Positions 1 through 64,000 of a stretch of 64,000 nt of DNA are shown piece by piece. The notes beneath the pieces are model-generated. The model did not search any database and was not told where the DNA came from. It saw only the letters and a program-made list of their open reading frames with translations. The position numbers and the translations under genes were made by a program. Each line of letters starts with the position of its first letter. Position 1 is the stretch's first letter. This stretch comes from Phoronis australis (Eukaryota > Animalia > Phoronida): the NCBI GenBank assembly GCA_002633005.1, contig NMRA01000008.1:2029942-2093941 (forward strand), read 5' to 3'.

Positions 1-872
1 GTCATGTTTAGGTCTTGAAGCTCAACTGAATGTCATATTTTGAGGTTTGTTTTTAAATTTGTAAAATTTTAGCATTCCAGTTAATGTTTGTAGTGTTTTT
101 TCAAAAACATTGTTTCTTCTCATGAAAGGACTTTAAAAATTATCGTCTCCTGAATTAAGTTTTGGAGTTAATGTTCACCAAAAGTTTTCTGTAACGCATC
201 AAGAACAATATGTTAGCACATGGTACATATACAGGCTGTACTGATAGCATCCACATGCAGGGAATGTGCAAGAATCACAATCGATATATTTAAGTATAAA
301 CAGCAATAAATATGTATCTTATCTGGAGTATTCTGCCCAGCAATTTGAACTGAAACTATGGCAACAGTTTGGATACAGTCTCTGAAATTTGGGACTTTAA
401 AATTCAAGTCGAAATTGAATTTTCATGATTCTGAAGATTGATTGCACGGGTGAATTTGGCGTTTATATCTCTCTAATACTTGACACTGTGCTTTGGGAAA
501 TAGTCACAGGAGTTCCGCATTTTGAGCACCGGCATTCACCCCTAAAAGTGACTAACTATTATTGCCTACAGGTTCTGAAAACGACTGCATAAAACCATTG
601 GAAGTATGATTTATCGCTCTCACACGTCCCCATAGTTAGGTGAACTATTGTTTGTCGTTGATCATAACTCTTGAATTTGGGATGGCTAATGTTGCCTATT
701 TCTCAAGTTTGGTGTAAGGTGCGACCTTGTGTGAAATGTTTAATAATTTTGCAATGTCCCAAACAGGAGACTTTTTACCTCAACGTTTTTGTGTCATCAA
801 ATCCAGTCATTATACCGGTATTTTACGCCAGAGCGTCGTTCTTTTGAAACTGTATTAGAGTCTGATTTGCAT

Positions 873-1950
873 TTTTATTAACCCGCATACATAAGATAGC
901 AAAATGAACCCACATTCACATGTGGATGCATTTTGCTATCATTATAGTCTGGCGACTGTCCATGATCGTTCGCGTGCTATATCTCCAAATCCCTTGATGG
1001 ATGTCCCTTAAGTTTTGCAGGCAATTGTTCCTATTGTCGGCCAGCACGGACTAATTTTCAGATGGATCTGACTACAGTTGTGCTTCGTGTGGCAATTTTA
1101 TTACGTAGATGGATTCATTAAGAAGATGGTGCCACTTCCTTGTTTTCAAATGGATTCAATGTGTTCTGCATCACCTTGTCGTCGTTTTTAGTGTTTTTTA
1201 GTGTTTTGTGGTGTCTGCCTCCATTTCTGTTAAACCTCTCTAAGAATTATTATGAAAATGGCATATGTGTTTCTACTGTTGCACCTCCTAGTGGCAGTTT
1301 TTGTACGTCTGGGACTTCCTGCAGGATCTTTGTTAAATTTGTCTGGTATATTTTTAAGAAGGTGCCAAGGGTTGATGGTGACTTTTGGACGGTTGGGCCC
1401 CCTAGTGACTATGTTAGTTTTTTACATTTTCTTCCGTATCTTTGGAGCTCCTTGATGGATTGTCATGAAACGTTTCTCAAAGGTTTCTAATAAAGAGACG
1501 ATTCAACATACTGTATGCCACTTGGTGTTAAGAGTCTGATTTTTTGGCGTCTGGCTCTCTATCAGGAAAACCACTGGGAATCATTATGAAATTTAGCATA
1601 CATGTTACTATTGGCTCGGGAAGTGCATGACTGACAATCATGAACGGGTCTGACTACTGTGGCATCCTCTTGTATCAATTTTTTGCCCATGGCTCGATTC
1701 AAAACCATTGATGGATCTTTTCATGAAATTTGGCACGTGTTTGTATTGAAGAGAGTCGTCTTGTGGCAATTTTGTTTTTATTTGTATTTGTCTTGATATC
1801 TGGCAATTAAGTTCCTTAATGGAACTTGTGAAATTTTACAAATAAGTTATCATCACGTACGTGACGTCACCTAGCTGGTTTGTTTCAAATGGATTTGACC
1901 TGTGGTGCGCTTCCTAGTGGGCTTTCTGTTGTTTTTGTGTCCTTCATTCC
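873..1950. mobile_element. Degenerate Helentron-associated (HINE/DINE-1-like) interspersed repeat; related stretch at ~34105-34620
   Basis: T-rich start (tttttattaacccgc), hairpin gatagcaaaatg...cattttgctatc at ~895-940, then recurring decayed units with 'atgaaatttggca'. Boundaries approximate. Confidence 0.35.
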
Positions 1951-3212
1951 CCGCCTTCCATATGTTCCAAGCTGCGTGAAGAATACCGATGAATGGTCAG
2001 ATGTGCTCCTTCCTATTGAGGAGACCATTTCTAACATGCTATGCACCCTCTAGAGACTATCTCAGTTATTAGTTCACTAACGTTGCTCCATTTAGTGAGA
2101 ATGATCATCTCTTGTATTTGCGTTGTATATGATGTACGCCCACTCGCCCACTCGGTAGGTGCATACTCAGACAGTTGTTTTATATATCTGAGGTGCATAT
2201 CAACTCACTAGACAACATGCACTCACAGTGCTTTATTCTCTATTAGTCTAAAGAAAGTCACAGTGTTTATGTTCATCTGGGTTAATTAGACGAACCTTCA
2301 ATGACATTCCTTATTGCTAGAACTAAACTCCAGTCAGGCAAGATGAATGCTATTCTGGGCTGTGCACTCAAAATGCTTATTGCTCAATAGTATGGAGTCT
2401 ATACTTGTACAACTTTTAATTAGCTATCCTGCAGTATGTCTGACTGACTTTGCCCATGTTGTAGGGGTCATTTGCTCTGCTAGGTCACTGACACTGTGTA
2501 CACATATTATCAGTTGACTGTGCAAATTAGATCAAATATAACTAGATATGTGTATAAGGTACTGTGACTGGTGTGTGTTGATAAGACTATAAATTGTGTT
2601 TGATTAAATAAATGGTTCACGATTTCTTTACTTTGGATTTAATATCTCTGAGAATCCATTGAGATTATTAACCCATTTGACCCGCAGAAGTTTCAAACTC
2701 GCACCCCTGCCCTGATGTGGGATGTCCCTGGAAAATTTCACTCTGTCAGAGAATTTTGTGTGAAAATGGTACTTCTCTGTACCGTAGTCTTCTTGTGTAC
2801 CTTGCATTTAAGGGTTTCCATCAAAAAGGTGCTATGACTCATCTAGGATTTGAAAAATGTAATTCCAAATTCATGAGATTGGCACTCGCCATGGGGATTC
2901 CATATGAGGTCACCCCGATCTCATAGGACAGAGACCAGGTATTCCCCCCCAAAAAACATGTCTGTCAGCATTTGCCAATCGACTGTGTGACATCTGCGGT
3001 AAAAATTGACAGTAAGTCTGTGATGGTAATTTATGTCTGAATATTTATTGACCTAAAACAACAAGGAATTGTACATTTCAATGAAATTTATTTATCATCA
3101 CTTTCTTTGGTTGTCATTTTTGGCCAGGTTGTCTAGAATCTGGCCTTCTTTTGTCTCTCTTACCCGTGCCACCCAATCCGTCACTTTTTCAAACTGGCTA
3201 TCCTTATCCCAG

Positions 3213-3223
3213 TGACGGCCATG
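3213..3223 (+). CDS. Probable 11-nt exon carrying the NDRG start codon (ATG 3221-3223), or an internal microexon
   Basis: ttatcccAG|TGACGGCCATG|GTGAGT: consensus donor, GCCATG Kozak-like context, phase-0 join to 4470 gives M-H-H-A-I-E-T. Confidence 0.5.
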
Positions 3224-6200
3224 GTGAGTGCCTGCTACTTCAGTACAATGTCACCAATTAGGGACAAAAATAACTGCCGAAATTGATCATTTTTCAAAAA
3301 ATTCATGGTTGTGAATACATGCCATTACTCAAAATTTTGTCTGATCATGTTCATGGTATTGAACTTAAAAATGGTTTTAATAGCATATATCTGATGGTAT
3401 CTTTGTGATGAAATGGAAGAACTTTTCACTTGTCCGCGATATTGTGTCCTAAATCGGTGAGATTTTGCAGTGTACCGTGGCATGCCTCTGTTTACAGTCT
3501 GAATGGAAGCAAACCAGATCCTCTATTATGATAAAATATTAAACAAAATGTATGGAAAATTAATGGCCATGAATCGCCTAGATTTATTATCGTAGTCAGT
3601 TAATCCCTGTTGGGCCGCAGTAATTGTCGCAAACTTCATACCAACATTGCTTCAGGCACGCGATGCGATGTGGCACAGTTGAAACATATTGTTCTCCATT
3701 GAAACTGTTATGTCACTAGTTTTTTTGTCACATGACACAAATAAACCATTTAGCATGCTCTCACTGGAGATTTCGTCTTCACCATCTTCAGATAATTGAA
3801 TTTGTGACCGGTTGAAATTGATTTTTGCTCGGGATATCTGAGCTAAAGAATCACAATGCTTAAAAACAATCTTTTTGACACATGTTATTGGTCATTTTTG
3901 AGAGTTGAGACCTTTCATTCACTTCCTCTGCAAAGTTTTCTCAGCAGCCATGGCCCAGGGTTTCGTGGACGCATGAATCTCATGAAGGAGGCTTGCGTGC
4001 ATGCTTCCCTTGTAATACATCGTGATTCTTGTGAAGTTGTGCATCTCGTGTCTGCAGAACCCAGGTTCTACATTTCCCCCAGAAGGAAGAAGTTTTTACA
4101 AAATAAATAATCGGAATGTCTTGCTCATTTTAAATATTAAAAAGTGTTGTGCATTTTTGTTTTTTAGCCTCTTTATGTTGTTCTCATCCTTAATGTTTCG
4201 TCTTTAGCACAGTGTAACTATAAAAACTAGTGTTCAGGAGTACATGTGTTGTTGGGAGCTGCCATATTACAGTGTACCAAGCTTATTTTACATATTGCAC
4301 TTAAATTGATTAAATTACCTGATAGGTAAATTTTATTAAGGGACAGTTATTTAATAGGATGATATCTATAGGTTGGAACAGATAGATGTTAATTTGGAAG
4401 TTAATAAGATACTCTGTAATAGCAATTAATTATCAATATGTTAATAAATGCTCTTGTTTTTTATTTCAGCATCATGCAATTGAGACGGATATAGGCGTCC
4501 TCAACTGTTATGTCCAGGTAATGTCAGTCTTTTATGACTTCTTCTTTGTGCACACAGTTTCTTTGAGTACTTTTTCAAGTGTTATTGATTACGTTGCTGA
4601 ATTAGAAAATTTGCTGCGGTCTCCCATAACTCACTGTCAGTCATTTGTCTAATGTGAGTCAGGTCTGCAGAAGGATGGTCTGTCAGTGTGGTTGTTGATG
4701 TGTGTCTCTGGACAGGTCTTCACTAGCTCAATAACAACTTCTAACTACCAACATATTTTGCATTACTCTCTGTGGATAACTGAGTCTGTTTGTGTAGCAC
4801 AAGATGGCATATTTGACCCAAATCACATGAGGCTTCAATTTCTGGTTGCTGTCAAATGAATGTAGTTGTAGTTTCAGATCTGTGTAGATTCCAGCACAAT
4901 GATTTCGCTAATTATCTGACAAGAAACGGTTTGGAAGCCGAAAGACAAAACATTTTTTTAATCAAGTTGGCTCAAGTGTCCTCAATGCAGATCTTGGTCT
5001 CTATCATATGTAGTTTACTTATATGGTAAAAATTGGGAAAAAATAATTTTTATATTTACATTTCTTATACGTTTTCAAAGACTTTCTACATAGCTTTAAA
5101 TGCTCAAAATTAATTACATGTTTGGTGACAAGCTGGACTTAACTAATCGTGCTGTCAATGAAGTAAAATTTTCTTAAAAGCTGTGGTTTTGTGAAAAAGA
5201 AATTCATCCACTGTGTTTCCAAGCAGATGAATATTTATACCACAGGCATTCCAGTAGTGTAGCAAAATAATTCAGCATCAAGCCCTTGTACACGTGTCTC
5301 AAGCCCGCCTTGTCATACATATGAGAAAAATGTTACTTGAAAAGAAAACGTAATGATAATTCATAAACCTGTAACAGCATTTTTGAAATTCCACTTTTTT
5401 GTTGTCGCTTCTGTTGTTTTACTTTTCTTTTCTCGTTAGTTTTACTTAAACTACACAGCCACGTGACCTGATTAATGGCAGATTAGTATAAAGTCAAAAA
5501 GTCAAATTCTACAATGTTTTTCTACTTTCAGAAAACGTATACTTTTAATGAGTTAAAATCAATATTTCCGTTAAGTTCTGTATATATTTGGTTGAATGCG
5601 CAGACTTAAGGTGCTTTCTAACCTTAAAGTGTGTACATATTGCACGTTTATCCACTGGCTGTAAGAAATCTAATGCATTACGTGCGGCAACGATCCAAGA
5701 ACAGGTTTCTTTCAAGTGCAAATTGCAAACATTGGCTCGCAAAGGCTCAGTAGCGATCAAAGCCCTGGGCTGAAATTGTCAGCAGTCCACCTGTGAATAG
5801 AGAAAAGTTACAGTCATCACTTGTTTAGCGCGCAGCGTGGCGCCATGTGAAATTTCACTTTGACAAACTTTTCAACAAAAATAAAGGATAAGAATGATTA
5901 AGAATATGATTCGTTTGGTTTGTAGGGTGGTTAAGTTTTGAAACAACATAATACGTTTCGTTTATTTGTTCGCAAATTAATCAGCCTTTTAAAAATGACT
6001 ATTTTGGCTATCATTATTGTGTGAAATGAGCAAAGAATGTGTTGAGAATAGCGTTACAGATCTTGCTACACTAAGACTAGCCTAGGCAAGGTGCTTTACC
6101 CTAGCCAAGCTGCAAGTCGAGCCTATTTGCCTGAGTGAATTGAGTGTGTAAATCTTTGTTTGAAAATACTGCTTGCCTGTAATTATTTCCATCAGATTAG

Positions 6201-9200
6201 GTTTATTGCCTTGTAAACACAGGGTATGGTAATGGGCTGTCTCTAGATGATTGGGGAGAGTAGGTTGTAATTTGTAAACACAAATTATAAGTCACATTAT
6301 TAACCTATCTTTAGAATTGTATTTTGTCGCTTTTGCAGGGAAAGATCACATCTGCTGGGTTTGTTATTCTAACAGTGCACGACTTGGGATGCAACCGTAA
6401 GTTTACCAATAGTGGCTGGGCCCTACAAGCGCTGTCTTATCACTGGCAGCGCACCCTCAATCAAATTTCAGTGGTTCACGTAATGTGCCCTGGATGAATT
6501 CTCCTGTCTTCTTTTCCACCGTCTTTAAATTTATGTTCAAAAGTTTTCTTAGGTAAGGCCGATGCCATGCAATGGTGAGGGGTGATCTCATACCATACCA
6601 CGGGGCACTCCACCATGTCTACCTCTATTGACATTTGGAAAGTGGACACCTAGATGCATGTCCTTCTCATTTTATCTGCCAGTCATCATTATCCCCATCA
6701 GCTTCTCTTTCTTTCTGTTAATACTTAGCTGGCGATTCCTGGAGTTATGAGGGTTAAATATTTAACAATCTGATTACTAGTATAAGGTATCATCAACACA
6801 CCATGTCTCACTTATGAAGCTTTTAGATTTGTTATGCAGTGACTTAGCACTCATGCTTCAGGGAGGAAATTGTCCCTTGAAGAGGATATCTGTATGTGGA
6901 TACTGATGCATAGCAGGAGCTAAACAGCACTCCATTTTGCCTAGAAAATTTAATTAGGCCTTTTGCTGTCATAAAATTGATCTCTTAATATTCATTGCCG
7001 CGATAGGTTTCTATTTCCGTTTAACTAAGAAGAACATCAAAACCAAAATGCTGAGAGTTTATTGGGAAGGGCCATTATATTAAAGTTGCAGATTCAAAAT
7101 TGGTGACAGTGACTTTTGAGGTGCTGGCTGCTTCGTCGATAATTCATCGTTATTGGCGTGGTAATGTTTTTAAATTAGGTATAAGCACTTTGATTAAGAT
7201 TTCAACACTGACAGCTAAACAGTGGTGAAATGCAGCTTTAAGACATCCCTCGCAAACCAAGTTGCAATTGTATCCATGGATACTTGGTAAATGTGAAAAC
7301 AAAAAAATTCCGCAAATGACTGACATTTGTATTAATGACCTACCTTGCGGCCGCATTACTATTCCCCAATGCCACGTCACCGTACTTACTGGACACGGTT
7401 AAGGGATTTGCTGTGGAATATTTTTGCCACAAAGTGCATTCTCATGAGAAACATTTTGCTACTTGTATACACTTTAAATTTGCAACATCTGCAGTATGTT
7501 GTATTTTAAACTGATTTGTCTAAATAATCTCACAAAGAGATAGTAATTAACAGGCTCATTTTGAGCTGGCAACTCTGTGATATATTCAGCATAATTGAGG
7601 AGCAAATCCATGGACTGGGTTATTGGACACATTGCATTTTTTTGGAAATACACAAGATAGGGGACAAAAACTATGGAATCACCCGTAGTATTGATTTTTC
7701 ACAGTGATCAAAAACTGGGAAATACTGGTCACAGAAATGTTGAGGAGTGTATGATGTTAACAATATGAGAGGTTATCTACTTTGTATATTCATCTAACCC
7801 TGAATATTGTACTTTTCGTTCATTTGTCATACATTGGGCGAACTACTAACCCATTGCATCAAGCTGTTTGGGTTTACACTTAAATATACACACATCAAAT
7901 TTCTGTGGTTTCTCAAATATTTTATAGCAACAGCTATAAACCAGTGGCCCATTCCAAGAAACTGTTTTACATTAAGTGTAAGATTTGTCTCATCTTCCAA
8001 ACTTTGAAACTTCCACATCTAGTAAGTTGGTCAAAATCAAGACAAAACTTAAGTCAAAAATGTCAAAATTAAGATCTTTTTCTTGAAACGAACGTGAGAC
8101 AAATTGAAGTTTTGCCTTAAAATTGACTGAAATTTAATATTTGTCTTAGCCAGGTCATTTTTGTTGGAACAGGCCCCTACCTTACATGAAAAATAACTGT
8201 TGATTTAGACCACTAACTGTTATGAAATTGATTTCTTCGTTCCTTAGTGAAACTATAGGTGACCATGCTGGGCACATAAACGACGTGTCGTAACAAGCCA
8301 TCCTGTACAGCATGATGTCGAGTAATAACAAAGTGTCAGTTATTTTCTTTTTCTTTTTTTGTAAGTTCTTTGTTAACCCAGAATTGTTTAAATCAAACGA
8401 TCGCTTCTAGAACGTGACGCGTGGTTCTAGCCGCTTTAAGATAGATTGAAGTGGCCCCCAGGGGGCTCTTTCGGAAATATCTGGTTGTTGTATTAGTTAC
8501 AATAACAATCAGACAGCAGATTTGTTGAAATAATCAAGAAATGAATATAGAGCTCTCTTAAGTTGAATGGATTTGTCCTCTTCTCATTTTGCAATTCTGT
8601 CTCCATACTAAGCCTATGTAGTGCATATATTAAGCTATACTTACAAATGAAACCCACGTTTTCAGAAATTTCTATTACTGTAAAGTCTTAGCAATTTAGC
8701 ACACATTATAGCAGATTAGCGAAGTTTCATTGTTTCACATTAAATGATCCGCAGTTAGCAGAATGATGCTTTGTCGTATCCAAGTTCTGTACAATTTAAT
8801 TGGTACAAAGTTGTATAAATACAAAATGATTTGTATCTTTGGAACAATGTGGGTAAAAACGGTGAATCAAAATCTGAAATAACATTGATCAGTAACTAGT
8901 AGAATGTTATGTTTAGAATTTTTCATAAAGATATATTCGCATCATCAAACAATATTTTGAAAAAAATGTGGGCGTTCACAACAGTGTGTCAGAAGCCCTC
9001 GGAAGTAAAAGAAGTGCAATTATAGCAATTATTTTTCTCCAACATTGGTAAGATTTCACTGTACTGATGAATGAATAATCAATGACTAATCTTGACTTAT
9101 TGAAACTTAACAAGAATTGAACATTGTTGGCAACAAGAAGGGTAATTACTTTTTACGCTGAATGCTAATGGAGTGCGAGTGCTATAAGAACAGATCAACG

Positions 9201-12200
9201 AATGTTATCCACTGTTTAACTTTTTCATCTCATGGGACTCAACTTGTTAGCTATTCCAGGACCAGTTCATTCAGCCTGTCAAGACAGATATCTTGCTTGC
9301 ATTTCAGAACAGTGCACGGTTGACTTGTCACATTCTTTTGACAGTTTGACAGCTTGCTGCCAAGTTACCCTAATCCCTGTTAGAACTGTGAAGTAGACTG
9401 AAGTTTACCTGTGAGGTTTAGTGTTAACTATTGAGTTTAGGTCTGGGTGATGCTATGATCATTGTAGTTGTTGCATGTGGTAGCACTGTTGTTTAGCTCT
9501 GTTTAAAAAGACCTTTTCAATGTAGTAATGAATCGAGTTTATGATTTTGTAGTAAATGAAACAAGTTAGTTGTAAAAAGTGAATTATGTTTTTAGAAAAA
9601 TATGAACGCGGTATCAAAGTTCAAACGCGGATAAAAATGCTAAAATACTGATTGCATCCAGGCAGTAACTAAATCAGAAAAACGTAAACGGCCTCCATAG
9701 GTGACTGTGCATGACTGTACAAGTTTTGGGCAGTCTAGGCAATGGGTAAGTGTCAGCTGTGCACCATTGTGCATCAAATAGACATTGGCCATTGTTCATA
9801 TTGAACCAATGAGGAGGCTACAACTACCAGGCCATAATATGTAACTCCAGTGTAGCATCCTACTGGATACGGCTGTGTTCTCCGTGGACATCACCCGCCA
9901 CATCTGACGGGTGTTTGTTAGGCACAAACTCATAAACAGACCAAAGGCTTTGTAATTTTCCTTTAAATCCATGCTGAGTGGCCGCTGTCACTCCACAGGT
10001 GTCCCTGCAAGGTAGCATGATGGTACTTCTGTCTGTGGAGCCCTGCAATGTCTTAAGCAGCTTTTGACCCCATGAGTAGTTAGTTTCATTATAATCCCAG
10101 ATGGAGGAGACCCCTTTACATGCGATTTGGTAATAGTACCTATGGAGGCTCTTTTATAACACCAGAGACATCATAGAACACTTTCCAGTGCTACATGGCC
10201 AGTGAAACTTAATTGTGGTAAAATCCGATCAACTTAGCACGCAATATGGTGGACAAGTGACGTTTCATTTGCTCATTTTTTGGGGAAAAATTGGCTGTAC
10301 CATATTAGTGCTTTACCTTATTCAAGTTTGTTCTCAACAATATCATTGATACATTGAGAGAATTCCTAACAATGTTAGAATACCTAAGGTCTTCTAACAT
10401 TGTTAAGTGATAGATAGAAAAGAGCAATTTTACCATCAATAATTTTGTGATCAGATTTTACCATACTGTGGACTCGGAATTCAGAAGCGTTCTTTGATGT
10501 GTTGTTTTTGCCTGAGTAAGTTTAGTCAGACAATCCATATGTCTCAACCCTCATCAAATGTTCCCCTCTTCCAATCATCATATTATGTGTTCTGGGGCCA
10601 AACAAGGTTTATTGCCTGTTTTAGTTCCCTGGGCCTATGATGTTACCATGTATTTAGGCGGAATCCCATGATCCGATATAATCAAAGAGTAAGAAGAAAT
10701 TTCACCATTTAAAACGTAGTGTAGACCTTATTCGCACAGTCACCATTTTAGTAGTGAGCCCCTTTTTAGCTTTAAAAAAACAAATGAGACATAAATATAA
10801 TGAGGCACGTGGAAAAATCATGCTTTGCGCTGTGATTAGTTGCAGAATGCATTGTATTTAAAACCGAAAAAGAGGCTCACTTTTTAAATGGCGATTGCGT
10901 GAATAAGGTGTATTGGGAAGGTTCAGTTTTCGAACAGGATAACTCACCCATTAGTCGGTGCTTTGCCATTTTCAAGCTGTGTACCATAGCTAACATTCCA
11001 AAATATTCTAAAATATCGGGAAGGTAGGCGGTTTGGCTACGAAATGTCTGGCGAAAATGCTATCAGTTTGGGGTAACTCTAAGTGCCAGTTAGTAAACAG
11101 TGCTACGGTAATCTCACCAAGTTAAGACACAAAATGGCTGACGCGTGAAATTTACTTTTGTAATGTTTGCCGTGAAATATGTATCACAAGAAATTGATGC
11201 TTTGCTCAAGTTATATACGATATCTAATATCAGATAATGTTCTTGGAAAAATATGACCATTCATAATAGAAACATTTGAAAAACGAAAAAGGGACAATTT
11301 CCACAATTGTTTTTTGTCCCCAGTTGGAGATAGTGAAAATAACAATATTGCAGTTATTCCCAAAAATGTTATCGAAAACGCCAGCAGTTTTGGGGTAGCA
11401 AACTGTTAATAAACCACTAGCAAACTGTTAGTAAACTGCTAGCAAACTTAGTAAACCGCTAGCAAACTGTTAGTAAATCGCTAGCAAACTGTTAGTAAAC
11501 CGCTAGCAAACTGTTAGTAAACCGCTAGCAAACTGTTAGTAAACCGCTAGCAAAAATGAGCCTTGATTTCGTTCTCATTGCTGGACTCTTTCTGCTACCA
11601 GCGAGAGTGCTAGTCAGAAGGCTAGTGTTTGAGTTAGTGTGTGAACCTAGTGCTACTGTCCACTGTTGTTTATAGATACGATGTGGCACAACTTCATCAA
11701 TCATTCGTCCATGGTGGAGATCACCAAGCGCACTGCCTACATTCATATTGATCTGCCCGGACAGGAGGACAGTGCCCAGCCCCTACCTGCCAAGTAAGTG
11801 TGTCTGGTATAGAACTGTGCGGAAGTGTTAGTCATTTCATAGACATTCTCCAAATACCTGCTGTCGGAAATAAATGCTATGTGTATTGGTCAAATTTAAG
11901 CTTGTGTAGAACCCTAGAAAAACACTAATCTAATTTTAGCTAACTTCATAACATCATATCTCAGAAATGGCTGATCAGATTCTTATGAAGTTTTCAAATA
12001 CTTTATGCACTTTCTCCAATTGTTTTTAAGAATGTCCACTTTAAGATTTTGCTTAATTTTCCTCAATTGAAAGATAGGGCTTATATGAGTTTTTTGAAAC
12101 AACTCAAAAGTTGCATAATGCGAAAAATGAAATGATAATTTCAAAAACTGTAACAGCATTTTTGAGATTTCGTCAAAATATATTTTTTTCTTGTAACCTG

Positions 12201-15200
12201 TAAAGCACTGGCTAGCTCTGACAAAAACAGTTAGGCCACGCCTAGCGTGGCTGCCATCGCAGTTAAGCCACGCCTACTGTGGCTACCATCACAGGTAGGC
12301 CACGCCTACCGTGGCTACCATCTCAGTTAGGCCACGCCTACCGTGGCTACCATCTCAGTTAGGCTGCGCCTACCGTGGCTACCGTCTCAGAGTCCTACAA
12401 GCATGAAGCCAGTATCCTGACAGAAGCCCTTTCCAAAAATGTACCACGGCAACAGAGTTTTGATCATATTTCACTGATCAGAAGTTACTGTCCTATAGAG
12501 CCATATTGACCATAAGAATGGGTCTTGGGGAAGCAAGCAATTGTTGCACACAGTGGTATATCCGTGATACTAAGTCTCAGAGTTCATTCATCAATTGCGC
12601 CAGCCCATTGACGTGCCAAGCTTCATTCTTGCATTTGTTTGATCTATTCAAACAGACACCGACTGCAGTAGTTGTTTTGCATATGTCTGCCAATAAGACT
12701 GACTTCTCCCGTAAGCTATGTCATAACACAAACAAAAAATGGGAAAACTACTTCCATGCAATTTGACTGCATATGGCTGTTTTTGTGCGTTTGCTTGTGT
12801 GTCCTTCTGTCTGTTCATTTTGCTTCACCGTGTTCATTTTACCCTGTACCTGAGGATGAGACCATGTGGTCTCGCAATATAGCTACTTAACGTGTTTATA
12901 CGTTATGTCTCTTGGTGATTTGCTTCACAACTGCACGCTGGAAGAATATAGGAGATTGTATAGAGAGAATGAACGAGTATGTATTAGGCTATACAGTAGT
13001 GCTTTCAAGAGCATGTATTAGGCTATACAGTAGTGCTTTCAAGAGTATGTATTAGGCTATACAGTAGTGCTTTCAAGAGTATGTATTAGGCTATACAGTA
13101 GTGCTTTTAACCAAGTTTGTGCTGTCCGTCTGTAGATACTTAATGATAGTCTATGGTTCATCCATGTGTTTATTCATCTAATCGTGAAGTCTACTACATC
13201 TAATTGTATCAGCGTCGAGCGCTTTTCTCTTTCACTCTCGGTATATTGATGCTCTTCATCGCACGTTCCCCAATTAAATCTTCAATAAACGCTTGTGTTC
13301 ACAGCCAATGTTCAAAGGACAGACATGGTGAACTGTTGTGTTAGCACGTGTTCCTGTGACTTGATTGGCCGGAATTGCTAGCTTGATTGACATGTCGGAC
13401 TCACTATCCACTTGTCAAGCAAAATGCTTCAAAAATTGACTCTTTGGCTGAATGCCTCTGTCAGTTCTCGTTCGGGTTTTTGTCCAAAATGTTATTGTCT
13501 GTTATGAACAAGTTCTTAAAAATTAATTATCAACTGGTGCATGGCTGCTTTCCCCAAACACCAAAACTGGCCAGGTGCATGATCGCCCTGGGCCTGGTGG
13601 AATTTCAGTCATGTTGTTACTCCTCAAATTCAATAGTGTGCTCCTTTAATTCCTGACAATTCCCCGATCATGTCGTAAGCTATTTAGCAGTTGGTTGCCA
13701 ATGAAAAGTCTTGACTATAAGAAGCTTAAGTTTATACCGGTAACCCGACTGGTTGCGAAGAATTTTCTGCATTTCGCCCTGAATTTTGAATTTTCTTTTT
13801 AGGTTCAAAAATAGGCGGAGGTTTTATGAAAGGAAAGTTGTGCGTGGTCAGAATGTAAAAATCATGTCTTTGTGAGCTTAACCAACTGGTGCTCCACAGG
13901 CTCCATAGTGTAGGAGTAACTGAATAGTTCACTAATCTGTACAGAGAATTAATTGGGTTTTGGCACAAAATTCCTCTAGTATTGAAGTCTTCGTGTACCT
14001 GTCACAAAGTTCCATGTTCGTATCTCTGTGTTAGTTTGACATTTTCGCTTTATTTTTTTTCAGCTACAAATTTCCAACTATGCAACAAATCGCCGAAGCC
14101 CTCCCCAAAGTACTGGATGAGCTGAAGTATGTATTTACCTGTTAATGACATAACTGTAATATAGTGAACTTCGAGCACATATATGATTATGAAAATTAGT
14201 AGTAATTGTATGTCTGGTCTAATGCATTCAAAAATGATGACTTACTGCCATTTATGCAATTATGGCTTGTCAGATCCAGGGATATTCCTGACCAAGTTTG
14301 AACCTGTGCCCTTTAGGATGCACCTGATGTTAAAAAGTGTGCCTTTTTTCAAAAAGTTGTGCCCGGCAGACTTAGTGTAATTAAAGTGGTAACATACGAA
14401 ACAGAAATCCAATGGCAATCGAAACAAGAACAGAGTCATGTTTTACGCGACTGCCTGAAAGTTGACTAGAATGCATTTTTGGAAAAGTGTGGCATCTTAA
14501 GATGCGTCTGGGGGGGCTAATGGCGCAAAGGCACAGTCCAGGAATATCCCTGTATGCCTATGTTTGGTTTCATGCTATCAACTGAACTATCTACTAAAAA
14601 ACAAGGTCTGAGTTAGTATTAGTAGTAAGTCTGACTGAGTCATGAATTCTGTGTAAATCTCATGACAGTCACAATTTAACGCAGACTGGAAACTAACTGA
14701 AAAACTGGCATGTGGCGTGATGCCCTTGCACTATATCAGGTGCCCTTGAGGCTGGACCCACTGCAATGCGGTCACCAGGAAACAAATATAATTGCACGTG
14801 AAGTCAAGATCTGACCAGATATGCACTGGCTGCAGGTTACACTTAATAAAAATCTGTGTCTGGTTTAAATTAGTAATCGATTGACTCGAAGTAAATGTCT
14901 GTAATACATTAGTGGACACCTGACTTCTCCAACCGGATATCAGTCACGTCGTCTTCCTGTGAGCACTTTTAAATCATCTTCAATCAAATCGCCCATTGTG
15001 TGAGAACAATTGTAGCTCTCGCACTTATCTCCACTCCAGTAAATGAGTTTGTTATCGCAAGAATTGAGCTCTGATTGCGGTGATTTATCTCTTGGTTATG
15101 GAATGTCTCAGATATTTTTTTTAAATCAGATTGGATATAGCTTTGCTGTTTTTGATACACTTAATTGTCAAGCTGCCTTTCACTTGAAAGGTAATACTCG

Positions 15201-18200
15201 CCTTCATTTTGAGAACCAGTTTTCACCACTGAATAACGGACATCAAGCTGGTTCTCAAAATGTGAGCGCATTATACCCGACTATTGCCTATTGAACAGCA
15301 GTTAGTACTTATTGTTGTTCATTCCAGGATAAAGACTGTTGTATGCCTTGGTGAAGGTGCAGGAGCCAATGTTTTGGCAAGATTTGCTGTAAGTTGTGAG
15401 AACAATGAGCTTGATTTGCTGCACTACTGTGTTCACACTGCTCTGTGTAAAATAATAAGCTTGCTTGAGATTTCAAGTAGTTTTTCCTTTGCTCACAAGT
15501 ATAGACAATGCATTGCTTACTAGAGATTTCAAGGAGAGCCTCCAATTGAAACTTGTATTCCGTACTACAGCGCCCTCATTCAGCAGTGGGCTCATTATGT
15601 TGGTGAGTGCTTTTTCGGAAATCCCTGTGTGTACTTTTGATATGGAGGAAAAAATGTCGCAGGAACAGTGCAACACAGCGATGCGGACATGATGAGAGAT
15701 GGAGAATGCATTTTTGTCGAACATTACAAACAATTGAGAGCTTATGACTCCAAAAGCAATCACGTGGGCTTTTAGTCAATAAAAAACCTCGGGTACTGTC
15801 ACTTGGCACTTGTTATTATGTTGTAATCGAGCTTATCATACACTTGGGCTTGTGCCGCTTCACTGTGCTTAGTACTGCGGGACACTGTATTTTTACCATT
15901 AGGACTTTGATTGTGGATCCTGTTGGCAGTGTAGTCATGCCTCTGTACACTGGGACTCCACTGTTTTGATACTTCGCAACACTGCAGTTTTACCTGGCTT
16001 TCTAATTGTGGATCTTGTCCTTGCAGTGTAGTCAAACCTCCTGTGCACTGGGACTCCACTGTTCTGATACTTTGTAACACTGCAGTTTTACCTGACACTC
16101 TAATTGTGGATCTTGTCCTTACAGTGTAGTCATGCTTCCCGTACACTGGGACTCGTTCTGCTTCACTGTACTGGTACTACTGCTGGATTCATGGAGTCAA
16201 TCAAGGATAAGGTAAATATTCTATTTGCCATCATAACAAGTAGGTATGTGCCAGAAAAATGGAGAATTTTTGTCCAATTTTGCAACCAGAATTTTACAAC
16301 AGTCATGGAAATATGAGGAGGCACCATAGGTCGGTGGTTTTTAGCTCCGGTCTGTCATTAGGACAACAGGGCCCGGGTGTAATCTTTGTACTCGATAAAT
16401 ATAATTATTATTAAAAGTTTTCCATTCTTCTTTTGTGGAAACTCTAGATAAGTGTCTATTATTCTGTGCTCGAGTACATTGTGTATGTGGATGAATGTCT
16501 ATAATCCTATTGTGTACTTCATGACACCAGAAGATTTAAGTTTGAGTTTTAACTCAAAATTTTGAGTGTTTACTCGAAATCTCAAGTTTTTACTTGAGGT
16601 TGTAGCTCGAATCTATGGGTCATCAAGTGTGAATTTGGACGAGTCGCTCATTGTAGTAAATCATAATATACTTGAGCTCAGAATGATAGGGAGCTCTAAT
16701 TAATTTAAAAGTAGTACGGAAAATATCAAAGATAATTTTGATTTCGAGTACAAAGATTAAAACCCAAACCCTGGGTTCAAGTCCTGGCTAGACTGGCAGG
16801 CAATGAAAGAATTTCAAATACCAACTGGTTACGTGGGACTGGATACCACTGACCTCTAGAGGACAAGGAGGCATTTTATAACTTTTTTTAAAAGACATCA
16901 AATCTAATAACAAACACTGTAAAGGGGTCTTTTCACGAAGTTCAACTGCTCCCTATGCCACCCGCTACAACAGCTATGTAACTCCTGGTACACCTTGGTG
17001 GTGATATGAGTCACCAGTCCCACGAGATAGCCTCCATTGTTTCCTGAAAGTCTCTCATTGAGCACTGCACAAAATAAGTTTCTAAGTCCTCTGACCTCGT
17101 TCCCAGTTGGGGATGTATACAACGAATGAGAACCTGAATATAATTCGAATGCGATACCCGGGGATTTAGTTATTTTTATTTTTTGAATAGTCAAATAAAC
17201 TTAGTTTACAGGTGCATGAGCCGTGTTCATACGTGCGTGAGCCGTGCTCATACGTGCGTGAGCCTTGTTGTTCACTTAGCCTGACTGCACTTGTTATTAA
17301 GCAGTTGCTGCTGTTGATAAAATTACAATTCTGTAATTGTGCAAAGTGTCTGGAGAATTACCATGATGTTACTTCTTTTTACTGGGCTTAAGAGTTGAGA
17401 ATTGAAATCTAATATCCTGGTGTCACAGCCAAGCATTTGTATTGCAGCTATATACTTACGGTTTGAAGGATCAGTCAGTTAATTGTTTTTTTATGTTCCT
17501 TAACCTCAGGAAACCGTTAAAAATGGTATCCGGAAAAGAAATGATTTATACAATAAATCACACTTATTGTCAACCTGATTCAAACATATGACATAACGAA
17601 TGAAAATTTGATTCCAATGTCGGGTTGTTCGCAAAACGTGGAGTACATTAACAGCATCATACTAGAATATTTCACTCCTCTACAAAATAACTTAAAATGC
17701 TATTGTTTGCTGCCACCATGTTTGTTTCTAAAAAATATGTCAGCATGTTAAACAAGCTATTGAAGCCTCGTTCGAATCTTTGTTTAATTGTAGATCATTG
17801 GTTGGAAACTGGACCACATTGGTATCAATCCTGCTGCAGAACACTATCTGGTGCTGCACAGATTTGGACTGGTATGTAGTCTTGTCCTGTTGGTTATAAG
17901 CCAGATCACATTTCATGCAAGAAGTGCTCTGTTTGGTCCTTCTTGTGCTTAGCTCGCTCCGTGGTTGATGGTTGGCCGTCAACGTTATTGGCAGATGTCA
18001 TTTAACCTGGAACTTTTTGTCTATGTACGTGACATTGCAGCAGTTCTCTTTCTGGTCAATTCAAAGCTTGAGCAAGTTGTAGATAAAGTAGCGTGCTGTG
18101 AAGCTTGAAAGATGTGTTCCATCAGCTGAGATTTGTATGTCAGCTAGCATCTGCGCAACACCGTCTCTGTAAATACTATGACCAGATGTTAGATGCCACA

Positions 18201-21200
18201 CCGAGACCTACGGTGACCCCGCAGCTGGTTCAGAGTTGAAGCTTTGCAAATAGCTGTGGGTCTTACATTAGTGTTTGATTACAGCACATATATGATAGTG
18301 TGGAGAATGATGTAAGTATCAAGGGGTGGTCACTAACTACTGTCGTGCGTGCCCTAATTACTTGCCTCTCCTCGTTAGTGATTGTTTAGTGAATATTTCT
18401 GACCAACAAGTGTGCCCGAGTGTCGAATGCATTCACTACGGCTGGTGTTTGGGAAGAGAATGCCTACTTACTGGTATGTAGCTACCGGCGAATTAGTAAT
18501 CACTTAAATGTGATTGGATGGCTAATGGATGTGTTGAATTGTGGGTATAAATTGTGGATATTTGTCCGCTGTTGCTCGCTGGCTTATAGTATCTCACAAA
18601 TAACTGGTCGTGGTGAACAATGCATCTCCTTAATTAATACTGTGTCGACACAGTGAAGTACTAGACAGTAGTGTATCCAAATCAGTCGCACCTCTATTTT
18701 ATTTTCAGCTAATACCTATATCCAGAGTGGTTAGTGGTTAACACATTTCATGAAAGTTTTAATCAACTTTCCTTTGTTACTTGTTCACTCGAGTCCAATC
18801 GTTTTCATTAATTACATTAATTACTTCCTTTAAGCACGACTTGTATAGAAAATTTTTTGTCTTTGTGTGTGTGTGTGTTTTGTGTGTGTGTGCGTGCATA
18901 TGTGCATGTGTGTTAGGAGGTTGGTCTGCTTAACAGAAAATGTCAACATTGGTTTTAGCATTAATCATTTTGATTGTGATGGATGTATCACCGTCATTTC
19001 AACCCAAACCCCTGGGAAAATTGTATTTAGTTGAAGACAGCAAGAGCCTGCCTTCTAGTCTACATCAGCAGCTGGTTTAAGCTCACAGGGACCCGAGCTC
19101 CTCTCTGACACTAAGAGATGAACAGTCTGCAGTGAAGGCTCCTTAGTCACATCCAACATAGAGCCCCAAAGGATAGGGCGAACCCTGTAGTTATGTCTGA
19201 ACCGAGGATTCTGCACCATTAGAACTACTGACAGTAGAGTATGTCTGTTCTTGCCATGTCAAGTGTTATTTACAGGGTGATATCAACCTCACACACTGAT
19301 TGTCATGGTTAACATTTCTCATTCTCCATCCTTCAGAGACTGGGTGAGACGGAATGACTGTTTTCGTTTCATACATTCTGTTCTAATGATCACGCAGTGC
19401 ACAGGTGGATCTGGGATGTCACGAGAGGGCCTAATTTTCAACCCCAAGTAACAGATGCTCAAAGCCCATAGCTTCGCCTACAGTGTATCTTGATCAAATG
19501 GACAGGTGTTGACCTGTCATTCGGTGCAATAGTAATCAATTATTAGCCAGTGTCCGTTCGAAGCACACAACACTATGAGCCATAGATCATGCAAAGATTA
19601 AGCTGTTATTGGCTGGTATTTTTTCTACACCTTGAGGATCAGGCAATACAATCCTTATGAGGAAAAAATGATGGCTAGAAATTCTGCATGGAGAGGATGT
19701 AATTAATGTCACTGTAAAAGTAACTCTATTTAACCAAACATCACAATTGTTGCCTGGGAGTAAAGAACAATGACTGATTTTGAGAGTGGTCAAAATATTG
19801 CTCGTTATAGTCTTGAATACCCCTGATGGAAGGTGATTCACCAAGAAAAAAATTTCTCAGTCAAAAATGCTACATATTTTAACCCTGTTTATTCTTTGAA
19901 TGCAGCACAATATCTGTCGCATTTTAAGTAAACACAAAGTACGTTTCCGATTTACATGCTTGGGTGCATGCAAGGATTGCCACAGAAATTTGAAATCCAC
20001 TTTTTGGTCCATTTGTCCAAATTAGCGAAACAATGTATGTAGGACTCACAGATTAATTTTAAAAATTCACAGATGACATTTGTAAATGTCAGCATTCTGT
20101 GTGTTGTGGTGTTTCCTGAAACTGGAGGCTCGAAACAGCTACATACTGACTGACACACTTACACTGGTAGCTGATTTAACATGATTACGGGTAATAGCTG
20201 GAGAAAATCCTTTAATGGAAGGTTGCATTAGCTGTCCAAACCCTCTCGTTCAATCTTTAATCCACCTGTGCTGTGTGATCAGTCTATGTTCTGCAGTAAA
20301 TATGCATTTTGATGGGTTATTCAGCTTCACTTCTTTTCTTTTCATATTTTGAGCAATTTTCATTGTGGTGGAAGGTACATTTTTATATTCTGTTTTTACC
20401 ACGGTGCAGTACCATCAGGCACGGTGCAGTACCATCAGGCCCTGTCACTCCAAGCTCATTCTCAGGACGTCCGAGCCGTCTCACTGTCTTGGTGAAACGG
20501 GTTGGGCATGGATGAATATCGACAACTTTGGCCAAATTTGTCTCAAACGTGATACCATTCAGGGGCTTCTCACGTAGATTGTTAACTCTTGTTTGGTTCC
20601 CATTCGGTTTTCAGGTTTTTGAGATTGTCCTAAGAACTGTCTTGGTGTAAGAGGGCCAATTACACGCACATTGAAACTAACTTCGTGTTTTGTTAAAGAA
20701 AATGTCTTGTTGCTGTAATCCACTTTGTGTTCGAGTTTTTGAGAGTATTGTGGTTTGAGATTTTTTGAATGTTCTAGATTTTGCTATAGATACAATGACT
20801 GTTTTAATATCAATTTATGCCCATAAATGAGTTGAAAATAATGCTCTTCTTTGTTGCTGTGTTATTCACCATGCAAAAAACTTTTAGATGAGTTCTTGGA
20901 ATTTGTTTTATGACAGGTCATGCACCCAGTCATAGCTTAAAGATTTTTGTTGGCACACAATTTACTTTATAATGACATCTAGTTTTGGTCGTTATGTATA
21001 AATATGGACATGTTTCGTGCTTACGGTATATGGCGTATTTAGGCACATGTGCCTATATTCAAAGATGTGTTTAGAACCAGAATTAGGCGTATGGCACCCT
21101 AACTAAATGAGTAAAATAATCTGTAGTAGTACACAAGTCGAAAGTTTGATGTGGACGACGGAGTCATTTTGAGGACTGGTTAGGATGCACGGTAGACTTC

Positions 21201-24200
21201 CTACTTCTCTGAGATCCAGCTATGCCAAGTGTCTTTTTTTCATAGTTGCCAGTTCAAAGTGGTTCATTTTGCAGACTTAAGTTTAACCGCAGTGCGCCTG
21301 ATTTAGGCACATCCCAATTGCCTTTTTAAAAATTTTCTCAGTTGCTTGTGATATGTAGTGAAAAATGTTAGGAGTGATATGGGATAGCTTAACATGCTGC
21401 CTGTTAATGATAGTGTATTTAGTTAGCAACTGAATTCGCCTTTTGTTTTTCATTTGAAAACTGTTGGTATTAGATTAGCTAATCAGATGGTTTAAGTCAA
21501 TCAGTCATTGCTTTGATTTCCATCCAAGCATTATATGCTATTCATGTCTGATTCAATAATTTTGTTCATCCTTCATGAAATACAAAGACGTCTAAACCAA
21601 TTTAGTTCCCGAACTTGACTAGCACCTGTTACTCATACTAAAACCTCTAATGTGAGCCTAGAACGCGATGTTATCCAAGTTATACTCTGTAATATAGGGA
21701 ATGTGCTGTGAAACCAAGTAAAAAGTTTTCGCACTGGTCGGATTAGTCACTTGTCGAGGACGAGCAGCGTGTGCCTGTAACCTCAGCAAGGTGCCTGTAC
21801 TCACAAGTGTAAGTTAGGTGCATATGCCTAAACAGTGTGCGAAATACTAATGAGTAAACAGGTATTTTAGTAATGAGTAAACAATTTTCTTTGCAAAAAC
21901 GCTGTATTTCGAATATTGGTATATGGGTCATAATACGCACATATACAGCGTTGCAGTCACAATCTGTGCCCATGATCGTCTAAGCTATGACTGTGCATAC
22001 TGCGTTTAATAAAACACGCCCCCGACAGGGTGCGTATATCTTTGTTGAGTGTTCTGTTTATAATAAGAAGAGTACTGTAAGTTGTTATACTCACTTTGTC
22101 TTGCATGCTCGTAAGTTGCTAATTGTGCTGTAGTTAGACATTACATTGATATTGTCCTCATGCCTGCATCAGGTTTCATGCACTTTTCAAAGAACTGGAA
22201 AAATGTTTTGTATCACTGCTCCTTCGTTTCACATCGAAAAGAATCCATTTATGTTACCAAGAAGTAGGTTTGAAAATTGAATTGAGTGAACATGGGAATT
22301 TCTTCCTGCCTTTATTTGTACAAAATTACACGTAGATTGTTAAAGTAAAAAATTGGAAGTTGGGAGTGGGAGTTAAGCCGAAGCGTTAAACCAAAGAAGA
22401 TGTGGTATGTTAAAGGACAAAATGAATGGCTGAATGCAGCGCTGAGCTGACTGAACCTAAAATTAGTGTTGCTTTCCAGCAATGGATTGAGATGAAGTTT
22501 GCCAGTGTTAGCTCTTCGCTAATTTTAGACGTAATGTAGTGCCGATGTGGTCAATTGTTAATTTGCATAAACGCAACGATCTGGTAACTACCATTTGAGA
22601 TCCATTAGTCCTAATCCCATCCGAATTAATCTGAGTATTGTGTTCAAAAAGAATTAATCTGAGACCTGCGTTCAAGAAGTTGTCAACCTTCACCAATGGT
22701 GTGGTGCTATTGGGGGGCGCTTGGGGGGTCTAGGGAAATTCCTTTTTAGCTATTGGGGGTCACTTGAGGAGCAACGGAAAGAACGTAAGCTTTCCTGGAT
22801 AAATAAGGACTGTTTTAATAGCTATGCAAATCTAATTAACGTGGTTTGGGATTTTCTAGTTTTAATCCTGGGATAAGCCTTAATGGGTTTGTCGTTGAAC
22901 AATTTTTCATGAATTTTCACGATTGAAGATTCATTTTAATGATGTGTGGGACCCTAGAAAATGTCATAATTTGGCTAACTTTGAAACATTCTCAGAAATG
23001 GTCGATCGGATTCATGTCAAACTTTCAAATACCAATAGTACGCTGAGTGTTAAGAATTGAAGGAAAGTCTACTAAAATTTTAGGACTTAAATGATTCTCA
23101 TGAAAGAAAAAAAAGTTGGGATAATGTTGAAAACTAATAGCGTTTTTGAGATTTCATCATGAACATTTACCGTCGAATAGAATTTGGCTGTGTTATTGAT
23201 ACTGTCGTTTTGTTATTAAAAGATCTTGCCTTTCTTTTTTGCTAAATGTTACTTTAAAGACATAGTCGCGTGACCCAATTAATGGCACAAGTCAAAAATC
23301 AAATTCTACAGGCTTTCTGCTTTCAGAAATTATGCTTTTACTGAATTGAAATCCAATCTATAGATATTTGGCTTTTACACCAACTTGAAGGTCTTGTATA
23401 AAGTTAACGCACTCTCATCCTTGTAATCATTGTTATTGATCATCACCTTCATTGTTACAGTTGCCATCAGTCGGCGATGCACGAGTTTGTATTATATCTT
23501 GTATAAAACATTAATTTTATAGTATCACTGTTTATGTTATAGTCGTGGTGATTGAACTGTTATTGTTATGGTTTGTGCTGTTTTACAGTACACATGCAGA
23601 CAAAGTCGCAAAACAGCTTTTACCAAACAGAAGTCAATGGACGGCGTAGGTTATGACACTGTTTTGCTGGCTAATAGTTGCTTTGTTGTGGGTTCAATGC
23701 TGTTAGTTGAAACGCTGTTGTGCTGGCATGAGAATGTCCACTGAGTGGCGTTAGAATCTGTATTGTACTGTTTGCTTTGCCATTTCATCATATAATTAAA
23801 TTAATTAGAAGTTTGCTTTCCCTCCCCAGGCAGACTTCAATTTGTTTAAATTTTAAAAATTTATATTCTTGCAAAAAAAATAAGCATGATTTATCATTTA
23901 CCATGAAAAGTGGAGGACCGATTTCAACAATCTCACAGTGCTGTCGACATGCATTACTTAAATATGTACGTCAACATAAAAAAATTTTTTTATTTGCCTA
24001 CATTTCCATCTCCGGTTTGTCAGGACAGGGATTAGAGGAAAAAACACCTTAGGGACATTCTCACTTGATTTCGTTTAATACAAACAAACATCAGGCTCAA
24101 TTCGATTGTGCTGTTATGTTTCACAGGCCTCATTCTTCTACATGTTTCTGGCTGGTGACTCCCTCTGGAGGGGATGTGCAGTGCCACGCCATTTGTATGC

Positions 24201-27200
24201 TGCTTTTGGATGTGTTGCTCGTGCTCAGTCTGTTTGTACAGTACAAGGCAAAAGTAATCAAACAAAATGACCCCGCAGAATTCCCCGTCATGTTGTCTGG
24301 GCAGAAGCCGAATTCACCGCCAGAGTGGTCTCCCCTGATGACCGAGAATGAAGGGGAATTGCCTGGAAAGTTAGTAAGGTGGCCAGACCATTCTGTAAGC
24401 AGAATTTTGCTGTACTAATATATGTTAAGTCATTTTTTGATGCTGACTGAGGCGTCATGACGGGGAAAACAAAATTTTGTCTGATAACTTTTGTCTTGTA
24501 CTGTGTTATGTCTGATAACTCTTGTCTTGTACTGTACTTCTGTTTCAGAGCTTTATGTTTGATGCAAGGAATTGTATGTCTTAGAATAGGCACTAGTTTT
24601 TGTCTTGCACTGTCTAGTTCTATGGAGATAATGCCTTTTATCGGTTCAATTAGTTAATGGTTCTCGGTGCAAATACTGAAATGAAAATGCAAGCACTGTT
24701 CGTTTGATGATTGTTTATTTCGCATTTTGAATAATCCAGCTGTGGCAAAACAACCACACAGTGTAGTTTAAGAAACAAATGAATGTGAAGATGCCACTTG
24801 TAATTCACAAAACCAGTGCTGTCCCCAATTAAATTACTTTGCAATCTTGGCCAAATCCTAGTACGGTAGAATTTATCCAGTTTGGGACTGAAAAATCATA
24901 AATATTTAGCGCAAGGTTGGAGCTTGTGCCAAATTTTAGAAATTGGCAATACTGGCCATTTCAAATTCGAGACTTTAAGATCAACAGCAAAATGTCGATC
25001 ATTCACCTCGATTTTGCACACCGTGGGTACACATGAAAACGTTGCCTAGTTAGCTATTTTCAATGATTTTATAAACTACATATCTCTTTCTAGATTGTGA
25101 TGATACAAAATGCAGTGTTCAATATTTGAGGAATACGATAATTGCCTACATTGTCCTTGTACCAAACTTCTGCATCAAGAAAATTTAATTTCAACTTGAA
25201 TTTCGGTGTCTCACAAACTGGAGTATTTCTACTGTAACATAAATTAAAATCCTGTGATGATCAGAACTGCAACGTCCTTATTGGCCTAGTGTAGGCTATC
25301 AGGAACTAACTGTGAACAGGTTGGTCACTTGGTCACTGCTTAGGGCCTGCATTAACAGAAAGCTACTACCTCAGTTGGCTTCCTCGAATGAAACTTACTG
25401 GATCGCAATAGACTTCCTGAAATACCACAGTGCCCTCTCTGGTTCTGCAGTATTTACCCTCAATGCTGTGGGTCAGTAGAGCACTTGGCTTTTGGCTTGT
25501 AGTTGTACACTACTGCAGTATGCCATTTGTCCTTGATGCCAATAAGTGTTTTGTTGTTGTGGAGTGAGTGCAAGAAATTGAAAAGCTGAGTGAAGCTTGA
25601 TAAGCCATAGTTGGCTAGTGAGACTCGACTTAAGAGTGCATTGGCTGTCCTTTCTTTCTTTCTTTATTGTGATATTTAAAATGAGGGTGGCCTCTTCAGT
25701 GATAGCACTGCTTTCCAAGAGGGCCCTCCTACCTTTTAAAACCTCGGTCAATCGTATACTGTTTTCTACCCCCCCACATTAGAGAGTTGAATTGGAGATA
25801 CGAGAGTTGAATGAATTAGTCACTAGTTCATTTTATAACTGTTCACGTCTTGATGTAAGCAGTGTGAGCCCCACCAACTTTCAGTTAAGGCAGCGCCATC
25901 TTCAGAGCCGAGCTTTAAGCTCCTCATCTGCTCAAACCCTTTGTTGGTAGGTCATTCATGGCTCGCCGCACTCGAGGGGTTTTGAGATGGCCGTCAATAC
26001 GCGCTCGCATTATAATACAGTGCCAAAAGAGTATTCTTTAGCTTCACAGACACAACATGGCAGACCACGTCCCCTTTATAAATACGAGATACTTAGAATC
26101 TTTTGAATTTCTCCCATGTCACCTGGTGACCCCAACCAGTTTTATCCACATTCCAGTCTCAATGGGGGGTGGTCATCAGAGGAGTGACTACTCACTAGGT
26201 CACATAGTGAGTGTTATTACTGTTTCTGGCTAGATCATATCTAAAGAGAAGATTTGAAACCATCCAGGCTGTGCTTTCATTTTCCATGTGGGACATGAAA
26301 ACTGACCAAGTATATATAAATCTGAATAGAGTTTAGTAAAAATTACACTATGCGGCTTGTTGACTTTTCAAAATTGGTGAAGTAATAGCAATTTTGTCAA
26401 CAAAAACCCAAGTCTTGAGCTATTCATTGGAAAGTCGTTTCCAGCATGGCTTATCTGCTAATTATACTGCATCACTGACTCACAATAGAAGCTGGGCCTG
26501 AAAGAATGTGGATAAACCTAGTTACCATGATGGAATCTGGTTTATAGGGCATGTTCGCATCATGAAGTGAAATGTGATTTTGTCAAATTTGTCAGCAAAA
26601 ACGTTCTTTTCAGAGGAGGTATTCTCATCTCAAATTAAAGAATTTTTACTTACCTTATTATTTTGTAATCAATGGATCTGCTTTCATGAATATTTTCTAC
26701 CTCACCATGGTATGCTGCTTTCATGAATATTTTCTACCTCACCATGGTATGCTGCTTTCATGAATATTTTCTACCTCACCATGGTATGCTGCTTTCATGA
26801 ATATTTTCTACCTCACCATGGTATGCTGCTTTCATGAATATTTTCTACCTCACCAAGGTATGCTTACATTACAGCACATTGGCCACACTTAATTGTTTTT
26901 GATAGTTTGTGACGAGATATCTCATTGCTTGATGCTTTCCCTGCTGCATGACCTGTTCACAAAAATTACGGAAAATCTGCCTTTTTCCGGGTTTCAAAAA
27001 AGGTGGAAGCAAGGTTTTCATCTCTGAACTTCACAGGAAATGATACTTCAAATTGATTTTCCTTTCGTAGTATTATACGCTGGGGTTATTGAACGAAACG
27101 TTTACATTACTGTCACTTAAAGTGCTAATTAGCCAAACATTAGCAAACTCCAAACTTGAATAAATCCTGTTAGTGCCGATGAATCTTCCTGTTAAAGTGA

Positions 27201-30200
27201 TCAATGAACTCCATTTGGTCCATAGTGTAATTAGCAATGCTAGCAAAATAAATGGATCTACCTCAAAACACGAAACAATACATTGGTTTTCAATGAGGGT
27301 GCTGCATGGACCTTTAGTGATCAAATCGTGTTCTGCTTTTCTTGGATGTTTCTACATCGGTCTTTTTTCTACTGCTTGTGGCAGAAACTGACCTCTTGTC
27401 ATCAATTGTACTTGAATTATCTCGGAATGATATTTTAATATGGTGACCACCAGAATGTTAAAATGCCTATAAACCTGCCTTATCAATCACAAAACAGTAT
27501 TTGATTTATAGACCACTCCCTACTGAGAAACTGGTCTCAAAGTGTTAATTAGTCAAATAACGGGCGATTTCAGGGCTTTGAAAAAGTAACAGTTCATTAT
27601 TGCTCGAGACCACTGATGCTTTACAAGTTGCTTTCAATGAATAACAGACCGTTAGTTCCTTGCAGACCCAGAATTTACTTCCCGCCTGAGTAAAAAACAA
27701 TTCAAGATCAATTTTATAACTGTTACAGTATGTAGTCTAAATCAAAGGCGTTGGTTTGAAGCCAGATTAACTCTACGCATAGTGATGTAGGCTCATTCAG
27801 TACTGTGTTTGAATGGACACCTGGTCTTGAATTTTTTGTGACTGCATTCATGTTGTGCTTTGATTATTCAGGCAGAAAGTTGAATTCGTACGTCTTGGTC
27901 GCTCATTTCTGAGCCCGTTTGACTTTTTGTTTTGTAACAAGTTCAGTGCAAAATATCACCAGACAAAAAACGATTGCACGGTTGTATTTTTACAACTTAT
28001 TGCCAAGACTGGAACATGACATTTAACATGTAACATGCATGTCGGTATGTACACATTGTTTTCCCCTGTAAAAGCAGGAGTACAAATATCCAGAGCAGTG
28101 GAAGCACACCGATGAATGGCTTTGCACTGCTATGTAATGAGCGTGCCATTTTGAGCATTCGTGGTTCAGCATTTTTTCTGATTGCTATCAATAATCCAAT
28201 ATGCCAGCTTATCTGGTAAAATATCCAGAGGATGATTCTTGGACGTTCAGTAGTTTTCTTATGCATAATGAACAAAAACTGAATAATCGAATTTTGTTCC
28301 TTGTGATACAGTTTTTAGTTAATTTTAAAATTTCAACAAGAGAAAAGTTTTTAGGAAATTTCAATAGCTTTTTTCCTGTCAGTCATGAAATAGAAAGTCC
28401 TACCTGTACTCATACAAGTAATGGTCAGAGCTAAATTGGTCTGAATGAGTGTATCATTCTCATATTATAGTGACATCACGTCTTGCCCACAGGTGGAGTC
28501 GGCTGGCAACAAAGAGCAACTGGAGCAGTTGATCACAGAATTTAAGACAAAGCTGGCCACGCAAATCAACCCTCATAACCTCAAGTTGTTTGTTGATTCC
28601 TTCATGTCGTAAGTGTTGACAGTCTCTGTTATCTGTCATCTTATCAACTTTACGCTCAACTTTAGAAAAATTTTCAGAGAAATTTTTTTTTCTTAGTTGG
28701 ATGTAAGTCCAGTGGTGAAGCAAACCTTGGGGTTTAGTTCCTAAAAGGTGTTCCTGTTCTGTTTGTACAATGCTATGCTAATAAGAAGCTTACTTTTTGT
28801 GCTGAAAAATATTCTTCTCTTGGCTCAGTAAGTCTACTGAAGTATACTAATATAGCTTTTTCATTGTTCATGACCTTGTTGAACAGATAAAATTCACTTA
28901 CTATGAATATTTGTTGCGTAGGATTCCAACGATTCCACCCTGAACTAAGGGTCTTCTTCAACAAGTGGATCATGCGCGTCTTGGTGACCCAGATCCAGAA
29001 TTAGGTCATACACACTGGGAAACTGCAGACCTAATTCTGGATCTAGGTCACAGAGACATGCGAAATCCATTTGTTGAAGAAGAGCTTTTGTCAAGGAAAC
29101 ATTCGAATCCTCCACAGTAAATGTTAGTGGTTAAGTGAATTTTATCTGCTCTGCTGAGGAATACTTTTTTCTTTAAAGAATGTACTTTAATTTCAAAAAA
29201 GTAAGAGAAACTATGATAGCTCACCTGAATGTCGCTGACAAGCTGGTGGAAATCTTTTCCTGAATGAAAAAGCCCGTGGTAAGAATAGTTTTTCCAAATC
29301 GGCAATTAAGCACACGCCATCCTGTTATGAGGTTTGTGTTTTGTTTCAGACGCAGTAACATTGCCAATCAGCTTCATAACATCAAGTAAGTACTGTGATC
29401 AGAGGTGCTCATCCATGTTATCTCCACATTGCTAGACTGGGGAAGAAATGGCTATTGCATTCATGTGATACCCATGACAAACCAATGTTTACATAGTCCA
29501 GCTCTCTTATTGTCTTCTTTCATCTGATGCTCATGTAATCTCTGACCAGCTTAACCACAGTGTTGTGTACCAATGCAAAAGGTGTGCTTGACAAGTTTAA
29601 TGGAGCGTGATTCTAGATTAGATGGTGATAGTGGAAATTTCTTGATTTTTACACTCTGGGCATTAAAAGCAAGAGACTAAAAGCCAAGTGTGAACAACAC
29701 AATGAACACAGCAAAATATGGTCTGGTCAAAATCTCTTGGTACTTGGGGCAGGGCAGGGCAGACATCATGTATTACTATTTAATAACGTTTATTGTTACG
29801 ATTGATTTGGTAGTAATAGCTGTCAATAGTATCTTTTTAGTTTTGTTAGTACTATCAAGTATGCGTTATTGTTTTCGTTAGCATTTGATCAGCATTGGTA
29901 TTAAAAGTTTATAAAGTCATGCAACAAAATAAAAGTTAGTATTGTTAGTCACACCTGACAGTAGAAGATGTAAATAATATGAATTAGTGTAAACAATGAT
30001 TTATGAAACTTCTAAATGCATGTAGTATGAATGATTAATCAATAATACTTTGCTTTGATTCAAGTAATGTAAATAAAACAACACCTGGTACCTATAAACG
30101 GTGGTTATTGTTTATGAAGTGAGAGCTATTCTGTTATTCCCCATGGGCATTGAGTTGATTAAATAAAAATGGGAAGGAGTATGGCTTCCTCTCCCTTTCA

Positions 30201-33200
30201 TGGTACCACTAATGTTTATTCACAAAGACTTTGTTGAGGATTACAGGAGTTACACTAATTACTTTGCGTGTGATGTCACCATGCCTTATTTGTGCATCTT
30301 GAGGTGCTTCATTACATTGTTGTTTTTGATTTTTACCTAGGCTGTGTTGTTTTTCTCTGACATCACCAACAACAGAACCAACAGCCGTTTTCCTTAGTTG
30401 TATTGCATACAACTAAAAATATCATTAATGCAAGCGCAGACCCCTGGAGTCACTCCTATTCCCAAAGCAAGTCAAAAGCCCAAAGCATCAGATGAGAGTT
30501 TCACTCTCTGCTTTCTGTGTCTAAGATAGTCGGTAAATTTGGATGGGGGGGAAACTGCTCATTCCGTACACTCTTTTGGCGGCAAGTTTTGAATGAGGCA
30601 TAACATCGAAAGCCTTAGTTAGGTCTATCAATATGACCCCCACAAACTGGTCTTGATCAACAGCGTTGATGCTCGTTTGTGTCATTTTGTCGTGTTTTAT
30701 TATAAGTTTCCATTAAATGTTTTCAATAAATTGACTGTTTCATGGTGTGATTAAAACGGTCTCTGTAGTTGCGATTGACACAAAAGCGAGACCATTGCAA
30801 GGATGCTAGAAAAGAGTTTTTTGTGTGTAATTATAATATTTTACCCGTTCCCTCCAGCTGTGACGTGCTGATGGTTAGTGGAGCTCTGGCCTCTCACGCC
30901 CACACTGTGTCGTCACTTTATAAAGCCCTGTGTGACCGCATGGACTTTAAGAAGCACAAGGCGGAGCTAGTACTGGCACCAGGCGTGGCTAATGTGTTGG
31001 ATGAGAGCGTAAGTGACAGCTGGCATCTTGATGCATTAAAATGACAGTTGAATATGATATTTTACATAGTAGTTTATTTATGTATTACATGTTGTTGTAC
31101 CACACTGTTTCAAGAAAAAATGCCCTCCACCTCATTTTCATTGATTAAAAGTCATTTTTCCCTTTTTTCAAAGGCTTCACATGCGTATCTCAGCTAATTT
31201 TTGTGAACTAGTTGACTTGGTAACCACCATCTCTTTTATGACTTTAATTGATTAAGAACAGGTTTCGAAAAGTAACTTGTGCTGTTTTGATTGTTTTCTT
31301 TTCGTTGCTCTGATGGAACTAAAAAAGGAAACCAATAGTAGATCAACATTGTTTTGAAAATTAAGCTCGCCAGTTAGTGCTTGGCAATGTTCAGTATTAT
31401 TGTCATGCCTATTATAGTGTGCTTTTTTATTTTTTAGCCGTCGAAACTTGCAGAGACACTTCAGTATTATCTTCAGGGATTAGGTTTACGTAAGTGCCAA
31501 TAATTTTTGAAATGTAATTTGCGAAAATGTTTTCTCTGTCATAATGTAAATTGTGTCTTAAAACTGCAACTTCCTAGTTTTAACTAGACTCCCCATTGTG
31601 CTGACTGTTTTGTCATTGTGTAAAATCTCATCAGTTTTGGATAAAAGTAATTGCCAAAATTGTCCTTTCTTCGTTTTTCCTTGTTGTGAGTGGTCACATT
31701 TTTTACAAAGCATTACCTGTTGCCAGCTATGGTACTGAACTTGAGCATGAAAAGTATTAATTTGGAGCGACACCTGGTGGTAGCTGTGGTACTGAACTTC
31801 AACATGGAAAAGTATTAATTTGGAGCGACATCTGGTGGTAGCTATGGTACTGAACATTAACATGGAAAAGTATTAATTTGGAGCGACACCTGGTGGTATT
31901 TGTGGTACTGAATTTCAACATGGAAAAGTATTAATTTGGCGCGACATCTGGGGGTAGCTATGGTACTGAACTTGAACATGGAAAGGTATTAATTTGGAGC
32001 GACTCCTGGTGGTAGCTATGGTACTGAACTTGAACATGGAAAGGTATTAATTTGGAGCGACTCCTGGTGGTAGCTATGGTACTGAACTTGAACATGGAAT
32101 AGTATTCATTTGGTGTGACATACGTTTCGTTGAAAAAATGAGAAAAGAAAATTTCATTTGTCAGCCTTTTTATGTTAAAATTGGTGAAATTTTACCATAT
32201 TGATGCTTTACATTCCCTCTGTTGTGAGTTATCTGCTAAGCTGTCTGGCTTTGATTGGACAACCTAACTTTCGTATCCGTTCTGGACTTGAGACGGTGAA
32301 TATGAAATAATTTGGTCATTTACGAGCGTAAGTTTAATCCTGGGTGGCAACATTGACCCGAAGTTTCTGCTCAGTGCCTTGAGAAACAACCTAGGATAGA
32401 CTTGAGAAGACCTTGCCAAACCCATCATGTTATTGATATTTTAATTGTTACATTGGAAGGGTGGTGGTCGTTCATAACACTACTTTTTCACTTTGGGCTT
32501 AGAGGGGGTAACTAAGTCCTCATATTGGTTTAGCATTTTTTGGAAAGTTGTAAATCATGGGTGCTGTTCACACACAATAGGCCTTTAGAAATTGACATAC
32601 AAGGTCAGTGAAAGCAATTCTTTGTGAACCCTGCTCTTGGTGTACAACTGTCCCAGTTGGACTGTGTAAGTAAACAGCTTGTCAAAGGGTTTATGGTCCT
32701 GGCTGAGAAGATAATTGTTTTATTACCCATGTGGATTGGGAATAGTTGAGCCCAGAAATGTTATGTTATTTATTATGAATAGGGTGAACCTTGGAAATTG
32801 TATTGTGTCTAAATGTTTACTTATGCCTTTACAAGTTGCTGCGGTAATAGTCACTTACAGGGGTTTGAGAACTGGTTTTCTCCATTGAATAATGGTCATC
32901 AAACGGGTTCTCAAAATCCTAGATCCCTGTAACTGACTAGCTGTTGTATACAGAAACATTTTAAGTGCTCATAGTTGAAAAATAACAATGCATTCAGGAA
33001 TTTGTTGAGAACATGCAATTACAATGTTGAACATGACGCTGCTGTTGAAAATTCCCCAATATCGTCAAATTCCAAAGACTAACGTAGAACCATCGGTGTA
33101 CTGCCATTGCTCCCTTTTGAAAGTGATACTGTAGTGTTGCTAGCTTCCCATAGATGGCGCTTATGTTACATTGTGTCACGGTATACAGTACATACCAAAA

Positions 33201-36200
33201 GTATTCACACAACATGACCGGTAATTCTCTTTCATAACAGCTGCACAGAAGTCGAATTCATCGTCAGAATACCCTTCCCTCATGATGAAGATTGAAGGGG
33301 AATTTAATAACAGCAAAGATAGAATTTTGTAGTTATTACCAGTTATTTCTTCTGTCATCATAATTAGCTGTCTTGATTGTGAAGTGGCATTTTGTCGGAT
33401 TACTTTTGTCTTTTACTGTATATTTGTTGTCATTTTTCCTCAGATGATGTCAGGCAGCTCCCAAATGTATGTACAAGTGATTTGTATGGTGTAAGAGCCT
33501 TCCTGTGTTATTGCTTGTACATTTGCTCCACTCTTGTCAAGCTTGTCATGTGTAACATTATATGCACGCATTAGTATACCGAGAACTGTGATGTTGTATA
33601 CGGTTGTGTTACTGCAACGTATAAGTGGCCTCACAAAGTGTTGTGCTCTGTTTTACAGTTGGTAGTGTCCCCATGCGTCACGTGACTTCCATTCAGCGTG
33701 TCCGTACCATATCAATGGAGGAAGCTGACCTTCCCAAGTCCGCTCGATCAGGTAACGCAGCCTACTCAATGTACCTATCGTAACCTTGACATAGTGAAGT
33801 AATCATGAACATGTGATGAGTGGTAGTGTAATAAAGCTTTGAAAAAGTTTGTTCCAGCTATAAAAAATAATTGTAGCAGACGTGCGCAGGCAGCTTAGGT
33901 AGGCCCATTGCAACAATGATCACCCGAAACCGTTTTTGTTTTTTGTTGATAATTAGTTAAAACCAAGCTGAGGAGCTGGAGACCTGACTCAAGGTTTTGG
34001 CAGTGTGCCCCACTGGGACTCGAAACCATGACCTTCATTAAAGGAAGCAGACATGTGTCCCACTGGGTCACACTGCCTCCTCCTTTGATCCAACTAGTTC
34101 GATATATGTTTATATGCCCACACTTGCGTGTGTATGTGGGGGGGGGAGTAGTTGCCGTCATCATTTGCTGTTCTGCAGCTAACATCCATTGCTATATCTT
34201 CTTAACCTCTTGCAGTATATTTATGAAATTTGATATATTGTTACGAAGCAGATGACTGATGATGACAACTTCCAACAGATCCAACAGCTGCTGGGCCACC
34301 TATTGGCAATTTTATGTTCTTGCATGTGCTTCTTGATCTCTTAACTCACTTGCTGGACTTTTACAAAATTTAGCAGATGTTTTTCTGTCAAGAGGACGAC
34401 CAATACTCTTAAATCTTCTTGGCAAGCCAACTACTGCTATGCCCCAAATGACAATTTTTGTATTTTGGTTCCGTTTTTTAGTATCCGCCTCTCTATTCAA
34501 TAGTTTGAAGAATTGTCAAGAAATTTGGCAGATGTGTTTCTGTTGAACATATCATGGCTAACGCTGATTTTGGACAGATTCAAATACTGCTGTGCCCCCT
34601 ATTGGCACTTTTGTAAGGCAAAAGTGTCTTTAATTGTTCATTGTTTTCAAATCTTAAGACTGAATGGAACTGCTTTGTTTCTAATTATTACTATATTGTC
34701 ACCAATTTTCTCAATTTCATAGAACTCTGTTTTTACATAAAGTGAAAAGAATTTCTCAACAACCAATCATCCAGTTTCGAGCAAAGTTGAAAGGCCAATT
34801 GGCAAAGGTTTTATTTATTAATGTACCTGAAAGAATTACCATTTGGCCTAATAATTAGTTATGATGTTTACTTTAATAGATAAACTTTTTTGTTAGCCAT
34901 ATGTAGCAGGACCTATACTATGTATTACACTGAAGTATGCGTTGACTCTCAGGTTTTCCGTCAAGGCAGCATAACATACCACCATCGCACAAGTTATTCA
35001 ATAAAAAGCAGCGCGCTACTGGCGTGCAAAGTGTCATCTACGCTATTGACGAGTATGAGGTGGTTAACCACACGCACGCCAAGTCTGAAGAATTGCACAG
35101 TATGAATGTTACTAACGGGTTAACGCTGCTCACCTTGACCCACATCTTGCTGTTCTGCGCCCATGGCAACCACGAAACTTCAGTGGGACTCCATATTTGT
35201 CAATGACATGGCGTGGAACACAGTTTGTCAATATTCGAGTCCAGTTTCGAGTAAAACTTTCCTTGACATCTGACTAGAAAGTTAACGTCTTACTTTGAAT
35301 AAAATTCGAATGTTTTCTATTTTGAAGCATGCTATGCTATTGGACAATTTTGGAGCCAAGTCTGGAGTGAAGTTTGATGTGTTTGAAACGCGGATTACCT
35401 ACAAACGGTTGGGTACAAACAACGTAAATCCCAAATAATGCAGTATATTGATTGGTGAAAAATAGACATAAGTGACGATACCAAGCCAACAGTGGGATGT
35501 CAACTGGTTTTAACTAGTTTTAAAATACTTCCTAAGTCCCAACTACCAAGATACTTTGCAGCACATTTTCTTAAGGGAGCCAAATTTTGTCTGCGAAAGT
35601 CTCTCAAAACAGTAGCGAATCTATGATTTTGAGGATTTACGTGCTCATTTGTGTCAGGCTAGGAGGTAAACTGTTCAAAGCGTGTCAGAGATGTGTGGAT
35701 CGGCCACTATGACGCTAATCACCTCATAGTTGACAGTCACTGTTTATGGACACACCGTGTAGGAGAACCCCCGGGCTGACGTTGTCACCAGGCCAGCTTC
35801 CAGTATAGATGTGGTTGAAAGAGTGGCTGTTAATAATTTTGTTTGTTTCTTGTTCTTTCCAGTTCTCTTTTTTCTATTGGCGGAAACATGCCTGCCATTT
35901 TTAAAGTGTGATTGGTTGTGTATGCAATTGATTACAAAGACTTGGAATGCTAAGACTCTTCAAGTCATAACACATTATTTTTGTTCTCTTTTACACTTGA
36001 TGTACCAGTTAGGCATAAGTAAGGTTACCTCTATAGTCCTATGAACTCTCCCATGAAAAGACGGAAGAAAACATGCCTCGACCTTTTCACGATAACAAGA
36101 TTTCTGTGATGTACATCTTGCTCACCTCCTGTTGGGTAGAGGTGTATGTCAGCATTCTCTTGTCTCGCTGGTAGGTTTCATTCTACTTGGAGGGCTCATG

Positions 36201-36751
36201 TCTCATAATCCTTTGCAGACACCCCACAAATTTCCAATTCCATAAAAATGTCAGTGTAAGTCTTCCACTGAACGTAGACGTTCCTTCTCACCAGGGGTGC
36301 ATTCTGTAACCACTGCCACTGTTGAGACACATGCAACAAGAAATCTTGGCTGTTCATTATGGAAATGTGGAATTTTCCAGGTGTTCACCCACTATTATCT
36401 CCCATGTACCAGCATTCTATTCACTATGCTAGTGTGTGCTAGTTAGGTCGCAGCTTACTCAGAAAGCAGTTGTGAGATCTTACATTACACTAGCGTCATC
36501 TAGTGTGCTCGCGTCAAACTCTGAAGGAACTTCTTTTTTAACTTGTGCTCATAGTTCAGTTTGTATGTCAACGATATCTACAATATAAAGCATTTCATTT
36601 CATCCCTTCAGGCTCTCTGGCTGGCAGCCCACCCCAGGCCAGCCCCTTGTCCACAAGCCCCCCAAAGGAACAGATGGGCTCCAGTCCCCAGAAGGAGAGC
36701 CCTCTCAGCACAAATACTACTGGTGCAGAGGGAGACGTTCTCATCAACTAG
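3221..36751 (+). CDS. NDRG: NDRG-family (Ndr) alpha/beta-hydrolase-fold protein, ZK1073.1-like; spliced gene, 13 confident coding exons plus a probable ATG exon
   Basis: Joined exons give HHAIETDIGVLNCYVQ-GKITSAGFVILTVHDLGCNH-TMWHNFINHSSMVEITKRTAYIHIDLPGQED...FPTMQQIAEALPKVLDEL-KIKTVVCLGEGAGANVLARFA...INPHNLKLFVDSFMSR...PSKLAETLQYYLQGLGL...RVRTISMEEAD. These are typical NDRG motifs. All introns are GT-AG with matching phases; 1101 nt from 4470 to the stop. Confidence 0.92.
4470..4517 (+). CDS. NDRG exon (HHAIETDIGVLNCYVQ)
   Basis: tttcAG acceptor, GTAATG donor, 48 nt, phase 0-0. Confidence 0.85.
5345..5570. repeat. Interspersed repeat family, copy 1 (others ~11905-12175 and ~22950-23360)
   Basis: Shares 'tgataatt...aac(c)tgtaacagcatttttga' and 'gtgacc..attaatggca...aagtcaaaaa..caaattctaca' with the other copies. 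Confidence 0.6.
6339..6396 (+). CDS. NDRG exon (GKITSAGFVILTVHDLGCN-H)
   Basis: ttttgcAG / GTAAGT, 58 nt, phase 0-1; LTxHDxGxNH motif. Confidence 0.92.
10722..10912. mobile_element. MITE-like foldback element
   Basis: ~55-bp imperfect TIRs: tagaccttattcgcacagtcaccatttt... / ...aaatggcgattgcgtgaataaggtgta. Confidence 0.65.
11396..11554. repeat. 22-bp minisatellite x ~7
   Basis: Unit tagcaaactgttagtaaaccgc. Confidence 0.9.
11676..11793 (+). CDS. NDRG exon (TMWHNFINH...HIDLPGQEDSAQPLPA)
   Basis: ttatAG / GTAAGT, 118 nt, phase 1-2; HIDxPGQE motif. Confidence 0.93.
11905..12175. repeat. Interspersed repeat family, copy 2
   Basis: 'accctagaaaa...taattt..gctaactt...tctcagaaatgg..gatc.gattc' also present at 22951. 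Confidence 0.6.
12228..12390. repeat. 32-bp minisatellite x5 with internal hairpin
   Basis: Unit cagttaggccacgcctaccgtggctaccatct; gccacg/cgtggc inverted repeat in each unit. Confidence 0.9.
12850..12885 (+). ncRNA. Degenerate Penelope-type minimal hammerhead ribozyme motif
   Basis: CTGAGGA-T-GAGACC-atgt-GGTCTC-GCAA (GAAA with one substitution), then palindromic TAGCTA. Confidence 0.45.
12975..13110. repeat. 34-bp minisatellite x4
   Basis: Unit gagtatgtattaggctatacagtagtgctttcaa. Confidence 0.92.
14064..14126 (+). CDS. NDRG exon (YKFPTMQQIAEALPKVLDEL)
   Basis: Poly-T cAG / GTATGT, 63 nt, phase 2-2. Confidence 0.92.
14277..14552. mobile_element. MITE with perfect 14-bp TIRs (CAG termini, hAT-like)
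   Basis: cagggatattcctg ... caggaatatccctg; no clear TSD. Confidence 0.55.
15328..15388 (+). CDS. NDRG exon (IKTVVCLGEGAGANVLARFA), pseudo nucleophile elbow
   Basis: ttccAG / GTAAGT, 61 nt, phase 2-0; GxGAGAxxLxRFA motif. Confidence 0.93.
15910..16154 (+). repeat. ~97-bp tandem triplication including an NDRG splice acceptor and exon start
   Basis: attgtggatc...cAG|tgtagtca...tacactgggactc occurs three times (AGs ending 15929, 16026, 16124). Confidence 0.85.
16125..16211 (+). CDS. NDRG exon (CSHASRTLGLVLLHCTGTTAGFMESIKDK)
   Basis: cttacAG / GTAAAT, 87 nt, phase 0-0. Confidence 0.88.
16367..16773. mobile_element. MITE (~405 bp); partial inverted copy at ~44750-45034
   Basis: TIRs cagggcccgggtgtaatctttgtactcga / tcgagtacaaagattaaaacccaaaccctg; internal 'gataagtgtct(att)attctgtgc' shared with the reverse copy. 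Confidence 0.65.
17794..17871 (+). CDS. NDRG exon (IIGWKLDHIGINPAAEHYLVLHRFGL)
   Basis: ttgtAG / GTATGT, 78 nt, phase 0-0; YLxxHxFG motif. Confidence 0.9.
18709..18729 (+). CDS. Candidate 21-nt cassette microexon of NDRG (LIPISRV)
   Basis: ctctattttattttcAG|CTAATACCTATATCCAGAGTG|GTTAGT; phase 0-0, no stop. Confidence 0.35.
22950..23360. repeat. Interspersed repeat family, copy 3
   Basis: Aligns by eye to both 11905-12175 and 5345-5570. Confidence 0.6.
23589..23645 (+). CDS. Candidate 57-nt cassette exon of NDRG (YTCRQSRKTAFTKQKSMDG)
   Basis: tgctgttttacAG acceptor, GTAGGT donor, 19 open codons, phase 0-0 matching the host intron. Confidence 0.45.
26678..26862. repeat. 37-bp minisatellite x5, nearly perfect
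   Basis: Unit ctgctttcatgaatattttctacctcaccatggtatg; no spacers. Confidence 0.93.
28493..28608 (+). CDS. NDRG exon (VESAGNKEQLEQLITEFKTKLATQINPHNLKLFVDSFM)
   Basis: cccacAG / GTAAGT, 116 nt, phase 0-2; NPxNLxxF motif. Confidence 0.92.
28985..29050. repeat. Short hairpin / mini inverted-repeat element
   Basis: tgacccagatccagaattaggtc ... gacctaattctggatctaggtca (23-bp arms, 1 mismatch). Confidence 0.7.
29350..29385 (+). CDS. NDRG exon (RSNIANQLHNI)
   Basis: tttcAG / GTAAGT, 36 nt, phase 2-2. Confidence 0.85.
30858..31008 (+). CDS. NDRG exon (CDVLMVSGALASHAHTV...GVANVLDES)
   Basis: ccctccAG / GTAAGT, 151 nt, phase 2-0. Confidence 0.92.
31438..31489 (+). CDS. NDRG exon (PSKLAETLQYYLQGLGL)
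   Basis: Poly-T tAG / GTAAGT, 52 nt, phase 0-1; PxKLAExxxxxLQGxG motif. Confidence 0.93.
31715..32120. repeat. 58-bp minisatellite x ~7
   Basis: Unit acctggtggtagctatggtactgaacttgaacatggaaaagtattaatttggagcgac. Confidence 0.92.
33659..33751 (+). CDS. NDRG exon (GSVPMRHVTSIQRVRTISMEEADLPKSARS)
   Basis: ttttacAG / GTAACG, 93 nt, phase 1-1; RxRTxSMEEAD tail. Confidence 0.9.
33962..34080 (-). mobile_element. tRNA-derived SINE head fragment
   Basis: - strand ggcagtgTGACCCAGTGG (A box) ... aaggtcatGGTTTCGAGTCCc (B box); no complete cloverleaf. Confidence 0.5.
36612..36751 (+). CDS. NDRG terminal coding exon (Ser/Pro-rich tail, TAG stop)
   Basis: cccttcAG acceptor in phase 1; SLAGSPPQASPLSTSPPKEQMGSSPQKESPLSTNTTGAEGDVLIN*. 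Confidence 0.82.
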
Positions 36752-37962
36752 CTAGTCTGACCACCTGCCACTAGATGGTTGCACAGTCCCACAAAGGGCA
36801 GTGTCCGTTTGAAAGTGTTTGAATTCTTGTTTGTGGGAAAGAGACTGTCGTCATAATTGTACATAGAGTTGGCAGTTGTATTGGTTAAAGTGTGGTTGGT
36901 AGGCATAAGTGCTTGGAAGATTTATCCGTTTTTAGTTCACTCTGTGGCATCTAAGTAATGAGCATTAGAAAGTGTAATCCACAGAATACAATTTGGCAAG
37001 TTTTCTTTGTGTATATGTTGTTTAGTGGTTTTGGGTGGTCTGTGTCGTGACGGCTTGAAATTCTGTGTGCCAAATTAGGGGAAATACGTGCCTTTGGGTT
37101 ATAGGGAAGTACTTACTTCATATCTGTCGGAATGGAAGCCTTATGGGGGACACCATTTGTGCCCAGGTTGAAACTTGTCAACTTTGACCTCGAAGGATGT
37201 TTGAAATGACTTTTCCCTGTCTCTGTTAGGAAGTGCAATTTGTATGGGCCATTCATTTTTTCAACACGTTTGGCACTATTTTCATTTTGTTATTGGACGT
37301 CGATAGTTTTACCACAGTGTTCACCTTGTACTAAATGTTTTGTGGCACTATAAATTGTAGCTTTTCCATCTATTTTTATATTAAGTTTTATGTTGATTTA
37401 CACATTTTATGATTTACACAGTCAAAATACAGTGCTTATGTTTGGTGATGCTAGCTTGTTAATGTACTTGACTTGATGTTATTACTTCTTGCTGAAACTG
37501 AAAATACCATTTGCCAGAAAATAGCTGAATTTGAAGAATGCTGTTTGTTGGATTTCAGTGTTTTCTGTTATGTTAATGTTACCAAAAGTGCCAATGAAAC
37601 TGTGCCTTTGTTAGGTTTCACAAATAGTTCCTCTCCCGTAGGTAAAGGGGCTTGTTGCTGTCGTGATTCTTTTTGCAGGGCTTTCAGCCTTTTCTAAATA
37701 TTGAAACCTCTTTCATCCTTACTGCAATAATCCTGAAGAGGAATTCAGTACACATACAATGAAATAAAAACATGTTTATCTATTCTAACCTTGCCTGAAA
37801 TGGAAATCTGCGTCAGTGCTGCCTATTTGAAGCACCATGTTATATACATTGTTCAGCATTTGTGGTTGGCATTTTGCGTTTCCAGTCGAGAGAACTCATG
37901 TGCTCGTTTTGTAATGGCTTTTCCAATAGCTGGTCATATTTATGTTCCCTGGTTCAGTTTTT

Positions 37963-37968
37963 AATAAA
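37963..37968 (+). terminator. Likely NDRG polyadenylation signal (second candidate at 37763-37768)
   Basis: AATAAA followed by a G/T-rich tract (ttttgggtttttggttgttttg), ~1.2 kb after the stop. Confidence 0.5.
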
Positions 37969-38273
37969 CAAGAGCTTTTGGGTTTTTGGTTGTTTTGAAA
38001 ATTTACAGTAAAAAAAATCTGCAGTTTGCGGGATAATGTGAATTAAGTATTTTACCCAAGGTAAAATTTAGAGATATGGTAGGTAATTTATCTGCTGTCC
38101 CAAATTGCAGCAATAGGATCTACAACGAAGGTGACGATAAACGAACATATTTCACGAATGTATGAACTGCCTTTGATAAACACATTGTCTGATATCTGAG
38201 GATTTAGTATGAGGACCACCAAAATCGCTCATGTCTCAATCTTCAGAATCGAGACTTCAATATTGGCTTAGAC

Positions 38274-38425
38274 CAGTGGCGGATTTAGAGGGGGGGCCAT
38301 GGCCCCCGTAAAATTCTCCCAGATTCCATTAGGCAGTTCGGGGGTGTGAATGTCTGACGGGCAAAATCCTGGCTATATATGCTGTGCCCTGCTCCCCCCA
38401 ACTCAAAATCCTGGATCCGCCCGTG
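38274..38425. mobile_element. 152-bp MITE flanked by a TAGAC direct repeat
   Basis: TIRs cagtggcggat / atccgcccgtg; tagac at 38269-38273 and 38426-38430. Confidence 0.7.
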
Positions 38426-38862
38426 TAGACCCTCAAGAAAAATGATCATATGGTGATTTTGATTTTTTCTGGAGTGCCGGAGAGGTAAGATTGAAACACT
38501 GTTTTTAGAAATAAACGCTACTTGAAACTCCAGGTGATACTACTTTTTATATTCACGCCAATATTCTACATAAATTGCGCGTTCTACATAAAAAGTTCAC
38601 AATGGAGCCAATGTTGGGTTTTCCTCTCTGAGCTCTTGTGAATGAAATGTGAATGTGGAGAATCGTGCTCTTTCCGGAACACTGTGTATCCCAATTACTC
38701 TGCTAAAATACCAAAGTTTGATTCCTTGGTTTATTTTGATCTTGTGTAATCTGTTGCGCCCTTGTACTTTGGTGTTACATGGGGCGATGCTCGGACTATT
38801 GAGAACTATCCCGATGCCAAGCATAGTTGCGATTTTTATCGGATCCATCCGTCTCACATTGT

Positions 38863-39023
38863 CACTGGTGGGGCCAAGGGGGCCATGCGCCCCCCCCCCC
38901 CCTAAAATTCTCCCAGATTCCATTCCGTCGGCAGTATGGGGGTGCGAATGTCTGACGGGCAAAATCCTGGCTAATATTCTGCCCTGCCCCCCTCCCTAAC
39001 TCAAAATCCTGGATCCGCCCCTG
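38863..39023. mobile_element. Second copy of the same MITE (left TIR decayed)
   Basis: Shares taaaattctcccagattccatt...gaatgtctgacgggcaaaatcctggcta...aactcaaaatcctggatccgccc with 38274-38425. Confidence 0.75.
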
Positions 39024-40601
39024 CATGCTTATAATAGTGCCCGACTGTATTGTCTGTTGCAAGTTCATCCCGTAGGTGCCGTTTAGTCAGCGCTACGTGA
39101 AGGCTCGCGTAAAAGCCCATGGCCTTATAATCGAGTATATGTCTTTATTCCCACCAGGTCCTTTGCAATGTGCCGTGAACAAAAGCACTAATTCGAATAA
39201 CAAATTAAAGTCACGTTTTGTATTGTTTGTTTCCTTTTTCTATTATGTTTCTAAATATTTTAATGAAGTATTTTAGTCATCCAGTATTTTATTAACTATA
39301 GCAAAAATGGTTAGCTCTTAGGTGCCTTGGCAGAAAGTGATGACTAGCTTTACATCCGAAGACACGAAGGGACCTTACATTCGAATACAAGACCATGGCC
39401 TTTGAAGAGGTCCATTAATGTTACCACAATTTATCTCATCTAGCCATGGCCATATTGTTCGGGTTTCATTGTAGTTTATTGCGATAGATCATTCAGGTTT
39501 TCGCGAGATGTTATCAAGCATCACGCGAGTGCGTTACGGAATGACACCACGTTATTGCTTAGATGATGTCAGTGTAGTACACTCTGGAGAGCTTACATTT
39601 GAAAATGGGAGAACTGGTTACAAAACTTTCATGTGCTTTCATTAGAAGGTGCTGCTTTAAACTAGTGTTGTTACCTGTCTTATTTCGATAACCTGCGATG
39701 TTTTCAAGTTCATTAAACGGATGTCTGTTAAAGTTGGTAATGGGACATCTTATTTTATTTCACGTTCACAGTACAGTGTTGAATAGTATGATGCGTGCAA
39801 ATGGTGTGATTTGAGCACGTTTTAGTTTATGTTTAATTGATGTGTTCATCAATTGTGTTCCGTTATAAATAAAGCTAGATTAACAACAGTTCTGACAATT
39901 ATTTTCTTGTAGACCTACTGTGAAAGTCGATGCTTTTAGTAATCAGTAAAGCAGTCAGCAACCTTATGCAATAGGTTTCCACCAGTATTATTTGCTGACT
40001 GTTTTTGCCCGGGGAGCATCTGAAAATAAGATCCTTTTACTCGGAGAGTAGACTTGAAGAAAGGGAAACGGTTTGTAGGGAGCTTTCATTAAAACAATTA
40101 CTGTTTTGGAGCGTTTGCCTCACTGAGAAACACCTCAGACCCTTTTCAGATGCTAATTTCATAATTTTATTCCACAGATATTCTTGTACCTCTTCTTAAC
40201 TAGCCTAAGCCTGAGACCCTAGTACAAGGAGTGAAGCTGTGTTATGTGTGTTTATCCAGCCACAGTGCCTTTTTTGTGGAGTTCATGACTCCCAAAGTGA
40301 ATCCTTTACAGGGAATGTTATGGTAAAAAACGTCATTTCGTAGCAAACTTTGCTGGAAAATGCACCCTTTCGAAGGCAAATTGGTTGTGCAGTCGCCTTT
40401 CCGGAGCGGTACACCTTTGGGAAGCTGTCCTCTCCTGGAATTTTCTAGACAAGGCACCGGAATTAAGGGATTCGCTCCCTCGCATTATCGCAGACTGGAA
40501 AAGGAGGTAAATGTATATAGTCGTTACCAGTCAATGCTTTACTGCGAAATTATTTCACGTCTGTACGAGTAGTGTTGGCCATAAAAATCGACAAAGTAGA
40601 A

Positions 40602-40607
40602 TTTATT
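40602..40607 (-). terminator. Likely polyadenylation signal of the giant TSP1 gene
   Basis: AATAAA on the - strand ~80 nt after the TAG. Confidence 0.5.
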
Positions 40608-40687
40608 TTGTAATCAATCTAAATTTCAAAACCACTGTAAAACAGGCCTGTATTCTTGACTTCACTGGGGCAGGCCTGTATTCTTGG

Positions 40688-40762
40688 CTACACTGGGACT
40701 TTCCACTGTTTGTACAAGTAGTCCACTTGCTTAGCACTCAAGCTGCATTTGTAAATCCTCAA
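40688..40762 (-). CDS. Terminal exon: end of LamG domain and stop
   Basis: ttatttcAG|[24 protein letters not shown]; completes the G-x-M-x-D-L-R-I-Y motif. Confidence 0.88.
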   Translation of the reverse strand: MRIYKCSLSAKQVDYLYKQWKVPV

Positions 40763-43700
40763 CTGAAATAAAAAAAAATAAAATTTAAAACAGCCACATC
40801 CAAGAAAGCACATTTGTACCATGTGTCATTTCCAGGGAAATTTTGCGGCTACATATGTATTGCAGGACAAAGACATTCGGAGCTTCTAAACGGACATGAT
40901 GGTAAAAAATTCAAGATTTATAGCATTCTCGGTCCCACGAAATTGCGTCCACTAGAAAATATTCTTCTGTTCTTTCACAAAATTGTTGAGTTCCCTTCCA
41001 ATTTTTTGTGGGTTCGCAAGCACATTGTGTCTGCGCAACAGGAAGGTGCTTTGGAAAACGACTTGAGTGACAGACAGCTTCTAAAACGAAGGCCGCGCCT
41101 GAAAGATAAATTTTCTGTAGCCCTGATCGTCGCACAGGCCAAACTTTGACTGGGTGACATTTCAACGTTAGGCCACGCCCCGTTGGTTCTTGGTCTTCGC
41201 CAATTGTCCTATGTCGATGGTCAAACTAGTAAGATTTCCATCGTCGTCACCACTGTTATTAACCAGTGCTCATTGAGCAATAATTTTAGTTTTTGGTCAA
41301 ATTAGAAGTAAGAAATGGAAAACAAAAACGACGTTAGAGTGCAGCCGTGAAAACGATGTTTCGATATTAATAAAAAACATCCTCAGGTTAATACAGTAGC
41401 AAACCAAAATAACGTAAGAAATATTCTGTTACCATGTTTTGTTTTCTGTCAACTATTGTACCAGAGGATGATATTTGATTAATGTCGAAACGTCGTTTTC
41501 ATACTGCACTTTTTTACTCATTGAGCGCATCTAACCATGTGCTTAGAGATTTTCCTAGCTAATCATCAGCGCAGGATTAGTCTCCCCGGTGGGTATATCG
41601 CCTCCAGTTTTTGCTACTTACGTCTGACATTTTGCCGGTCAGGAAACCTTGGTCGCAGTAATCGTTTCCTAACGTGAGTGGTGAGTGCATAACTTTAACG
41701 TCACCTGACTGAGCCCGCGACCCTGAACGCGTGTTGTCGACGTACAAGGTCACTGTGTGCCCGTCGTAGATTAACACTACGTGGTGCCAACCTTCTTTTG
41801 AAACCTAAAGACGTAGAAAAAATTCAAATGAATGCTGAAACTATTATTTATCAATATGGAAAGGAAAATCCACGTTTAGTTTGATGGACTTTATAAACTT
41901 TTTCTTGATTCAACGCAGTAGGCCTGTGTAGAAACAAATTGCAAAACTTTGAATGAAAATGAACACTTTAATTTAGACCATGCGCAGACAAGAATATTTG
42001 TTATCAATAAAAAACAAAGAACGAACCGATGTTTTTATTTCCAATGTATCCCTGTGAACGTTCAACTCGCTCTGTGTGACCACGCCTGCTCCGATTTCCT
42101 TGCCATTAGTCCAAATGCTTATTGAACCATTTCCTGTTGAGGAAAATTACAATGGAAATCAACGTGGAATAACGGTACTGATCTCCGTGAACATTGTCCT
42201 CAATCCAACCCTGTATTGTTACAAAAAGCGCCTGCAACGGTCAGCATCGTTTATAATCCAGCACGCGTTTTAAATTGAAAAGAAAAATGAAAATGTGTAC
42301 AGTTTCATTCGAGTGTGTTGGGGAATACTGGTAGACGAAATTGGTCCCACACAGCAAGTAGTATTGCGTGCTCCTCATTAGACCACAATCCTATTTTTGC
42401 CCCTATGAGAACATTTTGCATCGCTAATGTTGGCTGACGTAGTAAATGACTACTGCGCGCGCAACACAAATGTATCTACAACCTTCGCTGTTTTGCTCCG
42501 TGGCTGCTGTGGGACTGATACTCTGCAGGATTATTCATTAATAAACTAAATAAGCTACAGCTTATGAGCCTCGAACAAAATAGGCCTCCTGTCCCGCGGA
42601 CTATCGAAAATGAAAATTCTGTGACGACCGGAGTGCAGACCATACCATCAGAGCCCTAGATGTTTATAGCTTAGGGCCCCCAAGAACTCGGAAATGAACG
42701 TACCATTTTTATTTTCAATTGTCTTTCAAACTGTACGTATGTATTTGAAAACAGGACTGTACGTGTACAATTCTTTGCACGTGTTCTCTTGACATATTAC
42801 CGTAGGCAGTTGCCGATCGCCTAGCAGACATACATGTAAAATTACAGAAACAGTGCTTAAAATCTAAAATTCGCCCCGTTTACTGAGCTGGCTAAAACGA
42901 AATCGAATTAGCCCTTTTACTCTCATAAGATCCACCTCACATTAATATTCACCGTGATAGGGTTCTATTTCCATTACCAACAAAAACCTGAAACCATCTG
43001 CGAGTTTTAAGAAAACGTTTCAGAGCTTATTGAGCTTGGCCAACCCTAAATTGCGAATTGGAAAATGGCGTAGATACGCTTTGCCTGTTCCTTAAATTGC
43101 TAATGGAAATATAATTCTATCACTGAAGGAATTAGTGAAGACTGATTTTACGAGAAAGCCTCATTCGGTTTTCGTTTTTTTTTTTTTTAGCTAGGGTGAA
43201 ATGCAACTTGAAATCTACAATGCAAACGTATCATTTGTACATCATGCTGTACTCACCTTTGCAATCACCGTTGGCCAGTAACCCGTTAATGCCCGTGGAC
43301 TCGTACTTGTACCAGAAGCTGACTGAAACCTTTTGCTTGAATTGGTAATTACTGAAAAAGGGCACTTCTATTGTGGATTTTCCGTCAAACGTGGCTGCAC
43401 CATTGATGATCTTGACGCCCCCGCTGTCAACATAACTGAAAGCGTTGCCCTTATTTCTGAAGTCGGTTGCTAGAGGGAGGTGGGCCAAATCACAATCTGG
43501 AAAAATTACTCATTCCATTTAGTGTCCACTCTAAGCGCTGTTTATGGTTCCAAATTGACTTGCGACAAAGATGAGGAGCGCAATGCTAAGCATAATATCG
43601 TCTGGTCATCTACAGTCAAAGAAATGTTTGTAACGAACGCTTAGAGGCGCTTCTCTTTGGTTGGTTTCAAGTATTGGTAAGAAGAAAAGACCCAATGTAC

Positions 43701-46700
43701 AGATCGTATGTTAAAATTTCCTTTTTCAACTATCTCATTCCAACGCTTTAAGAAATTGCAGGAAGCACGTTAGTAGGTACTTCTGCTTATGTTCGCTACA
43801 CCAGACCGTGCACATTGGTAATTGTGCTGCAGCAATGACTTACTGGTTGGTATCACGGTTTCCGAAGAGCACAGGCAAGTCTTAATCAAGAACACAGTTC
43901 CAGCGGGGCAAGTGTATCCTGGCAACAGTCGCTTATTCAAGTACACAAGGTAGTAGCGTCTCGAGTCCGCCTCGTCCTTTTCGTACACCCACGCCGCCCT
44001 CTTACAGGTATCTACACGAATGAAACAGCGAATGAGTTGCCGGTTGCTGACCGTACACCTAACCCTGTTATTGATGGTACTACAGCCAAGACACAGGCCC
44101 TTCACAGCCTCGAATCCAATTTTATCAAAAATGATATAATTCCAGGTCTATCGCAAAAATAAATGCAATATCAGAATGAAAACGTTCGTCATCTTATCAC
44201 TGAATTCACGTCATTTACCTCCTCCCTTTGACGTGACGCCAGGCGTCGTAGTTGTGGTGGTGGGAGACAAAGTCGTCAAGTCACACGTGTCAGCGCAACC
44301 GTTGTCAACGCAACTTTGTTTCAGAAAGTTAAAACCTGTTCCTGAGGCACAACACGTAAGTTGCCCCGACCTCGCTCTACAGACGTAGTACGCTGCACAG
44401 TTGCCAATATAAGGCTGTTTTGTCACTGCAATACAGAATACGTTAATTTATGTTCGGCATATGTTCCGAACGATATAAAGTATTTCCAAAGATGAAAGAG
44501 AAATCGGTTTTTGGCGAAGAAGATCGTTTATTATTACACTGCTATGATAAAAGTGACATGCAACAGATGAGATAGATAAGCTCAGGAAACAGTGTACGTA
44601 AAAAGCATTACAGTTTCATCAGTTTGCACACCAGTCTATAGCCACTAATCACTTGGTCGGTTCTTTCAAAATTGGTTTGGGTGACTATTTTCGCCAAACG
44701 GCTCTTGTGTTCAGATTGAGATTGAGTGTGAAGTTCAAATGCGCTGTTAATGACCCCTAGACCCAAGCTACAAACGTGAGTAAAATCTTGAGATTTTGAG
44801 TAAGAACTCGAGATTTCGAGTTCAGACTCGAACTTGTAGCTTTAATGTTGAGGTCATCAAGTGCAAAAGGAATACGCAGTCTCAAGTGCAAGTAGGTAGT
44901 CATCCATGTAAACTTTAATATATTCATGCACAGAATAAGACACTTATCGCGAGTTCTACTAAAATAGAACGGAATGAAATTATTAAAAGTAACTTCGAGT
45001 TCGATTTCATGCAAAAAGATTTGACCCCGGGCCCTAATTCGTAAATTAATGTCAAGCAAGGACAATTAACAAACGTGCGTTGTCACAAAATCTAGTTAAT
45101 TAACAAAAGTAAGAACTGGACTGATTCGCACACTGGCTAGACTGACGACGAAAAGTAGACATACCTGCTGGCGCATCTCGTGGACAAATAGCATTACTCA
45201 GAAAGACGCAAGAGAGACTCTTCTGGCTCCAGAATGTACACACGCCACACTTCCGGCGAATGCCAAAGACTGTGCCGTCGATATCCTTTTGACATTGGTA
45301 GAAACTGCTGCAGTCGTTGGGGTCTTCGTACGTGCCGACTCCGTTTCTTTGGGTTACGCAGTAATTACAGTAGGCTAAAACACATTATATCACAATATTT
45401 GCCTCGAATGGTAAATACAACCGTCTCTAGATAACGGGGGATAACGACTTCGCCATGTAATAATCTATATTTATCTGAACCGATTTCAAACTATACAGAG
45501 TGGTTTTTATTTACTTGTGTATGGATGATAGTCTAAGAAACATGTTTTCAAGTAAAATTTGAATGAATGACGGACACATTTTTAAAATAAAACATCAAAA
45601 TAAGGAAATCAATAAATGCGGGCCTTTGCTTTACACGCAACTGAAAAATAAGCCTATTCAGCTTACCTTTGGCGTCAAAACATTTGTTTGTGTTACACAG
45701 CTCATTTTGGGAGCTAGGCCCACTACATCCAATAGCTGCTGATAAACACTTGCGCGTGCGCCATCGATATCCGCCTCCACACGTTCTAGAGCACGTGGTC
45801 CACGTTCCCCACGCCGACCACTGATTACATGGGATATTCGAAGAACATGTCCTGAAAGAGTTTCACTGTGTGCATGATACCGAATTAAATAATTGGATAA
45901 CAGAACTGAAGCACATAATCCTCCATCACACAAGACAGAAGAAATAGAGAATCCTACACTCGTCTCAAGTGTATGATATGGGCAAAACTTATTGAAAATT
46001 TCGTCAAAATCCCTCGGAGAACCTCAGGATTTTGAAAAAAATTCCAAAAAGTTTTGCCCAGGTCATAAACCTAAGACGAGTGTAGGATTTGTTTTCTCAC
46101 ATGAACGGTAAAAACGATCTTTTTGCCGAAAAACTCGACGTGTCTAAAACGTTCTACCACAAGAGGCAACTTTTGTAAATACACCCTTGTGCAATGTAAA
46201 TTAAACCCAGTAACTTTCTGTTAATAATTTTGTTTTAAAATTTACAATTGTAAATTGCATGTAGCTTTCGTAACAAACGTTTAGTTAGAATGTAATAACT
46301 ACTCTTTGAAGTTGAAAGATTAAAACTTAACAAAATGTTTATAAGTAACACAGTCAGCAGGGCCTCCCCACGTGGTTTCTTGAGTTAGGGTTCGTCTCAG
46401 TTTGACTGAACGTGGATATGGAATTCGGTGGCAAAGATGATAAAAATCGCTTTTCCTCTAATTGAAGAGTAAGTAGAAACGAATTTTACAGTCATAAGTA
46501 ATCTAAATAAAAATTTAACATTTCCTAAAAAACGTGTATTGCCGCTTTAACTGTGGGAACAAAAATGTTAAGCTATAATTTCACATGCAATGATTAGTTT
46601 GATCTCCTGTCAAGCCTCAAGGATTTTTCACTTTTGTCATATTCTTTCATTCGGGTCCATCTGTCAGTTTTATTATGTTCGGCATAGGCCCGGAATGAAC

Positions 46701-49700
46701 TAATAACTTTGCTCCCATACCTCGTCTCTTTCGAACTTCCAGGGCACCCAGGCTGCCCTGGTACAGGCGGTGGGTTTGTACAGGTGCGGGNTACGTGCCT
46801 GAACACCAGTTGAACCGCACGGGGCGTTGCACTTGCTCCAAGCAGAAAATTCACTCCATCCAGGCACAGCTAGAAATAATCGCTGGCACAATAAGTTTGA
46901 GGGGGTAAGAGATAATTTCAATTCATCGTTATTTTTTAAATTTTCATACTTTGGGGTTTCGTCTTTGGCTATAAATCATCAAAAAATGTGGAGATCACCT
47001 ACTAGTTTTTCTGTTCCAGTCGCCTAAACAAAGGCATCTTTAGCATAAATCTGAAATTCATATAGGTTACATGAAAGGCCCCCTCTAATTAAAATGGCCT
47101 GGAACGCGATAAAGAGTCAAAATTGCAATATTGAAAGTGGCTCTCTGCTACTGAAACAGAATTCAATCAGCTCACCAGGTATTTTTAGGGTTTGTTTGTA
47201 AAGATTCTCAATTTCTCTTCATACCAAAACATTTTCTTTTAGTTTCAAATTTCAAAAAACGACCTGTCAATTGCTCTCCACTTCGTCGATTTTTATCACA
47301 CAAGGCAAAGCATGTCTCTCCTTGTTTGGTATGGCAAGACACAGACGTAACACAAATCCCTAATATGAAAAACGTGACCTTTAACTTCAATCGACTTCAA
47401 GCCACTGACTGTGAGCGCATGCGCGCATTTATCATAAGTGGGAGGGATATTAGAAACTCTGTGGTTACCACAGAGATTTTCCTTCGCGAGAATTTCAAAA
47501 ATTGGGGATTTTGTGATTTTTTCTAAAAAATTTCACAAAGAGGAAAGTGAATTACTCTGTACTAGACGTTGCGAAATGGTACTTTCGTCAGGAATTGTTT
47601 AAAAGATATTTTGACGAGCTTTCGCGTTCCATGCCCCTTTAATGTTTTGAGTCCTTTTCTTTGACCGATGCCGGTTTTATTTTATCCACGCCAATTCGAT
47701 ACACTTAGTAATTTTCTGCACGGCGTTGCAATGCACATATATTAAGTAATGCACACGATTATGGAAACCCACAGCGGAAAAAATCCAGGACACTTATTTT
47801 CTATTCAAGAATTAAATTTTCTGCAGGACCAAAAATATGTACTCAAGACCAAAATTTATTGCGCCAGGACCTATAATTTATCTCATCATGACCAAAATTT
47901 AACACGTCATGACCGAAAATTTATCGTGATAGGGCACTAAAGCGCATTACGTTATGAAAATTTCACACGTCAGGAAAATTTCATGCAAGGAAAAATTCAT
48001 ACGAGGAGACCACGTGACCATCCAGAAGCACGTGACTCCTCAAAGAGATGACAAAATAGGTACACAATGTCTCACCGACGACTGTCTCAATATCGTGACA
48101 GTGAGGTTGAATTTCTGTCGTCTGTTCAACGTTGTACAACAGAAGCCAAAGTACTCTTGGATACAATACACTTGAATACGCCGGCTGTATATTACAACGA
48201 CACGTGATCTCCTGGCATGAAAATTTCTGCTGGCAAGAAATTTTCTGCAGACAAGAAATTTTTTCCTCGCATGAAATTTTCTCCCGGCAAGAAATTTTCT
48301 CTTTGCAAGAAATTTTATGTCCTGGCGTGTTAAACTTTGGTCCTGATGTGATAAATTAGAGGTTCTGACAGGACGAATTTCAGTTTTGAGTATATTTTTT
48401 GTCCTACAGAGAATTTAATTCTTTCCTAGAAAATTTGACGTGTCCTGGAATTTTTCCGCTTGGTTTTCCATACACGATAATGTCACACGAACTTTCTATC
48501 GAAATAGCTTGTTTTTATGCGGTTTAATTATGTTTCTCGTTTCACTAAGTTAATAAGTAAATGCCTTTTCTTGATTTTGAATACCATCAATTCTTGGCGT
48601 TTTAAGTTGACTTTTATACAAAAAGCTACACCGCTAATCTTTTCTCTATGCCCAATTCAAGTCCTATGTTACAATTGATGGATATGAATATTCCACAATT
48701 GGATCATTGCGCATATGCTTAATCTGTCCGAAAAATGTCAGTTGTTTTTTTAGAATGAAAGATACAGTACAGTATCACTATTCACAACTTACGTTGACAC
48801 GGTTTCTCGGAGCACGTCACCGTTTCCGTGGTGTTACCATTGCACGTATTTCCGTTGCTGCATTGTCGTGCTCTCGTTCTAATACCTTCATCACACGATA
48901 CAGAGCATTTGGACCAAGCTCCCCACTTGGACCAAGCCTCCTCTAAAGGACATTTGGGAACCTGTGAAGTGGTGCATTCTTCAGATCCCAAGGCCGGGCC
49001 TTCGCACTCTGCGCCACCGTGCATAGGTGAAGGATCATTGCACTCTCTTCGTCTGGTTCTCGCCCCAGTACCGCATGTTGCTGAGCAAGAGGACCAGTTA
49101 GACCAATTCGACCACCCACCATTAACTGGGCAATTTTTGATAGAGTTATAACAGCGTTCGTATTGCATGCTCTCGCCGCTGCAGTGTTTGCCATTGTTTT
49201 GTGGAGCAGGGTTCGTGCACTGACGCGACCTGGTTCGGTTACCAGGGCCACAAGTGCCAGAGCACGCCGACCAATCGCTCCATCTACTCCAGTCTCCGTT
49301 GATCGGACATAGTTTAATATCATTCACGCATGTTTTAGTTTCAACCCCGACACCAGGGCATTGTTTACCACCATGCTGGGGATTTGGTGAAGTACAAGAT
49401 CTGGATCTAGTTTTCACACCTTTACCACAATCACCACTACATTCTGTCCAGTCTGACCAAGCGCTCCATGCTCCGTCCACGGGGCAGGGTTTTATTCCAT
49501 TTGTACATTTTCTGCTTTCCGTACTTAAACCAAAACATCCTTTCCCCCCGTATTGTGGGCTTGGTTTAGCGCAAATGCGATGTCGTAATTGAATACCAGG
49601 ATCACATGTTCCAGAACAATCTCCCCAACTTGACCACTGACTCCATTTACCGTCCACAGGGCAATTAGCAATTTTGCCTTGACAGTTTACCCAAGCCAAA

Positions 49701-52700
49701 CGTGGACCCATGCACTCCTTACCACCAAATTGCGGGTATGGGTTGCTGCATTCTCTAGATCTCGTTTTAGTTCCAAAACCGCAAGTTACAGAACATTTCG
49801 AAAAGTATCCCCAGTTAGACCAGACACCATCAATCGGACAATCAGCGACTTTCGCAGTGCAACTTACAATTTCCGATGATTTGCCTTCACAGTTGGAGCC
49901 CATATATTGTGGTGGTGGGTTAGTGCACGTACGAGATCTTTCGCGCGTACCTGAACCACACGAAACGGAACAATCTGTAAACTGCGACCACGATGTCCAC
50001 TTACCATCAATTGGACACTTTTCAACTGCATTTTTACACACTTCTATGGCAGCACTCAGGCCTTGACACTGTTTCCCACCGTGTTTAGGAGAGGGATTAG
50101 TGCACGTCCGTTTTCTCGTTCGCTCCCCTTCCCCACATGTTCCTGAACACCCGGACCATGCACCCCAAATCGACCACTGGCCATCGATTGGACATTTTCC
50201 CAATGAATTCACACACTTTTCTTCATCAAAACTAGGACCCAAACAATATTTTCCACCGTGCTTAGGAGCAGGACTTGTGCAACTACGTGTTCTCGTCCGT
50301 TCTCCATAACCACACGTTCCTGAACATTCAGACCAAGCACCCCAAGGTGTCCATTTACCGTCTAGTGGACAGTCTCTCACTGCATTCACACAATATTCTC
50401 GGTCTACATTTGAGCCGCTGCATTGTTTCCCACCGTGTTCAGGATAAGGATTTGTGCATGTCCGCAACCTTGTCCTATCTCCATCACCACACGTTCCTGA
50501 ACATTCCGACCAGCTACCCCAAACAGACCATGAGCCATCGACTGGACAGTTCCTAATAGAATTGACGCACTTTTGTTCACCAGAACCCGAACCTAGACAT
50601 TCCTTTCCACCGTGTTCTGGAGCAGGATTGGTGCATGTGCGTGTTCTCATCCGCTTCCCTTCCCCACACGTTCCTGAACACTCAGACCAGGCACCCCAAG
50701 GTGACCATTTGCCATTGATAGGACATTTTTTAACTGTATTCAGACACGTTTCTTTATCAGAACTCTGACCTTGACATTGTTTCCCACCGTGTTCAGGAGA
50801 AGGGTTGGTGCACGTTCGCATTCTCGTTCTTTCTCCGTCACCACACGTTCCTGAACATTCCGACCAGGAACCCCAAGGTGACCATTTGCCATGGATCGGA
50901 CATTTTTTAACTGTGTTCAGACACGTTTCTTTATCAGAACTCTGACCTTGACATTGTTTCCCACCGTGTTCAGGAGAAGGATTGGTGCACGTGCGTATTC
51001 TCGTTCTTTCTCCGTCACCACAGGTTCCTGAACATTCCGACCAGGAACCCCACAGCGACCATTCACCATGGATCGGACACTTTCCAATTATATTCACACA
51101 GTTTTCTTGATCAAAAGCAGGACCTTGACACTGTTTCCCTCCGTGATTAGGAGCAGGATTTGCGCATGTGCGCGTTCTCGTCCTTTCTCCATCACCGCAC
51201 GTTCCTGAACATTCTGACCAGCTACCCCAAACGGACCATGAGCCATCAACTGGACAGTTCCTAATAGAATTGACACAAGTTTCTTCATTAGAACCCGAAC
51301 CTAGACACCCTTTTCCACCGTATCCTGGAGCAGGATTAGTGCACGTGCGTTTTCTCATCCGTTTCCCTTCCCCACACGTTCCTGAACACTTAGACCACAC
51401 ACCCCAAGGTGACCATTTGCCATCGATAGGACATTTTTTAACTGTATTCAGACACGTTTCTTTATCAGAACTCTGACCTTGACATTGTATCCCACCGTGT
51501 TCAGGAGAAGGGTTGGTGCACGTTCGCATTCTCGTTCTTTCTCCGTCACCACACGTTCCTGAACATTCCGACCAAGCACCCCACAGCGACCATTTGCCAT
51601 GGATCGGACACTTTCCAATTGTATTCACACACTTTTCTTGATCAGAAGCAGGACCTTGACACTGTTTCCCTCCGTGATTAGGAGCAGGATTTGTGCATGT
51701 CCGGGTTCTTGTTCTTTCTCCATCACCACATGTTCCTGAACACTCGGACCAGGTACCCCAGGGTGACCATTTTCCATGGATTGGACACTTTTCAACTGTA
51801 TTCACACACTTTTCTTGATCAGAAACCGGACCCTGACACTGTTTCCCTCCATGTTTAGGAGCAGGATTTGTGCACGTCCGCGTTCTCGTTCTTTTTCCAT
51901 CACCACATGTTCTAGAACACTCGGACCAGGTACCCCAAAGGGACCATGCGCCGTCAACTGGACAGTTGCTCAAAGAATTGAAGCACTTTTCTTTATCAGA
52001 ACTCGAACCTTTACAACTTTCCCCGCCTTGTTCTGGAGCAGGATTGGTGCATGTCCGCGTTCTCGTTCGTTCCCCTTCCCCACAAGTTCCTGAACAATCG
52101 GACCACGCACCCCAAATAGACCATTTACCATCTATTGGACACTTTCCTATGGAGTTTACGCACTTTTCTTCATCAAAATTAGGCCCTATGCAATACTTTC
52201 CACCATACTTAGGAGCAGGACTTGCGCACTGACGTGTTCTCATTCGTTCCCCAACACCACATGTTCCTGAACACTCAGACCAAGCACCCCACAGCGTCCA
52301 TTTACCGTGTACTGGACAGTCTCTCACAGCATTCACACAATATTCTCGGTCTACATTTAAGCCGCTGCACTGTTTCCCACCGTGTTCAGGATGAGGATTT
52401 GTGCACGTCCGTGATCTCGTCCGCTCACCGTCACCACAAGTTCCTGAACACTCGGACCAGGCACCCCAAGGTGACCATTTGCCATGAATTGGACACATTC
52501 CGACAGTATTCACGCACTGTTCTTGATCAGAGCTCGGACCAAAACATTGCTTCCCACCGTGTTCAGGAGCAGGATTTGTGCATGTCCGCATCCTTCTCCT
52601 TTCTCCATCACCACACGTTCCTGAACATTCCGACCAGCTACCCCAAACAGACCATGAGCCATCGACTGGACAGTTCCTAATAGAATTGACGCATTTTTGT

Positions 52701-55700
52701 TCACCAGAACCCGAACCTAGACACTCCTTTCCTCCGTGTTCTGGAGAAGGATTGTTGCATGTGCGTGTTCTCATCCGCTTCCCTTCCCCACACGTTCCTG
52801 AGCACTCGGACCAGGCACCCCAAGGTGACCATTTGCCATCTATAGGACATTTTTTAACTGTATTCAGACACGTTTCTTTATCAGAGCTCGGACCTTGACA
52901 TTGTTTCCCGCCGTGTTCAGGAGAAGGATTGGTGCACGTGCGTATTCTCGTTCTTTTTCCGTCACCACACGTTCCTGAACACTCAGACCAGACACCCCAA
53001 GGTGACCATTTGCCATGGATCGGGCATTTTTTAACTGTGTTCAGACACGTTTCTTTATCAGAGCTCGGACCTTGACATTGTTTCCCACCGTGTTCAGGAG
53101 AAGGATTGGTGCACGTGCGTATTCTCGTTCTTTCTCCATCACCACAGGTTCCTGAACATTCCGACCAAGCACCCCACAGCGACCATTTGCCATGGATCGG
53201 ACACTTTCCAATTGTATTCACACACCTTTCTTGATCAGAAGCAGGACCTTGACACTGTTTCCCTCCGTGATTAGGAGCAGGATTTGTGCATGTTCTCGTT
53301 CTTGTCTTTTCTCCATCGCCGCACGTTCCTGAACATTCTGACCAGCTACCCCAAACGGACCATGAGCCATCAACTGGACAATTCCTAATAGAATTGACAC
53401 ACTTTTGCTCATTAGAACCTGAACCTAGACACCCTTTTCCACCGTATCTTGGAGCAGGATTGGTGCACGTGCGTGTTCTCGACCGTTTCCCTTCCCCACA
53501 CGTTCCTGAACACTCGGACCAGGCACCCCAATATGACCATTTGCCATCGATCGGACATTTTTTGACAGTATTCAGACACGTTTCGTGATCAGAACTCGGA
53601 CCTTGACATTGTTTCCCACCGTGTTCAGGATAAGGATTGGTGCACGTGCGTGTTCTCGTTCGTTTACCATCACCACATGTTGCTGAACACTCAGACCAGG
53701 CACCCCACAGCGACCACTTGCCATGGATTGGACAGTTTCCAACTGCATTCAAACACTTTTCTTGATTATAATCCGGACCTTGGCATTGTTTCCCTCCATA
53801 TTTAGGAGCAGGATTGGTGCATGTCCGCGTTCTAGTTCGTTCCCCTTCCCCACAAGTTCCTGAACAATCGGACCACACACCCCAAAGAGACCATTTACCA
53901 TCTATTGGACACTTTCGTATTGAATTTACGCACTTTTCTTCATCAGAATTAGGCCCTATGCAATACATTCCACCGTGCTTTGGAGCAGGACTTGTGCACT
54001 GACGTGTTCTCGTTCGTTTCCCGTCACCACACGTTCCTGAACACTCAGACCAAGCACTCCATGGCGTCCATTTACCGTCCACTGGACAGTCTCTGACTGC
54101 ATTTACACAATATTCTCGATCTAAATTTGGGCCGTTGCACTGTTTCCCACCGTGTTCAGGAGAAGGATTGGTGCATGTCCGCGATCTCGTCCGCTCACCG
54201 TCACCACAGGTTCCTGAACACTCGGACCAGGCACCCCAAAGTGACCATTTGCCATGGAGTGGACACTTTCCAATTGTATTCACACACTTTTCCTGATCAG
54301 AGTTTGGACCCTGGCATTGTTTCCCACCGTGTTCAGGAGCAGGATTGGTGCACGTCCGTGTTCTCCTTCTTTCTCCATCACCACACGTTCCTGAACACTC
54401 GGACCAGACACCCCAAAGCGACCACTGGCCATGGATCGGACATTTTGCAATTGTATTCACACACTTTTCTTTATCAGATGTTGGACCTTGACAGGGTTTC
54501 CCTCCGTGCTCTGGAGAAGGATTTGAGCATGTCCGTGATCTTGTCTTCTCCCCTTCACCACAGGTCCTTGAACACTCGGACCAGGCACCCCAAGGTGACC
54601 ATTTTCCATGGATTGGACATCTTCCAATTGTATTTACACATTTTTCCTGATCAGAACTCGAACCTTGACACTGTTTCCCTCCATGTTCAGGAGCAGGATT
54701 TGTACATGTCCGTGTTCTCGTTCTTAATCCATCACCGCATGTTCCTGAACACTCGGACCAAGCACCCCAAAGGGACCATGTGCCATCAACAGGGCATTTG
54801 GTAATGGAATTGACGCATTTTTCTTTATCAGAACTGGAATCTTGACACCCTTTTCCACCGTGTTCTGGAGCAGGATTTGTGCACGTCCGTGTTCTTGTTC
54901 TTTCTCCTTCTCCACACGTTCCTGAGCACGCAGACCAAGCACCCCAAATCGACCATTTGCCATGGATCGGGCACTTTTCGACTATATTCACACACTTTTC
55001 TTTATCAGAACTCTTTCCTTGACACAAGTTCCCACCGTGCGCAGGAGCAGGATTTGTGCAAGTACGCGTTCTCGCCCGTTCCCCTTCACCACACGTTTCT
55101 GAACACTCGGACCACGCACCCCAAAGAGACCATTTACCCTGTACTGGACATTTTCCTATTGTATTTACACACTTTTGTTCTTCAGAACTAGGCCCAAGGC
55201 AATACTTTCCGCCGTGCTTAGGTGCAGGATTTGCGCATCGGCGTGTTCTCGTTCGTTCTCCATCACCACACGTTCCTGAACACTCAGACCAAGCACCCCA
55301 CGGCGTCCATTTACCATCCACTGGACAGTCTTTCACTGCATTCACGCAATGTTCTTGATCAACTTTTGGACCAGTGCATTGTTTCCCACCATGTTCAGGA
55401 GAAGGATTTTTGCACGTCCGCGTTCTCATCCGCTCCCCGTCACCACAAGTTCCTGAACACTCAGACCAGGCACCCCAGAGAGACCATTTACCATGTATTG
55501 GGCACTTCTGAACTGTGTTCACACATTTTTCTTGATCAGAATTCGGGCCTTGACATTGTGTCCCACCGTGTGCAGGAGAAGGATTTGTACACGTCCGTTT
55601 TCTCGTCCGCTCCCCGTCACCACATGTTCCTGAACACTCAGACCAGGCACCCCAAAGCGACCATTTGCCATTGACTGGACAATTTTTCATTGTATTCACA

Positions 55701-58700
55701 CATGGCTCAGTATCAGTTTTTGTGCTTCCACATTGTTTCCCACCAAATTGAGGCGCTGGATTGGTACAAGTTCGTGTTCTCGTCCGTTCTCCTTTACCAC
55801 AGGTTCCAGAACATTCCGACCAAGTACCCCAAAGCGACCACTTGCCGTGAACTGGACAATTTTTTATTGAATTTGCACAAATTTCTTGATCTGAACTTTG
55901 ACCATGACACTGTTTGCCACCATTTTCAGGAGCAGGATCTGTGCATGTCCGTGTTCTTGTCCGTTTCCCATTACCACATGTTCCTGAACACTCAGACCAG
56001 GCTCCCCAAGGCGTCCACTTGCCATTTATAGGGCATTTTCCAATTGAATTCACACACTCTTCTTTATCGGATCTAAGCCCTACACAATACTTTCCACCGT
56101 GTTTAGGAGCAGGATTCGTACACGCCCGAGTTCTTGTCCTTTCCCCGTCACCACACGTTCCCGAACACTCGGACCAGGTGCCCCAAGAAGCCCATTTACC
56201 ATTTACTGGACAGTCTCGCACTGAATTCACACAATTTTCTCTGTCTAATCCCGAGCCTTCGCATTGTTTCCCACCGTGATCAGGAGAAGGATTTGTACAT
56301 GTCCGTGATCTCGTCCTCTTTCCGTCACCACAAGTTCCGGAACATTCAGACCAGCTTCCCCAAAGTGACCATTTGCCATGGATTGGACATTTTTCAACTG
56401 TGTTCACACATTTTTCTTTATCAGAAGTCGGACCTTGGCACTGTTTCCCACCGTGTGCAGGAGAAGGATTTGTACACGTCCGTTTTCTCGTCCGTTCCCC
56501 GTCACCACATGTTCCTGAACACTCAGACCAGCCACCCCAAAGCGACCATTTGCCATTGACTGGACAATTTTCCATTGAATTCACACATGGCTCTGTGTCA
56601 GTATTTGTGCTTCCACATTGTTTCCCACCAAATTGAGGCGCTGGATTGGTACAAGTTCGTGTTCTCGTCCGTTCCCCTTCACCACACGTTCCTGAGCAGT
56701 CCGACCAAACACCCCAATTTGTCCATTTGCCATCTACAGGACAGTTCTTCATTGAATTGACACACTTTTCGTGATCTGAACTGGGACCTTGACATTGTTT
56801 TCCACCGTGTACGGGAGCAGGATTTGTGCACGATCGCGTTCTCGTTCGTTCCCCAACACCACATGTTCCTGAACACTCGGACCAAGTACCCCAAAATGAC
56901 CATTGGCCATGGATTGGACATTTCCCAATTGTATTCACACACGTTTCTTTGTCAGAACTGGTGCCTTGGCACTGTTTACCACCGTGCTCTGGCGTAGGAT
57001 TTGTGCACGTCCGTTTTCTCGTCCGTTCACCATCACCACACGTTCCTGAACAATCGGACCAGGCACCCCAAAGCGACCATTTCCCATTGACTGGACAATT
57101 TTCCACTGAATTCACACAAGGCTCTGTCTCAGTACTTGCGCTTCCACAATGTTTCCCGCCAAACTTAGGTGCTGGATTGGTGCACGTTCGTGTTCGCCTT
57201 CTTTCTCCTTCTCCGCAGGTCCCAGAACACTCCGACCAAGTACCCCAAAGCGACCATTTCCCATTGACTGGACAATTTTCCACTGAATTCACACAAGGCT
57301 CTGTCTCAGAACTTGCGCTTCCACATTTTTTCCCGCCAAATTTAGGAGCTGGATTGGTGCACGTTCGTGTTCGCCTTCTTTCCCCTTCTCCGCAGGTCCC
57401 AGAACACTCCGACCAAGTACCCCAAAGTGACCATTTGCCATTGACTGGACAATTTTCCACTGGATTCACACAAGGCTCTGTCTCTGTACTTGTGCTTCCG
57501 CATTGTTTCCCGCCAAACTGAGGTGCTGGATTGGTGCACGTTCGTGTTCGTTTTCTTTCTCCTTCTCCGCAGGTCCCAGAGCACTCCGACCAAGTACCCC
57601 AAAGCGACCATTTCCCATTGACTGGGCAATTTTCCACTGGATTCACACAAGGCTCTGTCTCTGTACTTGCGCTTCCACACTGTTTCCCGCCAAACTGAGG
57701 TGCTGGATTGGTGCACGTTCGTGTTCGCCTTCTTTCTCCTTCTCCGCAGGTCCCAGAACACTCCGACCAAGTACTCCAAAGCGACCATTTGCCATCTATT
57801 GGGCACTTTTCTCGTGCATTTACACAAGGCTCTGATTCACTGGGGTAGCCTTGACATTCTTTTCCGCCATTGCTTGGAGATGGATTAGTGCACGTTCGTG
57901 TTCGTTTTCTGTTGCCTTCGCCGCATGTTCCTGAGCACTCTGACCACTGGGTCCACGCTGACCATACACCGTCAACAGGACACTTCACAGAATTCGTACA
58001 AACCTTTACCTCACTTGGGGATCCTTCACAACTTTTACCTCCATTGGCTGGAGTAGGATTCGAGCACTTTCTTGTTCTGGATTGTTGTCCCAGACCGCAA
58101 CTTCCAGAACATTTCCCCCAATCACTCCAAAGCGACCAGCCTCCATTCACTGGACACGCCTTTTCGAAGCATTTGCTGCAAACAGAAAAATTTGTACTTG
58201 AAAAACATATAGGCTACTGTAACGTCGACTGTTCACTAAACTGTACGTTACCTATCCACAACTACACTAAGTTTGTTGCCTATTTGTATGGATTAGTTAT
58301 TTACAGAATGTCTAAGAAAAATAAACTTACGTGGTTTCGACGGAATTTCCACTGCAATCAAGACCACCATTTGACGGAGCGGGATTGTTACACTTTCGAG
58401 TCCGAGTACGCGCACCGTTGCCACACGTTTTAGTGCATTTCCCATATTCACTCCAGCTGCTCCATGAACCATCAACCGGCACTTGTGGACCTGGAAGGGA
58501 AACCGTCATGTTTTTATTAGAAATCTACGACAGCCTTCTGTCACTTTAGTCTCTTGTCAAATTGATTTAGACTACTTACCGTTATGAAATTGGTTTCAGT
58601 TCTTGCTTAGACTATCAATAATTTGAATGAACTGACGGCGTAGCTTTACTTGAGACCAAACTCAAGAAGTTTGGGGTTGACGGGAAAAAAGTCATTGCTT

Positions 58701-60232
58701 TGTTGAATTCCCTCATCTGTGTTATAGTCACAATCGATTCTACTTTCTTCATGCTATGGCTTTCGTCAGGTTTCTTGATACACAGTGAAAGTAAGTGGTT
58801 TTGTTGAACTGTAGTGATTTTATCGAAATCATTCACTCGTTCTAGCTGTTATCTTTGCTCATTAGTGGCTGGAAGGAAGTTGGTTCTGTTACACAGCATT
58901 GTGGGTAAAGATTGTAGAATAACTTAAAACGGCGCTGTGGTGTTCTGGGAAGTGATTGGGTTCCACATCCCGAATTCAATTCTATACTTTTGCGGTCGAA
59001 AGAAAACGCAATGTATAATTAGCCTACTTTTTGTAAGGTATGGCCGATAACACGCACTTTCGGAACCGAATAGTAGAAGTTCAGAAAGATCTATCAGCTT
59101 TTCCGTTATCAATGTCTGCAGTGCAACTCACTATGCAACAGTATCACTTCATTGGCATCCAAATGACCAAAGCAAACTATTCACAATGCAAAATGGTGAT
59201 TAGTACAACTGCAGTGTGCCCTACGGACGCACGGCATTGGGTAACCACTCGCGTAGAATCAGCGGTATTCCGGTGGGAAGTGTTGTGTTTGTAAAATCAG
59301 TGAGTGAAACCAGTGCGCCGAATTGGTAGAGCACAGGGCTTTGACGGAGACATTACTGTTACACTTGTAAAGAATAGTATCGAATGCTTACAACGCGTTG
59401 ATCTTTGATTTCTGTTATTACAAAATTGCCGTTATTCAAAATTGTTTTGATATTTTATAGAATGCTTAATCAAAAGACAATAAAAATTCTGGCATGTGGA
59501 TATTATTCCCGGTCAACTTACTGCTACACGTGATGCCGTTTCCTGTGTAACCTTGGTTACATATACATTTACGAGTTCCCTGTTCAACTGTACATCGGGC
59601 ATGTGCCGAGCATTTGTGTGTCTGCGCTGTTGGATCAGATGAGGGCGTCTTGCACGTGTACTGTAGTGTACAGGCGTCATTCAGCCATGTTTCACCCAGC
59701 TGAAATGATAATAACGCGTTCATGCACCTACTCATGCGGTGTACTTAGGAGAAGAAAGCTATTATTACTAACATTTAGCCTGGTACAAAAGATCTCAAGT
59801 AGCTTACCGTCAGCGAGACAATGCTCATTGTCCCCAGCTGGTCCCAGCAGAGACGTGGCTTATCCCAATACCGACCGTTATGCACAGATGGCGTTTCAGC
59901 AAATTACGCCTCGCTCTGGCTATGTAATTCATGTTGCTATAAGTACCTTTCGAACATACGGACACCTTTGAAGGATGTCGTTGATGTTTTCAAATCCTTC
60001 CCCAGCAAACAGTTTCATTCCGGCAAGTTATTCGCGAACGAAATCGTCAGCGAGCCATTTTTTCAGAAGTCCTTTTACTCCACAAATCTTTAATGAAAAA
60101 TGGCTACGCTTACGATTTCGTTAGTGTGAAAAGAACCTTAAGATATGTGACCTTGATGGTTAGCCAAGTGCGTGTGCGTGTGCATGTGTGTGTGTGTGTT
60201 TGTGTGTGTGTGCGTGTGTGAGAGAGAGGGTG

Positions 60233-60263
<31 letters not shown>

Positions 60264-63262
60264 TTGCGCGCGCACGTGCGTACTTCGAGGCCATTGGCCC
60301 ATAGTACAGCAAATCGATATGCGAAGATATAGTCCCAAGAAAATCCTCTGATGAACGTATCCAGTAACATATCCATCAGAGGAGAAATACAAGACAGTAA
60401 TTTATCAGTGATTAAAAGAATTTGCANNNNNNNNNNNNNNNNNNNNNNNNNNNNNNNNNNNNNNNNNNNNNNNNNACAGCAATGGGTTTATGTCAAGACT
60501 GAATTAGCAACAGAGATGTAATGTGATAAGCTGTTACATATTTCTTAAGACATTTTCGGGACTGGGTGAGGAACTCAAGACGTAAAGCTTAATAATTTGC
60601 CAAGTGTATCAAAGAAATGGCATAAGAATATTTATTGAAACTAAAAAATGAATAACAGTTACAGAACACTCAAAATTCCACGTTATAGACATACTCTTGT
60701 AGTTGTAGCGACAGCAGACGATAATGTAGGCCTAGTTCTTGGGGTGGTCTATTCCAATAGGAAGCGATGAATCAGCGCGGCTTTGCGTGATTTTGCATTT
60801 CACATCATAAAGAGTTCCATAGCAACTCGAGTATGAGTGTCAGATTTGAGTACGTTTGGAGTCTACTCGAAATCCGACATTAGATACGCTTTTTTGAGTA
60901 CGACTCCAGTGAGCACGATTTTGAGTATGAAATCTCGAGTATGAGTATGAGTCTGAGTACGGAGATTGGAGACCGGGCCCAGGTTGGTGCAGAAATCTTC
61001 CCAGACTTACCGGGTATGTTCATTAGGTCACATGATATGGCCACAGGTGGCGTGCTGACCAGACTTAAAAATGTTTGCGATATACATTTCCACTGCGGTT
61101 TAAGAATTACGTATTTATATGCTAACAGTGACTTATAAAACCCAATGAACAGGGTGTTTTTTAAATATTTTTTAAATTGTTTAAACCTGTGTAACACGTG
61201 TCGCTACGATAAAACAAAATCCATTCATTCATCCATTCCTTCATTCGTTCATTCATTGTATAGAAAGTTTGTTTATCTTAAACACGGCAAAGTGGGGACA
61301 CGCATGCATGCATGCGCATGTGACTCTGCATGTACACTGAATTAGTTTATCGACGTATATTCCGTTTTTCATGTCTATCATGAACGTTTGTCTTTTGATC
61401 ACGACACCCTGCCGTAACCTGAACCCAACACTCAGGCGCTGACCTGTCACACACTCGCCACGTATTGTCTCCCGGGCGACTTAGTCAATTACTGTTGATT
61501 TGCTTGTCTTAGTCCAATACACGTGCAGTGGTACAGCCGCGCACACACGCAGTTCACAGAGTCTGCTTGAGTTGATTGTCTGGCACTTCGTTTGCTTATA
61601 CTGCTGTGCGTGAACTTGGAATCCTGCTTAATCTCAAGATTAAGCGGAAGTGAGTGTTTGTGAACTTGGGTAAAAAGGGGAAATTTTTTGTTCGGTGAAA
61701 AGAATTTTTGTAATTATTTGCCTCGCGATCAACTATTTTCTCCTTTACCGTAACTTGTGTCGCTGAACCGGAGGAATATGTGAATGGCCAAATTTCTTAT
61801 TGTTTGGTGAAACTGATCGCCCGTAGTTGAAAAGGTTGTTAAAATTGACATTATTTTATTCAAATATAACTTGATTTAGTGCAGTGCAATTTTTCATGAA
61901 CATGAACATGTTTATTTGAGTGAACTTGTCAAGTTGCCTCGCGTATTCCAAATTCACGCAACACTCACTTCCGCTTAATCTTGAGATTAAGCAGGATTCC
62001 AAGTTCACGTACAGCAATACAACCTGGTTTTCAGAGGTTCCGTGTCTTTCAGTATGCACTTCCCAAAGCATATCGTAGGAGTAAATCTTTAAAGTGCTTA
62101 AAACGACCGTCTACCTTGTTTTCACTGACAAGTAACTACATTCTTGTCAGCTTCATAAAACCTCTCTTTATAGCACTGCAAACGTGATTTCAATATCCCA
62201 AAAACGAAAAATCAGAAGAAAAGCGACTTCAGTTAAAGGTTTTTAAGCTCCACGGACATGAGTGCAACGTATGAGCGTATCTAGCGTCAGTGTATGCCCA
62301 CCAACACGCGAGTTTCGTGCAATAATTTGTGCCATATCCGCGCTTCTCCGTCTGATGTCCCACGGGAAAGTGAAAAGAGCCATCGTGGTCAAATACTGAC
62401 CATGTGATATGTTTCAACCAATAAATGCTCGTAACTCGAGACCAGCTTATTAACATATCGTCAGATAGTGTTTGCAGGGGTTCTAAATTGACAGCTAATG
62501 GACTCCTGGTGTTGGTTTTGATGTTTTTTGTTATGAAATTGATGATTTAAGTTTGAGGACAGCTAACTGTCAAAGCATGGCAAGTGGTGTTCAGATCATT
62601 TAGCAAGTGACGAGCTTTGACTTCAACGGAAATGCAAAATCTTTATGAACGAACCGTAAAAATAACTGGTGAAGAATTTGCTTCTGTTTCAGTGGCAGAG
62701 AACCACTTTGAACAAGGCAATTTAGTTTGTTTTTCGCGTTCCATGTCTCTTTATAGATGACCCCGCAGCGTCATTTTTGAAATCCAATGTTTTGGCTCAT
62801 ATTTGGGGGGCGGGTGTTTCCTAATGCTGCGAGTTAGTGTTCTTATTATACTTCATAAAACCGTGGGCCGAATGGAGTCGATTGGTTGCTTCAGTGCCAA
62901 GGTACAGCTCCGCAACTTTGGATGGACGTAATTAGCGGTTCGTGAGACTTGAAAAAAGAGACGCATACTTACGACATTTAGTTACGGTTCTCCATCCCTT
63001 GCCGGGATACCCAGCTTCTTTACATTTTTTTGCAAATTCTTCCAAACTGCCACACGCAGCCTTCTTAGCCTCTGGCAAGTTGTGTTCTAAAGCACACACG
63101 TCATATTTACAGTTCTCGAAATATTCACTAAATTTCACTGAGTTCATGCACTCTTGGAAGGGACCACTTGGGTTACTTGTTGCACCACAATATTCGTTCG
63201 TGAATATGGCCGTACGCAAAGCCCCGGAGCACGATGGGATTTTCGTTCTGGGTGCTTGACAT
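40688..63262 (-). CDS. Giant extracellular multidomain protein: C8 - TILa/EGF-like - 56x TSP1 - 3x CBM14-like - LamG/ConA-like (Pif-like C-terminus); 5' incomplete
   Basis: 13 exons totalling 11,534 nt. All joins from 59699 to the stop are GT-AG and phase-consistent once the single N at 46791 is removed. Only the C8-to-EGF join (phase 1 vs 0) needs a missing exon. Confidence 0.85.
41338..41510. mobile_element. Palindromic element whose two arms are Penelope-type hammerhead-like motifs
   Basis: ~60-bp inverted arms. Right arm CAGAGGA-T-GATATT-tgatt-AATGTC-GAAAC-GTCG; left arm (- strand) CTGAGGA-T-G...AATATC-GAAAC-ATCG. Confidence 0.55.
41622..41804 (-). CDS. Exon: LamG/ConA-like domain part 3
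   Basis: [20 protein letters not shown]...[20 protein letters not shown]; ctttAG / GTAAGT; 183 nt, phase 0-0. Confidence 0.92.
42027..42133 (-). CDS. Exon: LamG/ConA-like domain part 2
   Basis: [36 protein letters not shown]; ctcaacAG / GTTCGT; 107 nt, phase 1-0. Confidence 0.8.
43257..43496 (-). CDS. Exon: LamG/ConA-like domain part 1
   Basis: [52 protein letters not shown]...SVSFWYK...GLLANGDC; ttccAG / GTGAGT; 240 nt, phase 1-1. Confidence 0.9.
43844..44011 (-). CDS. Exon: third, degenerate CBM14-like module
   Basis: [21 protein letters not shown]...[16 protein letters not shown]; gtgtAG / GTAAGT; 168 nt, phase 1-1. Confidence 0.83.
44219..44425 (-). CDS. Exon: second CBM14-like module + Thr-rich linker
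   Basis: [10 protein letters not shown]...[41 protein letters not shown]; ttgcAG / GTAAAT; 207 nt, phase 1-1. Confidence 0.87.
44750..45034 (-). mobile_element. Partial inverted copy of the 16367-16773 MITE
   Basis: Ends in aaagatttgaccccgggccct; internal blocks match by eye. Confidence 0.6.
45165..45374 (-). CDS. Exon: chitin-binding type-2 (CBM14/peritrophin-A) domain, Pif-like
   Basis: [55 protein letters not shown]; gttttAG / GTATGT; 210 nt, phase 1-1. Confidence 0.88.
45667..45851 (-). CDS. Exon: TSP1 repeat 56 (this frame is absent from the ORF track)
   Basis: [61 protein letters not shown]; ctttcAG / GTAAGC; 185 nt, phase 2-1. Confidence 0.9.
45950..46089. mobile_element. 140-bp foldback element
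   Basis: aatcctacactcgtct...atgatatgggcaaaactt / aagttttgcccaggtcat...agacgagtgtaggatt. Confidence 0.7.
46721..46869 (-). CDS. Exon: TSP1 repeat 55 (contains a spurious single N at 46791)
   Basis: [48 protein letters not shown] once the N is removed; tttctAG / GTATGG; phase 1-2. Confidence 0.85.
47760..48472. mobile_element. 713-bp non-autonomous foldback DNA transposon with long imperfect TIRs and a CACGAT duplication
   Basis: tatggaaacccacagcggaaaaaatccaggacac... / ...gtgtcctggaatttttccgcttggttttccata; complementarity extends >140 bp; cacgat at 47754-47759 and 48473-48478. Confidence 0.8.
48793..58175 (-). CDS. Giant 9,383-nt exon encoding 53 tandem TSP1 repeats
   Basis: Open frame of 3127 full codons; ~59-aa unit CP(I/V)xGxWSxWxxWSxCSGTCGxGxRxRxRxCTNPxPxxGGKxCxG; tttgcAG acceptor at 58176-58177, GTAAGT donor below 48793; phase 2-1; units counted by hand. 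Confidence 0.95.
58331..58490 (-). CDS. Exon: first TSP1 repeat
   Basis: [44 protein letters not shown]; ttccAG / GTAAGT; 160 nt, phase 1-2. Confidence 0.92.
59522..59699 (-). CDS. Exon: TILa-like + EGF-like module
   Basis: [16 protein letters not shown]...[29 protein letters not shown]; tttcAG / GTAAGT; 178 nt, phase 0-1. Confidence 0.88.
60168..60262. repeat. (TG)n microsatellite (a smaller one at ~18862-18912)
   Basis: Imperfect TG dinucleotide run. Confidence 0.95.
60427..60475. other. Assembly gap (49 N)
   Basis: Run of N. Confidence 1.
61602..62016. mobile_element. 415-bp MITE with ~65-bp TIRs and an ATAC duplication
   Basis: tgctgtgcgtgaacttggaatcctgcttaatctcaagattaagcggaagtgagtgtt / aacactcacttccgcttaatcttgagattaagcaggattccaagttcacgtacagca; atac on both flanks. 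Confidence 0.8.
62973..63262 (-). CDS. Exon: C8 domain (VWD-associated; mucin/FCGBP/zonadhesin type)
   Basis: [33 protein letters not shown]...[16 protein letters not shown]...WRTVTKC; ttttccAG / GTAAGT; 290 nt, phase 2-1. Confidence 0.9.
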
Positions 63263-63562
63263 CTGGAAAAAAAAACAATTGTTTGTTTTCTTGGCCATTG
63301 TACAAAATGGAGCGTGTCCCTACTACAAGAAAAGCTAGTGTAGGCCAACTTGTATAGGGCTGCGATTAAAACCAGCATCATACATCTAAAAAAAATCTTA
63401 TTTTTATTCAGGCTAGTTCCCGTCGTTAGAACACTGATTTCAACTTTCTTTTTTAGACTCGGAATACGACTTGAAAGGATTTGACGGTTCCTTATTGCAT
63501 GTGACCATACTCTGTGTGTAAAATTATTCCCAGGTTAAAGGTCAGACCACCAAAGGTGTGAG

Positions 63563-63996
63563 GTTAAAGGCGAAGGCAACCTTTTTCCAAGCCATTTTGA
63601 GCTAAAATAAGGTTGGTTGGTTGGTTATCCTAGACATATTTTATTAATTACTCGTCCGCTACTGCGGAAGTGACGTTTTAGGAGGCAAGCATTTCGCGCC
63701 AATTTCTTTTCATATAGTCTTGACTGTGAGAGCTGCCGAGTCAGTCGTTGCTCTACCTCGGTTGTGTTAAAGGCGAAGGCAACCTTTTTCCATGTCATTT
63801 TGAGCTAAAATAAGGTTGGTTGATTATCCTAGACATATTTTCCACTTAATTACAGCTTTTCGTAATTTTATTAATTACTCGTCCGCTACTCCGGAAGTGA
63901 CGTTTTAGGAGGCAAGCATTTCGCGCCAATTTCTTTTCATATAGTCTGACTGTGAGAGCTGCCGAGTCAGTCATTGTTCTACCTCGGTTGTGTTAA
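63563..63996. repeat. Tandem duplication of a ~205-230-bp unit
   Basis: gttaaaggcgaaggcaacctttttcc...ctctacctcggttgtgttaa occurs twice, differing mainly by indels. Confidence 0.88.
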
Positions 63997-64000
63997 GTTC

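Follow-up and report, generated by a model that had tools for sequence, protein, structure and literature searches.

A 9.4-kb open reading frame in Phoronis australis that most likely forms a single exon for 53 TSP1 domains

How can an array of dozens of disulfide-rich domains come to occupy one uninterrupted exon? The question is raised by a stretch of 64,000 nucleotides of Phoronis australis DNA (hereafter the window), for which a preliminary description had reported one intronless open exon of 9.4 kb with 53 TSP1 domains, all with six cysteines, and had proposed its growth by intra-exonic unequal crossing-over. We analyzed the exon, the gene around it, the relationships among its repeat units and its relatives in other animals. 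All coordinates are those of the window, and all gene features lie on its minus strand.

The giant exon and the gene around it

Between positions 58175 and 48793 a single frame among all frames is free of stops (48793..58175; 9,383 nt, phase 2-1), bounded by canonical splice sites, an acceptor ending in TTTGCAG and a donor beginning with GTAAGT. It comprises the tail of a TSP1 unit begun upstream (unit 0) followed by 53 TSP1 units, in agreement with 53 stretches matched by the Pfam TSP_1 profile (1846 bits in total). The hallmarks of the domain (W-x-x-W-x-x-W, C-x-x-S/T-C, R-x-R-x-R and six cysteines) were recognized by column conservation and profile match; the six cysteines are kept in 53/53 units, and the 3,143 residues encoded by the exon include 322 Cys and 158 Trp. 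The closest relatives of the units with solved structures are properdin and thrombospondin-1, and structure prediction gave no usable model, with pLDDT values of 42.5 when five units were submitted by themselves and 34.8 when three were submitted together with an alignment of 41 rows. Both the open exon and the domain count of the preliminary description were thus recovered. Its statement that the 177-nt units contain neither stop nor indel holds throughout for stops, and for indels in the 50 of 53 units that measure exactly 177 nt, the exceptions being three end units, unit 1 (58 aa), unit 52 (60 aa) and unit 53 (51 aa); a 59-aa register is common to units 2-51. With exon status defined from sequence, by splice sites, phases and open frame, the most likely reading of this 9.4-kb frame and its 53 intact TSP1 domains is a single genuine coding exon.

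It is improbable that the exon is real but 9.4 kb long in only one isoform, with shorter forms arising from internal splicing or from a second donor at 50005. An in-frame consensus donor does lie at 50005 (ATG/GTAAGT, phase 1), fits the next acceptor and would drop exactly units 47-53, leaving an exon of 8,171 nt, and a possible acceptor lies 54 nt beyond it. However, Gly-Lys-Trp codons are enough to produce this motif, and units 47-53 keep six cysteines and an open frame although their synonymous sites are saturated where measured, which indicates that they are translated at least sometimes. Furthermore, 0/202 internal YAG sites reach a pyrimidine fraction of 0.69, a weak test given that real acceptors here range from 0.44 to 0.88. 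Selection against cryptic donors was considered separately and rejected: GTAAG occurs 3 times against 12.2 expected from a global codon shuffle, yet 3 against 3.7 from a per-column shuffle, and its depletion ranks only 43rd of 559 pentamers.

The flanking exons carry further units, bringing the gene to 56 TSP1 units in direct tandem (units 0-55). The heads of unit 0 (58331..58490, phase 1-2) and unit 54 (46721..46869, phase 1-2) are cut at the identical position, after ET-T and ET-R respectively, both in phase 2 and two codons ahead of the fifth cysteine, a position at which 0/53 units of the giant exon are interrupted. The following exon (45667..45851, phase 2-1; TSP_1 1.3e-8) holds the tail of unit 54 and the entire unit 55, reproducing the layout of the giant exon but with one whole unit. 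The claim that flanking TSP1 copies are intron-split was therefore right for units 0 and 54 and wrong for unit 55, which is unsplit and belongs to a short subtype without the P-x-P loop. A single N at 46791, in the head of unit 54, disrupts the frame when read as a base (the model then meets its first stop at residue 3298) and leaves it open if omitted; the model is phase-consistent and open from the TILa exon through to the stop.

The order of the whole gene, C8-TILa-EGF-TSP1x56-(chitin-binding x3)-laminin G, had been missed in the preliminary description. The C8 exon (62973..63262; Pfam C8 E 1.4e-15) ends in phase 1, and upstream of it the gene extends past the window. The next recognizable exon (59522..59699, phase 0-1) encodes a TILa-like piece and an EGF domain (EGF_3 1.2e-10; TILa 2.6e-4, under its cut-off). 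Because one exon ends in phase 1 and the other begins in phase 0, an exon is missing between them; no TIL-like cysteine pattern was found in the readable intron, and a 49-N assembly gap (60427..60475) may hide the phase 1-to-0 exon, expected to encode TIL. Downstream of the array lie a CBM_14 (chitin-binding) exon (45165..45374, phase 1-1; Pfam 1.7e-6), a second CBM_14-like exon with a short Thr run (44219..44425, phase 1-1; Pfam 0.0042, under cut-off) and a third, Cys-rich exon (43844..44011, phase 1-1) that has no Pfam match and is considered CBM_14-like because alignments of the entire tail with Pif-like proteins run through it. Four further exons (40688..43496: 43496-43257, 42133-42027, 41804-41622 and 40762-40688) encode a laminin G-like domain and the stop, with a Laminin_G_3 match on the third (E 3.4e-10) and none on the first; none of 39 candidates compared with the laminin-G exon was a homologue.

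Exchange and selection among the units

The array consists of a homogenized core (units 3-46, 44 x 177 nt; 50015..57802) between a divergent 5' edge (units 1-2, 57803..58153), where unit 2 has a mean nucleotide identity of 0.61 to other 177-nt units, and a divergent 3' edge (units 47-53, 48797..50014), where this mean is 0.51-0.56 for units 47-51. Core units average about 70-76% identity and group as a single clade when 207 units from the window and from molluscs are compared (FastTree support 0.90); between the core and units 2 and 47-51 synonymous sites are saturated (pS 0.82). Within the core, a 1,151-nt block spanning units 26-32 (~52529..53681, ends being sliding-window estimates) recurs 12 units downstream (~51557-50405) with 92% identity, and unit 44 (50369..50545) is a crossover product whose head is 97% identical to unit 32 and whose tail is 95% identical to unit 33. 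The tail of one unit and the head of the next have consecutive best partners in 15/43 cases versus 1.5 in shuffles, head and tail of the same unit share a best partner in 10/44 core units, and chimerism exceeds the 99% null in 15/44 core units versus 0-3 in 25 shuffled replicates. Of the marks of a concertedly evolving single-exon array, greater similarity among the units than to those of relatives, recombinant units and edges that diverge were observed.

The dN/dS comparison between units suggested in the preliminary description gave 0.19 for the 946 pairs of core units and 0.18 when restricted to the 20 closest pairs, with third codon positions most variable, as expected from its proposal of selection for frame and six cysteines. 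When uniform mutation was simulated, a unit retained both with a probability of 0.084 at 10% divergence and in 0/5000 runs at the observed 36% divergence of four-fold sites, so that their persistence is not due to chance. The core clade, block duplications, linked neighbours and chimeric units likewise bear out the proposed intra-exonic crossing-over. Unequal exchange within the exon under purifying selection is thus supported.

The same comparisons make it very improbable that the array owes its length to an assembly error in which alleles or reads were joined, even with a gap and a stray N nearby in the assembly. No identical pair exists among the 50 equal-length units (best 97%), exact matches between units extend to 92 nt at most, and synonymous differences amount to 17% of sites in the closest pairs, a level above that usual for alleles. 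It is possible that units were undercounted or that the length is polymorphic.

Relatives with long TSP1 arrays

The comparators of the preliminary description, hemicentin, SCO-spondin and ADAMTS, gave way to closer ones, namely the Pif-type chitin-binding/laminin-G tail and unnamed mollusc proteins of about 50 units. SCO-spondin contains LDLa repeats, TSP1 domains interleaved with TIL/vWC, and a C-terminal cystine knot. The gene shares with it C8/TIL-type modules and many TSP1 domains, whereas the part within the window has no LDLa, TIL/vWC interleaving or cystine knot, its 56 TSP1 domains being in direct tandem and the model ending in laminin G and a stop; "SCO-spondin-like" is the automatic database name for such proteins. 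From the vWD-C8-TIL N-terminus of gel-forming mucins, C8 was found, TILa fell under its cut-off and the exon expected to encode TIL is missing, and any signal peptide or vWD would lie with the 5' end of the gene beyond the window; the large central exon of such mucins encodes PTS repeats, and that of this gene TSP1.

Pif/BMSP proteins are described as having CBM_14 and CBM_14-like domains followed by laminin-G, as here, with the family defined on a VWA clade and, in PifCCP, an array of Sushi/CCP repeats between head and tail; neither "thrombospondin" nor "TSP" occurs in the main text of that source (Shimizu et al. 2024, PMC11291548). Unlike them, the laminin-G part of this gene has no low-complexity insert. 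The head as visible in the window is C8/TILa/EGF, and the 5' end, where a Pif-type VWA domain would be placed, lies outside it. Over 330-430 residues the tail of the gene can be aligned with Pif-like and Lingula proteins (best E 2e-36, 27% identity) as well as with TSP1-bearing mollusc proteins; in the tail tree it does not group with mollusc Pif-like proteins but with Lingula and unnamed proteins (100/99, long branches). No relative above about 48% identity appeared in the database search, a tail profile run against proteins of 883-2520 aa gave 3 matches, none with TSP1 in the listed domains, and an Atlas search with a homologue returned only generic laminin-G clusters, under 0.9.

The mollusc relatives, labelled "SCO-spondin-like" and organized as (VWA/Ig)-TSP1xn-CBM_14-LamG, come from Mercenaria (XP_053398910, P0008), Mactra (P0004), Mya (P0005), Dreissena (P0049) and Haliotis (XP_067654843, P0016), together with paralogues. 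Like the Phoronis gene, they place a pure tandem TSP1 array directly before a homologous chitin-binding/laminin-G tail, but their heads are VWA and/or Ig instead of C8/TILa/EGF. Their arrays have 50-51 units, or 26-57 among the members first listed (abalones 28-57, bivalves 50). The 50-51-unit arrays are old and position-frozen, with a nearest-unit identity of 0.55-0.59 versus 0.85 here; that of the homogenized abalone paralogue P0057 is 1.0. Database isoforms differ by whole units in 20/23 pairs, abalone isoforms skipping single units, which indirectly favours the earlier view that TSP1 arrays are usually split among exons.

These proteins bear on another history, which we regard as unlikely, in which the ancestral array was already long and exon-split, one cDNA-mediated event, or a few, removed its introns, and homogenization came afterwards. 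Mollusc proteins with the same tail do already have about 50 units, single units are skipped in abalone isoforms, nine old edge units are likewise intron-free, and the two split flanking units imply that an intron once existed in this unit type. On the other hand, the introns on both sides of the exon, including the 3' ones, are all retained, and the 59-aa register differs from those of bivalves (58) and abalones (about 64). No positional orthology with mollusc units was found, except that unit 55 paired weakly with unit 48 of bivalves (0.80). Finally, the tail tree rejects a single origin with the mollusc TSP1-bearing genes (AU p=4e-5), whose tails do not form one clade with that of the window. 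As judged from these sequences, the clam and abalone proteins of about 50 domains may have arisen separately from the Phoronis gene. More tentatively, a rod of about 50 TSP1 domains might have joined a Pif-type tail up to three times independently, in this lineage, in bivalves and in abalones, by different genetic routes: a recombining giant exon here, exon-per-unit duplication in abalones and an ancient frozen array in clams.

Each half of the combination has precedents, described here from the accessible text of each source. Hydra HyTSR1 (P0009) has 48 tandem TSP1 domains, is reported in granular mucous gland cells and, unlike the Phoronis gene, has no other conserved domains (PMC4820225); its database isoforms drop 4-5 units, which suggests that it is spread over several exons. 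Giant repeat exons include that of black widow AcSp1 (about 19 kb, with intragenic recombination and Ka/Ks 0.22), whose units are >99% alike (PMC3563967) compared with about 70-76% in the core here, the central exons of MUC5AC/MUC5B, where cys-domain copy number varies and new domains derive from central ones (PMC11344006), and an exon of at least 15 kb in the flatworm glue protein Mile-ap2 (PMC9229212). Their repeats are silk, PTS or unnamed, and not a pure run of six-cysteine TSP1 domains. Giant repeat exons and TSP1 arrays of about 50 units are thus each already in print, which makes the array less surprising than the preliminary description held. Their combination was not found in a literature search covering few subscription papers and texts without supplements; this architecture was absent from the accessible part of PMC13425148, and TSP1 arrays from that of PMC6745481.

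Proposed origin and role of the array

We consider it likely that the array is a true single exon grown by unequal crossing-over under purifying selection, and that it encodes a long secreted spacer rod between a C8/TIL head and a predicted chitin-binding, laminin-G tail. An ancestral phase 2-1 exon with few units, resembling exon 45851-45667 today, would have expanded through in-register crossovers that preserved the frame and all six cysteines, while the edge units escaped later homogenization. Unit 55 itself, as a short subtype without the P-x-P loop, is not the direct template of the 59-aa units, and one intron loss or conversion step is needed. At about 5 nm per TSP1 domain, the rod would span ~280 nm, joining a mucin-type head to a tail predicted to bind chitin, and might anchor the protein to the chitin of a matrix outside the cell, for instance mucus, tube, cuticle or shell.

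This locus leaves the general picture of giant exons and of concerted evolution as it was. It appears to offer a clean example, open to dissection, of how an array of disulfide-rich domains grows within a single exon: relic units at the edges, block duplications that are dated and a crossover product that can be seen are still in place, and relatives that made a similar rod from separate exons are there for comparison. The database label also appears to cover an unnamed group of predicted chitin-binding TSP1-rod proteins. Were the three separate origins true, these would form an unnamed family of chitin-anchored molecular spacers with a length of ~250-300 nm under selection, and convergence on about 50 units, if real, would open the length of spacers in chitin-based matrices to testing.

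Structure of the giant TSP1 exon and of the gene around it

A six-frame scan of the window revealed one long open frame on the minus strand (58213-48785), containing a predicted giant exon of 9,383 nt (58175-48793) with just one frame free of stops, bounded by a canonical-type acceptor (TTTGCAG, 58176) and donor (GTAAGT, 48792). Pfam detected 53 TSP_1 stretches within it, each with six Cys, in agreement with a preliminary description of a stop-free exon bearing 53 TSP1 domains. The accompanying claim that the array lacks indels holds for the 50 units of 59 aa and fails for the remaining three (58, 60 and 51 aa). The flanking TSP1 copies had been described as intron-split, and two of them are: phase-2 introns interrupt the units at 58331 and 46721 at the same codon, two before Cys5, where 0/53 array units are interrupted, whereas the third copy (exon 45851-45667), which belongs to a short subtype and has no P-x-P loop, is unsplit. 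The array harbors 104 WxxW and 52 CxxS/TC motifs, typical of C-mannose and O-fucose sites respectively, and four N-sequons; a motif count over the array found no RGD. The nearest solved sequences to the units are properdin and thrombospondin-1 repeats.

Thirteen exons of the gene are readable in the window, its 5' end lying beyond: one C8 exon, one TILa-like plus EGF exon, four TSP1 exons with 56 units in total, three chitin-binding-type exons and four laminin-G exons (stop at 40688). The phase 1 end of the C8 exon does not fit the phase 0 start of the exon that follows, so an exon is missing between them; the intron concerned includes a 49-N gap (60427-60475) adjoined by a (GT)n microsatellite (60168-60263), and no TIL-like pattern was found in its readable sequence. 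If a single N at 46791, in TSP1 exon 46869-46721, is skipped, the model keeps phase and stays open from the TILa exon onward; read as a base, this N shifts the frame, so that automatic annotation would cut the gene short there. The TSP1 region consists of two exon pairs of like layout, each with a head exon (phase 1-2) followed by an exon that carries the tail and then whole units (phase 2-1); there are 53 whole units in the first pair and a single one in the second. All donors in the model are GTR except for a weak one in the laminin-G part (G/GTTCGT, 42027-42022, minus strand). Elsewhere, short tandem arrays lie in the intron immediately following the giant exon, at 48208-48316 (18-bp units) and 47843-47925 (22-bp units), further minisatellites are located at 11396, 12228, 12975, 15910, 26678 and 31725, and an NDRG-family gene exon was identified at 15266-15520 on the plus strand (Pfam Ndr, E 6e-8).

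Growth of the array and selection on its units

In a FastTree analysis of 207 units from the window, Mercenaria, Mactra and Haliotis, units 3-46 (the core) formed one clade (support 0.90); edge units 2 and 47-51 showed 51-61% identity to the rest, with saturated synonymous sites. A 1,151-nt block (units 26-32) is repeated 12 units on with 92% identity, and units 3-6 constitute a recent one-unit series. Adjacent half-units had consecutive best partners at 15 of 43 junctions, compared to 1.5 in shuffles (maximum 7, 2000 shuffles), and head and tail had a common best partner in just 10 of 44 units. Against a null in which the whole procedure was rerun on 25 codon-column shuffles, 15/44 units exceeded the 99% level for chimerism and 10 the null maximum. 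Unit 44 matches unit 32 in its head (97%) and unit 33 in its tail (95%), units 32 and 33 themselves being 73% and 68% alike. Block repeats, linked half-units and chimeric units are the trace expected of unequal exchange within the exon and, together with the core clade, support the intra-exonic unequal crossing-over previously proposed. Inflation of the array by the assembly is unlikely, because all units differ, with no identical pairs, exact matches between units reach 92 nt at the longest, and 17% of synonymous sites differ between the closest pairs. Judged from sequence, the giant exon is supported as a real feature. A shorter product could arise from a putative in-frame consensus donor at 50005 (ATG/GTAAGT, minus strand, phase 1), which would skip units 47-53; it sits where unit 47 begins, at the boundary that separates the homogenised core from the old units, and a possible acceptor follows 54 nt later (49951, minus strand).

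The dN/dS comparison between units, suggested in the preliminary description, gave a pooled dN of 0.19 and dS of 0.98 over 946 core pairs (ratio 0.19), and a ratio of 0.18 for the 20 closest core pairs; as unit pairs are not independent, these figures describe the array and are no formal test. Codon positions 1, 2 and 3 depart from the majority base by 0.15, 0.08 and 0.29, and Cys codons vary synonymously, with Cys itself never altered.

TSP1 arrays and chitin-binding/laminin-G tails in other invertebrates

Long TSP1 arrays are common in invertebrates, since the array search matched 699 proteins (1728-5501 aa), with identities to the array of up to 48% among the best 120. Some arrays, among the first 60 of these 120, are more homogenised than that of Phoronis. 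Nearest-unit identity is 0.93-1.0 in database proteins P0035, P0057 (an abalone paralogue), P0012, P0018, P0015 and P0003, whose sequences indicate that recent homogenised expansions recur in invertebrates.

Both array and tail were matched by 11 of the best 120 of the 699 proteins, one of them matching the tail just in part, and their heads are VWA and/or Ig where present. TSP1 units number 50 in four bivalve-type proteins, 26 in a Dreissena model and 28-51 in abalone (57 in a cluster member), a count of about 50 being biased in that the search ranks long arrays first; tail-bearing members also occur with 3, 6 and 25-36 units. P0004 (Mactra), P0005 (Mya), P0006 and P0008 (Mercenaria), labelled 'SCO-spondin-like' or unnamed, have exactly 50 units, largely position-matched, and apparently represent an undescribed VWA-TSP1x50-CBM14-LamG orthologue group. 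Long bivalve arrays are frozen in position: when Mercenaria units were compared with those of three others, the best match stood in the corresponding place for 38/50, 32/50 and 45/50 units, against just 2/50 in abalone, and the unit tree contained 41 same-position pairs. Whole-unit TSP1 differences were present in 20 of the 23 database isoform pairs compared, the same fourth unit being skipped in isoforms of two abalone species; in the two pairs from Mercenaria the differences lie beyond the array. Such whole-unit differences point indirectly to exon-split arrays in the species that show them, with the caveat that isoform predictions may be artefactual where repeats are near-identical.

A search with the chitin-binding exon yielded 139 matches, the best for the tail coming from Lingula and from Pif-like proteins of molluscs (27% over 409 aa, E 2e-36). 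Taken by themselves, these relatives would make a lophotrochozoan host likely. In a 25-row tree, built without 23 isoform or close rows, without 7 partial matches and without P0004, P0197 and P0254, which the filter removed, the window tail grouped with Lingula and unnamed TSP1-less proteins (100/99) and fell outside the clades of TSP1-bearing bivalve and abalone proteins. A single clade of the 11 TSP1-bearing rows was rejected (AU test, p 4e-5) on this long-branched tree, in a test run after the tree was seen; the rejection would fit repeated gain and repeated loss alike.

Proposed working and relation to known systems

The protein would be secreted, with its predicted chitin-binding tail as anchor. 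A TSP1 domain is about 5 nm long, and the 56 units would form a semi-rigid spacer of about 280 nm, displaying a C8/TIL-type head, possibly able to polymerise by analogy with mucins. Hydra HyTSR1, reported in mucous gland cells, has 48 TSP1 domains (PMC4820225).

Intragenic recombination is described as having shaped giant exons made of tandem units in AcSp1 (PMC3563967), MUC5AC/MUC5B (PMC11344006) and Mile-ap2 (PMC9229212). PifCCP resembles the Phoronis gene in that an array of repeats separates its head from a chitin-binding/laminin-G tail, but the repeats are Sushi (PMC11291548) and not TSP1. A limited open-access literature search found neither a single-exon TSP1 array of such size nor a TSP1-rod/Pif-tail design, and the gene is not classed as Pif/BMSP, SCO-spondin or mucin.
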